From Ktedonobacterales bacterium (GTDB lineage: Bacteria; Chloroflexota; Ktedonobacteria; Ktedonobacterales; JADMIN01), in assembly GCA_025935235.1 (NCBI GenBank), contig JAICVT010000001.1, positions 1 through 47,076 of the forward strand: DNA of 47,076 nucleotides, in the 5' to 3' direction. A program made the position numbers and the translations under genes. The notes under the pieces are model-generated. The model did not search any database, was not told the origin of the DNA, and was given only the letters and a program-made list of their open reading frames with translations. Numbering within the stretch: the stretch's first letter is position 1; every line of letters begins with the position of its first letter. Shown here in pieces: positions 1-47,076 of the stretch.

Positions 1-20
1 CTCTCCTCGTCTACTCATCT

Positions 21-50
21 CAGAATCGCCTGGATCAGAATCGCCTGGAT
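21..50. repeat. 15-nt direct tandem repeat x2 (cagaatcgcctggat)
   Basis: Two identical adjacent copies at 21-35 and 36-50, read directly from the sequence. Confidence 0.9.
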
Positions 51-418
51 TGCAGGTGGGCGGGCGACGCCGCCCCGCTGTCGCTAAGCGCTACGGCGAT
101 GGTTACAGGCGTCGTTCCAGGGCGCCACATGGCAAGCTCCAGTTCAACTGCTTCACGCTTAACGTTAGAGCAACGGCGCGCCACGTTGCAACGCCCTGGC
201 CATTAGGCAAGCTGCCCAATAGATGCGGCGGCTTCTTGGTCGAATCGCGCAATGGATTGCAACGCTTCCCTCTGGACAGTATGGCCTACAGGTGTGTATC
301 ATGTGGGCATAGCCGTCGCAACGTCGCGTCCGGACACAGTGATCTGGCGACGTTTGGTTGCGCAGCGTAGCGCGCCGCGTCCTGCGGACCTGTTCGCGTC
401 AGCGAGAGGAGGCCCTCA

Positions 419-655
419 ATGCGGTGTGAAGAGTGTGGGCGTGTCCTGAAGAACGCTCAAATGTGGCAGCTTGGCGGTTCTGTCAGCGCCCCGACGTCGC
501 GCTCGATGCGGCAACTCTGCTGGGAGTGCCGTGAACGAGCAGCCGCGCCAGTGGAGGACGCTGAGGAGTTCGCCGCCGACTCCTCCAACGACATTCTGGC
601 GCAGGCCTACGCCGTCGTACGCGAATACGAGTCTCGCACATCTGACGGCGTCTGA
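419..655 (+). CDS. Small zinc-ribbon-like protein (CxxC ... CxxC), 78 aa
   Basis: ORF MRCEECGR...LCWECRER has two CxxC pairs. AGGAGG lies about 6 nt upstream of the ATG, and a strong terminator hairpin follows at 695-726. Confidence 0.5.
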   Translation: MRCEECGRVLKNAQMWQLGGSVSAPTSRSMRQLCWECRERAAAPVEDAEEFAADSSNDILAQAYAVVREYESRTSDGV

Positions 656-694
656 CGGCTGACCGCGCCGCCTACCAGCACGCCACTGGCACGA

Positions 695-726
695 GCGCGC
701 CGTTCCCGACACTGGGAACGGCGCGC
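695..726. terminator. Intrinsic-terminator-like hairpin between convergent genes
   Basis: Perfect 13-bp stem gcgcgccgttccc / gggaacggcgcgc with the 6-nt loop gacact. It is followed by ttcgcttt and a 12-nt tandem repeat (726-749). Confidence 0.65.
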
Positions 727-772
727 TTCGCTTTACGCTTCGCTTTACGCATCCGACGCGCTCGCTGCGACG

Positions 773-2086
773 CTAGATCACCGGCGTCGCGGGCGTCGCG
801 GGCGGGCGCGCCAGGATGCTCGTCACTGCCGCCTGCTCCTGCGCGTTGGCGGCGGGCAGCGTGAGCATGTTGCGCGCCGTCTTGTCCACCGCCAGCAGCG
901 CGCCGAAGCGCCAGAAGACCCGCGCTGGCGTGTTGCCATTCCCGTTATACACGTCCATGACACAGCCATCCAGCGGGTTGGGCGCCAGCGCGAAGGACAT
1001 CCCATTGTCGTTAAATCCCATATCACTCTCGGCCTGGTAAGCGGCGGCGCTGGCGGCATCCTCTACCGCCTCGACGGCCAGATCGTCGAGCCAGTTGAGT
1101 TTCCAGCCTGCAGTGGTGAGCTGGATGCCCACCAACGTCGAAATTGGTTGCCCATCCATCACCAGATAACCCGCCGAGGTCAGGCGGCGCCCGCTGTTGT
1201 CGGTGATGAACCACGATACGGCGGCCGTTACCTGCGCCAGCCAGCCGCCACCCGGCGGGCCAGGGCTATCCGAGTAGAACGGCTCGGAACAAATCTGTGC
1301 ACAGCCCGCGCTGAAATCGCCCGCGGAGCCGCCCAGCGACAGCGACACATGGAACTGGAGCGGCGCGCTGGCCACCACGACCCGGCCCTGGTCATCCAGA
1401 TAGCGCTCCCCTGGCGCGATGGTCGCCGTCTGCGACTGCTCCTGGAGCTGCGACGTTGCAACCTGGAAAATCGCCGCGCGCTGATCGGGCTGCAGCGTCG
1501 CATCGGTCGAGCCGAGATCAATCATCCGCGCCAGCGGCGCCTTGCTCACCAGGAACTGATTGGCGCCATCTGATGTGTCGAGTCGGCAGGTGTCGCTCTG
1601 GGCTTGGGGCGCGCTGAAGACGCAACGCAGCGTAGGAAAGTAGCGCGCCTGATAGACGAGGTGATGCGCGCCGCGTGTCACGGCGGTTCCGTAGCCGCTC
1701 AGATCGGCCTGCGGCAGGCGCTTGCCATCCACTGTCAGCGTCCCCCAGGGCGCGCCATCGCTGAAGTAGATGACGTTGGCGCCGGGGATGAAGGTCGCGG
1801 CGGGCGTGGGCGAGGGCATCCCCAGCAGCGCGCCCACCGCGCCGCGCGGATCGCTGGCGACATGGACGAACAGCCCCACGACCACCGCCGCGACCAGCAG
1901 CGTCGTGGCCGCCAGCGTCAGCGCGCTTCGCCGCGGCCCACGCAGCGCGCGCCCCAGCGTGGCGGCAGGCGCCAGCGCACGCGGCAGCGCGGGCGCGCGA
2001 GCGGGATCGAGCGGCGCGCGGGTGAACTGGTCGTCGCCACGCTCATCCACCTGCCCGCGCTGCCCCGACGGCCCGTCGTCTCGCAT
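773..2086 (-). CDS. Membrane-anchored hypothetical protein (disordered cytoplasmic N-terminus, one TM helix, extracytoplasmic domain)
   Basis: 437-aa ORF with high GC3. TM segment LTLAATTLLVAAVVVGLFV follows an Arg/Pro-rich N-terminus. I recognise no domain. Confidence 0.6.
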   Translation of the reverse strand: MRDDGPSGQRGQVDERGDDQFTRAPLDPARAPALPRALAPAATLGRALRGPRRSALTLAATTLLVAAVVVGLFVHVASDPRGAVGALLGMPSPTPAATFIPGANVIYFSDGAPWGTLTVDGKRLPQADLSGYGTAVTRGAHHLVYQARYFPTLRCVFSAPQAQSDTCRLDTSDGANQFLVSKAPLARMIDLGSTDATLQPDQRAAIFQVATSQLQEQSQTATIAPGERYLDDQGRVVVASAPLQFHVSLSLGGSAGDFSAGCAQICSEPFYSDSPGPPGGGWLAQVTAAVSWFITDNSGRRLTSAGYLVMDGQPISTLVGIQLTTAGWKLNWLDDLAVEAVEDAASAAAYQAESDMGFNDNGMSFALAPNPLDGCVMDVYNGNGNTPARVFWRFGALLAVDKTARNMLTLPAANAQEQAAVTSILARPPATPATPVI

Positions 2087-2132
2087 ACGGCTGGCTCCTT
2101 CGCCGATATCCTCCCTGACGCTCTCTGGCGCG

Positions 2133-3365
2133 CTATCCGGCGATGGAGATGATCTGCTGAGGATTGCGGTCGGTGAGCACTTCGGGGCCGCTCTCGCCGA
2201 CGTAGATCATGTCTTCCAGCCGCACGCCGCCCCAGCCGGTGATGTAGATGCCCGGCTCGTTGGTGACGACCACTCCTGGCTCGATGCCCTCGACCTTCGC
2301 CAGCTCGGCCTCGCTTTCAGGCGTGCTGACCCGCAGGCGGCTGACAGCGGGCAGCTCATGGACCGCCAGCCCCACGCCATGCCCCAGGCTGTGCATGAAC
2401 TCTTTGCCGTAGCCCGCCTCATCAATCACCTGGCGCGCGGCGGCGTCCACCTCGCGCCCGCGCGTGGCCCCGGCGGCCAGCGCCGCCAGCCCGGCGTCCT
2501 GCGCGCGCCGCACGACATCGTAGATCTCGCGCAGCTTCTCATCCGGCTCGCCGATCACCACGGTGCGCGTCAGGTCGGAGCAATAGCCGTCCACGCGGCA
2601 GCCGAAGTCCACCAGCAGCGGCTCGCCACGCTGGGCGGCGCGGTCGCTGGGAACCCAGTGCGGCTGCGCGCCGCCCGGCCCACAGGCGACGATGGTGTCG
2701 AAGCTCGGCTCATCGGCCCCCAGCGCCACCATATGCCGTTCCAGCAGGGCCGCGATCTCGCGCTCCGTCATGCCGATGCGGATGTCTTGCAGCAACTGTG
2801 CGAAGGCGCGGTTGGCGATGTCCGCAGCGCGGCGAATGGTAGCCAGCTCGGCGGGGTCCTTGCGGGCGCGCACCAGCTCGATGATGTCATCGGTCGGCGT
2901 GAACTCGACCGCCTCGCCGAGCGCGTCGCGCAGGCGCGCATAGGTCGCGTACGACATCCAGTCCTTCTCGAAGCCCAGCCGCCGCACACCGCCCTCATCG
3001 CTCAGCGCGCGAGCCAGCACGTTGGCCCCCGTATCGGTGTCCGTCAGCAGCGGTTGCGCGCCGCTCGGCTTGATCTCATCCTCGACGCCGTTGAGCGTGA
3101 AGCTGCTGGTAATCAGCCCAAATGTTCCGCGCGTCACCAACGCCATGCCAGCGGACTCGGTAATATCGTGATCGGTCGCCGTCAATCCTGTCAGATAGCG
3201 CCGATTGTACTGGCTGGCGATGAGCAGGCCGTCGAGGCCGAGATCGGCGATGCGCTGGCGGGTCTGCGCCAGCCGTGAGGCATAGTCCGCGTGATCCTCG
3301 TGATCCACTGCTGTCCCCTGTTCCGTTGCGCGCCCAGCCAGGCCCAGCCGGTCGCGGCGCGTCAT
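2133..3365 (-). CDS. M24-family Xaa-Pro aminopeptidase/dipeptidase
   Basis: Carries M24B metal-ligand motifs: LLVDFGCRVDGYCSDLTRT, HSLGHGVGLAVHELP, EPGIYITGWGGVRLEDMI. Confidence 0.9.
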   Translation of the reverse strand: MTRRDRLGLAGRATEQGTAVDHEDHADYASRLAQTRQRIADLGLDGLLIASQYNRRYLTGLTATDHDITESAGMALVTRGTFGLITSSFTLNGVEDEIKPSGAQPLLTDTDTGANVLARALSDEGGVRRLGFEKDWMSYATYARLRDALGEAVEFTPTDDIIELVRARKDPAELATIRRAADIANRAFAQLLQDIRIGMTEREIAALLERHMVALGADEPSFDTIVACGPGGAQPHWVPSDRAAQRGEPLLVDFGCRVDGYCSDLTRTVVIGEPDEKLREIYDVVRRAQDAGLAALAAGATRGREVDAAARQVIDEAGYGKEFMHSLGHGVGLAVHELPAVSRLRVSTPESEAELAKVEGIEPGVVVTNEPGIYITGWGGVRLEDMIYVGESGPEVLTDRNPQQIISIAG

Positions 3366-3527
3366 GCTGATCGGTAGCGGCTGGCGGCTCTCGCGGCGCC
3401 GCTCAGTCCTCGCTTCAGTATGACACGCAGCGCAAGCCTGCCGCTATGCCGCACGGGCGCGCGTGGCAGGAACCCAGCCGCGAGCGTACAATAAAGGACG
3501 GGCAGGGACTGCGCGGAGCAAGGGCGC

Positions 3528-4868
3528 ATGACAGCCAGCGAACCAGACCGACCAGGCAGGGCAGGCAAGGCAGACAGCATGTCTCTCGATACATCATCCA
3601 CTTCGGCGGCGTCCGCGCCTTCGGGAGCGCCGCGCGAGCTAGCCAGCGCGCTCGATGCGCCGCGCGCCGCCACCCAGCCGGTGCGCGACGAGAGCGCCGT
3701 CAACGAGGCGGATATCGGCCAGCCAGCGCATGGCCTGCGCGCGGCGCTCGTGCGGCTGCTGGCGCTGCCGCTCTTCTACAAGGTGCTGATCGCCAACTCG
3801 GCGATCGTGCTGGTGGGCGCCATCGCTGGCACGGCCATCACCTCGCGCATCGTCGGCCCGGCGGGCAATGGCCATAGCGGCTTCGATCTGCCGCTGGCGA
3901 TCGGGTTCGCGGTGGCCGGGCTGGCGCTGACCTTCGCGCTGAACGCGCTGGCGCTGCGGGCCGCCTTCAGTCCGCTCGACCGCCTGCGCGAGGTGGTGGA
4001 GCGCGTACAGCAGGGCGATGTGACCGTGCGGGCGCGTCCCTCACCGCTCGACGACGCGCAGCTGCGGCGGCTGGCCGAGACGCTGAACACGATGCTGGAC
4101 GAGGTAGAGCGCTATGAGGGGCAGGTGCGCGCGCTCTCTGGCCGCCTGATCTACGCCCAGGAGGACGAGCGCCACCGCATCGCCCGCGAGCTGCACGACG
4201 ACACCGGTCAGGTGCTGACGCTGCTGCTGATCCGCCTGAAGCTGCTGGAGACGCAGCCCGGCGCCGAGGCCATTGGCGCGCAGATGGCGGAGTTGCGCGA
4301 GATCGTTACGGGCGCGCTCGATCAGGTGCGGCGGCTGGCGCTCAACCTGCGCCCGCCAACGATTGACCAGTTGGGACTGTATCCCTCGCTGCGCTCACTC
4401 GCCACGACCTTCACCGAGAGCACGGGCATCCAGGCGAGCCTGCGACTGCCGCGCGCTCGCGTCTCGCTGGCGCCAGAGCGCACGCTGGTGGTCTACCGTG
4501 TCACGCAGGAGGCGCTGACAAATGTGGCCAAGCACGCCAATGCGCACGCGGTGACGATCACCGTCACCGCCGACGAGGATGAGCTGCGCGTGCGGGTGGC
4601 CGATGATGGTCGCGGCTTCAGCCCCGACACGCTGATGAGCCGCGCGGGTCAGCGCCACGCGGGCGGCGCGGGCGTAGGCCTCTTTGGCATGGAAGAGCGC
4701 GCCCGGCTGGCGGGCGGCTCGCTCCAGATCGCGTCGGCGCCGGGACATGGAACTGCCGTCACGCTGCGCGCTCCGCTCGCGCGCGGCGAACACAGCGAGC
4801 GCGCCAGCGACCCGCCAGCGGCGGAGACGCCGGAAGCGGAGACGCCCAGCGAGAACAGCAGGCCGTGA
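3528..4868 (+). CDS. Sensor histidine kinase, HisKA_3 (NarX/DegS-like) type with HAMP
   Basis: Two TM segments. H-box is EDERHRIARELHDDTGQVLT. HATPase_c motifs are VTQEALTNVAKHA and DDGRGF...GVGLFGMEERARLAGG. No NarL-type partner is adjacent. The start codon is uncertain. Confidence 0.85.
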   Translation: MTASEPDRPGRAGKADSMSLDTSSTSAASAPSGAPRELASALDAPRAATQPVRDESAVNEADIGQPAHGLRAALVRLLALPLFYKVLIANSAIVLVGAIAGTAITSRIVGPAGNGHSGFDLPLAIGFAVAGLALTFALNALALRAAFSPLDRLREVVERVQQGDVTVRARPSPLDDAQLRRLAETLNTMLDEVERYEGQVRALSGRLIYAQEDERHRIARELHDDTGQVLTLLLIRLKLLETQPGAEAIGAQMAELREIVTGALDQVRRLALNLRPPTIDQLGLYPSLRSLATTFTESTGIQASLRLPRARVSLAPERTLVVYRVTQEALTNVAKHANAHAVTITVTADEDELRVRVADDGRGFSPDTLMSRAGQRHAGGAGVGLFGMEERARLAGGSLQIASAPGHGTAVTLRAPLARGEHSERASDPPAAETPEAETPSENSRP

Positions 4869-4888
4869 GGCCTCAGCCGCTGAAATAC

Positions 4889-4925
4889 GTTCCCCTTCAG
4901 GGAGGGGACAGGAGGCGAGGTCGCG
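4889..4925 (+). repeat. GC-rich palindromic dispersed repeat (family copy 1)
   Basis: gttccccttcagggaggggacaggaggcgaggtcgcg. Shares the core CCCCTC..GGGAGGGG..GGTGAGGTCGCG with the other copies. Confidence 0.8.
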
Positions 4926-4959
4926 ACAGTTCGCCCCACACCATGCCCCGCGAAAACAG

Positions 4960-5005
4960 GTTCCCCCTCTCTTTGTGGGAGAGGGGGACAGGGGGTGAGG
5001 TCGCG
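4960..5005 (+). repeat. GC-rich palindromic dispersed repeat (family copy 2)
   Basis: gttccccctctctttgtgggagagggggacagggggtgaggtcgcg. Tandem to copy 1, between convergent genes. Confidence 0.85.
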
Positions 5006-5011
5006 CCTCAG

Positions 5012-7042
5012 CTACCACTGATTGCCATCGTAGCCGCCCATCTGGCTGCGCGAGCCGTTGCCGCCGTTGCCGCCGTTTGCGCCGTAGCCGCCATTCTGAC
5101 CGCCATGCTGACCGCCATTCTGACCGCCCATCGGATTGAGGATGGCCTCCCAGTCCTCGCCGCCCATCTGTGAGGGCGCATCCCACGGCTGACGTGGCGC
5201 GCGCGGGGCGATGCGGGCGCTGGCCGCCGCGACCGGACGCCCTGGCGGTGGCAGCACCGGCTGGCCATTCTGCTGGCCATTGAACTGCTGCCCGCCGTAC
5301 TGCCCGCCGTACTGCGCGTACTGCCCATTGCCGGTGTATGAGGCGGCGTCCATCATGTTCGCTGGCCCGCGAATCGCCGCGATCGAGCCAGTCACCTGCT
5401 CCATGCGCCGCTGCATCGCCTCTTGCTCGGCGGCCTCGTCGCTGATGCCCGCGGCTGCGCTGTGACGCCCGCCCACGACGTATTGCAGGTCGCGCACGAC
5501 GCCTTCGAGTTGCGCCGCGCTCTGCGACGCCTCGGTGGCGCCGGTCAGCAGTTGATCGGATACCTGCATCGTGACGGTGATCGCCTTGTCGAGCCGGTCG
5601 CTGCTGGCCTGCTGGCGCCGCGCCGCCTCGTCAATGTAGGCCGCCAGCTCGCGCAGGTGTTGCACAGTGGCGCGCGCCTGCTCCTCGGTCAAACGATCCC
5701 AGTAGTCATTGAACCAGTTGCTCGCGCTCATGATGCGCTTGGCCGCCTGATTCATCGCGTCAGCGAGATAGCGCACACCGTCGAGGCCCGTCTTGCAGGC
5801 GTCCACCACCCAGTGCTGCTCGCTGGCCGAGTTCTCCTGCCGCGCGGCCAGCGACTTCAGCATGGCAACGGCACCCTCCAGATCACCCGCCGACTGCTCC
5901 ACCGGGCGAGCGGTGCGCGCGCCGATGAAGAGACCGATCAGCATCGCCAGCACGGCCACAATCGCGGCGCTGATGATGGAGAGCCGCTCCTGCTGCACGG
6001 CGACCGCCGTGATGGAGGTGATGGGGCTGGCGACGAAATACATCCACGGCAGCGTCTGGAGCTTCTCGCCGACGAACTGGTACTGCGCCTCGCCCGGCGC
6101 AGCCGCCTGGAAGGTCGCCTGCTGTTCGCTGGAGGCGATGGCGCTGGCGACGGCGGGCAGGCTCTGGACGGGGATCGAGGTGGTCGCGCCATAGAGCTGC
6201 TCGCTGGCGATCTGCCCCTGCGCCTGCGCGTCGAGCGGGCCGACGGCGGTGAAGAGATCGGCGCTATTGGTGTCGGCGATACGCACGCCGTTCTGGTCGG
6301 TGATGAACGCCGCGTTGTTGGCGCCGTTGGCCTTGGTCTCCTGGTCAACGATGCTCCACACCTTGTCGAGCTTCAGCTTGGCCCCCAGGATGCCCAGTAC
6401 CTTGCCCTGGTCGGGGAAGACCTGATAGATCGGCGTATAGAGATCAACGTAGGCGAACTTGCCCTGCGTGTCGTAGTAGACCGCCGAGACCCACTGCTTG
6501 CCCGTCTGCACTGGCGTCAGATCTTCTTTCGGGATGGTCAGCCCAGCTTTCAGCGTCGCCTGGTCAGAGGAGAGCAGCAACTGCCCGTTGTTCAGGAACA
6601 TATTCCACTGGAGATAGTTGTCGTCGCGCTTGGTGCCAACTACCAGCGCGCGGCCAACCGAGGTGGCATAGCTCTCGAAGTTGTCCGCGCAATCGGTGGA
6701 GAGGATCGCGGTCGAGACGTAGAGTCCCTGCGCGGCGGCCTGCTTGGCGGCGGCGATCTGCGGCACGCACCCCAGGAACTTCGGCGCGGTGTCCAGCGAT
6801 GAGAGCGCGACGCCATCGAGCAGCCGCTCGCGGAAGTAGTCGTCAATGCGCGAGGCGTTCGAGCTGGCATCGGCGCTGAGCGCATCGCTGCTCTGCTTGA
6901 TGAGCGTCTGGCGCGCGAAGTAGTCATTGACGCCGACGACCAGCGCCAGCGGCAGCAGAGCCGCCAGCAGCACCAGCACAGAGAACCGAAGGGAGAGAGA
7001 GAGTCGGCTCCGTCGCTGGCGACTCTGCTTGCCTTTTGCCAT
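5012..7042 (-). CDS. Membrane sensor protein: N-terminal TM, periplasmic Cache-like domain, second TM, helical cytoplasmic region, G/Q/N-rich tail
   Basis: 676-aa ORF. TM1 is FSVLVLLAALLPLALVVGV. The roughly 330-aa extracytoplasmic region has a Cache-like pattern. TM2 is ISAAIVAVLAMLIGLFIGA. I recognise no kinase, MCP or GGDEF output motif. The C-terminus is GGQNGGQHGGQNGGYGANGGNGGNG. Confidence 0.7.
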   Translation of the reverse strand: MAKGKQSRQRRSRLSLSLRFSVLVLLAALLPLALVVGVNDYFARQTLIKQSSDALSADASSNASRIDDYFRERLLDGVALSSLDTAPKFLGCVPQIAAAKQAAAQGLYVSTAILSTDCADNFESYATSVGRALVVGTKRDDNYLQWNMFLNNGQLLLSSDQATLKAGLTIPKEDLTPVQTGKQWVSAVYYDTQGKFAYVDLYTPIYQVFPDQGKVLGILGAKLKLDKVWSIVDQETKANGANNAAFITDQNGVRIADTNSADLFTAVGPLDAQAQGQIASEQLYGATTSIPVQSLPAVASAIASSEQQATFQAAAPGEAQYQFVGEKLQTLPWMYFVASPITSITAVAVQQERLSIISAAIVAVLAMLIGLFIGARTARPVEQSAGDLEGAVAMLKSLAARQENSASEQHWVVDACKTGLDGVRYLADAMNQAAKRIMSASNWFNDYWDRLTEEQARATVQHLRELAAYIDEAARRQQASSDRLDKAITVTMQVSDQLLTGATEASQSAAQLEGVVRDLQYVVGGRHSAAAGISDEAAEQEAMQRRMEQVTGSIAAIRGPANMMDAASYTGNGQYAQYGGQYGGQQFNGQQNGQPVLPPPGRPVAAASARIAPRAPRQPWDAPSQMGGEDWEAILNPMGGQNGGQHGGQNGGYGANGGNGGNGSRSQMGGYDGNQW

Positions 7043-7247
7043 AGTCCATGCGCCTCATTTCGGGGTGATGGGAGATTGCGCCGTGCTGCGGACATACGTC
7101 CGGCGGAATGAGTTCGATGGCTGATCGCCGTACTCGCCTGGGCAAGCGCCTGCCGAGGTCGCTGCCTTCGGCGTAGCGCGCCGTCTGTACATAATCACTC
7201 AGCTCGGCATACACCGGTCGCTGGTGGTACTTTCGGACAACAGCGCC

Positions 7248-7283
7248 GCTCGCTGGCTCGCATCGGCTCGCTGGCTCGCATCG
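7248..7283. repeat. 18-nt direct tandem repeat x2 (gctcgctggctcgcatcg)
   Basis: Identical copies at 7248-7265 and 7266-7283, in the intergenic region upstream of the Cache gene start. Confidence 0.9.
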
Positions 7284-7373
7284 CGCCCTTGCGCGCACTC
7301 GGCGACATCCTCACTCTGCTGTGAAGTCTCCGGCAGCCTCGCTGTTTTCGACGTTCACGGCGTGCGCCGCTCG

Positions 7374-8435
7374 CTAGAAGTAGTACACCAGGCCCAGGCG
7401 CTCCAGGCTGGCCAGCAGCGCCGCGACCTCCTCCACTGTCTTGGATGACAGCCGCGCCAGATCGAGTACGGTATGCTCGCCATCGGCCAGCAGCAGAATC
7501 GTCCGGTGGCTGCGACTCAGGTTGTAGGCGCTGACCACCGACATCAGGTCGCGCACGTCTGGCGCGCGCCGCGGGCGGCGCTGGAGCGCCTCCTGGTCGA
7601 GCGCTGCCCCGCCGCTGAATGGTCCAGTCCCCTGCGACGGCGTGGATGGCATGGATGGCATGGATGGCCACGAAGGCGCCACACTGGGCAACGCGCCCGT
7701 CTGGCTCGACCAGTTGAGTTGGCCCGTGGCGCGCGATCCGCTCGCTGGCGCGCCACCCGATCCGCCGCCCTGCGAGGTGGATGGCCAGCCTGCGGGCCAT
7801 GATCCCGCTCCGCCCGCCGGACCCGATGGGATGGCTGGGTTCGACGCGCCAGCTCCGCCGACCTGCGATGGCGCCTGCGGACCCCGCTGCACGCCAGGCT
7901 GCGGCCCAGGCTGCGCTCCGGGGCTGAGCGGGCCGACCGGGCCAGTGGATGGCGCCAGCGGATCGGGCAGCGGGCGGCTGCCAGGCGTATTCCAGTTGAA
8001 GCTGGCGGGCGCTCCGCGTGGCGGCGTCGCCTGCGCGCGCTGCGGCGGGGCGTAGCCGCCATTGCCCTGTGCGCCGCTCATGCCAGGGTAGCCGGGCGAT
8101 GACTGCGATAATGGCGATGCTGGCGACGCTGGCGCGGGATGTGGCGCGGTGACATTCGGCGCGGGCGCGGCCGCGTTTGGCTCAAAGGCGAATTTACATT
8201 GCCCCCAGCCAGCCAGCACATGCAGCGCGTCGCGTCCAGTCAGCCCCTCGACCGCGGCGTAGATCGCGCGCCCCTGCGCGAAATACAGCTCACCCTGTTC
8301 GAGCGAAGGCGGAGCGCCCCGCTCCACCGTCAGCAGCCCGCTCCTGCGACCAAGCTCGACCACCTCGATGATATTGGAGAGACGGTCAGCGGTTGTCACT
8401 CTGGGCTTTGTCATTGCGCCACACTTGCCCTTCAC
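7374..8435 (-). CDS. DUF4388 (PATAN-like) domain protein with Pro/Gly/Ser-rich linker and C-terminal winged-helix-like domain
   Basis: The N-terminus LSNIIEVVELGRRSGLLTVERG...GELYFAQGRAIYAA...GRDALHVLAGWGQCKFAFEP fits the DUF4388 pattern. About 190 aa of low-complexity linker follows. The C-terminus is HRTILLLADGEHTVLDLARLSSKTVEEVAALLASLERLGLV. Confidence 0.75.
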   Translation of the reverse strand: MKGKCGAMTKPRVTTADRLSNIIEVVELGRRSGLLTVERGAPPSLEQGELYFAQGRAIYAAVEGLTGRDALHVLAGWGQCKFAFEPNAAAPAPNVTAPHPAPASPASPLSQSSPGYPGMSGAQGNGGYAPPQRAQATPPRGAPASFNWNTPGSRPLPDPLAPSTGPVGPLSPGAQPGPQPGVQRGPQAPSQVGGAGASNPAIPSGPAGGAGSWPAGWPSTSQGGGSGGAPASGSRATGQLNWSSQTGALPSVAPSWPSMPSMPSTPSQGTGPFSGGAALDQEALQRRPRRAPDVRDLMSVVSAYNLSRSHRTILLLADGEHTVLDLARLSSKTVEEVAALLASLERLGLVYYF

Positions 8436-8470
8436 CGCGCTGGGATCTCGCGCTTCACTGTCTGGCCCGG

Positions 8471-8500
8471 TCTGGACTGCTCTGGACTGCTCTGGACTGG
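8471..8500. repeat. 10-nt direct tandem repeat x3 (tctggactgc)
   Basis: Copies at 8471-8480, 8481-8490 and 8491-8500, plus a degenerate copy at 8461-8470. They lie just upstream of the DUF4388 gene start. Confidence 0.9.
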
Positions 8501-8730
8501 TTGGCGTTGGTCAGAAATAGTCTGGATGGGTCTGCGTCGGATTTGGATAGCTACAGGGGGCGCCACACAGACTGGCCCGATCGCCCGGGCCAGCGCGCTG
8601 AGTGACGATTCGCCGCGGACATATGCGCTATCGTTGAAGTATAGCATGCTGGTCGCTGTCTGCTCGCTGGTATATGGACTGATGTGCTATCATCTTGTAT
8701 TTGGCCCTATTGCCGGTCCCTTGTTCCTCC

Positions 8731-9942
8731 CTACTCGCGGGCGCGGCGCAACTGATCCAGCTCGGCCAGCTCCTTGACACGCTGGGCTTGCTCCTTGGCG
8801 CAGATCAGCAGGCCATCGGGCGTATCAACGATCACCAGCCCCTCGACGCCCGCTGTCGAGATGCGGCGTCCGGTCGTGCTGTAGATCAGCGTGTCGCGCG
8901 TGGCGGTCTGCAGGCAGCCGCCGCCGGGCGCGCTGGGGGTGGCGCGCTCCAGCCCGATCACCACGTTGCCCGCCTCATCCGGCGGGTAGAGCGTCGCCAC
9001 CTGGCTCCAGCTGCCGATGTCGTTCCAGCCGACCGCGATGGGGATGACCGCGATCTGGCTGGCCCGCTCCATCACCCCGACATCAATCGTGACATTCTCA
9101 CGCAGCCGTGGCCACGCCGCGCGCATCACGGCGGCCACCTCTGGCGTCATGCGCCCGCCTGACCGCTGGGCAGCGGCGCCGATCTCATCGAGCACGCCGC
9201 TGACGGCAGGCACATGCGCGCGCAGCTCGGCCAGGATGCGATCCACCCGCCAGACGAAGATGCCGGAGTTCCAGACGTAGTTGCCCGCCGCCAGATAGCC
9301 CTCGGCCACATCGCGCCGCGGCTTCTCGACAAACTGCTCGACCGCGTAGGCGCTCAGACTCGCTCTGCCCGTCTCCGTGTCAGGCTCAGCTTCACGCTCA
9401 GCGGCATGGGCAAGCGGAGCGCCATAGCGGATGTAGCCGTATCCTGTCTCGGCGTAGGTGGGGGTGATGCCCAGCGTGACGAGCGCGCCCTGCCGCGCCA
9501 CCTGCTCGGCGAAGCGCAGCGCGGCGCGGAAGCCCGGCGCGTCGGCGATGGCGTGGTCGGCGTGGAAGCTGCCCATCACAGCGTGCGGGTCGCGCGCGGC
9601 GATCAGCGTGGCGGCCAGCCCAATCGAGGCGGCGGTGCCGCGTCCGCTCGGCTCGGCGATGATGTGGGCGGGGTCCAGCTCAGGCGCCTGGGCGGCCACC
9701 GCCTGGGCGTAGGCGTCGAAGGTGACGACATAGAGGTGATCGGCGGGGATGAGCGGCGCGATGCGCGCGATAGTCTCTTGCAGCATGGTGCGCGGGCCAG
9801 GCAGCGGCAGGAATTGCTTGGGGTGGTCCTGTGCGCTGAGCGGCCAGAGTCGTGTGCCGCTGCCCCCGGCCAGGATTGAGGCGTACATCGGCGGCGTGGT
9901 TGGCTCTTCCCGCTGGCTTATCATGGGCGGCGTCGGCTGCAT
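8731..9942 (-). CDS. manC: Mannose-1-phosphate guanylyltransferase (GDP-mannose pyrophosphorylase)
   Basis: Nucleotidyltransferase N-terminal motif ILAGGSGTRLWPLS...HPKQFL, then a left-handed beta-helix-type C-terminal region. The start codon is uncertain (9942, 9924 or 9888). Confidence 0.85.
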   Translation of the reverse strand: MQPTPPMISQREEPTTPPMYASILAGGSGTRLWPLSAQDHPKQFLPLPGPRTMLQETIARIAPLIPADHLYVVTFDAYAQAVAAQAPELDPAHIIAEPSGRGTAASIGLAATLIAARDPHAVMGSFHADHAIADAPGFRAALRFAEQVARQGALVTLGITPTYAETGYGYIRYGAPLAHAAEREAEPDTETGRASLSAYAVEQFVEKPRRDVAEGYLAAGNYVWNSGIFVWRVDRILAELRAHVPAVSGVLDEIGAAAQRSGGRMTPEVAAVMRAAWPRLRENVTIDVGVMERASQIAVIPIAVGWNDIGSWSQVATLYPPDEAGNVVIGLERATPSAPGGGCLQTATRDTLIYSTTGRRISTAGVEGLVIVDTPDGLLICAKEQAQRVKELAELDQLRRARE

Positions 9943-10287
9943 AGCGGCGTTGCTCTCATCTTCCTGCTAGTGGATGGCTGCTGGATGGCGGGCATGGCGC
10001 ATCGCGGCCTCTCTCGACATATCTTCAAGGGAGTATACTCGCTCCCCCCGGCGCTGTCACGCGCGCCGTGACCGCCAGCCCAACGGAGCGCAACCCGCGC
10101 CGCTCGCCAGCCGTAGACCTCAGCAAGGAACCTGCCAGATGGGCCAGCATGAGGAATGCGCGTGGAAAAGGAGCATCGCCGTGAGCCGCCGAACGAAGCT
10201 GATCGCGCTGCTGCATATCGAGGGGCTGCTCGGCTGGCTGCTGCGCTACGTGCGCGCCGAGTTCGCCGCCTGAGCCAGCGCCATCAG

Positions 10288-10785
10288 CTACGCCGACGCC
10301 TCCTCCTCCGCACGGGCCAGCGCCTCGGGGCCGATGACGCGATGCTGGATCGGCGAGGAGAGCACCAGCGCGGTGTTGGATGAGCCGTGCGGCGCGAGCT
10401 TGTTGATCAGCGCTTGCAGATGCTCCACCGAGGAGACCACCGCTGTCAGCGTCATGCAGTCGTCGCCGGTGACACGGTGACACTCAATGATCTCGGGGCA
10501 GGACTTCATCAGCGCGATGGTGCGCTCCTCAGAGCGGTCCGCCGACTGGAAGCGCATGATGGTGGTCAGCCCCAGCCCTAGCCTGGCCGGGTTCACCACC
10601 GCGTGATAGCCCGTGATGACGCCAGCCAGCTCCAGCCGCCGGATGCGCTCGGCGACGGCGGGCGCGGTCAGCCCCACGCGCTTGCCCAGCTCCGCATACG
10701 AGAGGCGCGCGTTCTCCTGGAGGGCGCGTAGCAGCTCCCAGCCAGTGTCGTCCAGAAGACGCTCCGAATCGTTGGTCATGTCCAC
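10288..10785 (-). CDS. Lrp/AsnC-family transcriptional regulator
   Basis: HTH is LLRALQENARLSYAELGKRVGLTAPAVAERIRRLELAGVITGY, followed by a RAM/ACT-like domain. Divergent from a permease gene. Confidence 0.9.
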   Translation of the reverse strand: MDMTNDSERLLDDTGWELLRALQENARLSYAELGKRVGLTAPAVAERIRRLELAGVITGYHAVVNPARLGLGLTTIMRFQSADRSEERTIALMKSCPEIIECHRVTGDDCMTLTAVVSSVEHLQALINKLAPHGSSNTALVLSSPIQHRVIGPEALARAEEEASA

Positions 10786-10931
10786 TTCTCACTTTCCCTA
10801 TTGCGCAAAGTTCGCTGCTTTGGCTTCGATTTGCCCTTCTGGTCGCCATTTGTTCTTTTGTACCATATCATGGCGCGCCAACGATAGGCCACTGCCAGAA
10901 CAAGGCGCGCGATGGAGGTTGAGAGAACGAT

Positions 10932-12269
10932 ATGGCGACCGCGACGAGCCTGCGCAAACATCTCAGCGTCACCGATGGATTCGTGCTCTATACCAGCGCC
11001 GTGCTGGGCCAGAGCCTGATCGTGCTGCCCTCCATCGCCGCGCGGCAGGCCGGGCCGTGGTCCATCCTGGTCTGGATCGGGCTGGCCGCCGTCTCCTATC
11101 CCGTGGCGCGCATCATGGCCGAGCTGGGCGCGCGCTATCCCTCGGCGGGCGGGGTAATCGCCTTCATCAGCCAGGGGCTGGGCCAGCGCGTCGGCTGGCT
11201 GACCGGCACTCTCTATCTCACGGCCATCGCGGTCGGCGGGCCAGCCACCGCGCTGGTCTTCGCTGAGTATCTGGGGCAACTCGTCCCGCTGCCGGGCGCG
11301 TCGCGCTTCATCGTTGCGGCGGCGCTGCTGGGGCTGCTGGTCGTGGGAACCTGCTTCGATGTCTCGCGCATCATGCGCGTGCAGCGCTGGGGCTTCTTTG
11401 GCTGTCTGGCGGCGATCACCGTGGCGCTGCTGCTGGCCGTGCCGCATGTCACGACGGCGCGGCTGACCGATGTCAGCGGCTATACGCTGGCGGGCGTTGG
11501 GTCCACTGGCCTGATCTGCTTCTTCGCCTTCGTCGGCTGGGAGAACGCCGCCTTCTCCGGTGAGGAGTTCGCCGACCCGCGCACGCTGGTGAAGGCGCTG
11601 GGGCTGGCGGTGGCCGCCGTCGGCGTGCTCTTCACGCTGCTGGGCGTCACAGTCGTCGGCGCGCTCAGCCGCAGCGTGATCGCCAGCAGCGACGCCACGC
11701 TGGCCGATCTGACACGCCTCTCGCTGGGACTGCTGGCCACGCGCGTCGCCGCCGCCATCGCGGTGCTGTTGCTGCTGCTCTTCATGTTCACCTGGGCGCG
11801 CGCCGCCACCCGCCTGATCTACGCCCTGGCGCGCGATGGCCTGCTGCCCGCCGGGCTGGCGCGCATCCACGCCGCCAGCGGGACACCGCGCGGCGCGGCG
11901 CTGGCGCTGGCCATCGGCTGGGGCGTCGCGCTGATCGCGCAATATGTCTTCGACGTCTCCATCGAGGCCTACATCCAGCTCTCCAGCGGCGCCTTCCTGC
12001 TGACCTATGTGCTGATCCTGCTGGCGGCGTGGCGGCTGCTCTTCGCGCGGCGCTGGCTGCCCGCGCTGGTGATCGCCTCGCTGGCGATTGGCGCGCTGGT
12101 GGTGGCGGGCTACCAGAGCCTGTGGTATGCGCTGGCAGCCGCTGTCCTCTTCGCCCTGGCGATGGCCATCCGCGCGGCCCTCACTGGCCCCCGGCGCGAC
12201 CTCACCCCCCGACCCCCTCTCTCAGAGGGCGAGGGGGAGTTGGTTTCGAGCGGGCGCGGCGCCGCGTGA
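10932..12269 (+). CDS. APC-superfamily amino acid permease
   Basis: 445 aa with about 12 predicted TM helices and the GWENAAFSGEEFADP motif typical of APC transporters. The last roughly 25 codons read through a dispersed repeat copy. Confidence 0.85.
   Translation: MATATSLRKHLSVTDGFVLYTSAVLGQSLIVLPSIAARQAGPWSILVWIGLAAVSYPVARIMAELGARYPSAGGVIAFISQGLGQRVGWLTGTLYLTAIAVGGPATALVFAEYLGQLVPLPGASRFIVAAALLGLLVVGTCFDVSRIMRVQRWGFFGCLAAITVALLLAVPHVTTARLTDVSGYTLAGVGSTGLICFFAFVGWENAAFSGEEFADPRTLVKALGLAVAAVGVLFTLLGVTVVGALSRSVIASSDATLADLTRLSLGLLATRVAAAIAVLLLLLFMFTWARAATRLIYALARDGLLPAGLARIHAASGTPRGAALALAIGWGVALIAQYVFDVSIEAYIQLSSGAFLLTYVLILLAAWRLLFARRWLPALVIASLAIGALVVAGYQSLWYALAAAVLFALAMAIRAALTGPRRDLTPRPPLSEGEGELVSSGRGAA
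12195..12239 (-). repeat. GC-rich palindromic dispersed repeat (family copy 3, inverted orientation), inside the permease 3' end
   Basis: cgcgacctcaccccccgaccccctctctcagagggcgagggggag is the reverse complement of the family consensus. Confidence 0.85.
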
Positions 12270-12307
12270 TACTGCTTGACGCCCCACATCTCCTTTTCAC
12301 ACGCAGG

Positions 12308-12339
12308 GGCAGGCGTTCGCTGAAGAGCGAACACCTGCC
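12308..12339. terminator. Terminator-like hairpin between convergent genes
   Basis: ggcaggcgttcgct / agcgaacacctgcc forms a 14-bp stem with one mismatch and the loop gaag. It is followed by cttgctcttctc. Confidence 0.55.
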
Positions 12340-12361
12340 CTTGCTCTTCTCACCCGACCGA

Positions 12362-14236
12362 CTAGCAGCCCAGCACGGCCTGGATATTCTTTGCCGCCGC
12401 GCTCAACTGGTTGGCTTGCGCAGCCGTCAAGCCCTTGCCGCTCTGCCCCTGCACGTGCACGATGAAGTCGCTCAGGTTGGCGCAGGCATTCGCTGTCTGC
12501 CCACCATTGATCTCGCTGCGGATCTCGGTGAGTTCCTCGTCGTAGCTGTTCTGCAACGCCGTGCGCAGATGCATCCCGTTGACTGTCGCGAGCAGATTGC
12601 TCACCTGCGCCGCCGCCCCCAGCACCATCACGGTGAAGCTGGCCTGGACGGGACTGTTGCTATCGTCGCTGTCATTGACCGAGCAGGTGACCGTCGTCTG
12701 GCCGATGGCGAAAGGCGAGCCAGAGGCGGGCGTGCAGCTAACAGTGGGTAGCGGGCTGTCCTCGTCCACCACGGTCGGCGGACTATAGGTGACGACTGCG
12801 CCAGCAGGGCTGGTAGCGTTCACGGTCAGATTGGCTGGCACGTTGGTAAGGGCCAGGTCTTTATCGCTGACGGGATCCTGGTACTCATAGGCGCCGATGT
12901 CGCAGGCCGTCTCGCCGTTGTCCGGGCGGCTCACACCACGCTGGTCAATCGTGGGACAACTGGCCACGGGTATCTGATCAATGGCTGGGCTGCTGGACTG
13001 CAAGGCGAGAGTCTGGGTTGGCCCGCCGTTGTTGGCCAACCCAGAGGCCAGCAGGGGATTGGTATTTTGCAGGCTGCCCACGCTGGTGAAGCCACAGTCG
13101 GAGCCGCTCTCCAGGTTATAGCCCTGATCGGCTCCGATGGGGAATGCGCAGTTGTTCGGGCTGCCGCCTGCGCTGTTGTCCGCCACGATGCTCCCAGCAC
13201 TATCCAACCCTGTAATATCGCCGAGGCCGCCGCCCTTGCCGCTGCTGGATGCTGTGTTATAGGCGACGGTGCTGTTGTTCAGGGACAGCACGCCATCAGA
13301 GAAGATGCCGCCGCCCTCCTGCGCCTGGTTAAAGGCGAAGGTGCTGTTGCTCACGGTCGGCATGCCGCCTTCATTGGCGATGCCGCCGCCGATTCCCATG
13401 CCGGGCGCCTGGTTAAAGGCGAAGGCGCTGGTGCTCACGGACATCGCGCCGCCATTATTGAAGATGCCGCCGCCGCCGACCTGCGCCTGGTTAAAGGCGA
13501 AGGCGCTGCTGGTCACGGTCAGCACGCCACCTCCATCGTTGTAGATGCCGCCGCCAAAGTTGGATGCTGTGTTATTGATGACGCTGCTGTTGTCCAGGGT
13601 CAGTTGGCCCGAATTGTAGATGCCGCCGCCGCTGGACGCTTGGCTCCCGATGATGGTGATGTTGATCAGGTTTACCGCGGAGCCCTCATTGTCGATGGCG
13701 CCGCCGTTGCCCGCAGCGATTCCACCCTGGATGGTGAGGTTGTCGAGAGCGAGATTGGCGCCGCTCTGCGCCTCGATGTCTTGCACGATGCCGCCGCCAT
13801 CCAGCGCCACCTGCTGGTTCGTCCCATCAATGGTCAGGGGGCTGATGGTGGTGATATCGAGCGTCTTATCCAGGTGGAGGTCTTGGGCGCCGCTGCTGTT
13901 GCAGTTAAAATTGATCACACCGCCGCCGTTGGTCTGCGCATTGGTGAGCGCGGTATCCAAATTAAGGCCAGTCCCACTGACGGCAGCGTTGGCGCTGGTA
14001 CAATCGGTCACCGTGTAGACGCTGGGAGCGCCGTGGATGGCTGGGGCCAACGCGAGGTTCAGGATCACCACCCCCACCACGAGCAGGGCAGCCAGTCCCA
14101 CCTGACCTCGCGTCCGGCGGGGCCTGCTCCCGGGTAACAGCCGCCCAATGCCAGCATCTCCGTTCGGCTCGTTCGATTCGCGAGCGCCGCCGACGCGCCA
14201 CCCGCGTGTCCTGATGGATCTGATAAACCCTCGCAT
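12362..14236 (-). CDS. Secreted right-handed beta-helix repeat protein with HYR-like Ig domain and helical C-terminal module
   Basis: Signal-anchor VGLAALLVVGVVILNLALAPAIHG. Many GGGI(Y/F)N rungs, including three near-identical AFAFNQA(Q/P) units. HYR-like segment is LTNVPANLTVNATSPAGAVVTYSPPTVVDEDSPLPTVSCTPASGSPFAIGQTTVTCSV. The ORF is open to 14527, but GGAG lies 8 nt before the ATG at 14236 and the upstream extension is not protein-like. Confidence 0.75.
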   Translation of the reverse strand: MRGFIRSIRTRGWRVGGARESNEPNGDAGIGRLLPGSRPRRTRGQVGLAALLVVGVVILNLALAPAIHGAPSVYTVTDCTSANAAVSGTGLNLDTALTNAQTNGGGVINFNCNSSGAQDLHLDKTLDITTISPLTIDGTNQQVALDGGGIVQDIEAQSGANLALDNLTIQGGIAAGNGGAIDNEGSAVNLINITIIGSQASSGGGIYNSGQLTLDNSSVINNTASNFGGGIYNDGGGVLTVTSSAFAFNQAQVGGGGIFNNGGAMSVSTSAFAFNQAPGMGIGGGIANEGGMPTVSNSTFAFNQAQEGGGIFSDGVLSLNNSTVAYNTASSSGKGGGLGDITGLDSAGSIVADNSAGGSPNNCAFPIGADQGYNLESGSDCGFTSVGSLQNTNPLLASGLANNGGPTQTLALQSSSPAIDQIPVASCPTIDQRGVSRPDNGETACDIGAYEYQDPVSDKDLALTNVPANLTVNATSPAGAVVTYSPPTVVDEDSPLPTVSCTPASGSPFAIGQTTVTCSVNDSDDSNSPVQASFTVMVLGAAAQVSNLLATVNGMHLRTALQNSYDEELTEIRSEINGGQTANACANLSDFIVHVQGQSGKGLTAAQANQLSAAAKNIQAVLGC

Positions 14237-14648
14237 CACACCTGCTCCGTTTCTCCTGCCGCGCGCCAGGCTCGTCGCCTTGTCCTGCGCAGCTCTCTCT
14301 GGCCACCTGGCCACTTGCCTCTTGTGCGCTTGCCACTGGTGCGCTTGCCACCTGGCGCCAGGCTCCACGGCTCTCGACCCCCACCCCTCCGCATCGAGTG
14401 ATATGTCTGGTCCGCCTCGCGCCGACCAGGAGGGTGGCGGCGTCGCGGCTGCCGCAGACGGAGGCAGCCGCGAATGGAGAGGGAGTAACTGCTGCGTGCG
14501 GGGGATGAGGATCTGTAACGTCGCCACGCCACTGTGGCATCAACGTGGTAATAGACCTAGTATGGAGGCGCGCCATCAAGCGTGCTTGGGTGGTTCTGCC
14601 CATTTTTTTGCCTGGATCGCTGACGTAGTTGGCGCGGCTCGTCCGCAG

Positions 14649-14681
14649 AGATGTTCCCACGATGTTCCCACGATGTTCCCA
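14649..14681. repeat. 11-nt direct tandem repeat x3 (gatgttcccac)
   Basis: Copies at 14649-14659, 14660-14670 and 14671-14681. Intergenic. Confidence 0.9.
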
Positions 14682-14788
14682 AGGGCGTATCCAGGACGCC
14701 CAGCGGCGCGGTCGCGCGACGGAAGGCTGTCGGCGTCAGTGGTGATCTGGCGTCGCGCCAGGGGGAGGGGACGCGCATGGCCCGCGCG

Positions 14789-17545
14789 CTAGAGCAGGCT
14801 GCGCTCCAGAGCGAAGCGGGTTGCGGCGGCGCGCGAAGTCACCTCCAGCTTGCTATAGAGCGAGGCGACGTGGTGATTGACGGTCCGTGGGCTGACCACC
14901 AGTTGACGCGCGATTTGCGCGTCGGTCAAGCCCTCAGCGAGCAGGCGCAACACGTCCAGCTCGCGGCGTGTCAGGTGCTCAGCGCCGACGCGTACTGCGC
15001 CTCGGTCCGCGACCGGAGCGTCCTCATCAGCTGAACTGCGGCCCTCGCCGCCCGCCAGCGCCGAGGCGTCAACGAGCGCCTCGGCAAATATCTCCTGCGG
15101 CGTCAACCGCTGGCCCGCCGCGAACGCCGCAGCCCACGGCTCAGCGCGCGCCGCCGCGCGGATGGGCGCCACCAGCGTTTCCCTGCGCAACTGCTCCATC
15201 GCCGCGTAGGGTTGCCGAAGCGTCTCCCACATCTGCGTCGCCGCGCCCAGCAGCCGCGCGCCGCGCTCCTGCTGGCCCCGCTGTACACATGCGACTGCCA
15301 GCAGATCCAGCGCCACGATCACGTCCCAGGGGCGCCAGCCGGTCGCCCAGTTGCTCTCGCGCGCCACCGCCAGCGCCTCCCCCAGCAGTACCGCCGCGCG
15401 CGGCGCCTGGCCCTGCCACAGCGCCACCTCGCCGAGCTGAACCAAAAACGCGGCCGCGTACTGCCGCCGCCCGGCTGCGCGCGCCACGTTCAGCGCTTCG
15501 GTGAATCGGGCTGTCGCCTCGTCCCAGCGCTGCTCCGCACAGGCGAGGCCCCCCAGGCCCCCGAGTGCGGTGAAGATTGCCAGCGCATCCTCGTTCGTGC
15601 GCGCCAGCGCCAGTGCCTCCTCGTAGCACGCCTGCGCCTGGCGAGGTTTCCCCTGCAGGTCTGCGGCGAGACCTATGAGAAGAAGCCCAATCACCTGCGC
15701 CAGCCAGTCGTCCACCACGCGGGCCAGGCGAAGCCCCGCATCCAGCGCGGCGAGCGCTGGGCCGATCTGCCGCAGAGCCGCCAACAATGCGCCGCTGATG
15801 GTGAGCGCACGCGCTCGCAGCCAGGTCGGGATGCTGGCTGTCTCGGGTGGCGCCAGCGCCAGCAGCGTCTCGATCCACTGCTGCCCCTCGCTCAGGTAGC
15901 CCGCTTCGGTCCAGAACCGCCAGAGCGCCGTCGCCAGGCGCAGGCCAAGCTCCGTCTCGCCGGTGGCGCGCGCCCACTGGAGCGCCGCGCGCACATTGCC
16001 CAGCTCACGCTCTACTCGCTTCATCCAGGCGATGTCGTCTGGCCCGCGCAGCTCTGGCTCAGCCTCCTCGGCGAACGCCAACATATAGCGCGCGTGGGCG
16101 CGGCGCATAGCCTCCGCCTCGCCGCTGGCCTCCAACTGCTCCAGCGCGAACTCTCGTACGACGTGGAGCATCTCGAAGCGTGGTATCTCCGCCGCCCAGT
16201 CCTCGCCCACGCGCTGGGCGATCAGGCTCTGATCGAGCAACTCACCCAGGCCGGTCAGGGTGTCCAGACGCAGCGCCGCCGCGCCAGATGGGGTCTGGCA
16301 CACGACCTTCGCCGCATCCAACGTCCAGCCATCCGCAAATACTGCCAGACGCCCAAAGAGACTCCGGCTCCCGGCGTCGAGCAGGTCATAGCTCCAGGCG
16401 ATGGCTGCGCGCATCGTCCGTTGCCGCGTGGGTAAATCGGCCGCCCCAGCCGTCAGCAAGGGCAGTCGGTGTTCCAGTTGCGCCAGCATCGAAGCCGGGG
16501 AGAGCAGGCGCGCCCAGGTCGCCGCCAGTTCGATGCCCAGGGGCAAGCCGTCCAGTCGGGCGCAGATGTCGGCGATGAGAGGCGCGCTCGCGTTGGTCAC
16601 AGGGAAGTCCGGACGAACCGCCCGCGCCCGTTGGAGGAACAACGCCGTCGCCGCATAGTGATCCAATTGCTCAGCGCTGATACGGCCATGCCCACTGGGA
16701 GGAGTGGGAAGCAGCGCGACCGGGTAGACGTGTTCGCCACGGAGACGCAGTGGCGCCCGACTGGTGACCAGCGCCCTCAATCCGGCGCTCGACTCCAGCA
16801 GCTCGGCGATCTGGGGGGCGGCTGCGGCCACCTGCTCGAAGTTGTCCAGCAGCAGGAGCAGCGATTTGTCGCGCAGAAAGCCGCGAAGCACATCTGCGAT
16901 GGGCGCGCCGCCGCTTTCGTTCAGCCCCAGCGCCTGGGCAATCGTGGAAACGACCACCGCTGGGTCAGTCAGTGGCGCCAGCGGCGCCAGCCAGACGCCA
17001 TCGGGAAAGATGTCCTCGGCGCGCTGGAGCGCCCAGGCCGCCTCGAGCGCCAGGCGCGTCTTGCCAACACCCCCCGGCCCGGTGAGGGTGATGAGCCGTG
17101 TTTCCTTCCTCTGCAACAGCGCCGCCAACTCCTCCAGCTCGCGCTCTCGCCCAAGCAGCGGAGTTGGCGCCAGCGGGAGGTTGTGCGGCGGCTTCGCAGG
17201 CGTGTCCAGCGCCGCAGTCGGAAGCGTGGTGTCCAGCGGCACGATACTCGGCTGCGCGCGTGGAAGCAGGATGAGAGCGCCGCGCCCCGCCGCGACGAAC
17301 CCAGCGCGCGTCTCAGGATCAAGGCCGAGGGCGTTGGCGAGACGCTCAATCGTGCGCGTGTGTGGGGCCTTGCGATATCCCAGCTCGAGTGCGCTGATAG
17401 CGCGCCGGCTCAATCCCGTGCGCTGGGCTAACTCTTGCAGCGTCAGGCCCACTGCCAGCCGATAGGTTCGGAGCAAGGAGCCAAAGCGCGCAGCGCCGCT
17501 CGCCAGACCGCCTCGTAGCGGCTGTAGCGTCTCACGGGTCTCCAC
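14789..17545 (-). CDS. STAND-type regulator: XRE-HTH + P-loop NTPase (NB-ARC/AAA-like) + TPR + C-terminal LuxR HTH
   Basis: XRE HTH is GLTLQELAQRTGLSRRAISALELG. Walker A is LTGPGGVGKTRLA and Walker B is LLLLDNFEQ. A long helical TPR-like region follows. LuxR HTH is LTRRELDVLRLLAEGLTDAQIARQLVVSPRTVNHHVASLYSKL. GTG start with AGGAGG 8 nt upstream. Confidence 0.9.
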   Translation of the reverse strand: METRETLQPLRGGLASGAARFGSLLRTYRLAVGLTLQELAQRTGLSRRAISALELGYRKAPHTRTIERLANALGLDPETRAGFVAAGRGALILLPRAQPSIVPLDTTLPTAALDTPAKPPHNLPLAPTPLLGRERELEELAALLQRKETRLITLTGPGGVGKTRLALEAAWALQRAEDIFPDGVWLAPLAPLTDPAVVVSTIAQALGLNESGGAPIADVLRGFLRDKSLLLLLDNFEQVAAAAPQIAELLESSAGLRALVTSRAPLRLRGEHVYPVALLPTPPSGHGRISAEQLDHYAATALFLQRARAVRPDFPVTNASAPLIADICARLDGLPLGIELAATWARLLSPASMLAQLEHRLPLLTAGAADLPTRQRTMRAAIAWSYDLLDAGSRSLFGRLAVFADGWTLDAAKVVCQTPSGAAALRLDTLTGLGELLDQSLIAQRVGEDWAAEIPRFEMLHVVREFALEQLEASGEAEAMRRAHARYMLAFAEEAEPELRGPDDIAWMKRVERELGNVRAALQWARATGETELGLRLATALWRFWTEAGYLSEGQQWIETLLALAPPETASIPTWLRARALTISGALLAALRQIGPALAALDAGLRLARVVDDWLAQVIGLLLIGLAADLQGKPRQAQACYEEALALARTNEDALAIFTALGGLGGLACAEQRWDEATARFTEALNVARAAGRRQYAAAFLVQLGEVALWQGQAPRAAVLLGEALAVARESNWATGWRPWDVIVALDLLAVACVQRGQQERGARLLGAATQMWETLRQPYAAMEQLRRETLVAPIRAAARAEPWAAAFAAGQRLTPQEIFAEALVDASALAGGEGRSSADEDAPVADRGAVRVGAEHLTRRELDVLRLLAEGLTDAQIARQLVVSPRTVNHHVASLYSKLEVTSRAAATRFALERSLL

Positions 17546-17754
17546 GGGCGCTACCTCCTGCCGTCCAATCGTCCCTTGCTGGGCTCTACGGAGTTCCCTC
17601 CGATACGAAGCAGACGAGAACCCGCGTATCGCGATACTTCGTATGGACTAAGAACGGTCAAGTATGCCCCGAAGTTATGTGCATCCGTTCACAGGTCATT
17701 GCTCTGACCACATGTTGAGACGCATGGCGCAGGGAAGTTGGTCGTGAGAGGGCG

Positions 17755-17834
17755 CTGTCCTCTTCGCCCTGGCGATGGCCGTGCGCTCCCTCATCGCCAG
17801 CGCTCGCCGCGCCGCGCTGAGCCTGGAGCGCTGA
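17755..17834 (+). pseudogene. Remnant of the 3' end of an APC-permease paralogue (27 codons + stop)
   Basis: gctgtcctcttcgccctggcgatggcc is identical to 12137-12163 in the intact permease. It translates AVLFALAMAVRSLIASARRAALSLER* versus AVLFALAMAIRAAL... in the permease. An in-frame stop lies immediately upstream. Confidence 0.6.
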
Positions 17835-17854
17835 GACAGCATCCTCGCCTCCGG

Positions 17855-17898
17855 CTCCCACTCTCCTCGCGGGAGAGGGGGCTGGGGGGTGAGGTTCC
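17855..17898 (+). repeat. GC-rich palindromic dispersed repeat (family copy 4)
   Basis: ctcccactctcctcgcgggagagggggctggggggtgaggttcc. Confidence 0.85.
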
Positions 17899-17912
17899 TC
17901 CACTCTCACCAC

Positions 17913-17941
17913 TTGACGTAGCCCTCACTCTTGCGTAATGT
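17913..17941 (+). promoter_or_regulatory. Candidate sigma-70-type promoter for the arsR-ino1 unit
   Basis: TTGACG (17913-17918), 17-nt spacer, TAATGT (17936-17941), in a locally AT-rich stretch. Confidence 0.4.
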
Positions 17942-17958
17942 ATAAAGCGACGTTTATA
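17941..17958. promoter_or_regulatory. Candidate operator palindrome TATAAA-N6-TTTATA
   Basis: Perfect inverted repeat tataaagcgacgtttata. It overlaps the predicted -10/TSS directly upstream of the ArsR-family gene. Confidence 0.35.
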
Positions 17959-18036
17959 TAGCGTCCCTTTATGAGTCACTTCCAACCCCGCGCGACATTG
18001 TGCGGGCGCGGAAGTCGAAGAGGGAAGCGACGACGC

Positions 18037-18408
18037 ATGCAAGAGGATCCCGCCCGCGCACGACTGCACCAGCATCTCGACCTGCGACGCGCCCTGCGCG
18101 CGCTGGGCGACGAGGTGCGCCTGGAGATCGTGCATATGCTGGCGAATGGCGCCGAGAGAAAAGTCACCGACCTGGCGGCGACGCTGCTGATTAGCCAGCC
18201 GCTGGTCTCGTGGCATCTGAGCGCGCTGCGTCGCGCGGGCCTCGTGCGCAAGCGTCGCACCGGGCGCGAGGTCTACATCTCGCTGGATCTGGCGCGCTAT
18301 CGCTCTGTCGTTGGTCAACTCGGCTCACTGATTGAGCCAGTCAGCCAGCCGCAACCAGCCGCGCGGCCCATGCGCTCCCCAGCGGAGCCAACGCCGAGCG
18401 CGGGCTGA
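18037..18408 (+). CDS. ArsR/SmtB-family transcriptional regulator
   Basis: wHTH is [64 protein letters not shown]. The ORF is open from 17971 and the start is uncertain. Confidence 0.85.
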
Positions 18409-18436
18409 GGCGGGAACGCGCCTGCAACGCGCCTGC

Positions 18437-18463
18437 ATGGCAGACATGGCAGACATGGCAGGC
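18437..18463. repeat. 9-nt direct tandem repeat x3 (atggcagac)
   Basis: Copies at 18437-18445, 18446-18454 and 18455-18463, upstream of the likely ino1 start. Confidence 0.9.
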
Positions 18464-18550
18464 GCGGCGGGCGCAGCGGGCCGCCAGACGCCGCAATTTC
18501 CGGCGGCGGCGCCCGAGGATCGTGATGGGTCTTCAGGAGGACTACAGTAC

Positions 18551-19738
18551 GTGGGCAAAGACAAGATTCGTGTCGCCATCATCGGCGTCGGCAACTGCGC
18601 CTCTTCGCTGGTGCAGGGTGTCGAGTATTACAAGCATGCCGCCGATGATGAGTTCATCCCCGGCCTGATGCACGTCAATCTCGGTGGCTACCACATCAAC
18701 GACATCGAGTTCAGCGCCGCCATTGACATTGATCAGGACAAGGTGGGCAAGGACCTGAGCGAAGCGGTCTTCGCCGGGCAGAACAACACCTACAAGTTCA
18801 GCGATGTCCCCACCAAAGGCGTGACGGTCGCGCGCGGCATGACCCACGATGGCCTGGGCAAGTACCTCTCGCAGGTCATCACCAAAGCCCCCGGCCATAC
18901 CGCCGACATCGTCAAGCTGCTCCAGGACACTGGAACCGATGTCGTCATCAACTACCTGCCAGTCGGCAGCGAGACGGCCACCAAGTGGTATGTCGAGCAG
19001 ATCTTGCAGGCGGGCTGCGCGATGGTCAACTGCATCCCGGTCTTCATTGGCCGCGAAGAGTACTGGCGCAAGCGCTTCGAGGAAGCGGGCCAGCCGATCA
19101 TCGGCGACGACATCAAGAGCCAGGTCGGCGCCACCATCGTCCACCGCGCGCTGGCTCGCCTCTATCGCGAGCGCGGCGTCAAGCTGGAGCGCACCTATCA
19201 ACTCAACGTCGGCGGCAACACTGACTTTATGAACATGCTGGAGCGCGAGCGACTGGAGTCCAAGAAGATCTCCAAGACCAACGCCGTCATTAGCCAGCTC
19301 GACTACGACCTCGGCACATCAAACGTGCATGTCGGGCCAAGCGACTACGTGCCGTGGCTCACCGACCGCAAGTTCGCCTTCATCCGCCTGGAGGGGCGCA
19401 CCTTCGGCGATGTGCCGCTCAACCTGGAGCTGAAGCTGGAGGTCTGGGATTCGCCCAACTCCGCTGGCGTGGTGATTGACGCCATCCGCTGCGCCAAGCT
19501 CGCCAGGAATAACGGCATCGCCGGGGAGCTGCTGGGGCCGAGCGCCTACTTCATGAAGTCGCCCGCCATCCAGTACACCGACGAGCAGGCGCGACTGATG
19601 GTCGAGGAGTTCATCCGCGATAACGCGCTGGGCGCCAAGCCCGCCAGCGACGCCAAGCCCGCTCAGGCCAAGGCGCACGCCAACGGCCACACGCTGGCCG
19701 AGGCTGGCGCGGTTCGCGACCTGCCGACGGCGGAGTAA
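18551..19738 (+). CDS. ino1: myo-Inositol-1-phosphate (inositol-3-phosphate) synthase
   Basis: [24 protein letters not shown] is nearly identical to the actinobacterial Ino1 N-terminus. The Rossmann and catalytic regions are conserved throughout. GTG at 18551 is preceded by AGGAGG (18535-18540). The ORF is open back to 18332, but that would overlap arsR. Confidence 0.9.
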
Positions 19739-19895
19739 GCGACGCGCCTCGCCCATGCGCGAACATGTGTGATGCGCATCAACGCGCCTGGGCGAGCGGC
19801 GCGTGGCGCGTGGCGTTCGCGCCACCGCCGCTCAGGGCATCTCCCAACGTACATCTGGTATCGCCTCTGATCGCCCGGAAGGCGAGGAGCATGCG

Positions 19896-20885
19896 ATGGT
19901 CTACTGGTTGACACGACTGGCAAGCTGGCTCACGGGAAAGGTTCCCCGCCGCGCGCGTCTGGCGCTGGGGGGGCCGCTCACGACGCTCGTCTACTATGCC
20001 TGGGCGTCGAAGCGGCGCGTGACCATCGCCAACATGGCGCAGATCATCGGCGCGACGCCTGATGATCCACGCGCACGCCAACTGGCCCGCCAATCGTGGC
20101 GCAACTATGGTCGCTACCTCTCCGACTTCTTCTATCTGCCCAATGCGACGCGCGAGCAGGTGATGGCGCGCGTGCGCGATGTCACACCCGCTCCGGGCGC
20201 CTTCGCCGGGCTGGATGAGGCGGCGGCGCTGGGCAAGGGCACGATCATCGCCACCGCGCACTTCGGCGCGTGGGACATCGCGGGCGTGGTCGTCGCCTCG
20301 AAGCAAACACTCTATGTGCTGGCCGACACCTTCACCGACCCGCGCATGGATGATCTGATCCAGGGACAGCGCGCGCACTTCGGGCTGCGCGTGCTGCGGG
20401 CCGAGAAGTCGCCGCGGCCCATCCTGCGGGCGCTGCAAGACAACCAGGCGGTGGCGATCGTGGCCGACCGTCCGCTGCCAGCGAGCGAGGGCACGCCGAT
20501 CACCTTCTTTGGGCGGCGCTGCTACGTGCCGGGCGGGGTGGCGCAGCTCGCGCTGCTCTCAGGCGCGCCGATCGCCGTGGGCTGCGCGCGCTACGACGAC
20601 CAATTCTCGTCCACCTATTACCTCGTCCTGGCGGAGCTGATCTATCCAGAGCGCACAGGCGACCGTCAGGCCGACATCATCCGGCTGACACAGCGCGTCT
20701 ATAGCGCGCTGGAGCGCGTCATCGCGGAACACCCGGACCAGTGGTTCATGTTCCGCCCATTCTGGCCAGAGCAACCAGAGCAATCGGCGACGGCGCCCGC
20801 TGACGCCGCGCCCGCGTTGGCGACGAGCGCTCCGGCCAGCGCCGCGGCCTCCGCGGGCGGCGCGCAGGGGGAAGCGGATGACTGA
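19896..20885 (+). CDS. Lysophospholipid (lauroyl/myristoyl, HtrB/PatA-like) acyltransferase 1
   Basis: LPLAT-family layout: N-terminal membrane-associated helix, then HFGAWD (HX4D-like catalytic motif). ATG at 19896 is preceded by GGCGAGGAG. Its stop overlaps the next start (ATGA). Confidence 0.8.
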   Translation: MVYWLTRLASWLTGKVPRRARLALGGPLTTLVYYAWASKRRVTIANMAQIIGATPDDPRARQLARQSWRNYGRYLSDFFYLPNATREQVMARVRDVTPAPGAFAGLDEAAALGKGTIIATAHFGAWDIAGVVVASKQTLYVLADTFTDPRMDDLIQGQRAHFGLRVLRAEKSPRPILRALQDNQAVAIVADRPLPASEGTPITFFGRRCYVPGGVAQLALLSGAPIAVGCARYDDQFSSTYYLVLAELIYPERTGDRQADIIRLTQRVYSALERVIAEHPDQWFMFRPFWPEQPEQSATAPADAAPALATSAPASAAASAGGAQGEADD

Positions 20886-22032
20886 GCGCCCCGACGCGCC
20901 GAGCGCGCGGCTCGATGTGAATGACCGGAACGATCCTGGAGGTCTGAACGACCGGGCGAGGTACTGGGCGTTCCGCCTGCTGGCGGCGCTCGCGCCGCTG
21001 GCGCCACTCTGGCTGGCCCAGCGCATCGCTGTGGCGGCGGGGGCGCTGCTGTGGCTGTGCGCGGGCGGGCTGCGGCGGCGAGCCGAGCGCAACCTGGGGC
21101 GCATCCCCCCGCTGGCGGCTGATCCGGCGCGGCTGCGTGCGGCCACACGTGGCGTCTTCATCAACCTCGCGCTGAACTACCTGGACTTTTTCCGGGGGCG
21201 CGTCGTCACCTATGAGGAACTGGCGCGCGGCTGGCAGATCACCGGCTGGGAGCTGTTCGAGCAGGCCATGCGAGCGGGGCGCGGCGTCATCATCCTGGGC
21301 GCGCACCTTGGCCCCTTCGAGTACGCAGCATGGAAGCTGGGCGAGCTGGGCTATCCCCTGCTGACCCCGGCGGAGCGGCTGCGACCGGAGCGCTTCAACC
21401 AACTCGTGGCGCGGCTGCGCAACCATCATCACGCGCGGCTCTTGCCGGGCGACGACCGCGAGACGCTGCGCGAGTTGCTCGGCGCACTGCGCAACGGCCA
21501 ACTGGCGATGTTCGCGATTGATCGCTGGGTGATGGGGCCGAGTGACGCATGGCCACTCTTCGGGCAACCCGCGCGCCTGCCGACCGCGCCCTTCGCGCTG
21601 GCGGCGCGCAGCGAGGCGCCCGTCTTTCTGCTGGTTCCCTGGCGCCGCGGACTCAACCGCTATGGCGGCAGCGTGGAGTTGATCACGCCGGAGCGTCTGC
21701 GCCCAGAGGCCAGCGCCGATGGCGAAGGTGGTAGCGAATCTACTGGCGCCCCACGCGGACGCGACCGCGAGGCCGCCATCGCGCGGATGCGCCAGCGGCT
21801 GTATCCCGCGCTGGAGCGCGCCATCAGCGAGCATCCAGAGCAGTGGGTCTCGGCGCTCTCGCCCATCTGGGACGAGCGAGACGCCCAGCCACGGCGGTCG
21901 CGAGCCGCCGCGACAGAGGAAGCGACGGAGCAGACAATGGAGCAGGCGCCAATGGCGACGACGCCCGCAATCGTGAGTGGCGCGCGTTCTGCGTTGCCTG
22001 GAGGAAACGCGCGCGTGCAGATAGCGCAGTAA
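20878..22032 (+). CDS. Lysophospholipid (HtrB/PatA-like) acyltransferase 2
   Basis: Paralogous layout with HLGPFE in the catalytic position. An 8-nt overlap with the upstream paralogue suggests translational coupling. Confidence 0.75.
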   Translation: MTERPDAPSARLDVNDRNDPGGLNDRARYWAFRLLAALAPLAPLWLAQRIAVAAGALLWLCAGGLRRRAERNLGRIPPLAADPARLRAATRGVFINLALNYLDFFRGRVVTYEELARGWQITGWELFEQAMRAGRGVIILGAHLGPFEYAAWKLGELGYPLLTPAERLRPERFNQLVARLRNHHHARLLPGDDRETLRELLGALRNGQLAMFAIDRWVMGPSDAWPLFGQPARLPTAPFALAARSEAPVFLLVPWRRGLNRYGGSVELITPERLRPEASADGEGGSESTGAPRGRDREAAIARMRQRLYPALERAISEHPEQWVSALSPIWDERDAQPRRSRAAATEEATEQTMEQAPMATTPAIVSGARSALPGGNARVQIAQ

Positions 22033-22183
22033 GCAGAGCGTCGTGGGCGCCAGTCGCAATCACTGGACGCAACCAGCGAGAAGCGCCCGCGTAAAGCATC
22101 GGGGCTCGCGCGGCGCCGAACGACCCACACGGCCAAGATGGGCCAGAGCGCACGACGCGCTATCACCTTTCGCGCCAGACCTG

Positions 22184-22189
22184 TATAAT
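22184..22189 (+). promoter_or_regulatory. Candidate -10 element (perfect TATAAT) upstream of the PHP-pimA genes
   Basis: ctgTATAATg in the 380-nt gap after acyltransferase 2. I see no convincing -35. Confidence 0.3.
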
Positions 22190-22230
22190 GAGGTGACTCG
22201 GCGGACAACGCGCGAGCGCGCACAGGTGAG

Positions 22231-22276
22231 ACAAGGCAAGACCAGGCGAGACCAGGCAAGACCAGGCAAGACCAGC
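22231..22276. repeat. 10-nt direct tandem repeat x4.5 (accaggcaag)
   Basis: acaaggcaag accaggcgag accaggcaag accaggcaag accagc, lying between the TATAAT and the AAGGAG at 22283. Confidence 0.9.
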
Positions 22277-22413
22277 GACGACAAGGAGCTTTTCCCATTA
22301 CCTATCCATCAGACACATCAGCGCACAGCACTCGCAGCAGCACACCTGCCGCCGATTACACCCTTTCAGGATACGTTGGCCGCAAGCGCGCCACCGGGCT
22401 TGCCGACCTGCAC

Positions 22414-23235
22414 ATGCATACGACCTATAGCGATGGCGTCGGCTCCGTCGAAGAGACGCTGGCCGTCATCCAGTGGCGCACCGCGCTGGATGTGATCGCT
22501 ATCACCGACCACGACACCATCGAGGGCGCGCTGCGGGCGCGCGATCTGGCGGAGCGACAGCATCTGCCCTTCGAGGTGATCGTCGGCGAAGAGGTCAGCA
22601 CGCGCGAGGGGCATGTGCTGGCGCTCTTCCTGCATCAGCGCATCCCGCCGGGGCTGAGCGTCGAGCGCACCATCGAGCTGGCGCACGCGCAGGGCGGGCT
22701 GGCGATCATCGCGCACCCATTCAATCCCGTCTTCCGTCATAGTGTGCAGCGGCCGGTTGTGGATCGCCTGCTGCGCCAGCCCGATCTGCATCCCGACGGC
22801 ATCGAGACGCTCAACGGCAGCTTCGCGGGCATCGGCTCGTCGCGCGTGGCGCAGGAGCTGACGCGCTCGATCTACCATTGGGCCGAGACCGGCGGCAGCG
22901 ACGCGCACACGCCCTCGGCGATTGGCTGCGCGCTGACCCGCTATCCTGGCTCCGGCGTGGAGGCGCTACGCCAGGCGATCAGCCAGCGCGCCACGAGCGC
23001 GGAGGGCGGCTACTGGCGCGCGCGCGAGTATGTCACCTACGTCTCGCACACCATAGCCTATGGCATCAACGCGACCTATGAGCCAGCGAACCTGCCGCAT
23101 ACGGCGTTCTCGCGGGCGCGGCAGGCCACCTTTGGCCGCTTCGCACACCGGCGCGTCGTTCACCTGATCAATTCGCTGGCGCCCGATTCGCTGTCCGTCA
23201 ATTCGCTTGAAGTGGCGAGCGCGGGCAGACGCTAG
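22414..23235 (+). CDS. PHP-domain metal-dependent phosphoesterase (TrpH/YciV-like); true start lies upstream of 22414
   Basis: HMHTTYSDG...AITDHDT...AHP...ETLNG...GGSDAH are PHP metal-ligand motifs. The first His of the HxH motif and its preceding Asp (ADLHMH) are encoded upstream of the first ATG. Confidence 0.8.
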   Translation: MHTTYSDGVGSVEETLAVIQWRTALDVIAITDHDTIEGALRARDLAERQHLPFEVIVGEEVSTREGHVLALFLHQRIPPGLSVERTIELAHAQGGLAIIAHPFNPVFRHSVQRPVVDRLLRQPDLHPDGIETLNGSFAGIGSSRVAQELTRSIYHWAETGGSDAHTPSAIGCALTRYPGSGVEALRQAISQRATSAEGGYWRAREYVTYVSHTIAYGINATYEPANLPHTAFSRARQATFGRFAHRRVVHLINSLAPDSLSVNSLEVASAGRR

Positions 23236-23313
23236 CCCCATGCTAGTCGCTCGCTCGCACGCTGCCGCGCCAGGCCATTCAGGAGGAGATGGGCGAACGC
23301 CCAGAGGGACCTA

Positions 23314-24510
23314 GTGAAGATCGGACTTGTCTCGCCCTACGACTGGAGCTACCCCGGTGGCGTCCAGGAGCACATCCAGCGCCTGTCCACTGAGCTGCGC
23401 GGGCGCGGCCACAGCGTGCGCATTCTCACGCCGGCCACGGGCGTGCGCGGGCGACAGGTCGAGTATGGCGTCTACAAGCTCGGCTGGGCGGCGCCGCTGC
23501 ATGTGAACGGCTCGATCGCGCGGGTCGCCTTCGCGCCGCACGTCTCTGGACGGCTGCGCGGCATCCTGCATCGCGAGCAGTTCGACATCATCCACCTGCA
23601 CGAGCCGCTGGCCTCGCCGATGGGGCTGTACGTGCTGCATACTGGCCCGGCGACCGGCGCGACGATTGTCGGCACATTCCACGCCTGGGCGCGGCACAGT
23701 CTGGCCTCGGCGCCAGAGTGGGCTTACGCCTCGGCGGCGCCATTCCTGGGGCGCTACTATCGGCGGCTGGATGGCCGCATCGCCGTCTCGCCCGCCGCCG
23801 CGGAGTTCGTCTCACGCTTCTTCCCCGGCGACTTCCGCATCATCCCGAATGGCGTAGATACGCAGGTCTTCCATCCCGATACGCCGCCGCTACCAGCGTT
23901 CGACGATGGCAAGCTCAACATCCTGTACCTGGGGCGCATCGAGAAGCGCAAGGGGTTGAAGTATCTGCTGCGCGCCATCCCGATGATCCGCGAGCACTTC
24001 CCCAATACGCGCTTCCTGATCGGCGGCGACGGGCCGCTGCGCGTGGGATTCGAGCGACTGGTGGCGCAGGCGGGCTGGCCCGATGTCGTCTTTCTGGGGC
24101 GAGTGCCAGGGGAGCAACTACCCGCGCTCTTCGCCAGCGCGCACGTCTTCTGCGCGCCCAACATCGGCGGCGAGTCGCAGGGCATCGTGCTGCTGGAGGC
24201 GATGGCCTCCGGGCGGCCGGTCGTCGCGTCTGACATCCCCGGCTTCCGCTCGGTCATTCGCCACCAGCAGGATGGCCTGCTGACCCCGCCCACGCGCAGC
24301 GAAGAGCTGGCCTGGGCGGTGTGCCATCTGCTCAGCGACGACGCGGAGCGCGCGCGACTGGCCCAGGCGGGTCGGGAGCGCGCCGAAGCGTTCAGTTGGG
24401 AGCGTGTGGCCACCGACGTGCTGGGCTACTACGAAGAGCGGCGGGCGACGGTCAAGCGTGGCTCGCTCTATCTGCCGCCGGAGGCCGCATCGGTCTCGCT
24501 GGCGGATTAA
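23314..24510 (+). CDS. pimA: GT4 glycosyltransferase, PimA-like phosphatidylinositol alpha-mannosyltransferase
   Basis: MKIGLVSPYDWSYPGGVQEHIQRL..., HLHEP, GRIAVS, IPNGVD and CAPNIGGESQGIVLLEAMASGRPVVASD track mycobacterial PimA along the whole length. GTG start with GAGGGA upstream. Confidence 0.85.
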   Translation: MKIGLVSPYDWSYPGGVQEHIQRLSTELRGRGHSVRILTPATGVRGRQVEYGVYKLGWAAPLHVNGSIARVAFAPHVSGRLRGILHREQFDIIHLHEPLASPMGLYVLHTGPATGATIVGTFHAWARHSLASAPEWAYASAAPFLGRYYRRLDGRIAVSPAAAEFVSRFFPGDFRIIPNGVDTQVFHPDTPPLPAFDDGKLNILYLGRIEKRKGLKYLLRAIPMIREHFPNTRFLIGGDGPLRVGFERLVAQAGWPDVVFLGRVPGEQLPALFASAHVFCAPNIGGESQGIVLLEAMASGRPVVASDIPGFRSVIRHQQDGLLTPPTRSEELAWAVCHLLSDDAERARLAQAGRERAEAFSWERVATDVLGYYEERRATVKRGSLYLPPEAASVSLAD

Positions 24511-24530
24511 CGTCGTAGCGCCGCTCGCGG

Positions 24531-24578
24531 CGCCCATCGAAACGCCCACCGAGGCGCCCATCGAGGCATCCATCAGGG
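24531..24578. repeat. Degenerate 12-nt tandem repeat x4 (cgcccatcgagg)
   Basis: cgcccatcgaaa cgcccaccgagg cgcccatcgagg catccatcaggg. Confidence 0.8.
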
Positions 24579-24710
24579 CTAGCGCAAACGGCTGGCGCGC
24601 TCGCGGCGATGGCTCAATCGCTCAATACAGAGAGCGACGATGAGCGGAGCGATACGCGACGCGCGGGTAGTGTGCCGAGGAGCGTCTGAGCGTTCGAGTC
24701 AGCGCCCTGA

Positions 24711-24719
24711 TGGTACAAT
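24711..24719 (+). promoter_or_regulatory. Candidate extended -10 promoter (TGgTACAAT)
   Basis: tggtacaat lies about 27 nt upstream of the ATG at 24746. The RBS-like ggagcgagga lies between them. Confidence 0.35.
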
Positions 24720-24745
24720 GAACACCACGCGGAGCGAGGAAGAAC

Positions 24746-25519
24746 ATGTTCGGGCCGGGCATTCAACAACGAGCGCGACGCATCGCCGAATACGTGGTGC
24801 GTCCACTCGCGGCGATCGGCCTCACACCGAATATGGCCACGCTCATCGGGCTGCTGCTCAATGGCGTCGCCGCGGCGATTCTGGCAAGCGGCAGCCTGCG
24901 GCTCGGTGGCCTGGCGCTGCTGATCGCCGGTCTCTTTGACATGGTGGATGGGGCGCTGGCGCGGGTCACCAACAAGAAGACGACGTTTGGCGCGTTCTTC
25001 GATTCGACGATTGACCGCTACTCCGAAGGGCTGACGCTGCTCGGCGTGATCGTCTTCGCGCTGCGGCAGCCGCCCTCGCCCACGCACACCTGGGAAGTGG
25101 CGCTGGCCTACGTGGCCGCGCTCGGCTCGGTGATGGTGAGCTACACGCGCGCGCGCGCCGAGGGGCTGGGCCTCAGCCTGAAAACCGGGCTGATGGCGCG
25201 CCCTGAGCGGGTGCTGCTGCTGGCGGGCGGCCTGATCATTGGCGGAGCCGATTGGCTCGTGTGGACCCTGCTGGCGCTGGCGGTGACGAGCGTCTTCACC
25301 TCCGCCCAGCGCATCGTTGATGTCGCCCGCATGCTCGCACGAGCGGGCGCCAACTCAGGCGCCCGCACGACCGCGACCGCCGCGCCATCGGAGCGCGCCA
25401 TCAGCGGGAACGGGCACGCCGCGTCGGCTTCGTATTCCACGACAACACAACGAACACCAATCACTCCAGAGTCTCCCTCCTCGGCGCGGTCAAGGGGCGG
25501 CTCTGGGCCAGCGAACTGA
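24746..25519 (+). CDS. CDP-alcohol phosphatidyltransferase (phosphatidylinositol-phosphate synthase-like)
   Basis: Full CDP-OH_P_transf motif D(x2)DG(x2)AR(x8)G(x3)D(x3)D is present as DMVDGALARVTNKKTTFGAFFDSTIDRYSE. Multiple TM helices. Context is ino1 and pimA. Confidence 0.85.
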   Translation: MFGPGIQQRARRIAEYVVRPLAAIGLTPNMATLIGLLLNGVAAAILASGSLRLGGLALLIAGLFDMVDGALARVTNKKTTFGAFFDSTIDRYSEGLTLLGVIVFALRQPPSPTHTWEVALAYVAALGSVMVSYTRARAEGLGLSLKTGLMARPERVLLLAGGLIIGGADWLVWTLLALAVTSVFTSAQRIVDVARMLARAGANSGARTTATAAPSERAISGNGHAASASYSTTTQRTPITPESPSSARSRGGSGPAN

Positions 25520-25540
25520 CGCGCCGGCGCGTCAGTTCGC
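25511..25540. terminator. Perfect 30-bp palindrome overlapping the stop codon
   Basis: gcgaactgacgcgcc / ggcgcgtcagttcgc has 15-bp arms. No U-tract follows. Confidence 0.45.
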
Positions 25541-25938
25541 GCAATGACAACCGAGTGACAGGGCGGCGCTTCCGTCAGGGAAGATGGGTCGCCGGACACA
25601 ACGCCGGTGGGGTTGAGCGACGTCGAGCGACGCCAGAGCAGCGCTGAGGCGCGCCGGGCGATGAGCTTCGACCGCCGCGACTGCGTAGCGCGGATGGGCC
25701 GCGCGGCGCGATGTGTGACCCAGGCCAGGGAAACCGCCTGCGTCGCCCGCGCCACGTCTGAGCCGCTCGCGGGCTGCGCGCATGGCGGACCGTAGTCTCT
25801 CGTTCTGGCGAGCACAGTCTTCGCAGAGTCCTACACGATTCATGCGCCGCGCTGGCTGGCTCTCCGTCTGGTCTCCCCCACACCGCGCGTCCACGCGCCT
25901 GCCCCTGTCAGACCACAACAGGAGAGAATCCTACACCT

Positions 25939-28110
25939 ATGAGCCAGACAACATTTGATCCCACCACGCCGGGCGGCTCCTCAGAGGGCGCCGCGAACAC
26001 CACCTCCACCGGACAGACTGGACAGACCGGACAGCATGGGCAGAGCGCGCGCCATCGCGCGCCGCGCCGCGGGCGCTCCAGCGCCGCCAAGGCCGCCGAG
26101 AACGCCGCGCAGACCACTGCGCAGCTCGCCGCCGAGCGCGAGGTCGCCGCGCCCGCCAGCGCGACCGCCGCGAGCGACACCCCCGCCGCGACCGCCAGCG
26201 CCGCTGAGGAGCGCCCCGCCGCCGAGCCACGCGGGCGACGCAGCCGTGGCGGCGCCGCGAAGCGTCCCGCGCCACGCGGGAAGTCGGGCGCGCAGCTCAT
26301 CATCACCAAAGCGCCAGAGGAGGAGCGGCCAGCCGACCAGGCGAGCGACGCGAGCGCGACAGCGGAAACGCCAGAAACCGCTGCCCTGGCTGGTGATCCC
26401 ACGATGCCAGTCGCCCAGGCGCTAGCGGAGCCACAGGAGCCAGTCGTCGTGCCAGTCGTCACCGCTGAGCCGACCAGCGAGCCGCCCGCGCCGCCACGCA
26501 AGACGCGCTTTGGCCTGCCGCGCCGCCTGCAACAGCAGCCGTCGCAGCCAGCGGCCAGCGCGCCCGCTACCGCAGCGTCCGCAGCGACCGTCGCCGAGCC
26601 TGCCGCCGAGCCTGCGATCTCCGCCCCTGCGACGGAGGCCGCGCCCGCCGAGCCTGGCTCGCCGCCGACCCCGCGCTACCGCTTCGATCGCTCGCGCCGC
26701 ACGACCATTCCTGGCGCGACGCCGCCACGACCAGAGCGGCTCAGCAGCCAGCGATCTGGTCTCTACACTGACAGCGATGCGGCGACGGAGCCGGTCGCTG
26801 AGCCAGCGGCTGAGTCTGCCCCGCGCGAGCATACCTTCGATCTGCCCTCGCTGGACGCCCTGATCGGCGCCAGTGGCGGCGCGGCTGGCTCTGACCTGCC
26901 GACGCTGGCCTTCGAGTCGCCGGCCGCGAGGGCGGGCGCGGCGCCCGCCACGGCTGACCACGCGGACGAGGCCGAGCAGGCGGAGGAGGGCGAACCATCG
27001 GAGTTGGCGGAGGGGGCTGAGGGGGCAAGCGGCGCATCGCGCCGCCGCCGCCGTCGCCGCCGCAGCGGGCCGGGACATAATGGCGCGCATGGCGCCGACC
27101 AGACCGAGCAGGATGAAGCGCTGGATGACTTGAGCCAGCTCGCGCCAGGAGATGATGCGCTCGACGCGCTCTTTTCTGAGGAGCCGAGCGCCGCGCCAAG
27201 CGAGCCGAGCGAGCCGAGCGAGCCAGAGGCACAGCCCGCGCCGCGTGGCCGCAACACGCGCTTCGGCTATCCGGGCCGCGCGTCGCGCCGCCCAGCAGCC
27301 GAGCCGAACTGGGAGGCCGCGCCGCAGCAGCCAGCCCAGCAGGCACTCACCCAGCAGCCAGCAGCGGAGGTATCGCCCTACAGCAGCCCGGAGCCATCCT
27401 TCGCGCGCGGCTTTGGTCCCGCGCCCAGCGGCGCCGCGATGCCGGTGCGCGAGTCGTATCCGCGCACGAGCCGTGTCGAGCGCGGCGTGGATCCGGTAGC
27501 CGCCGCCGTGGCGCAGGTCGGCGCGGTCATCCGCGAGGCGATTGGCGCGCAGACCGATCGCCTGCTGACCGAGATGCGCCATGCGCAGCCGCCCGCCATC
27601 AACGTTTCGATCCCCAACGCGATGTCTACCGAGCGCGTAGGCGTCTTCGTGGATGTGGCGAACATCGTCTACTCGCTGCGTGGCATGCGCTTCTCTGTGG
27701 ATTTCGGGCGTCTGCTCGACTTCCTGCGGGCCAACCGGCGGCTGGCGCGGGCGCAGGCCTATGCGCCGACCAACCCGGAGCCGGGCGCCGAGCAGAGCTT
27801 CCTCAACGCGGTCAAGGGCATGGGTTATCGCATCACCACCAAGAACTACAAGACCTTCTCGAATGGCGCCAAGAAAGCCGACCTGGACCTCGACCTCTGC
27901 ATGGACATCGTGCGGCTGGTGGAGGCCAAGGCGGTGGACACCATCGTGCTGGTCAGCGGCGATAGCGACTTCCTGCCGCTGCTGGACTTCTGCTACGACC
28001 ACGGCGTGCGCGTGGAGGTGGCCGCCTTCGACGACGCCGCCTCGATGATCCTGCGGCAGAGCTGCGATCTGTTCATCAACCTCTCGCTGGTGGATACCAT
28101 CCGGGGGTAG
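25939..28110 (+). CDS. NYN-domain (LabA/DUF88-like) protein with ~530-aa intrinsically disordered N-terminal region
   Basis: The C-terminal roughly 170 aa read VGVFVDVANIVYS...DLDLDLCMDIVRL...TIVLVSGDSDFLPLL...GVRVEVAAF, a NYN/PIN-like acidic-residue pattern. The N-terminus is A/P/E/R-rich with an RRRRRRRR run. Confidence 0.8.
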   Translation: MSQTTFDPTTPGGSSEGAANTTSTGQTGQTGQHGQSARHRAPRRGRSSAAKAAENAAQTTAQLAAEREVAAPASATAASDTPAATASAAEERPAAEPRGRRSRGGAAKRPAPRGKSGAQLIITKAPEEERPADQASDASATAETPETAALAGDPTMPVAQALAEPQEPVVVPVVTAEPTSEPPAPPRKTRFGLPRRLQQQPSQPAASAPATAASAATVAEPAAEPAISAPATEAAPAEPGSPPTPRYRFDRSRRTTIPGATPPRPERLSSQRSGLYTDSDAATEPVAEPAAESAPREHTFDLPSLDALIGASGGAAGSDLPTLAFESPAARAGAAPATADHADEAEQAEEGEPSELAEGAEGASGASRRRRRRRRSGPGHNGAHGADQTEQDEALDDLSQLAPGDDALDALFSEEPSAAPSEPSEPSEPEAQPAPRGRNTRFGYPGRASRRPAAEPNWEAAPQQPAQQALTQQPAAEVSPYSSPEPSFARGFGPAPSGAAMPVRESYPRTSRVERGVDPVAAAVAQVGAVIREAIGAQTDRLLTEMRHAQPPAINVSIPNAMSTERVGVFVDVANIVYSLRGMRFSVDFGRLLDFLRANRRLARAQAYAPTNPEPGAEQSFLNAVKGMGYRITTKNYKTFSNGAKKADLDLDLCMDIVRLVEAKAVDTIVLVSGDSDFLPLLDFCYDHGVRVEVAAFDDAASMILRQSCDLFINLSLVDTIRG

Positions 28111-28152
28111 AACCTCACCCCCAGCCCTTTCTCCCGCGAGGAGAAGGGGAGC
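28111..28152 (-). repeat. GC-rich palindromic dispersed repeat (family copy 5, inverted)
   Basis: aacctcacccccagccctttctcccgcgaggagaaggggagc starts 1 nt after the NYN gene stop. Confidence 0.85.
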
Positions 28153-28160
28153 CGGAAGAG

Positions 28161-28198
28161 CGCCCCGACCTGCGCGCAAAATGCGCGCAGGCGGGGCG
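28161..28198. terminator. Terminator-like hairpin between convergent genes
   Basis: cctgcgcgc-aaaat-gcgcgcagg forms a 9-bp perfect stem, extended by cgccccga/cggggcg. Confidence 0.5.
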
Positions 28199-28251
28199 CT
28201 CGCCGCATGGCGTGCGCGGCGCCATCAGATCGCCAGCAGTGGCGGTTATCG

Positions 28252-28959
28252 TCAGGCTCGCGTGATCTGGACAATGCTGGCCACGCCGCCGTTGCCTGGG
28301 CATCCGTCGCTGGTGACGGAGAGGCAGACTTGCGCCGAGACGTCATCTTGCATGAAGAAGTGGTAGTAACCAGGAGCCAGTGTCGCGGGCAGCGTGAAGG
28401 ACGCGGATTCATCCCCGCCGCTCCAGGTGGTGATGTGGATGGGGCTGGCGCTGGCGACGATGGGGCCGGACGGAGGAAAGCTGTTCGGCGGACCGTTTCC
28501 GGGCGGCGGCGAGCGTGGCTGTTCGTCAGCAGCAGCGGCGGCGCGCGAGGCGAACGGTCCGATAAGGCCAGTGACTAGCAGTTCGGGTATTGGCTGCGTG
28601 CTGACCAGCGACGGATTGGGCAGCGCACACCACAGAAAGCGTACCGTGGCGCCGGGGTGGTAGACAAGTTGCCGTGGGAGAGGGCCGAGCGCCAGGCGCG
28701 CATACGAGCGATGGGCGCCGGGAGGGGTCGTGGGTGGCGCGGCCAGCGGTGTCGGGATCGCGGCACGCGCGGCGGGGCAGGTCAAGGACGACACGCGATG
28801 GTTCGTCGTGGCGCCATCTAGGCCAGGCACAGGGCCACCCAACGCTCCATACACGGCAAGCGCCAGCAGCGCGCAGATCATACTCAGGAGGAACACCGAG
28901 CGGCGGGGCCGCTGGAAGAGGTAGGTCACCCAACTCGGAGTGTGTCGCATCACACCCAT
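28252..28959 (-). CDS. Hypothetical signal-anchored secreted protein
   Basis: 235-aa ORF with N-terminal hydrophobic segment VFLLSMICALLALAVYGAL, a Pro-rich linker and a beta-rich C-terminal region. No recognisable family. Confidence 0.5.
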   Translation of the reverse strand: MGVMRHTPSWVTYLFQRPRRSVFLLSMICALLALAVYGALGGPVPGLDGATTNHRVSSLTCPAARAAIPTPLAAPPTTPPGAHRSYARLALGPLPRQLVYHPGATVRFLWCALPNPSLVSTQPIPELLVTGLIGPFASRAAAAADEQPRSPPPGNGPPNSFPPSGPIVASASPIHITTWSGGDESASFTLPATLAPGYYHFFMQDDVSAQVCLSVTSDGCPGNGGVASIVQITRA

Positions 28960-29262
28960 CCTTTGCCCATCCCTTGATGATCGCAGCGGTTTCGCTGCTC
29001 GCGACTCTCCGCTTTCACCGTCAGGCGCTCGCGCCCGGAGAACGCTACAGAACGCATGCGCGCGGCCTGAGCCAAGCGGATGGCGTGGCGCCTTCGCGCT
29101 GATGATACGACATGAGCGCGCACATGGCTGATGACGAAGGTGTCGAGTTGCTCACCCGCCCTCACGGCCTCCTCTCCTCGTGGGAGATCGGATGAGGGCC
29201 GAACTTCCCGCCTGCACGCTTTGCACACGGACGGGCGTTGTCAGGCGGCGAGCGAATCCAGT

Positions 29263-32037
29263 CTACGCGGGGAGCATCTCTGCGACTCTCGCGAGATCGA
29301 GCGCCTGCTGGATCGTGAGCTGCTGGCCAATCTCCGTGGCGCGGGCGACCTCGTCGGCTGAGAGCGCCGCCCGCGCTTGCTCGACAAACTCGCGACCGGC
29401 TGTCTCTTCGGAGTAGACGTTGACAATCCCTTCCTGGTGAGCATAGACCTCCGCCGCGGCGGCGATCTGTACCGCCCGGTCGGGTCGGCGCTCAACAAAC
29501 TCGGTGGAGGCCAGCCCGATCAGCGCCAGTCCGACTCCGCGGACGCTCCCTACGTCAGCATAGGCGCGCGCGGAGTCGAGGAAGGAGCGGCGCGCATCTG
29601 CCGTGTCCTCGCGCCGCAGGAAGATCCAGGCCGTCTCATCGAGGATACGGGCCTCCTCGGCGCGATCGCCGATCGTCTCGAATGCGGCGAGCGCCTGCGC
29701 ATAGAGGTCGAGAGCGCCTGCGAGGTCGCCACGGCCAGCCGCCAGAGCGGCAAGCCCGCCAAGCGTGAGGCCAGTGCCCTCCTTGTCGCCGAGTCGCCGC
29801 TGGATGTCGAGCGCCTGGGAGTAGCGCGCGTGCGCGGTGTCCAGGTCGCCGTTGGCAGTGCGCAGGATGCCTTCGATCGTCAAAGCCATCTCCTGGCCCC
29901 AGGCGAACCCCATCGCCTGGCTCTGCTCGATGCCCTTTGCTGTCCACCGAAGCCCCGCGTCGAGATCAAATCCGAGCAGCCCCAGGCCGATGACAAACGC
30001 CGCCACACAGCGCTCGTGATCGTCGCGCAGCTCGTCCGCGATGGCATAGGACTCTGCCCATAGCTCGTTCGCACGCGCAAACTCACCTAGCACCCACCAC
30101 GCTAGCCCCGCCGTTCTCAGAGCGCCAGATCGTCCGACGGTGCGCGAGCCACTCGCGTCCGTGGCGAGGAAGGCCGAAGCGTAGTCACGGGAGGTGAGAT
30201 TCTTGCCCCGAATGTGCCAATACATGTAGAGATCGCCGCACAGTCGCATGCCCGCTTCGGCGGCGGTCGCGTCACCACTCTGAGCCAGCTTCAGGAAGCT
30301 GTCGAGGGCAGCCTGGAGGTTGCCCTCCTCGGCGATGCCGCGTTCGAGCGAGGCCACCTGAGCGCTCCCCTCGATGCCGTCGCGAATCTCGTGGGCAAGC
30401 CCCGCGTAGCGCTGGGCGTGCCGCAGCGTGATCGCATCCGCCTCACCAGCGGCTTCGAGCCGCTCGCGGCTGTACTCGCCAATCGTCTGCAACAGCCGCA
30501 GCCGGTTGCTCTGGATATCCACCTGCACGAGCGCCTTGTCGACAAGTGACTCCAGCTCATCGAGGCACGACCCGCCTGGGTCCGCGCAGATCGCCTCGAC
30601 ATCAGCGAAGTCGCACCCGCCGACGAACACCGCCAGGCGCCGGAAGAGACGCTGCTCGCTCTCGGTGAGCAACGAATGGCTCCAGTCAATCGCTGCACGG
30701 AGCGTCTGGTGGCGCGAGGGTTGGTCGCGCTGGCCGGTGGTGAGCAGGTTCAGCGCGTGGTCAAGCCGTTCCACCAGCGCCTGCGCGGAAAGCAGCCGCA
30801 GCCGCGCGGCGGCAAGCTCGAGCGCCAGCGGCAGGCCATCCAGGCGGCGGCACACCGCGACGATGGCGCTCGCATTCTCGGGTGTCAGTGCGAACGATGG
30901 CTTTGTGGCGCTGGCGCGTTCGACAAACAGCGCGATGGCGGGGTATTCCAGAAGCGAGGCGACCGACGCCAGATCGGAGCCGACGACTGACGCCGAATCT
31001 GGGGCGGGGAGGGCCAGTGGCGCCAGGGAATACTCACGTTCCGCGGCGATGCGCAGCGGTGTCCTGCTGGTGGTCACGATGCGCAGGCGTGGGCAGCTCT
31101 CCACCAGGCGGGCCACCTCGGGCGCGGCCTGCACGACCTGCTCCAGATTGTCCAGCAGCAGCAGCGCGCGCTTGTCCCCGAGGAGGGCGATGACGCCCTG
31201 GCCAGCCGTGCGGCCCTCCGCCTCCTTCACGTCCAGCGCCGCCGCCAGAGCGGGAAGGAAATTCGCCGGATCGCTGATGTCGGCCATCGGGATATAGGCG
31301 ACGCCATCCAAAAACTCAGGCGCGAGCAGTCGGCCGAGTTCGCCGAGCGCGCTGGTCTTGCCGACACCACCCGGCCCCGTAATCGTGACAACCCGCGCGC
31401 TCCGAACCAGCTCGGCCAGCGCCGCCAGGTCGGTGGATCGCCCAACCAGTGGCGAGCCGGACTCGGGCAGGTTGTTCGGCAGGTTGGCGTAACGCTCGCC
31501 TTTGCCTTCCAGCGCTTGCGGATCTGGCACAACGATGCCATCAGCCGAAACCGCGTATAACTCGATTGGCCGTCCGACGTTCTTGAGTCGGAACCGTCCC
31601 AGGCTGACAAGGCTCACGTCGTGCCGGTTCTTGAGCTGGTCGCGCGCAGAGTCGGACAGCATCACTCCGCCCGGGACCGCGAAGGATTCGATGCGCGAGG
31701 CGATGTTGACTGCATCGCCTGTGAGGCGCTCAGGCTCGACGAACACCTCGCCTACATGCACACCGATGCGCACGGGGATATTCTGCTGGGCAAGTTCGCG
31801 CTGGATGGCGACAGCGGCCTGCGTTGCCGCCAGCGCGCTCGGAAACATGCTCATGCTGCCGTCACCGAGCCGCTGAACAATGCTCCCGCCGAAGGACTGG
31901 TGCTGGCGCTCGACCGCGCGCATGTAGCGGTCGCGCCTGTCGACAGCCAGGCGCTCGTCGGCCTGGATCAGCGCTGTATAGCCGACCATATCGGTGAACA
32001 TCACCGCGACGAGCCGCCGATCGAGATCCTGCATCAC
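29263..32037 (-). CDS. Class III adenylate/guanylate cyclase domain + STAND P-loop NTPase + TPR protein
   Basis: Cyclase motifs are VMFTDMVGYT, GDGSMSMF, RIGVHVGEV and GDAVNIASRIES. Walker A is ITGPGGVGKTS and Walker B is LLLLDNLEQ. The C-terminal part is TPR-like helical repeats. Confidence 0.9.
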   Translation of the reverse strand: MMQDLDRRLVAVMFTDMVGYTALIQADERLAVDRRDRYMRAVERQHQSFGGSIVQRLGDGSMSMFPSALAATQAAVAIQRELAQQNIPVRIGVHVGEVFVEPERLTGDAVNIASRIESFAVPGGVMLSDSARDQLKNRHDVSLVSLGRFRLKNVGRPIELYAVSADGIVVPDPQALEGKGERYANLPNNLPESGSPLVGRSTDLAALAELVRSARVVTITGPGGVGKTSALGELGRLLAPEFLDGVAYIPMADISDPANFLPALAAALDVKEAEGRTAGQGVIALLGDKRALLLLDNLEQVVQAAPEVARLVESCPRLRIVTTSRTPLRIAAEREYSLAPLALPAPDSASVVGSDLASVASLLEYPAIALFVERASATKPSFALTPENASAIVAVCRRLDGLPLALELAAARLRLLSAQALVERLDHALNLLTTGQRDQPSRHQTLRAAIDWSHSLLTESEQRLFRRLAVFVGGCDFADVEAICADPGGSCLDELESLVDKALVQVDIQSNRLRLLQTIGEYSRERLEAAGEADAITLRHAQRYAGLAHEIRDGIEGSAQVASLERGIAEEGNLQAALDSFLKLAQSGDATAAEAGMRLCGDLYMYWHIRGKNLTSRDYASAFLATDASGSRTVGRSGALRTAGLAWWVLGEFARANELWAESYAIADELRDDHERCVAAFVIGLGLLGFDLDAGLRWTAKGIEQSQAMGFAWGQEMALTIEGILRTANGDLDTAHARYSQALDIQRRLGDKEGTGLTLGGLAALAAGRGDLAGALDLYAQALAAFETIGDRAEEARILDETAWIFLRREDTADARRSFLDSARAYADVGSVRGVGLALIGLASTEFVERRPDRAVQIAAAAEVYAHQEGIVNVYSEETAGREFVEQARAALSADEVARATEIGQQLTIQQALDLARVAEMLPA

Positions 32038-32197
32038 CGCTCCCTCCCCTCCCGATGTTCCTGCCCCTTCCGGTGAGATGGAGTATTGCTGCGCATCCTA
32101 CCACGACTGGGCGCGCATCGTGTATGCTGGCGTGGGGCGGGCGTGAGGGGCGCGCCGACCCTCTGTGTTGGCCAGTCGTGAAAAGGATTGAGCGCGC

Positions 32198-32755
32198 ATG
32201 CTTCCCGCCGCCTTCGTTCCCTTCTTCGCCGCCAGCATGGGCGCGGCTGGCGCGCTGATCGGCCTGCTCTTCATCGCCATCTCCATCGCGCCAGAGCGCA
32301 CGGTCGGCAAGGCCGCGGCCCCTGAGCGCGCGGCGCTGGCAGGCAACGCCTTCACCGCGCTTACCAATGTCTTCTTCATCTCGCTGGTGGCGCTCATTCC
32401 CACGGCGGGTGTGGGGCCAGTGGTAGCTCTGATGGGCGCGCTCTCGTGCGTGGCGACCTCGCGTCTGGCGATCAACCTGCTGCGCCGCCGCGACGATGGC
32501 AAGCGCCTGACACTGACGCAACTCGCTCGGCGCCTGTCGCTGATCGTCGCCAGCCTGGTAATCTATGGACTGGAGATCTGGCAGGGCTTCCAGCTACCCA
32601 CCACAGCCAACGTCAACCCCGACGCGATCATCTTCGTCGCGTTCCTGATCGTCGCCACCTACGGGCTGGCGCTGACGCGCATGTGGAGTCTGCTGGGCGC
32701 GCGCAAAGATAGCGTCTTCGCCTGGCTCAACGTGCTCAACGATATCGAGGAGTAG
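32198..32755 (+). CDS. Hypothetical integral membrane protein (about 4 TM helices)
   Basis: 185-aa ORF with four hydrophobic helices and high GC3. Divergent from the cyclase-STAND gene. Confidence 0.55.
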   Translation: MLPAAFVPFFAASMGAAGALIGLLFIAISIAPERTVGKAAAPERAALAGNAFTALTNVFFISLVALIPTAGVGPVVALMGALSCVATSRLAINLLRRRDDGKRLTLTQLARRLSLIVASLVIYGLEIWQGFQLPTTANVNPDAIIFVAFLIVATYGLALTRMWSLLGARKDSVFAWLNVLNDIEE

Positions 32756-32800
32756 CCCCCACCCTCCAACCCCTCCCCCGCTGTGCGGGAGAGGGGAGCC
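32756..32800 (-). repeat. GC-rich palindromic dispersed repeat (family copy 6, inverted, degenerate)
   Basis: cccccaccctccaacccctcccccgctgtgcgggagaggggagcc begins right after the stop at 32755. Confidence 0.75.
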
Positions 32801-32844
32801 ACGGCCCTATCGCTGGCCAGCGCGCTATCCGCCTGGAAAAGACA

Positions 32845-32887
32845 ACCTCCCCTCGCCCTCGGGGAGAGGGGCAGGGGTGAGGGCCGC
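32845..32887 (+). repeat. GC-rich palindromic dispersed repeat (family copy 7)
   Basis: cctcccctcgccctcggggagaggggcaggggtgagggccgcg forms an inverted pair with copy 6. Confidence 0.85.
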
Positions 32888-32893
32888 GCCACA

Positions 32894-35059
32894 TCATTCG
32901 CGGCGGGGTGGCGCTGACGAGCGGCGGCTTGAGCGCGTGTTCGGCGAGACCGCGCTGGTCGGGCTAGAGGAGCGCATCTCGCTCGACGCGCCGCCCTTCG
33001 CCGCGCCACGCGCCCCGGCGCCATTGGCTCCGTGGGCCCGCCCCGCGCGTGGTGGGCCGACGCGCACCGGACGCGACACGCTCTGCGCCAGCCGCGCCAG
33101 CGGCTTGATGGGGTCCAGGCTGAGTGTGTTCTTGCGCACGCGTTTCCGTCGGCCCGTCGCGATCTTGGGCGAGGTCTGGTCGCCAACGCGCTTGGCGGCG
33201 GGCAGCAGCACCGTGAAGGTGGTCCCACGACCGGGAACGCTCTCCACCTTGATCTCGCCGTGGTGCGCCTCGGTGATCCACCTGGCGATGGCCAGCCCCA
33301 GCCCGCTGCCATGCTCATCGCGCTCGCGGGCGCGGTCGGCGCGATAGAAGCGCTCAAAGATGTGCGGCAGATCACTCTCCTGGATGCCGATGCCCGTATC
33401 GCTGACCGTCAGCGTGGCGAACGGCCCAAGCTGCCCAACGGCGATCGTGATGGAGCCATCGCGCGGGGTGTATTTGATGGCATTGTCCAGCAGGATCATC
33501 CCCAACTGGCGCGCCTGCCCCGGATCGGCCATGATGCTGACCGGTGCGATCTCCGTCACCGAGAGATTGATATGCTTGCGCAGCGCCCGCAGGTGCGACT
33601 GGCCCGAGCGGTACAACTCCATCGCCAGCTGATCCATCTCGACGACCTCGCGGCGGCCTGAGAGCTGTTCATCCAGCAGGGTCGCGCGGGCGCCGCGACT
33701 GGCCGAGGCCGCGTCTACCCGCGCCAGCATCAGCAGATCGCTCACCAGCGTCGCCATGCGCTCGGCCTCAACGTAGGCGTCGTCAATGATCTCGGCGCGC
33801 TCTTCCGATGAGAGGCGCGGCGCCTGGCGCAGCAGCTCCAGATTGCCGCGAATGGTGGTCAGCGGGGCGCGCAGCTCGTGTGAGGCGTCGCTGACGAAGC
33901 GGCGCTGGGCGTCGGCCACCTGCTCCAGCGAGGCCAGCATCTCGTTGAACGTGCTGACCAGCTCGCCGACCTCATCTTTCGCCCCGCGATAGCGCACGCG
34001 CGTCCCCAGCCCCGCCGCGCTGGCGTCGCGGGCGATGGCGCTGGCGGCGCGCGTGATGGTGGTGATGGGGCGCAGGCTGCTCTCGGCGATCAGCCAGCCG
34101 CCCAGCAGCGCGCAGAAGATGGCCACCAGATCGCCGATCAGCAGGATGCGTCCCAGCGTGCTGAGCGCGTTGTTGACATCTTCCTCCGACTTCGCCACCA
34201 GCACCACGCCGGCGATCTGGTCGGCGGCGGAGGCCACCGGCCCACCGCTGGGGGTCGGCGTCGGCGTGGCGCTCGCGCCGGGCGAACGCCCGGTATTGCG
34301 CGGCGTAATCTCGATTGGCTGCACGTAGATTGCCAGCAGCGCGCCATCCACCCGCGCCGAGTAGGAGCCAGAGACACCGCGCAGCGCGTCGTTGACCACG
34401 GCATAGTTGATCGGCAGCGAGCGCCCGTTCAGCGAGGGCGCCAGATATTTGAGCCGCCCCCCCGAATCCAGCACCTCGAAGCCCAGATCGAGCCGACCCA
34501 GCACATCCGGCACGGTCAGCGTCAACTGCTTCTGGATGGCCGCATTGGTGGCGGGGTCAGGCGTTGTCGCCGGCGAGGGGACCACAGTAGGCGTCTCGTT
34601 GGCGGTGGCGCCCGCCGTGGCCGTGGCATTGGCGCTGGCGGTCGTATTGGGCTTCGGCGTCGGCTGCGCGGTGGCGCTGGGCGTCGCGGTCGGGACGACG
34701 ACTGTGCTGGTGGGCGCGCTGGATGGCGTGCCAGATGGCAGCACGCTCGATCCGCCATCTGACGAGTATTGCTCGTGTTGCAGCGCTCCGGCGATGGTGA
34801 TGGCGCGCACGCGGATATCGGAGTTCAGATTGGTCTGAATCTGGTTCTCGGCGATGGTGAAGGTCACGGCAGAGAGCAACGTCAGCAGCGCGATCAGCAG
34901 CGTGGCGTACCACAACGTCAGACGTTGGCGGATGGACAGCCGCTCGGCCAGCCAGATGCGCGCCCGCCGGAAGGGTGTCATCGGGCGGCTCGCGCTCGTC
35001 TCCCTCGCGGCGCGGCCAGAAGAGCCGCCAGATGGATCGGGCGGTAGTTCAATCGCCAT
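32894..35059 (-). CDS. Sensor histidine kinase (TM, large extracytoplasmic domain, HAMP, HisKA, HATPase_c) with basic C-terminal tail
   Basis: H-box is RRFVSDASHELRAPLTTI. N, G1 and G2 boxes are LDNAIKYTP, DTGIGI and GSGLGLAIA. GGAGGA lies 9 nt before the ATG at 35059, and the ORF is open to 35146. Partner of the upstream OmpR-type regulator. Confidence 0.9.
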   Translation of the reverse strand: MAIELPPDPSGGSSGRAARETSASRPMTPFRRARIWLAERLSIRQRLTLWYATLLIALLTLLSAVTFTIAENQIQTNLNSDIRVRAITIAGALQHEQYSSDGGSSVLPSGTPSSAPTSTVVVPTATPSATAQPTPKPNTTASANATATAGATANETPTVVPSPATTPDPATNAAIQKQLTLTVPDVLGRLDLGFEVLDSGGRLKYLAPSLNGRSLPINYAVVNDALRGVSGSYSARVDGALLAIYVQPIEITPRNTGRSPGASATPTPTPSGGPVASAADQIAGVVLVAKSEEDVNNALSTLGRILLIGDLVAIFCALLGGWLIAESSLRPITTITRAASAIARDASAAGLGTRVRYRGAKDEVGELVSTFNEMLASLEQVADAQRRFVSDASHELRAPLTTIRGNLELLRQAPRLSSEERAEIIDDAYVEAERMATLVSDLLMLARVDAASASRGARATLLDEQLSGRREVVEMDQLAMELYRSGQSHLRALRKHINLSVTEIAPVSIMADPGQARQLGMILLDNAIKYTPRDGSITIAVGQLGPFATLTVSDTGIGIQESDLPHIFERFYRADRARERDEHGSGLGLAIARWITEAHHGEIKVESVPGRGTTFTVLLPAAKRVGDQTSPKIATGRRKRVRKNTLSLDPIKPLARLAQSVSRPVRVGPPRAGRAHGANGAGARGAAKGGASSEMRSSSPTSAVSPNTRSSRRSSAPPRRE

Positions 35060-35154
35060 CTCGTCTCGTCCTCCGCAGCGTCCGTCTGTCTCATCCGCGT
35101 GGTATACGCAGCGCGCCATCCTTCGTGCGGCGCACGCTCTGCTCACCCCGCTCG

Positions 35155-35853
35155 CTAGCTCTTCGGGTCACTCTCGCTCTTCTCGCGCAGCGCATATCCT
35201 GCCCCGCGCACCGTGTGCAACAGGCGCGGCTCGCCTGCGGCCTCCAGCTTGGAGCGCAGATAGCCGACATAGACCTCCAGCACGTTCGACGCGCCGCCAA
35301 AGTCATAGCCCCAGACGCGCTCCATGATGATGTCGCGCGTGAGCACCTGGCGCGGGCGCCGCATGAAGAGCTGGAGCAATTCGTATTCCGTCGTCGAAAG
35401 CTCGATCTCACGCTGGCCGCGATGCGCGACGCGCGTGCCGGTATCCAGCTCCAGATCGTTGAAGCGCAGCACCTCGGTCTGCTCAGGATTGCGCCGCCGC
35501 AGCAGCGCCCGCACCCGCGCTTGCAACTCATCCAGCTGGGCTGGCTTGACCAGATAGTCGTCGGCGCCCGTGTCCAGCCCCTTAACGCGGTCAGTCACGG
35601 CGTCGCGGGCCGTCACCATCAGGATCGGCGTCTGGTCGCCAGACTGGCGCAGGCGCGAGCAGATCTCGAAGCCCGTCATGCCGGGCAGCATCAGATCCAG
35701 GATATAGAGGTCAGGCGGGCGCTCTAGCGCCTTCTGCAGCGCCTCCGGCCCGGTGTGCGCCACATCCACGCTGTACCCCTCATAGGCCAGCGCGCGACGC
35801 CAGGTCTCGGTGATGCGCCGGTCGTCGTCCACGACTAATATATGCGCTTTCAT
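35155..35853 (-). CDS. OmpR/PhoB-family response regulator
   Basis: Receiver is ILVVDDD...[11 protein letters not shown]...ILMVTA. The winged-helix output contains [12 protein letters not shown]...[14 protein letters not shown]. The ATG at 35853 has an upstream AAGGA. Confidence 0.92.
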
Positions 35854-36028
35854 AGAATTTCCGCCGTCCTTTCGCGCGTGGATCTCCTCCATTGTACGCC
35901 ACGCGGCGCTACGCCCGGCGCCAAAGACGCGGTAAGTACTCTTATGTACAATTCAGGTGTGACTCACGTGCGTCTCATGCCGCCATGCGAGACTGATACC
36001 TGCACAACACGACACGAAGGAGGGACGC

Positions 36029-37792
36029 ATGACCTGGAGGCCCAGTCAGGGAAGCCGCGATCGCATGCCAGCCGTACAGCCAGCGCTCGACCTGCGCAAA
36101 GGGCTGACGGATCGTCCTCAAGGAAGAGATGGACGCCAGGAGGCTGGTCAAGGAGCCAGGCAGGGAGTCGAACGCCAACGCATCATCCTCGTCAGCAACC
36201 GTGGGCCTGTCAGCTTCAGCGTTGATCCGAAGACTGGCCGCTTTCATAGTGAGCCCGGCGCGGGTGGCGTGGTGAGTGGCCTGCTCAGCGCCACCCGCCA
36301 GCGATCCGTGACGTGGATCGCCGTGGCCATGAGCGACGCCGATCGCGCCATCGCGCGGGCGCATGCGGGTGGCGAGGGCCACGTCGTGCGCGACTTCCCC
36401 AATATCGCGCTGCGTCTGGTAGATACCGACGAGAACGTGTATCGCCGCTACTATGACGGCGTGAGCAACAAGGCGCTGTGGTTCATCCAGCACTATCTCT
36501 TGCAGCCAACACGCCATCCGCTCAGCGCCCAGACGACCCGCGACTGGGAAGAGGGCTACCGGGTGGTCAATGAGGCGGTGGCGCAGACCGTGATTGACGA
36601 CCTGGAGGCCACTGGCCTCGAGACGCCGGTGATGTTCCAGGACTACCACCTCTATCTGGCGCCGGGCATCGTGCGCGAGCGCCTGCCGTGGGCGCGGCTG
36701 ACCCACTTCGTCCACATCCCCTGGCCTGATGCGCGCTACTGGGAGCTGGCGCCCGAGGTGATGGCGAAGGGCGTCTTCGCCGGGCTGGCCGCCAACGACG
36801 TGATCGGCTTCCAGACCGAGCGCGATGCGCGCAATTTCCTCGATGGCGCGCAGCGCTTTGTGTCAGATGTCACGCGGATCGAGGCCGCGCCCGGTGAGGT
36901 GGGTGCGCTGCTGGTGGATGGCCGCCGCGTCAGCGCGCGCGCCTATCCGATCGCTGTCGCGCCGACCGAGGTCTATGCGCAGGCCAACGCCGAGCCAGAT
37001 GACGAGACGAAGCGGCTGCTGGCCCAGGCGCGACCCACTCCCGACCACAAGCTGATCTTGCGCGTGGATCGCGTCGAGCCGACCAAGAATATCGTGGCGG
37101 GCTTCCGCGCCTACGAGCGCATGCTGCAATGTAATAAGCGCCTGCGCGGGCATGTGACCTTCCTGGCGCTGCTAGTACCCTCGCGCGAGGGGCTGGCCGA
37201 GTATCGCGCGGTGATGCGCCAGACCCAGCAGGCCATTGAGCGCATCAACCGGCGCTATGGGACGGCGACCTGGCAGCCGATCATCGCCGTCTTTGGCAAC
37301 GACCGCGCGCGGGCGCTGGCCTGCATGCGCCAGTATGATGCGCTGCTGGTCAACCCGCTGCTGGACGGCATGAATCTGGTGGTGAAGGAAGGCGGGCTGG
37401 TCAACGAGCGCGCTGGGGTGACGGTGCTCTCGCGTACGGCGGGCGCCTATGAGCAGCTCGGCCCCTATGTGCTGGGTGTGCCGCCGACCGACATCGAGGC
37501 GATGAGCGAGAAGCTGCTGGAAGCGCTGACCATGCCGTCGCGCCAGCGCCACGAGCGAGCCACAGCCATGCTGCATCTGCTGCTGAAGGAGAGCGCGGCG
37601 ACCTGGCTCCAGGCGCAGTTACGCGATCTGCGCCAGCAGACGGCTCGCCCGCGGATGGTCTACCGCGCCGATACCGCGACCCAGCGCCTGGCGCGCTTCC
37701 CAGACGCCGACGCGCTGGCCCGCGAGACGCTGATGGCCGCGCGCCACGCGCTGACGCCGACCGCGCCGGCTAGCTCCGAGATTCACGCCTGA
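36029..37792 (+). CDS. otsA: Trehalose-6-phosphate synthase (GT20, OtsA-like)
   Basis: Carries ILVSNRGP, DYHLYLAP, IGFQTERDARNF, LRVDRVEPTKNI and LVNPLLDGMNLVVKEG. GAAGGAGGG lies 5 nt upstream of the ATG. Confidence 0.88.
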   Translation: MTWRPSQGSRDRMPAVQPALDLRKGLTDRPQGRDGRQEAGQGARQGVERQRIILVSNRGPVSFSVDPKTGRFHSEPGAGGVVSGLLSATRQRSVTWIAVAMSDADRAIARAHAGGEGHVVRDFPNIALRLVDTDENVYRRYYDGVSNKALWFIQHYLLQPTRHPLSAQTTRDWEEGYRVVNEAVAQTVIDDLEATGLETPVMFQDYHLYLAPGIVRERLPWARLTHFVHIPWPDARYWELAPEVMAKGVFAGLAANDVIGFQTERDARNFLDGAQRFVSDVTRIEAAPGEVGALLVDGRRVSARAYPIAVAPTEVYAQANAEPDDETKRLLAQARPTPDHKLILRVDRVEPTKNIVAGFRAYERMLQCNKRLRGHVTFLALLVPSREGLAEYRAVMRQTQQAIERINRRYGTATWQPIIAVFGNDRARALACMRQYDALLVNPLLDGMNLVVKEGGLVNERAGVTVLSRTAGAYEQLGPYVLGVPPTDIEAMSEKLLEALTMPSRQRHERATAMLHLLLKESAATWLQAQLRDLRQQTARPRMVYRADTATQRLARFPDADALARETLMAARHALTPTAPASSEIHA

Positions 37793-37823
37793 GCGCGGCG
37801 CCAATCAGAAGTGAGATGTGATC

Positions 37824-37872
37824 TGGCCCCGGTGTTGGCTCCTCTGTTCTGAGGGGAGCCGCGCCAGGGCCA
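37824..37872. terminator. Long imperfect hairpin between convergent genes
   Basis: tggccc...ggctcctct / agaggggagcc...gggcca gives about 20 pairs including G-U, with a 6-nt loop. Confidence 0.4.
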
Positions 37873-37962
37873 AACTCATTGTTGGCGCGGCGTTTGCTGG
37901 CGGTTGAAATCGCGCCTGGGAGGCCCGCGGGCCGCGAAGCTCGGCTCCGCCTGCCGCCTGGG

Positions 37963-40653
37963 CTACGCGCCTTCCTGCTCCGCAGCCTCCTCGGCGCGTC
38001 GCACGTCTATCGCTGGCTGCGGGATGTACGACAGGAGGCGCGTATAGTCAGCCTGAGAGGCGGGCGGGAGTGCGACCTGGCTGCCAGACCCGCCAGACCC
38101 GCCGCGCGTGCGGTTGAGGCGTTCGCGCACCGCGCTGAGCGTTTGCCCGGCGAGCGATCGCTGCCCAGACTCCCAGGCGACGCTGGCCAATATCACCAGG
38201 CTCTCCAGTGCCTGCGGGATCTGATTCTGCGCCTCACAGCGGTCGGCGCTGGCGCGCAGATACGCTTCGGCCTGGGGCATGTCGCCCAGGCGCGCAGCGG
38301 TTCGTCCGAGATGCTGGAGCGTCTGCGCCTCGCCCGCCACATCCTCCATGCGCTGGTAGAGATCCAGGCTGGCGGTGAAACGCTCCATCGCCTGCGCGAA
38401 GTCTTGCTGGGCCGAGGCCAGCTCGCCCAGACTGCTCTGAGCGACCGCGGTTCCCTGCCGATCCTCCAGATCCTCAAAAATCTGGAGGCTTTCCTCCAGC
38501 GTGTGCCGCGCGGCGGTCAGACCGCCCCGCAGCCGTTGGAGTTCGCCGAGATTGATCAGGCTGACGGCGACGCCGCGGCGGTCGCCGACCTGGCGCTTCA
38601 ACCTTAAACTCTCCTCGATCAGCGGCAGCGCGCGGTCGAGATCGCCGCACTCGATCAGCAGCGCGCTGAGATTGTTGAGAGCCACCAGCGCGCCGCGCGT
38701 ATCGCCCAGGTCACGCAAGATCGCCAGACCATCGGAGTACAGCTGGCCGGCCTGCGCCTGGTCGCCGCGAAACTTAGCCACATTGCCCAGCGTCAGCAGC
38801 GCTCTGGCCTGTTTGGCGGGCTGGTCGGTTTTCGCCAGGAAGGCGCGCCCGAACTGCTCGGCGCGTGCGTAGTCGTGGCGCCCGGCGGCCAGGATCGTCG
38901 CGCAATAAAGCGCGCGGGCGAGACTCTCATCGCGCACGCCCGACCCGCCGGACCCCGTAGACGCTGGAGCGTCCGCCAACGCCAGCATGCCCTCGACCCA
39001 CTCACGCCCCTCGATTCCGTAGCCGCGCGTCTCCCAGAACCACCAGAGCGCGCCCGCGAGCCGCAAGCCCAGATCGAGGTCGTGATGCTCGCGTGTCCAG
39101 CGCAGCGCCGCGCGGATGTTGTCATACTCATCCGCCAATCGCATCAGGCTCTGTCGCTGTTGCGCGCCGGTCAGCTCTTGCTCCAGGCGCTCTACGAGGT
39201 CGGTGAAATACGCGGCGTGACGCTGGGCGAGCGAGGCGCTCTCCTTGCGTTCATCCAGCAACGTTCGCGCATGGGCGGCGATCACGGTGTGCATGCTGAA
39301 GCGCGCCGAGTCATCGCTGGATGGCGCGGCGAACATCAGGCTGTGATCAACGAGCTGGGTCAACGCGACCAGACTCGCGTCCTCGTCGCTCTGATTGTTC
39401 TGGTCAAGTGAATTGGAGAGCGCAGGTGGCGTCGGCCCACAGATCGCCTCCGCCGCTTCAACCGACCAGCTTCCCGCAAAGACGCCAAGGCGCCGAAACA
39501 GAACCTGCGCGCGTCCATCCAGCAGGTGATAGCTCCAGGACACCGCGTCGCGCATCGAGCGTTGGCGCGCGCTGCCAGCCTGAGCGCCAGCCTCTGTGCG
39601 GCGCGTGAGGAGTGAGAGCAGTCCACGTCCGCTGGCTGATGAGAGCTGGAGCAGCATCTCGCGCGGCGCCAGGCGATCAGACCAGGCGGCGGCCAGCTCG
39701 ATGGCCAGCGGGATGCCGCCCAGGCGGGCGCAGATCCTGGTGATGGCGCGCACGGCGGCGGGCGTGACGGCAAATCCCGGCTGCGCGCTCCTCGCGCGCT
39801 CCACGAAGAGCGTCAGCGCTGGGGCGCTCAGCGCCAGATCAGCGGAGATGGCGCGGCGCGGATCGGGCATGGCGAGCGGCGGCAGCGCGACAACACGCTC
39901 ACCAGCAATCTCGACCGGATGGCGACTCGTAACGAGCAGACGCGCGTGCGGGCAGCGTTCGAGGAGCTGGCTCAACAGCGAGCGCGCCTCCAGGAGATGC
40001 TCGAAGGTGTCGAGGACGAGCAGCAGACGCCTGTCCGTCAGCTCCGCGCAGAGCGTCTCGCTCAGCGATTGGCCTGCGCGTTCGCGGACGCCGAGCGCAT
40101 GCGCCAACGCCGACGGAACATACGCGGCGTGGGCCACCGGGGCCAAATCAACGACCGCCACATCCGCAGCCAACGCAGGCGGCAGGGATCCGATCACCTC
40201 CAACGCCAGGCGCGTCTTGCCAATCCCGGCTGGGCCAGTCAGTGTGACCATGCGATCATGGTCCTCGGCGAGCGCGGCTCGCACGGCCTTCAGTTCACTC
40301 GCGCGGCCAATCAGCGGCGGCGGCACAGCGAACTCGTCGCCAGCGGGCGGCTCGCCTGTCATCGGCTCGCCTGTCATCGGCGCCGCTGCCGCGTGAGCCA
40401 GAGAGGTCACATGGGCGCCGCCAGTGAAGCGCGCGGGGCGCAGCAGCGCCTCCTCATCCGCGGTCAGCTCCAGCGCCGCGCTCAGCAGGCGCAGGGTATC
40501 GCGGCGCGGGTAGCGGCTGATACCGCGCTCAATGTCGCTGATCGTGCGGATGCTTACGCCAGAGTGTTCAGCCAGTTCCTCCTGCGTCAGGCCGTGCGCC
40601 GTCCGCAACTGCTGGAGCGCCAGCGCCAGCGTTGGCGGTTCTGGATGGGCCAT
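37963..40653 (-). CDS. STAND-type regulator: XRE-HTH + P-loop NTPase + TPR (no LuxR domain)
   Basis: XRE HTH is GLTQEELAEHSGVSIRTISDIERG. Walker A is LTGPAGIGKTRLA and Walker B is LLLVLDTFEH. Many clear TPR units (e.g. LGNVAKFRGDQAQAGQLYSDGLAI). The ATG at 40653 has GGGAGG 6 nt upstream; a TTG lies at 40659. Confidence 0.9.
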   Translation of the reverse strand: MAHPEPPTLALALQQLRTAHGLTQEELAEHSGVSIRTISDIERGISRYPRRDTLRLLSAALELTADEEALLRPARFTGGAHVTSLAHAAAAPMTGEPMTGEPPAGDEFAVPPPLIGRASELKAVRAALAEDHDRMVTLTGPAGIGKTRLALEVIGSLPPALAADVAVVDLAPVAHAAYVPSALAHALGVRERAGQSLSETLCAELTDRRLLLVLDTFEHLLEARSLLSQLLERCPHARLLVTSRHPVEIAGERVVALPPLAMPDPRRAISADLALSAPALTLFVERARSAQPGFAVTPAAVRAITRICARLGGIPLAIELAAAWSDRLAPREMLLQLSSASGRGLLSLLTRRTEAGAQAGSARQRSMRDAVSWSYHLLDGRAQVLFRRLGVFAGSWSVEAAEAICGPTPPALSNSLDQNNQSDEDASLVALTQLVDHSLMFAAPSSDDSARFSMHTVIAAHARTLLDERKESASLAQRHAAYFTDLVERLEQELTGAQQRQSLMRLADEYDNIRAALRWTREHHDLDLGLRLAGALWWFWETRGYGIEGREWVEGMLALADAPASTGSGGSGVRDESLARALYCATILAAGRHDYARAEQFGRAFLAKTDQPAKQARALLTLGNVAKFRGDQAQAGQLYSDGLAILRDLGDTRGALVALNNLSALLIECGDLDRALPLIEESLRLKRQVGDRRGVAVSLINLGELQRLRGGLTAARHTLEESLQIFEDLEDRQGTAVAQSSLGELASAQQDFAQAMERFTASLDLYQRMEDVAGEAQTLQHLGRTAARLGDMPQAEAYLRASADRCEAQNQIPQALESLVILASVAWESGQRSLAGQTLSAVRERLNRTRGGSGGSGSQVALPPASQADYTRLLSYIPQPAIDVRRAEEAAEQEGA

Positions 40654-40670
40654 GAGCAACCTCCCTGCGC

Positions 40671-40710
40671 CTGCCCGATTCTGCCCGACTGTGCCCGATT
40701 CTGCCGGTGA
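40671..40710. repeat. 10-nt direct tandem repeat x4 (ctgcccgatt)
   Basis: ctgcccgatt ctgcccgact gtgcccgatt ctgccggtga, immediately upstream of the STAND gene start. Confidence 0.85.
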
Positions 40711-40929
40711 TTCCGTGGTTTTGCCACTAGCGTCGAATCGCGCCTCACGGTAGGCTTACGCTTGAAGCGCTTGATACGCTGATTGCCCTCACAGACAGGC
40801 GTGCGGCGGATGCGCGATTGGCGTCGCATCCGCACAGCAGTGTAGCACAGCCTGTCTGGCGGTATCGTATACGCTTCGCGCCTGTCGTTCGCGGCTCCGG
40901 TCGCTCCGAAACACAAGGGGGAGAGGAAG

Positions 40930-41610
40930 ATGGCTAGACAGAAGCGGTCATCGTGTCAGAGCGTAGCGATCTCTCGGCTGGGGATCAGCGTGTTGCTGGT
41001 CAGCGTGCTGGCGCTGGCCGCGTGCGCGAGTGGCGGAGCATCCAGCGGCGCTGGTGGCGCTGGTGGCTCCTCGTCTACTGGCAGCTCGCCGACGGCGACG
41101 GCGCCTGGGCCGACACCGACGATCGCACTCCAGCAGATCACAGTCGCCTATTGCTCAAAGCTCCTGCCGCTGGCGACGGCCAACCAGATCATCCCGGCGT
41201 CCAGTCCGGCGACCACAATCACGCAAGGCAACCCCAACCCCGCTCTGAGCGGCGCGTGCAATTATGTCGTGCCGCCCTCGCAGGCGCTGTTGGTCGTCTA
41301 CTTCATCCCCTATCATGGACCCGACCCAATCCCGCAGAGTGACATTCAATCCGAGCTGTCAAAGGCCGCTGGAAACGACGTGACGGTCACGGCGCTCAAC
41401 ATGGTCTCCGGAATCGGCGACCAGGCGGCATATGTGGAGGCGACCGCCAACGGTAATGGCGGCTCGGTCACTATCCATATCTTCTATGTGCTTGAAGGCC
41501 CGTTCATCTTCGACTGCTTCACGGAGAGCTACCTTTCGCCCGTGATGGCGAACCAGAGCCAGCTCCGGCAGTGCGCGACGACGGTGGATGCCAACCTGCG
41601 CACGTCATAG
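40930..41610 (+). CDS. Hypothetical lipoprotein
   Basis: Signal peptide with lipobox LALAAC, then a G/S-rich linker. No recognised domain. Confidence 0.65.
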   Translation: MARQKRSSCQSVAISRLGISVLLVSVLALAACASGGASSGAGGAGGSSSTGSSPTATAPGPTPTIALQQITVAYCSKLLPLATANQIIPASSPATTITQGNPNPALSGACNYVVPPSQALLVVYFIPYHGPDPIPQSDIQSELSKAAGNDVTVTALNMVSGIGDQAAYVEATANGNGGSVTIHIFYVLEGPFIFDCFTESYLSPVMANQSQLRQCATTVDANLRTS

Positions 41611-41638
41611 CGTCCGCGCGCCTGATCCGCGGTTGGCA

Positions 41639-42364
41639 TCACTCGCGGATAATCTCGCCATTGTTGAGGATGGATGGGTCGGGGGTGTAGGTGGGGTACT
41701 CGATCTCCCAGATGTGGCCCGGCTCCTCGCGCGCCTCCCAGCGGCGCAGCGCATCCATCAGCACGGCGCGCTGGATGTCAGGCCGGTTCGGCAGGCCCAG
41801 CGGATCGCCCAGCGTGAAGCCGACCGGATGAATCGCGCGTGGCGGTCCCATCTCCGCTGAGGCCTTGGGCAGCAGGGTGATGAGGACGGTGGGCAGGCCC
41901 AGCATCTCGATCTCGCGTTGAATCGCCACGACCGTGCGATGGCAAAGCGGTCAGCCAGCGGTCAGCAGCACAGCGTCGGCGCGCGAGCGCTCGATCAGCT
42001 TCGCCATCTCGGGCGCGGCGCGCTCGTAGAGGTCGCGGATCTTCTGGGTGTAGCCCATGAAGCCGAGATGCTTGTCACCCACACCGCCGATCACGCCCTC
42101 GGCCGCCAACTCGCGCAGGCGATCAATTGGGAAGACGCAGTTGATGTCCTGGTCGGCGTGGCGGTGGTCATAGTGCTCGTGCGTCACCATCAGGTGGTCG
42201 CTGGCCACATCGCCAGGGATCAGCCGCCACGAGTTGTCGCCCGCCAGATCAAACGGCTCCTGCTCGCGCAGGTGCACGCCCGCCGTCGTGACCAGCGCGA
42301 AAGTCGTCTCAGCCAGCTCGCGTCGTCGCGGGGTATAGGGGATGCAGCGGCGCGACATCGGCAT
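41639..42364 (-). CDS. Selenoprotein B family protein (PrdB/GrdB-like), Sec encoded by in-frame TGA at 41951..41953
   Basis: The two track ORFs are in the same frame and separated only by the TGA. The joined product reads ...RADAVLLTAG-U-PLCHRTVVAIQREIEMLGLPTVLI... It also has VTHEHYDH..DQDINCVFPIDRLRELAAEG, matching my recollection of PrdB (..MTAGUGTCHR.., DINCMFPLDRL). A SECIS-like hairpin lies downstream. Confidence 0.8.
41918..41945 (-). promoter_or_regulatory. SECIS-like stem-loop downstream of the UGA
   Basis: mRNA reads UGA-CCGCUUUGCC-AUCGCAC-GGUC-GU(G)GCGAU-U-CAA. The 7-bp upper stem has one bulged G and starts 11 nt after the UGA. The apical loop is GGUC, and there is a short lower stem UUG/CAA. 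Confidence 0.6.
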
Positions 42365-42451
42365 AGCGACAGCCTCGATTCTGGCATAGAGTGGCGCGGC
42401 GGCGGTTGATGATGAGCGTATGGATTAGGCAATCGTGTGGCGCCGTAGGAG

Positions 42452-42591
42452 ACGGGCGGGTAAACCCGCAGCTAAGGGCGTTCCGCCGCGAAGCCTGCCT
42501 CCGCAGGCTAGGAGACGGTGGGTTACGTCCTAGCCTGCGGAGGCAGGCTTCGCGGCCCGCAGGCCACTTAGCTGCGGCTTCAGCCGCCCGT
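42452..42591. repeat. 140-nt imperfect palindrome with 29-bp perfect central stem
   Basis: Arms 42485-42513 (gccgcgaagcctgcctccgcaggctagga) and 42528-42556 are perfectly complementary, around the 14-nt loop gacggtgggttacg. Outer pairings are ccgcagctaag/cttagctgcgg and acgggcgg/ccgcccgt. Confidence 0.9.
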
Positions 42592-42654
42592 GGCCCCGCG
42601 CCGGACCATCACCCAATCACCATGTGTTTCCGCATCAACCGCTGGCTTGTTATG

Positions 42655-43146
42655 TTAGCTGAGCTTGCGCAACACCTCGAACAGCTCTTCGTTGTCGGGC
42701 GTCTCGCCGATGGGGCGATGGACGTGGATCCAGGCAATCTTGCCGCTCTTATCAATCACGAAAAGCGCGCGCTCAGCCATGCCCCCCGGATGCCGCACGC
42801 CGTAGAGATCAACTACCTTGCCCTGGGGATAGAAGTCGGAGAGCAGCGGGAAGGTCACGCCGATCTGCTTGGCCCACGCGGCCAGCGAGTGCTTGGTGTC
42901 CTCGCTGACGCCGATCACCTCGGTGTCATAGGAGCGGAAGCGGTCCAGCTCCGCCTCATACGAGGGCATTTGCGCCGAGCAGGTCGCGCTGAACGCGAAG
43001 GGGAAGAAGGCCAGCACGACGTTCTGCTTGCCACGGAACTCGCTGAGCGTCACCGATCCGTCGGTGGTGGCGGAGGCCAGGGTAAAATCAGGGGCTTCAT
43101 CGCCCACTTTCAACGTCGGCGTAAACGACGCGCTCTCGACTGCCAT
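42655..43146 (-). CDS. Peroxiredoxin (AhpC/TSA-Bcp/AhpE-like thiol peroxidase)
   Basis: GDEAPDFTL...[21 protein letters not shown] has the peroxidatic Cys in a T-C context. The ATG at 43146 has AAGGAG 10 nt upstream. The ORF is open to 43197. Confidence 0.85.
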
Positions 43147-43260
43147 GTGAGAAGCTCTCCTTCTTGCACGCACGCGCTGCTTCAGCGTCTGCGCCAAAAT
43201 GCGGGCGTGGGGGTTCGCTTGGGATTGTAGCGTGGGGCTTGCGCCAGCGTCAAACCCGTC

Positions 43261-43300
43261 AGACCGCGCCAGACCGCGCCAGACCGCGCCAGACCGCGCC
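43261..43300. repeat. 10-nt direct tandem repeat x4 (agaccgcgcc)
   Basis: Four perfect copies at 43261-43300. An 11-nt repeat (gcgtcaactgc) follows at 43350-43371. Confidence 0.92.
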
Positions 43301-43363
43301 GTGCCAGCGCCGCTGGCTATCAGCGGTCTATCGGCGGCGCGTCAGCGGTGCGTCAACTGCGCG

Positions 43364-44182
43364 TCAACTGCGCGTCGCGCTGGGCAGCGTGAACCAGACG
43401 CTCGCGCCATGATCCGGCTGGCCGGTGGCGGCGTCCGCGCCGATCTCGCCGCCATGCAGCTCGATGATGCGGCGCGCGATGTAGAGGCTCAGCCCCAGAC
43501 CCGCGCCGCCGCTCGCGCCGCCCGGCTGCGGCGGTGGCGCGCCGCGATAGAACGGCTCGAAGATGTAGGCGCGGTCGCGTCCGGCGATGCCCGGCCCCTG
43601 GTCGCGCGTCTCCACGCGCAGCCGCTTGCCCACGCGTCGCGCCGCCAGCGTGATGGGCGTCTGCGCTGGCGAATAGGCGAGCGCGTTGGCCAGCAGATAG
43701 TCCATCACCTGCTGGATGCGCGCGGGGTCGGCCAGCGCCAGCAGCGGACCCTGCCGCTGGGGCAACTCGACGACGATGGGGCGCCCATGCGCCTCGGCGC
43801 CCTCAGAGGCGATGCGCCGCAGCAGCGCGCCTATGTCCACGCATGTGAAGGAGAGCGTCAGGCGTCCGCTATCGGCGCGCGCGGCCTCGCTGAGCGCGCT
43901 GGCGATCTGGTCCAGCTCATCCACCGCCTGCGAGAGCAGCGCCGCCGACTCCAGCCGTGGCGCCCGCCCACGCTCGATAGCGCGCGCCACCATCTGCGCG
44001 TTCAGCTTCAGGCTCGCCAGCGGATTCTTGATCTCGTGCGCGATGGTCGAGAGCGCGTGGCTCATCTGAGCCATCTGGTCGGGGTGATTCGTCGCCGCTG
44101 GCTCTCCACTGCCTTCCGCCGCATGCTCTGGGGCCATCAACACCCTCCCTGCATCTCTGTCTCGCACCGACGAGGCATTCAC
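43364..44182 (-). CDS. Cytoplasmic histidine kinase (HisKA + HATPase_c), no sensor domain, no adjacent regulator
   Basis: H-box is LSTIAHEIKNPLASL. N and G boxes are LLANALAYSP, DQGPGI and GAGLGLSLYIARRII. Confidence 0.85.
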   Translation of the reverse strand: MNASSVRDRDAGRVLMAPEHAAEGSGEPAATNHPDQMAQMSHALSTIAHEIKNPLASLKLNAQMVARAIERGRAPRLESAALLSQAVDELDQIASALSEAARADSGRLTLSFTCVDIGALLRRIASEGAEAHGRPIVVELPQRQGPLLALADPARIQQVMDYLLANALAYSPAQTPITLAARRVGKRLRVETRDQGPGIAGRDRAYIFEPFYRGAPPPQPGGASGGAGLGLSLYIARRIIELHGGEIGADAATGQPDHGASVWFTLPSATRS

Positions 44183-44413
44183 TCTCCGATACTTCTAGCA
44201 TACGTCATCGCCCTGCCCGCGCTCACGCCCCTCGGCTGGCCCATCACGTTTGGTGAGGCGCGATGCGAAGTTTTGCTGAGTTTTGCAATGGGAAATTGAC
44301 CGGCGAGGCGCGGCGATGGTAGCGTTGCGGCAGAACGCCAGCCAACGTTAGCTGACGCCAGCAGACGCCAGCCGGGCGCCAAAGCGTCGGGGGATAGATC
44401 AGGAAGCCTACGT

Positions 44414-44998
44414 ATGAGGGCATCAGGGTTGCGAGCGCGACACTGGATCGACGCACTGGCGCTGCTGATCGGCGCGCTGCTGGTGGGCTGCGCGCCCGCC
44501 GCTGGCGCCGTGCCGCATGCCGCCACGACCACCGCGACGCCGCGCGCGACCCCTGCGCTGGTCGCAAGCCCAGGCCCCGCCACGCAGCTCGGCGAGCGCA
44601 CGCGCCAGGCCATCGGGACACTGGCGCGCAAGGTCGAGGTCACCTATGACGCGGCGGCGCGCACGGCGACCGTCAGTATCACCATCTCCGGCGGCATCCC
44701 GCTGACCGATCAGCAGGTCGCCGCGGCGCACGACCTGGTCAAGCTGCTCTGCTACAAAGCGGGCGCGGCGCTCTGGTCCAGCAGCGTAGCGCTCAGCCAG
44801 GTGACGCTGCTCGTGCTCGGCCCGATGCAAGACGCCTACGCCAACATCATCACCGATTGGTATGGCGTCGCCACGCTGACGGCCAGCTCGGCCCAGCGCA
44901 TCCAGTGGGCCAGCCTCAGCCCAGACGCCGCCTGGAATCTGTATGACCAGCGCATGCTGCGGGTCGCGTTCAGCGTGCCCGATGAAATCCCAGACTGA
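44414..44998 (+). CDS. Hypothetical lipoprotein
   Basis: Signal peptide with lipobox LLVGC. 194 aa, no recognised domain. Confidence 0.6.
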   Translation: MRASGLRARHWIDALALLIGALLVGCAPAAGAVPHAATTTATPRATPALVASPGPATQLGERTRQAIGTLARKVEVTYDAAARTATVSITISGGIPLTDQQVAAAHDLVKLLCYKAGAALWSSSVALSQVTLLVLGPMQDAYANIITDWYGVATLTASSAQRIQWASLSPDAAWNLYDQRMLRVAFSVPDEIPD

Positions 44999-45052
44999 GC
45001 CAGAGCGAGCCAGACTGGGCGCGCGGACAGCGCGGAGAGAGGGAACCTTGCG

Positions 45053-45769
45053 ATGATCATTCGCGTCTTCCGTGCGCGGCTCAAGCCGGGCGCGCGTCCG
45101 GCGTATGAGCGCCTCTGCCGCACAGTCAGCGAGCCGCTGATGCGCGCCCAGGAAGGCTGCCTGGCCGTCTCGATTGGCGAGGCTGACCTGTCAAAGCCCG
45201 ATGACTTCGTCTTCGTGTCGGTCTGGCGCGACCTCGAGCATCTGAAAGCCTTCGTCGGCGAGCAGTGGCGCGAGGTGAGCATCCTGCCGGGCGAGGCTGA
45301 TCTGCTGGAGGTGGCGCGGGTCGAGCACTACAATGAGTCGTACCAGAGCCTGATCGAGATGTGGACGGCGACGGCGGATGTCATCAAGCGGCGCGAGATG
45401 ACGGCGCTGGCGGTGACGCTGACCGACGCGCAATGGGCGGCGATTCAGCCCCTGTTGCCCGCGCCAGCGCGCACCGGCCGCCCACGCGCGGAGGACCGCC
45501 GCACGCTCGAAGGCATCCTCTATGTGCTGCGCAACGGCTGTCGCTGGCACGATCTGCCCGCGCGCTATGGTGATCCCGTCACCTGCTGGCGGCGCTTTGT
45601 GCGGCTGGAAGCGTCGGGCGCGTGGGAGCGCATCTGGGCCACGCTGCTGCGCACGCTGGACCCAATGGCGCAGCAGGCCTGGACGCTGGCCTTCCTCGAC
45701 CTGCGGCAGATTCCCACCCGGCCAGGGCGCAAATACGGCGCGTGGGCGGCTCAGTTCGCCAGCGGCTGA
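45053..45769 (+). CDS. Fusion ORF: ABM (antibiotic-biosynthesis-monooxygenase/Dabb-like) domain + IS5-type transposase N-terminal (DUF4096-like) fragment
   Basis: aa 1-105 (MIIRVFRARLKPG...FVFVSVWRDLEHLKAF...) look like an ABM ferredoxin-like fold. aa 123-238 read LTDAQWAAIQPLLP...GRPRAEDRRTLEGILYVLRNGCRWHDLPARYGDPVTCWRRFVRLEASGAWERIW, the conserved N-terminus of IS5/IS427-group transposases. Confidence 0.7.
   Translation: MIIRVFRARLKPGARPAYERLCRTVSEPLMRAQEGCLAVSIGEADLSKPDDFVFVSVWRDLEHLKAFVGEQWREVSILPGEADLLEVARVEHYNESYQSLIEMWTATADVIKRREMTALAVTLTDAQWAAIQPLLPAPARTGRPRAEDRRTLEGILYVLRNGCRWHDLPARYGDPVTCWRRFVRLEASGAWERIWATLLRTLDPMAQQAWTLAFLDLRQIPTRPGRKYGAWAAQFASG
45398..45769 (+). mobile_element. 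Truncated IS5-family transposase remnant (N-terminal HTH part only, no DDE domain)
   Basis: The transposase-like sequence stops at FLDLRQIPTRPG, about where the DDE core normally begins (IDST.VRAH). The next gene is an unrelated MerR regulator. I identified no terminal inverted repeats. Confidence 0.6.
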
Positions 45770-45944
45770 GCGGGGAGGACGGGGAGAGACGGCGGGTAAT
45801 GAGGGTTAAGGCGTTGATCGGGCCATCGCTTGGCGCCGTGGGGGAGCGGGCGGCTGTAGTCTCAGCCAACCGATCCCCCAATCAACACGTGCACCGTCAT
45901 GAACCGCCTGCGGACATGCTATGCTCAGGCTGAGGGAATCGAGC

Positions 45945-46766
45945 ATGGCAGCGTATCTCTACACCTCTGAGCTGGCCCGCGCGGTGGGCGTCCACCCCAA
46001 TACCGTGCGCCGCTATGTCGCGCGCGGCCTGCTCCCGCCGGTCGAGCGCAGCCCTGCGGGCTATCGGCGCTTCACCCCGCGCCACCTGGATTGCCTGCGC
46101 GTGACCACGCTGGTCTATCACGGCGTCTACCCTGGCCGGGCCATCTTCATGTCGGGCGCGGGCGTCGTGCGGGCCACCGTGGCGGATGATCTGGACGGCG
46201 CACTGAAGCTGGCGCGGCGGCATCTGGCGCTCGTGCGGGCGGAGCGCGCCCAGGCCGACCTGGCCGCCTCGCTGCTGGAGCGCTGGGCCAGCCACGCCGA
46301 CGACGCGCCCGCCGAAGAGCCAACACCGCCGCTGCGCATCGGGCAGGTGGCGCGGCTGCTGGGCATCTCCACCGACATCGTGCGCGCCTGGGATCGCAAC
46401 GGCCTGATTGACATCCCACGCGACCCGGCGAACGGTTACCGGCGCTACGGCCCAGCCGAGATCAGCCGCCTGCGCGTCATCCGCCTGCTCTCGCGCGCGG
46501 GCTACAGCACCGCCGCCGTCCTGCGCATGCTGCGTCAGCTCGACGGCGGCGACGCCACCGATCTGCGCCACGCGCTCGACACACCGCACCCCGACGAAGA
46601 TGTCTACCTCGCCTCCGACCGCTGGCTCTCGACACTGGCCGAGCAAGAGCGGCGCGCCCACGCCATCCTCACGCTGCTCGACGAGATGCTCCAGGGCCGC
46701 GCCCTCACCCCCGCCCCTCTCCCAGAGGGCGAGGGGAGTTTCTCTCGCCAGCGCCAGATCCCCTGA
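45945..46766 (+). CDS. MerR-family regulator with two tandem MerR HTH domains
   Basis: HTH 1 is YLYTSELARAVGVHPNTVRRYVARGLLPPVERSPAGYRRF. HTH 2 is LRIGQVARLLGISTDIVRAWDRNGLIDIPRDPANGYRRY. The ATG at 45945 has GAGGGA upstream. The last roughly 20 codons read into a dispersed repeat. Confidence 0.85.
   Translation: MAAYLYTSELARAVGVHPNTVRRYVARGLLPPVERSPAGYRRFTPRHLDCLRVTTLVYHGVYPGRAIFMSGAGVVRATVADDLDGALKLARRHLALVRAERAQADLAASLLERWASHADDAPAEEPTPPLRIGQVARLLGISTDIVRAWDRNGLIDIPRDPANGYRRYGPAEISRLRVIRLLSRAGYSTAAVLRMLRQLDGGDATDLRHALDTPHPDEDVYLASDRWLSTLAEQERRAHAILTLLDEMLQGRALTPAPLPEGEGSFSRQRQIP
46701..46738 (-). repeat. GC-rich palindromic dispersed repeat (family copy 8, inverted), inside the MerR 3' end
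   Basis: gccctcacccccgcccctctcccagagggcgaggggag. Confidence 0.85.
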
Positions 46767-46836
46767 CCCAGATGTCTTCTCTCAGGACAGGAGAAGAGGT
46801 CAAACCGCTCGCCCCGCGCCCCATTGCATCGTCTGG

Positions 46837-46878
46837 GTTCCCCTCCCTGAAGGGGAGGGGGCAGGGGGTGAGGTTCGC
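46837..46878 (+). repeat. GC-rich palindromic dispersed repeat (family copy 9)
   Basis: gttcccctccctgaaggggagggggcagggggtgaggttcgc forms an inverted pair with copy 8. Confidence 0.85.
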
Positions 46879-46984
46879 CCATCCTGCCCAAACCCTCCCT
46901 ATGGACACCAAGGTTATAGGATGCCTTTTGGAGCGGCGCAAAGGCTCGCTGGCCTGACACAACCCGCTCTCCATAGGAGGACAG

Positions 46985-47076
46985 ATGTCTGACGAGATCA
47001 CGATTCGCGGCGCGCGGCTGCACAACCTGAAGAACATCAGCGTCTCGATCCCGAAAGGCAAGCTGATCGTGCTGAC
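46985..47076 (+). CDS. uvrA: Excinuclease ABC subunit A, 5' end (truncated by the window edge)
   Basis: Translates [30 protein letters not shown], the canonical UvrA N-terminus. AGGAGGA lies just upstream. It is absent from the ORF track because no stop falls in the window. Confidence 0.85.

Follow-up and report, generated by a model that had tools for sequence, protein, structure and literature searches.

A PHP-family metallophosphoesterase encoded in a phosphatidylinositol-lipid operon of Chloroflexota is a candidate phosphatidylinositol phosphate phosphatase predicted to start at a conserved ATT/ATC codon

Introduction

Which enzyme removes the phosphate from phosphatidylinositol phosphate (PIP) in bacteria that make phosphatidylinositol (PI) by way of this intermediate, and where does its gene begin? 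Both questions are raised by a locus from a soil Chloroflexota bacterium, contained in a 47,076-nt stretch of a Ktedonobacterales genome (assembly GCA_025935235.1, contig JAICVT010000001.1, positions 1 to 47,076) that is referred to here as the window. It carries a gene of the PHP superfamily of metallophosphoesterases among genes for inositol lipids, and gene callers place the start of this gene within the metal-binding motif.

PI is a major lipid of cultured Ktedonobacteria (PMC12453558). Dephosphorylation of PIP is the one step of prokaryotic PI synthesis that has no general gene assignment; it has been accounted for only in Bacteroides, by a PgpA-like enzyme, with the enzymes of mycobacteria and archaea still to be identified. 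A 2022 review listed the phosphatase as unidentified, and a preprint of July 2026 still describes the mycobacterial enzyme as “long-sought”, proposing EphE, alongside the NUDIX-domain protein ML0451c, as a candidate. An earlier note on this DNA regarded the step as poorly assigned in most bacteria and attributed nowhere to a PHP enzyme. This agrees with our literature searches, in which no paper was found that assigns PIP dephosphorylation to a PHP-family enzyme, and the role is therefore put forward below as that of a strongly inferred candidate.

Results

An inositol-lipid operon with a single phosphoesterase

The PHP gene lies inside a PI-lipid operon, between the gene of the second PatA-like acyltransferase and that of a PimA-like GT4 mannosyltransferase (Table 1). 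The earlier note had placed it between acyltransferases and pimA, and the neighbours bear this out, matching PatA (two copies) and PimA; further members of the operon resemble PgsA1 and Ino1. For the first PatA-like protein, PatA itself (5f2t, 5oce, 7ojt) gives the top PDB matches (about 2e-17), and the best NCBIfam match of the PatA-like genes is PRK07920, a phosphatidylinositol mannoside (PIM) acyltransferase, at a score below its cut-off. The GT4 matches PimA (4n9w and 2gej) best, at 2e-59 over residues 1–375, with the next family at 5e-25. Ino1 is syntenic in all Ktedonobacterales loci, and its gene probably begins further downstream than 18332.

The CDP-alcohol phosphatidyltransferase deserves closer attention, as its type determines which intermediate is to be expected. 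Its three top NCBIfam matches are PIP or archaetidylinositol-P synthases, all under their cut-offs, and its best PDB matches are Mycobacterium tuberculosis PgsA1 (6h53/6h5a) and the PIPS structures 5d91/5d92 and 6wm5 (4e-20). Residues S132, P153, R155 and R195 of MtPIPS are kept, and K135 is replaced by arginine. In MtPIPS, R155 and R195 belong to the site that binds the inositol-phosphate phosphate (PMC4634129); since both arginines are retained, the pathway of this organism is expected to pass through PIP and so to need a PIP phosphatase.

The PHP protein is the only phosphoesterase encoded in the operon. No other phosphatase of the PgpA, PAP2, HAD or IMPase type was found by Pfam in ten further ORFs of the window, from the part between 10900 and 41900; these ten encode regulators, a kinase/response-regulator pair, a GT20 and a permease. 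The window represents 47 kb of the genome, and a PIP phosphatase of PgpA-like, PAP2 or HAD type may be encoded elsewhere.

Table 1. Features of the PHP locus (positions in the window).
Feature	Position	Strand	Remarks
ArsR-type HTH gene	17971–18408		Upstream of MIPS
myo-Inositol-1-phosphate synthase gene (Ino1/MIPS)	18332–19738	+	Pfam Inos-1-P_synth, 1.8e-36
Two PatA-like (LpxL-family) acyltransferase genes (AcT)	19803–20885 and 20878–22032	+	Pfam Lip_A_acyltrans
CTGTATAAT, conserved -10-like promoter element	22181–22189	+	AcT2–PHP intergenic region
Leader, putative 5´ UTR	22190–22282	+	T-poor; holds the 10-nt tandem repeat
Tandem repeat AGACCAGGCA	22229–22275	+	TRF: period 10, 4.7 copies, 91% matches, score 80
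Shine-Dalgarno sequence AAGGAG	22283–22288	+	8 nt upstream of ATT
ATT, proposed initiation codon	22297–22299	+	In frame, open to H-x-H
PHP-family metallophosphoesterase CDS	22297–23235	+	312 aa + stop
Internal ATG (M40), false start of gene callers	22414–22416	+	Middle of H-x-H
PimA-like GT4 mannosyltransferase gene	23314–24510	+	PDB search
CDP-alcohol phosphatidyltransferase gene, PIP-synthase type (PgsA1-like)	24746–25519	+	NCBIfam and PDB

Conservation of the operon and the substrate of the PHP enzyme

Most of the longer Ktedonobacterales loci show the complete gene order ArsR-MIPS-AcT-AcT-PHP-GT4-PIPS, the shorter ones show parts of it, and no locus has a different order. Ca. Limnocylindria have a rearranged operon, PIPS-MIPS-AcT-AcT-PHP-GT4, in which genes overlap by 4 nt. 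The PHP gene thus stays in the PI operon in two classes of Chloroflexota despite the rearrangement, and its linkage to PIP synthase and MIPS holds across lineages, both in the Ktedonobacterales loci with enough flanking sequence and in Ca. Limnocylindria. The PI-linked PHP proteins form one clade, apart from those of other genomic contexts. Homologues outside this clade (Dormibacterota, Patescibacteria and others) have no PI genes within 6 kb; some of them adjoin an unrelated GT4.

Taken together, the neighbours point to a mycobacterial-type early PI/PIM pathway in which Ino1 would make inositol-1-phosphate and the PgsA1-like synthase would form PIP. The PHP enzyme would then most likely remove the head-group phosphate of PIP to yield PI, which the PimA-like GT4 would mannosylate and the two PatA-like enzymes would acylate. 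By association, the PHP enzyme is the best candidate for the dephosphorylation step, and a strong one: the candidacy proposed in the earlier note is supported by the PI-pathway neighbours, by the embedding in operons of two classes and by the single clade. Against this role, the PHP enzymes characterised so far work, to our knowledge, on soluble substrates.

Synteny by itself argues for a phosphoesterase step in the pathway, of whatever kind, and monoesterases as well as diesterases are known among PHP enzymes, RNase AM (7ug9) and Cv1693 (2yb1) being examples. The enzyme might thus serve the PI/PIM pathway on another phosphorylated substrate: inositol-1-phosphate, in the manner of an IMPase, a mannosylated or acylated PIP formed after the GT4, or, as a phosphodiesterase, an inositol lipid undergoing turnover. 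The lack of any membrane-spanning segment in the window protein would suit some such role; neither a transmembrane nor a strongly amphipathic segment was found in it. The C-terminal tail has a net charge of +5 against -9 for the core, and some distant homologues have a hydrophobic C-terminal helix, features that are suggestive but not decisive as signs of membrane anchoring. Against the other substrates, a phosphatase of inositol phosphate would deprive the synthase, which retains both arginines for binding the phosphate of that compound, of its substrate, and the closest PDB matches of the GT4, PimA, are named phosphatidylinositol mannosyltransferases. Furthermore, conversion of PIP to PI is the one step of the pathway that otherwise has no gene in the operon. 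We consider a different substrate within the pathway unlikely, while regarding it as the most serious alternative to a PIP phosphatase.

The annotated ATG is not the start

The reading frame of the PHP gene is closed by TGA 22189–22191 and open from 22192 to the TAG at 23233–23235. Direct reading of the window confirmed what the earlier note had claimed, that no ATG, GTG or TTG occurs in this frame before ATG 22414, and because no canonical start exists further upstream, the ORF listing gives the gene as 22414–23235 only. This ATG cannot be the start. It lies in the context GLADLH39-M40-H41TTYSDG and supplies the x of the invariant metal-binding H-x-H motif, such that H39 (22411–22413) and D37 are encoded upstream. 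D37, H39 and H41 are invariant in an alignment of 80 sequences, and the Pfam PHP model begins at D37. The earlier note had reached the same conclusion from the position of the Met and of the upstream His and Asp.

The error is not confined to the window. Of the 29 closest public protein clusters, nine begin at the Met of the H-x-H (P0012, 13, 17, 23–26, 28 and 29; the DNA was checked for four of them). Roughly one in three of the closest public homologues is cut short inside the motif, while others run too far upstream, through the promoter.

A conserved ATT or ATC preceded by a strong Shine-Dalgarno sequence

The start of the gene is almost certainly the ATT at 22297, as judged from comparison of the window with its relatives. 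The earlier note had pointed to this codon and the AAGGAG 8 nt upstream of it, and both prove to be conserved, in frame and open. The window has a single AAGGAG-N8-ATT, where 0.05 would be expected by chance. An (A)AGGAG-N7/8-ATT/ATC motif upstream of the H-x-H, in frame and open, is present in 13 distinct Ktedonobacterales loci including the window (9 with ATT and 4 with ATC), and in these the Shine-Dalgarno (SD) sequence is conserved as AAGGAGC with a spacer of 7–8 nt. The distance from the start to the D codon takes nine different lengths (75, 87, 96, 99, 108, 111, 129, 138 and 198 nt), all multiples of 3, and motif and frame have thus been kept through at least 8 length changes. Over 467 codons, the ATT frame has no stop, while the two alternative frames have 4 and 9. 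In L163, L082 and L116 a stop is found at or just before the SD. The frame is kept in 13 of 14 distinct motif-bearing loci; in the exception, L004, the ATT is out of frame, an ATG precedes the D codon by 7 codons, and the C-terminus has a further frameshift, so that this locus is probably indel-prone.

Translation could start elsewhere, at CTG 22408 or AAG 22384, or the window copy could be a pseudogene or have lost a canonical start by assembly error. Several relatives do have an in-frame ATG in the extension and may use it instead of, or besides, ATT/ATC; in L003 and L004 it stands where the window has AAG (GF-M-RATGLAD), in other relatives elsewhere. The codon bias of the extension is also weak: its GC3 is 0.68, compared with 0.81 for the body of the gene and 0.62 for the leader, and composition therefore barely supports coding in the extension. 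However, a canonical start is absent altogether from six independent assemblies (the window, L083, L116, L163, L164 and L166), yet the ORF is intact and highly conserved, and identity between the window protein and its closest relatives reaches 88%. The SD-AT[TC] motif and its frame have also been kept through all these length changes. AAG is a very poor initiator. The CTG (22408–22410), offered as an alternative in the earlier note, was rejected: no SD precedes it, and initiation there would cost the protein its conserved RATGLAD segment, of which residues 33–37 form a strand in the AlphaFold2 (AF2) model. Nor do the orthologues show a conserved ATG downstream of the H-x-H, which the earlier note had named as counter-evidence to its reading; the ATGs of relatives lie upstream of the motif, at varying positions. 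All in all, a start other than ATT 22297 appears very improbable.

With initiation at ATT, the AUU would be read as fMet, driven by the strong AAGGAG 8 nt upstream. A weak, IF3-discriminated start combined with a strong SD may give low output, or output tied to the translational status of the cell.

A catalytically complete PHP protein distinct from TrpH/YciV

The predicted product, 312 residues long, consists of a variable, disordered extension (residues 1 to about 30), a PHP barrel (31 to about 240) and a basic, helical C-terminal tail (241–312); the conserved enzyme would begin at about R-A-T-G-L-A-D-L-H-x-H. Scores are above the gathering thresholds for both Pfam PHP (PF02811; 29.3 bits, cut-off 26.4) and PHP_C (PF13263; 30.1 bits, cut-off 21.3). 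All nine metal ligands (H39, H41, D46, H72, E99, H106, H140, D202 and H204) align to the motifs of RNase AM and are invariant in 80 homologues. The AF2 model (mean pLDDT 81, the core mostly above 90 and residues 1–22 below 50) has the distorted (beta/alpha)7 barrel, and its top Foldseek matches in the PDB are PHP structures (7ug9, 2anu, 3e38; E about 1e-11 to 1e-12 for the first eight). By Pfam score, full ligand set (HxH, D, H, E, H, H, DxH) and modelled barrel fold, the protein belongs to the PHP superfamily and would be a catalytically complete metallophosphoesterase with three metal sites.

A more specific label, TrpH/YciV-like, was given in the earlier note and does not hold at the level of family membership. 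Within the PDB, the protein does match RNase AM (7ug9, 9etk) and Cv1693 (2yb1) best in sequence and in fold, and public annotations read “phosphoesterase TrpH”; the gene might accordingly encode a nucleotide or RNA enzyme, a pAp phosphatase or the 5´–3´ exoribonuclease RNase AM, functionally unlinked to the lipid operon. But the NCBIfam equivalog scores fall far below cut-off, at 55.6 against 375 for RNase RNM and 47.7 against 400 for nucleoside bisphosphate phosphatase (nside_bi_sphtase). In addition, the RNase AM insertion of about 90 residues (7ug9 chain residues 82–172) is absent, phmmer joining query positions 107/116 to chain positions 81/173. On these comparisons, the window protein is not an orthologue of TrpH/YciV (RNase AM, COG0613). 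With the operon embedding conserved in two classes, overlapping genes and a clade of its own for the PI-linked proteins, we hold an unrelated nucleotide or RNA function to be very improbable.

The leader carries a conserved -10-like element and a lineage-specific repeat

The intergenic region upstream of the gene contains a perfect TATAAT at 22184–22189, as claimed in the earlier note, and CTGTATAAT around it is conserved; the in-frame stop TGA 22189–22191 overlaps its end. By count alone TATAAT is not significant, with 1 in the window against 1.08 expected. CTGTATAAT is nonetheless invariant in 10 relatives, against an identity of about 48% over the rest of their leaders. It is shared by the window, L001–L004, L082–L084, L161, L163, L164 and L166, and its flanks diverge. 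A search of 21900–23400 found no sigma-70 -35/-10 pair, consensus -35 or terminator. The conservation suggests that CTGTATAAT acts as a promoter element, and the mRNA would then probably start just after it. The leader is poorly conserved outside the -10 box and the SD, and varies in length among relatives. It has no Rfam match at E <= 1, and its folding energy is no better than that of shuffled sequences (z = -0.10).

A 10-nt repeat, AGACCAGGCA, was noted earlier in the leader and is present, with bounds (22231–22276) and copy number (4.5) slightly different from those given by TRF. It is absent from the relatives compared (L001–L004), and is therefore a lineage-specific insertion. As it lies upstream of the SD, no change in its copy number can shift the frame read from ATT. 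The window has other short tandem repeats that score about as high, e.g., at 43260–43300, and the leader repeat probably has no role. A phase-variation switch, in which one unit more or two units fewer (+10 or -20 nt) would bring GTG 22193 of the +1 frame (ORF 22043–22495) into the PHP frame, fits arithmetically but was rejected as a very remote prospect: relatives that lack the repeat still lack canonical starts, the GTG is only 4 nt past the -10 box and is therefore probably not transcribed, the +1 ORF is non-coding in composition (GC3 0.62), and the SD and ATT are downstream of the repeat.

Discussion

In conclusion, we lean toward a composite reading in which a PHP metallophosphoesterase is translated from AUU 22297 with the help of a strong SD, on an mRNA that probably starts just after CTGTATAAT, and most likely serves as the PIP phosphatase of the PI/PIM pathway. 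A wider proposal, more tentative and in our view somewhat short of probable, is that Ktedonobacteria and Ca. Limnocylindria use a dedicated PHP clade with three metal sites to convert PIP to PI, and that in one Ktedonobacterales lineage the AUU/AUC start sets the output of this enzyme, coupling inositol-lipid synthesis to IF3 discrimination. The gene is operon-locked to those of Ino1, PIPS, PimA and PatA in two classes, and this makes it a concrete, testable candidate. If it is the PIP phosphatase, the PHP superfamily would be extended to lipid substrates, with this enzyme as its first lipid head-group phosphatase. Irrespective of substrate, the conserved ATT/ATC start exposes a systematic annotation error and may provide an example of clade-wide rare-codon initiation outside model organisms.

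Comparison with known systems

Rare initiation codons, AUU among them, are used by infC and pcnB of Escherichia coli. Further precedents are ATT in ebpA of Enterococcus faecalis (PMC4447247), GTC in sigR of Streptomyces, under IF3 control (PMC5472188), and cases in Deinococcus deserti. The PHP gene resembles these in that the codon is conserved among relatives, annotation prefers a downstream ATG, and a lower or IF3-sensitive expression would be expected. It differs in belonging to a new gene family and phylum, in using ATT or ATC according to lineage, and in that some lineages have gained downstream ATGs.

RNase AM/TrpH (YciV) and Cv1693 (7ug9, 9etk, 2yb1) are the closest solved structures and have the PHP barrel and the nine metal ligands in common with the window protein, which is set apart from them by the missing insertion, the sub-cut-off scores, another genomic context and the basic C-terminal tail. 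As for the operon, the mycobacterial early PI/PIM cluster (pgsA1-patA-pimA, Rv2612c–Rv2610c) together with ino1 follows the same pathway logic, and PimA, PgsA1/PIPS and PatA are the best structural matches of the neighbours; what the operon of the Chloroflexota has in addition is ino1, another PatA-like gene and the gene for the PHP protein.

Among bacterial PIP-DAG phosphatases, BT_1525 of Bacteroides thetaiotaomicron alone has been identified by genetic means (Heaver et al., 2022; PMC9246714). It too is encoded in an inositol-lipid cluster with MIPS and PIP synthase, and the proposed reaction is PIP to PI in both cases. However, BT_1525 is PgpA-like, whereas the window enzyme has the PHP fold with three predicted metal sites, and the PgpA family is absent from its Pfam and NCBIfam matches. 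Our claim for the PHP protein is accordingly one of analogous function and not of shared family. If correct, it would represent a non-orthologous displacement relative to BT_1525, and a further solution to the same step beside the PgpA-like one.

Features of the window
Feature	Position	Strand
ORF with 84-nt repeat (721 aa)	12362-14527	-
84-nt tandem repeat (3.8 copies, TRF score 274)	13256-13555	
STAND-type regulators	14789-17545; 29263-32037; 37963-40659	-
ArsR-type HTH	17971-18408	+
MIPS ORF, mechanical start TTG 18332	18332-19738	+
LpxL-family acyltransferase 1	19803-20885	+
LpxL-family acyltransferase 2	20878-22032	+
CTGTATAAT box	22181-22189	
TATAAT	22184-22189	
TGA closing the PHP frame	22189-22191	
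GTG of the +1 frame	22193	
10-nt leader repeat (4.7 copies, TRF)	22229-22275	
AAGGAG	22283-22288	
ATT	22297-22299	
PHP	22297-23235	+
CTG	22408-22410	
TAG ending the PHP frame	23233-23235	
GT4	23314-24510	+
CDP-alcohol phosphatidyltransferase	24746-25519	+
NYN-domain protein (723 aa)	25939-28110	+
Short tandem repeats	26008-26204	
GT20 (trehalose-6-phosphate-synthase-like) gene	36029-37792	+
HAMP histidine kinase / OmpR-type response regulator pair	32894-35892	-
ORFs at repeat junction	42391-43230; 43199-44299	
10-nt repeat CAGACCGCGC (perfect, 4.1 copies)	43260-43300	
11-nt repeat (3.8 copies)	43335-43376	

Reading frame and initiation codon of the PHP gene

The PHP frame is open from 22192 and, as the earlier note had described, contains no ATG, GTG or TTG before the ATG at 22414, so that a mechanical ORF list gives only 22414..23235. 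That ATG is ruled out as the start, as had also been argued: the site translates as ...GRKRATGLAD-L-H39-M40-H41-TTYSDG (counted from the ATT), where M40 is flanked by both His of the first metal-binding motif, H-x-H, and D37 and H39 are encoded upstream. D37 is the first residue matched by the Pfam PHP model, and D37, H39 and H41 are invariant in an alignment of 80 sequences. Judging from the AF2 model, a start at M40 would give a product without one metal ligand and without the first beta-strand (residues 33-37). Among the 29 closest clusters of public proteins, nine (P0012, P0013, P0017, P0023-P0026, P0028, P0029) have this internal Met as their annotated start, and the annotation error in the starts of this gene is systematic. 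Other homologues (P0008, P0009, P0016, P0020) are over-extended to ATGs far upstream; the extension of P0009, seen as protein sequence only, encodes D-L-Y-N and looks like read-through of the conserved CTGTATAAT box.

The initiator is very probably the AUU that follows AAGGAG at a spacing of 8 nt, an arrangement (AAGGAG-N8-ATT) seen once in 47 kb of 68% G+C against 0.05 expected. Close homologues are Ktedonobacterales (Chloroflexota) proteins, and DNA was retrieved for four of the nine clusters annotated from the internal Met, together with genome and metagenome loci. The Shine-Dalgarno (SD) sequence (A)AGGAG, a 7-8 nt spacer and ATT (9) or ATC (4) occur in 13 distinct sequences (the window and loci L001, L002, L003, L082, L083, L084, L100, L116, L161, L163, L164 and L166), in all of which the codon is in frame with H-x-H and the frame is open. 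The distance from this codon to the D codon takes nine values (75, 87, 96, 99, 108, 111, 129, 138 and 198 nt) and therefore implies at least eight indels, each a multiple of three; pooled over 467 codons, the frame has no stops, and the other two frames have 4 and 9. A canonical start is wholly absent from six of the 13 (the window, L083, L116, L163, L164, L166), and in L163, L082 and L116 a stop codon coincides with or sits directly 5´ of the SD, so the start cannot lie further upstream. Conservation at the protein level starts at about R-A-T-G-L-A-D-L-H-x-H, beyond which relatives differ in sequence and length; upstream of the Ile codon it is found at the DNA level, with the SD in two different phases, and not at the protein level, giving the appearance of a ribosome-binding site. 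The N-terminal extension is only weakly coding-like in composition (GC3 0.68, against 0.81 for the gene body and 0.62 for the leader), as fits a loosely constrained, disordered peptide; residues 1-22 have pLDDT below 50.

Of the two initiators proposed in the earlier note, the ATT thus keeps its SD and conserved frame, whereas the CTG has no SD, would cost conserved residues and is rejected. Where relatives have an ATG, it lies upstream of H-x-H, its distance from the D codon being 7, 17, 19, 22 or about 24 codons. A conserved ATG downstream of H-x-H, which by the note would have counted against the proposal, is thus not seen. It is very improbable that another start codon is used or that the gene is a pseudogene. 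The exception is L004, a long-read metagenome-assembled genome (CAWEJL010000002.1) in which SD-ATT is out of frame by one base and an ATG sits 7 codons before the D codon; this locus either uses its ATG or carries indel errors. Compared with L003, its closest relative, L004 also has a frameshift in the C-terminus of PHP (protein P0027); assembly indels or gene decay are indicated.

The leader

The remaining features described earlier (ATT, AAGGAG, CTG, TATAAT and the 10-nt repeat) were recovered at or very near the positions reported. TATAAT occurs once in the window against 1.08 expected, so its count alone is not significant. The CTGTATAAT box, a putative -10 element, is invariant in ten relatives; over the rest of the leader, these vary in length and show about 48% identity. 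A -35 consensus was not found, no Rfam family matches the leader, and its folding is no better than that of shuffled sequence (z = -0.10). The 10-nt repeat, an insertion present in the window but not in relatives, precedes the SD and so cannot alter the frame read from the ATT. A switch in which gain or loss of repeat units fuses the +1 frame to PHP deserves almost no credence and is rejected, since the repeat is missing from relatives, the +1 ORF resembles non-coding sequence and its GTG lies 4 nt past the -10 box. Repeats similar in style (43260-43300 and 43335-43376) lie near the place where ORFs 42391-43230 and 43199-44299 meet.

Elsewhere in the window, the strongest tandem repeat (period 84 nt) falls inside an ORF with no Pfam match that probably encodes a 28-residue repeat protein. 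Three large STAND-type regulators carry, one each, HTH_3, AAA/NB-ARC, TPR and LuxR GerE; adenylate/guanylate cyclase, AAA and TPR; and HTH_3, AAA and TPR. The GT20 gene adjoins the histidine kinase/response regulator pair.

The protein and its genomic context

The window protein is a PHP-family enzyme. Matches to Pfam PHP and PHP_C both exceed gathering thresholds, and all nine ligands of the three-metal site (H39, H41, D46, H72, E99, H106, H140, D202, H204) are invariant. The AF2 model (mean pLDDT 81, core mostly above 90) has PHP structures as its top PDB matches: RNase AM (7ug9), TM0559 (2anu), BVU_3505 (3e38), PsfC (7rty) and Cv1693 (2yb1). The barrel is followed by a helical tail (net charge +5; core -9) that has no transmembrane segment; in some distant members of the family (Patescibacteria) a hydrophobic helix occupies the equivalent position. 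Such a C-terminal helix (e.g. ..LLKYLYFFIPIGLRL..) is present outside the PI-linked clade (L019-L023 and L117-L120, from Patescibacteria/Saccharibacteria and others; L039, L048, L074, L078, L126-L128, L132), where several homologues are encoded immediately after an unrelated GT4. The family as a whole may work at membranes or use glycolipid intermediates as substrates.

PHP lies between the acyltransferases and the pimA-like GT4, the order the earlier note had given. Against solved structures, GT4 matches PimA over its full length (2e-59; next family 5e-25), the phosphatidyltransferase matches M. tuberculosis PgsA1 and other phosphatidylinositol phosphate (PIP) synthases, and acyltransferase 1 matches PatA. 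Residues S132, P153, R155 and R195 of the M. tuberculosis PIP synthase are kept; of these, R155 and R195 have been shown to hold inositol phosphate by its phosphate group (PMC4634129). Together, these matches and the retained R155 and R195 indicate that the locus encodes a mycobacterial-type route via a PIP intermediate; phosphatidylinositol (PI) is a major polar lipid of cultured Ktedonobacteria (PMC12453558). The mechanical MIPS ORF shares 77 nt with the ArsR-type gene, and its true start is probably downstream, because the MIPS match in relatives begins past the end of the ArsR gene.

The order ArsR-MIPS-AcT-AcT-PHP-GT4-PIPS (AcT, acyltransferase; PIPS, PIP synthase) is complete in most longer Ktedonobacterales loci and partial in shorter ones, with no different order among those examined. 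NYN is next after PIPS wherever the flank extends far enough; it is kept about 1.5-1.9 kb downstream in most longer loci. In the window its NYN domain is C-terminal, and the long N-terminal region, with no Pfam match, overlaps short tandem repeats. A second PHP group, 38-47% identical and assigned by protein search to Candidatus Limnocylindria/Limnocylindrales, has the same genes arranged differently (ArsR-PIPS-MIPS-AcT-AcT-PHP-GT4 on two long contigs, with 4-nt overlaps either side of PHP). Neighbour-joining of 139 PHP sequences, drawn from all loci, groups the PI-linked PHPs into a single clade; outside it fall those of Dormibacterota, Patescibacteria and others, around which no PI genes occur within 6 kb.

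Discussion

Conversion of PIP to PI is the sole step of the route without an otherwise assigned gene at the locus. By association, the best-supported reading, at somewhat better than even chances, is that PHP acts as the PIP phosphatase. One bacterial PIP phosphatase has been identified to date, the PgpA-like BT_1525 (PMC9246714); the enzyme appears as unidentified in a 2022 review of lipid biosynthesis in archaea, and a preprint of July 2026 terms its mycobacterial counterpart 'long-sought' and puts EphE forward. Literature searches found no link between PHP enzymes and PIP dephosphorylation, in keeping with what had been said earlier, and the substrate class would probably be new for a PHP enzyme. 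Action on another phospho-substrate within the same pathway, to which the same linkage applies, is unlikely. A nucleotide or RNA enzyme is very improbable: RNase AM is among the structural matches, but TrpH/YciV orthology is rejected, and with it the label first given to the protein, since its equivalog scores are 55.6 (cut-off 375) and 47.7 (cut-off 400) and it lacks the roughly 90-residue insertion of RNase AM.

Rare-codon initiation has precedents in infC and pcnB. Published accounts add ebpA (ATT), sigR (GTC, IF3-controlled) and Deinococcus deserti. Next to these, the AUU/AUC initiation predicted here would be a new, clade-wide case.

Follow-up and report, generated by a model that had tools for sequence, protein, structure and literature searches.

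Within a 47,076-nucleotide stretch of DNA from a soil Ktedonobacterales bacterium (hereafter the window), two small neighbouring open reading frames on the minus strand very probably make up a single gene, which would encode a PrdB-like protein of 241 residues with an in-frame UGA read as selenocysteine (Sec). The protein is a member of an already known family, where it falls in a stand-alone branch, and is not a subunit of D-proline or glycine reductase. Taking all observations together, we consider it highly likely that the locus holds a single PrdB-like gene, that its UGA is decoded as Sec by means of a downstream mRNA hairpin, and that its product represents a stand-alone, non-reductase branch encoded beside a peroxiredoxin. 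Comparison with relatives establishes, at the level of sequence, the structure of the gene, the equivalence of Sec and Cys, the translation of the region downstream of the UGA and the selection acting on the hairpin.

Two open reading frames form one frame across an in-frame UGA

The gene occupies positions 41639..42364 of the minus strand, from an ATG at 42364 to a final TGA at 41641-41639 (241 codons plus the stop), and a putative Shine-Dalgarno-like GAGG motif (42373..42376, minus strand) lies 8 nt 5' of the ATG. Direct translation shows that the first frame (42364..41951) stops at TGA 41953-41951 and that the identical frame runs on to 41639, the junction reading LLTAG-*-PLCHRTVVAIQREIE, with the motif DINCVFPIDRL upstream. 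The internal TGA (41951..41953, minus strand), predicted to encode Sec at residue 137 (U137), opens a U-P-L-C redox motif whose resolving cysteine, Cys140 (codon 41942..41944, minus strand), is invariant in the alignment and in every Sec or Cys form listed. Coordinates, frame and motifs all match the preliminary description of the locus, which had joined the two 'separate' frames into one product and had expected gene callers to split it; they do so, giving a frame of 137 aa and a second one of 88 or 96 aa.

An index of the assembly collection lists the exact truncated 137-aa product in 43 blocks, from which 23 contigs were read, with sources in ENA, NCBI (GCA_035763645.1) and JGI samples. Since independent assemblies of the same population all show this TGA, it is not a sequencing error, and the population polymorphism found 3' of it consists of only two synonymous changes and one Gly-to-Ser replacement. 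Public databases hold this PrdB-like branch of a long-known selenoprotein family in truncated form: the NCBI and UniRef entries for homologues from Bacilli end at 144 aa, and the annotation of Anaerobacillus isosaccharinicus has the neighbouring Sec-containing peroxiredoxin complete but the PrdB-like gene split.

The product belongs to the GrdB/PrdB superfamily

As had been proposed, the joined product is a PrdB-sized protein of the GRDB family. It scores 40 bits against Pfam GRDB (PF07355; gathering score 22) over residues 8-136, and it carries Sec or Cys first in a conserved U/C-x-x-C, so that both hallmarks of the GrdB/PrdB superfamily are present. The match stops at profile position 346 of 347, the residue just before U137, and because the Pfam model reaches no further than Sec, the C-terminal ~100 residues are left without a family. 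The preliminary description had suggested alignment to TIGR01918-type models as well as to PF07355, and here the outcome was divided, the Pfam threshold being passed and the TIGR01918 cut-off missed (56.6 vs. 65.45). The GrdB, GrdF and GrdH models, whose cut-offs are 602-800, gave 51-59 bits. The best NCBIfam match was PrdB (TIGR04483; E = 1e-56, residues 10-223), with a score of 192.1 bits that lies below the equivalog cut-off of 300.

In the AF2 model of a Cys homologue with 86% identity (pLDDT 92.5), the CxxC is located at a strand-to-helix junction. Neither sequence nor Foldseek searches returned relatives in the PDB, the AF2 model having no neighbour at E < 0.01.

A peroxiredoxin gene is the sole neighbour shared across phyla

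Upstream on the same strand, as first noticed from the sequence, lies a gene for a 1-Cys peroxiredoxin of 163 aa (AhpC/TSA; Pfam AhpC-TSA E = 1.9e-33; 42655..43146, minus strand; peroxidatic Cys56 at 42981-42979), which we propose as the partner of the PrdB-like protein. The 290-nt spacer between the two genes is longer than in relatives and holds no terminator-like site; a weak, consensus-only match to a sigma-70-like promoter (43224..43253, minus strand) is found 5' of the peroxiredoxin gene. Targeted searches of 181 loci, which replaced a first single-linkage clustering that had merged unrelated frames, placed a peroxiredoxin homologue next to the PrdB-like gene in 131 loci, and in 85 of the 97 where the flank was long enough, across six phyla; no other neighbour was conserved across phyla. 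In Ktedonobacteraceae the two genes are convergent and not co-transcribed. In the alignment of these peroxiredoxins, conservation is limited to the peroxidatic Cys/Sec position, with no conserved resolving cysteine, and the peroxiredoxin is itself a Sec-containing protein in Bacilli and several other groups.

These neighbourhoods bear directly on whether the gene might instead encode a true PrdB subunit of D-proline reductase, with PrdA encoded elsewhere in the genome. Such a subunit would have the same length (~240 aa) and UxxC motif, TIGR04483 is the top NCBIfam match, and homologues are named PrdB in JGI and some NCBI records. The score, however, falls short of the equivalog cut-off (192 against 300), and neither PrdA, GrdA, GrdE nor any Gly_reductase-type gene was found among the scanned predicted genes of the 47-kb window, nor any PrdA or prd-operon domain among the genes called in the 10 kb on either side, the domain scan agreeing with the earlier reading of the window. 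The prd operon, PrdA included, is likewise absent among the conserved neighbours of the 181 loci, where the peroxiredoxin stands as sole cross-phylum companion. Moreover, the gene is carried by organisms such as aerobic soil Bacilli and Ktedonobacteria, which are not Stickland fermenters. We thus regard a true PrdB subunit as unlikely, and the view that this is a stand-alone protein rather than a Stickland reductase, already put forward in the preliminary description, is upheld.

For the stand-alone protein, the gene neighbourhood suggests a role: it is probably a redox partner of the peroxiredoxin, and would cycle between selenol/thiol and selenenylsulfide forms while recycling the adjacent enzyme. 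More tentatively, and with somewhat less than even confidence, we propose that the PrdB-like U/CxxC protein and the 1-Cys/1-Sec peroxiredoxin could form an undescribed two-gene peroxide-detoxifying module, spread over at least six phyla, in which the former recycles the latter. As part of the same tentative proposal, the module would be a two-selenoprotein operon in Bacilli, Symbiobacteriaceae, Acidobacteriota, Thermodesulfobacteriota, Nitrospinota and Armatimonadota. Our literature searches returned no account of the peroxiredoxin-PrdB-like pair, nor any of Ktedonobacteria using Sec. Almost everywhere the PrdB-like gene is paired with a peroxiredoxin devoid of a resolving cysteine, which provides a concrete functional hypothesis, testable in cultured carriers of the module such as Neobacillus, Mesobacillus and Anaerobacillus; Tengunoibacter and Dictyobacter are examples with a natural pair in the Cys form.

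Sec and Cys alternate at the UGA position and the downstream region is under selection

The preliminary description had predicted Sec or Cys at the UGA column in homologues, and alignments across the junction bear this out. The best 120 homologues are all of full length (206-288 aa, mostly ~240 aa), read C-P-L-C-H-R and have Cys at the UGA position (120/120), and full-length Cys homologues share 67-86% identity with the protein from the window. A search of species-representative genomes for the pattern TAG-TGA-PLCHR returned 107 stretches, of which ~100 are true homologues, against a chance expectation of a handful as estimated from the information content of the pattern. These ~100 genomes span Bacillota, Chloroflexota, Acidobacteriota, Thermodesulfobacteriota, Nitrospinota and Armatimonadota, and in each of them 85-104 conserved codons continue past the TGA. 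Among 80 metagenome relatives, 78 could be scored at the U137 codon and carried TGA (39), TGC (31) or TGT (8), bringing the loci with TGA at the identical codon to ~140 overall when species genomes and metagenomes are combined.

Within Ktedonobacterales, ~40 distinct lineages have the TGA followed by an intact frame, and forms with Sec are interspersed among forms with Cys, at 70-92% identity. The hairpins described below are intact, decaying or lost across these forms, which makes them a clean natural series for the study of Sec/Cys exchange.

The median dN/dS was 0.177 over the 85 codons after the TGA, compared with 0.106 over the 130 codons before it, and the PLCHR immediately 3' of the TGA is invariant. 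Judged by these substitution patterns, the region after the TGA is translated and under purifying selection in frame.

A SECIS-like hairpin accompanies the UGA

Downstream of the UGA, the mRNA can form the hairpin AUCGCAC-GGUC-GU(G)GCGAU (41922..41940, minus strand; loop 41933-41930, bulged G at 41927), separated from it by a spacer of 10 nt (CCGCUUUGCC) and not of eleven as first described. Folding of single sequences gave no signal for this element (z-scores from -0.5 to +1.3), the minimum free energy folds choosing other pairings that leave it out, and no SECIS family of Rfam was matched at the gathering or a permissive threshold. What sustains the original proposal of a SECIS-like hairpin is comparative: its specificity for TGA forms, its frozen synonymous sites and its compensatory changes.

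A 7-bp hairpin with an NGUN tetraloop is present in 119 of 126 distinct Sec forms vs. 5 of 34 Cys forms (Fisher p = 3e-20), and in an unbiased set drawn from metagenomes only the corresponding counts are 29/30 and 5/34. In 37 distinct Sec forms with matching amino-acid context, His, Thr, Val and Ala each keep one codon throughout and the Arg codon is CGC in 36; inside the hairpin only the third base of the bulge codon varies, while flanking synonymous sites do vary. In the hairpin alignment 95.2% of cells are paired, with a compensatory change from U-A to C-G, and across hairpin alignments paired cells amount to 95-99.7%, as opposed to 19-70% in slid controls. In Bacilli and Ktedonobacteraceae the hairpin occurs in a second register, with the loop (AGUU or GGUC) 3 nt further on.

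Two points about the stem weigh on the other side: conservation of the amino-acid sequence itself favours part of it, and one Cys form (L121) keeps it with UGUG as its loop. We also considered whether the hairpin might be kept by shared ancestry alone, which is unlikely because the flanking synonymous sites vary freely (dS 0.3-2.0) and the constraint on the codons is gone from nested Cys forms. The comparative evidence thus supports selection on the hairpin as a SECIS-like element.

Decoding of the UGA and competing explanations

In the mechanism that we favour, UGA 41953-41951 would be read as Sec within a single chain of 241 residues, the hairpin beginning 10 nt downstream (7-bp stem, GGUC loop, one bulge) would recruit SelB with Sec-tRNA(Sec) to the ribosome, and the protein would carry its active site, the U-P-L-C selenol/thiol pair, at a helix N-terminus. 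Of the 30 other predicted genes in the window, 12 end in UGA as an ordinary stop; recoding is therefore site-specific, and on the same count global reassignment of UGA was rejected. ARAGORN detected no tRNA-Sec in the window or in ~190 loci, and tblastn with E. coli SelA, SelB and SelD found none of these in the window or the fetched loci, the sole selB-like match (at locus L117) being IF-2. The 10-kb flanks of the homologue in the closed Anaerobacillus genome are likewise free of sel genes. We infer SelB-dependent Sec decoding in this Ktedonobacterales bacterium.

These searches for Sec machinery would also fit a pseudogene, in which the Cys codon (TGC or TGT) of an organism incapable of Sec insertion has turned into TGA and only a fragment of 136 residues is made. 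A single base change suffices to convert TGC to TGA, the best database homologues uniformly have Cys, and two related loci, L054 and L131, appear damaged. Decay of this kind is nevertheless very unlikely, as the TGA is fixed across many assemblies, the ~40 TGA-bearing Ktedonobacterales lineages retain intact downstream frames with dN/dS of about 0.18, the synonymous sites of the hairpin are frozen in TGA forms only, and variation after the TGA within the population is confined to the three changes mentioned above.

Nor does it seem credible that the gene is split into two polypeptides, separate or associating, the second of which starts from the GTG at 41929 or nearby. Gene callers do report a downstream frame of 88 or 96 aa and the GTG is present; however, the seven codons between TGA and GTG (P-L-C-H-R-T-V) must be translated, since they include the P-L-C-H-R that is invariant in all homologues, a break at this point would destroy the UxxC pair, and the Cys forms are single chains. 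Read-through of the UGA without Sec, through near-cognate Trp or Cys or through Cys loaded via the Sec pathway, is equally hard to believe even though the identity of the inserted residue is deduced here, given that a SelB-type GGUC-loop hairpin is conserved specifically with TGA, that Cys fills the U137 column in a classic Sec/Cys pair and that UGA terminates other genes of the window.

Relation to known systems

Sec-containing homologues of PrdB have been catalogued since 1999-2008 (PMC1088965, PMC2398784). In the Sargasso Sea and GOS surveys, the selenoproteins listed as "proline reductase PrdB" were assigned to pfam07355, carry UxxC and include both Sec and Cys forms, and their numbers nearly equal those of Prx selenoproteins (42 vs. 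43 and 235 vs. 253, respectively); these surveys reported neither a separate stand-alone PrdB branch nor a link to Prx (PMC1088965, PMC2398784). Few selenoprotein families are as abundant as "proline reductase PrdB" in environmental surveys, but no proline-reductase genes lie beside the branch described here, and ocean water is presumably not where Stickland fermenters would be expected. If the two-gene module is real, it could account for the near-equal abundance of "PrdB" and "Prx" selenoproteins in oxic ocean metagenomes.

The PrdB of Clostridium sticklandii and Clostridioides difficile (TIGR04483) has Sec in UxxC, encoded by an in-frame UGA (PMC13188914). The protein from the window resembles it as its best family match, in its length of ~240 aa and in having Sec in UxxC at the equivalent place, but differs in scoring 192 bits against a cut-off of 300, in having no PrdA pyruvoyl proprotein or PrdC-F nearby and in having a peroxiredoxin as neighbour. 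With GrdB, GrdF and GrdH (PF07355) it shares a score above the Pfam threshold, with the profile ending before Sec, and the U-x-x-C position; unlike these proteins of ~430 aa, which align by their C-terminal half only, it has 241 residues, scores far under their cut-offs and has no GrdA or GrdE in the window.

The likeness of the hairpin to the E. coli fdhF SECIS (NC_000913.3), pointed out in the preliminary description, holds in part. Both hairpins follow just after the UGA and share a single bulged base and GGUC as apical loop, and the distance from the loop GU to the U of UGA is similar (22-23 nt here vs. 23-24 nt in fdhF), whereas the spacer measures 10 instead of 11 nt and the bulge, which can be any base and is G here, sits on the 3' arm in place of the bulged U on the 5' arm of fdhF. 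Finally, the pairing of a CxxC/UxxC protein with a peroxiredoxin lacking a resolving Cys and encoded beside it recalls AhpC-AhpD, AhpC-AhpF, Prx-Trx and Prx-Grx; the fold is unrelated to those of these reductant systems, and the likeness, drawn here from the genes, would be one of functional analogy.

One reading frame across an in-frame UGA

The minus-strand frame that opens with the ATG at 42364 reaches a TGA at 41953-41951 and then stays open to a stop codon at 41641-41639, giving 242 codons in total. Read from the window sequence, the two apparently separate ORFs of the preliminary description are one continuous frame across this TGA, with the junction LLTAG-*-PLCHRTVVAIQREIE and the motif DINCVFPIDRL upstream. 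Its expectation that gene callers would split the locus is matched by the gene calls on near-identical public contigs, where a GRDB-domain protein of 137 aa stands beside a fragment of 88 or 96 aa that carries no annotation. The host is an uncultured Ktedonobacterales bacterium with a G+C content of 67.8%, and the nearest species-representative loci share 83–87% DNA identity with the window. We consider it very probable that the locus is a single selenocysteine (Sec)-containing PrdB-like gene, with the UGA decoded as residue U137 via a SECIS hairpin.

To assess whether the TGA is a recoded codon or a lesion, we searched species-representative genomes for the DNA pattern T-A-G-TGA-P-L-C-H-R. 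This returned 107 stretches, against a chance expectation of a handful by our own estimate from the information content of the pattern; about 100 were true homologues with 85–104 conserved in-frame codons past the TGA. Carriers of the TGA form include Bacilli (Neobacillus, Mesobacillus, Anaerobacillus, Ammoniphilus and others), Symbiobacteriaceae, many Ktedonobacterales MAGs, Acidobacteriota, Thermodesulfobacteriota, Nitrospinota and Armatimonadota. A protein-based metagenome scan, which is unbiased for the U137 codon, yielded 80 relatives at 64–93% identity, and among the 78 that could be scored the codon was TGA in 39, TGC in 31 and TGT in 8; within Ktedonobacterales, Sec and Cys forms interleave. 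Between the window and Sec-form relatives, median dN/dS was 0.106 upstream of the TGA (130 codons) and 0.177 downstream of it (85 codons); downstream values for Cys forms were similar. Two TGA-form loci have a damaged look, one (L054) with only 14 in-frame codons upstream and the other (L131) with a downstream dN/dS of ~0.95, or an indel; these may be pseudogenes or assembly errors.

Re-initiation at a downstream GTG is excluded because the PLCHR directly after the TGA, which lies between it and the GTG, is invariant. General reassignment of UGA is ruled out as well, since 12 of the 30 other predicted window genes end in this codon. Sequencing error can be dismissed because the exact truncated product, indexed in 43 assembly-collection blocks, recurs across contigs (23 read) from ENA, NCBI (GCA_035763645.1) and JGI samples; none of ten fetched copies showed more than two base differences from the window within the gene. 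The window and all fetched loci lacked tRNA-Sec, selA, selB and selD, the one selB-like match among the fetched loci being IF-2. We infer the Sec-decoding capacity of the host from the selection that acts on the TGA, on the hairpin and on the frame beyond them.

A conserved hairpin downstream of the UGA

The hairpin AUCGCAC-GGUC-GU(G)GCGAU lies at 41940-41922 on the minus strand, with the sequence and location previously described, although the spacer that separates it from the UGA is 10 nt and not 11. On the window sequence by itself it is unexceptional in single-sequence folding, and it has no match in Rfam; the SECIS-like character ascribed to it is borne out by comparative data. With position 0 set at the U of the UGA, we distinguished two registers: class B (the window, most Ktedonobacterales and Symbiobacteriaceae) pairs positions 13–19 with 24–31 around a GGUC loop at 20–23, with one bulged base on the 3′ arm, and class A (Bacilli and Ktedonobacteraceae) pairs 16–22 with 27–33 around an AGUU or GGUC loop at 23–26. 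Counting distinct sequences with a tetraloop, at least 6 bp and an NGUN loop at either position, the hairpin was present in 119 of 126 Sec forms vs. 5 of 34 Cys forms (Fisher p = 3e-20), and in the unbiased metagenome set only, in 29/30 vs. 5/34 (p = 5e-12).

Among 37 distinct Sec sequences sharing the amino-acid context of the window, the codons forming the hairpin are frozen (His CAT 37/37, Arg CGC 36/37, Thr ACG 37/37, Val GTC 37/37, Ala GCG 30/30), while the next Val codon, whose third base is the bulge, is free (GTG 14, GTT 14, GTC 5, GTA 4), and there is also variation in the flanking codons for Pro, Leu, Arg and Glu. Codon choice was also varied in Cys forms with the same peptide. In class B, 95.2% of cells were paired vs. 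21–70% in slid controls, and U-A to C-G compensatory changes occurred, the observed double changes being reached by none of 500 shuffles. In class A, pairing held in 99.7% of cells, with compensatory changes at four of seven pairs and a covariation score of 0.527 vs. 0.256 in shuffles. Several metagenome Cys forms (L173, L176, L177 and L179-L182) keep the class A 7-bp stem, their loop having changed from AGUU to UGUA through two synonymous substitutions; in L178, from the same run, the stem is lost. The stem with the UGUA loop is plausibly a fossil SECIS left after Sec-to-Cys conversion.

Family assignment

Searched with a C in place of the U, the joined product of 241 aa passed the Pfam GRDB model (PF07355; 40 bits against a threshold of 22), and its top NCBIfam match was PrdB (TIGR04483, E = 1e-56, residues 10–223), the GrdB, GrdF and GrdH models matching weakly. 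The proposed PrdB/GrdB-family membership therefore stands, although the TIGR04483 score of 192 bits is under the equivalog cut-off of 300; because both this score and the PrdA context fail, the gene falls outside PrdB proper. The last GRDB profile position matched is 346 of 347 and falls on the residue just before U137, from which we infer that the seed proteins of the model were truncated at Sec. The C-terminal 103 codons (41639-41950) correspond to a downstream fragment with no Pfam match on record, so that a conserved C-terminal domain of the family lies outside Pfam coverage. The best 120 database proteins (67–86% identity; the named ones all from Ktedonobacteria) are full length, at 206–288 aa and mostly 237–244 aa. 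As anticipated, homologues align through the junction, with C-P-L-C-H-R in all 120 of these and TGA at the same codon in other relatives.

Association with a peroxiredoxin

As previously noted, the PrdB-like gene lies just downstream of a same-strand AhpC/TSA peroxiredoxin (Prx) gene (42655-43146, minus strand). A Prx homologue adjoins the PrdB-like gene in 131 of 181 loci (85 of the 97 with enough flank), directly upstream on the same strand in 82 and convergent downstream in 49, mostly Ktedonobacteraceae; no other neighbour was conserved across phyla in the 181 loci. PrdA, GrdA, GrdE and other Stickland components were absent from the scanned predicted genes of the 47-kb window and from the called flank genes, as the preliminary description had stated for PrdA-like and GrdA/GrdE genes, and its view of a stand-alone protein rather than a Stickland reductase agrees with both results. 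In the window, a sigma-70-like promoter match upstream of Prx and the lack of a terminator-like site between the two genes weakly suggest co-expression. The 290-nt spacer (42365-42654) counts against tight coupling in this genome; elsewhere it measures about 16–200 nt in related Ktedonobacterales and 26 nt in Anaerobacillus.

The peroxidatic position is the only Cys position conserved in Prx, and 71 Cys-type copies contain exactly one Cys. In 47 distinct sequences from Bacilli, Symbiobacteriaceae, Acidobacteriota, Thermodesulfobacteriota, Nitrospinota and Armatimonadota this position is an in-frame TGA (...P-L-D-W-T-P-V-U-G-A-Q-M-P-S-Y-E-D-D-L) followed by a conserved hairpin, with Prx immediately upstream of the PrdB-like gene (loci within L011-L117, e.g. 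L012, L022, L066, L084, L086 and L087). In these groups the pair is a predicted two-selenoprotein operon.

In a confident AlphaFold model (pLDDT 92.5) of a Cys homologue with 86% identity, the CxxC lies where a strand meets the N-terminus of a helix, which is the usual setting for a redox-active pair; neither a sequence nor a fold relative of the model was found in the PDB. Recycling of the neighbouring Prx is a possible role, which we propose tentatively from the gene context. The U/CxxC protein would resolve and re-reduce the 1-Cys or 1-Sec peroxiredoxin from its sulfenic or selenenic state, and in doing so would form an internal Se-S bond for a general thiol system to reduce.

Convergent with the selenoprotein gene is a 226-aa ORF (40930-41610, plus strand) with coding-like GC3, which has no Pfam or NCBIfam match and stands beside the PrdB-like gene in no other lineage. 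Elsewhere in the window, one plus-strand ORF of 238 aa (45053-45769), called in all related contigs, joins an N-terminal antibiotic biosynthesis monooxygenase (ABM) domain to a DUF4096 IS4/IS5 transposase N-terminal domain. Three minus-strand genes (14789-17545, 29263-32037 and 37963-40659) encode STAND-type regulators of ~900 aa each, two with HTH, AAA/NB-ARC and TPR regions (one with a LuxR C-terminus) and the third with an adenylate/guanylate cyclase domain, AAA and TPR. A plus-strand cluster at 18332-25519 resembles those for phosphatidylinositol-mannoside biosynthesis, with genes for myo-inositol-1-phosphate synthase, two lipid A-type acyltransferases, a PHP-associated protein, a GT4 glycosyltransferase and a CDP-alcohol phosphatidyltransferase.

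Comparison with known systems

That PrdB contains Sec was established in 1999 for Clostridium sticklandii (as cited in PMC13188914), and the window gene is therefore an addition to an already known family. In the Sargasso Sea and GOS surveys, "proline reductase PrdB" (pfam07355, UxxC) ranked with the most abundant families of selenoproteins, and both Sec and Cys forms occurred (PMC1088965, PMC2398784). In the literature searched, no paper separated the stand-alone branch or noted its link to Prx. It is suggestive that the two surveys counted Prx and PrdB selenoproteins in nearly equal numbers (43 vs. 42 and 253 vs. 235; PMC1088965, PMC2398784). Public annotation misses the read-through across the branch, a systematic gap: the Bacilli homologues (P0122-P0152) are entered in NCBI and UniRef as proteins truncated at 144 aa, and in the complete genome of Anaerobacillus isosaccharinicus (CP063356.2; L201, 9474-10708) Prx is called full length (166 aa) and the PrdB-like gene, 26 nt downstream, is split into 144 and 81 aa. 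While UGA recoding itself is textbook knowledge, this systematic mis-annotation and the conserved Prx pairing are new and useful.

The likeness to the E. coli fdhF element drawn in the preliminary description holds in part. As read from the E. coli genome, fdhF shares the GGUC loop of the window hairpin, but there the loop sits one nucleotide further from the UGA and the bulged U is on the opposite arm from the bulge in the window; the resemblance is real, though not exact.
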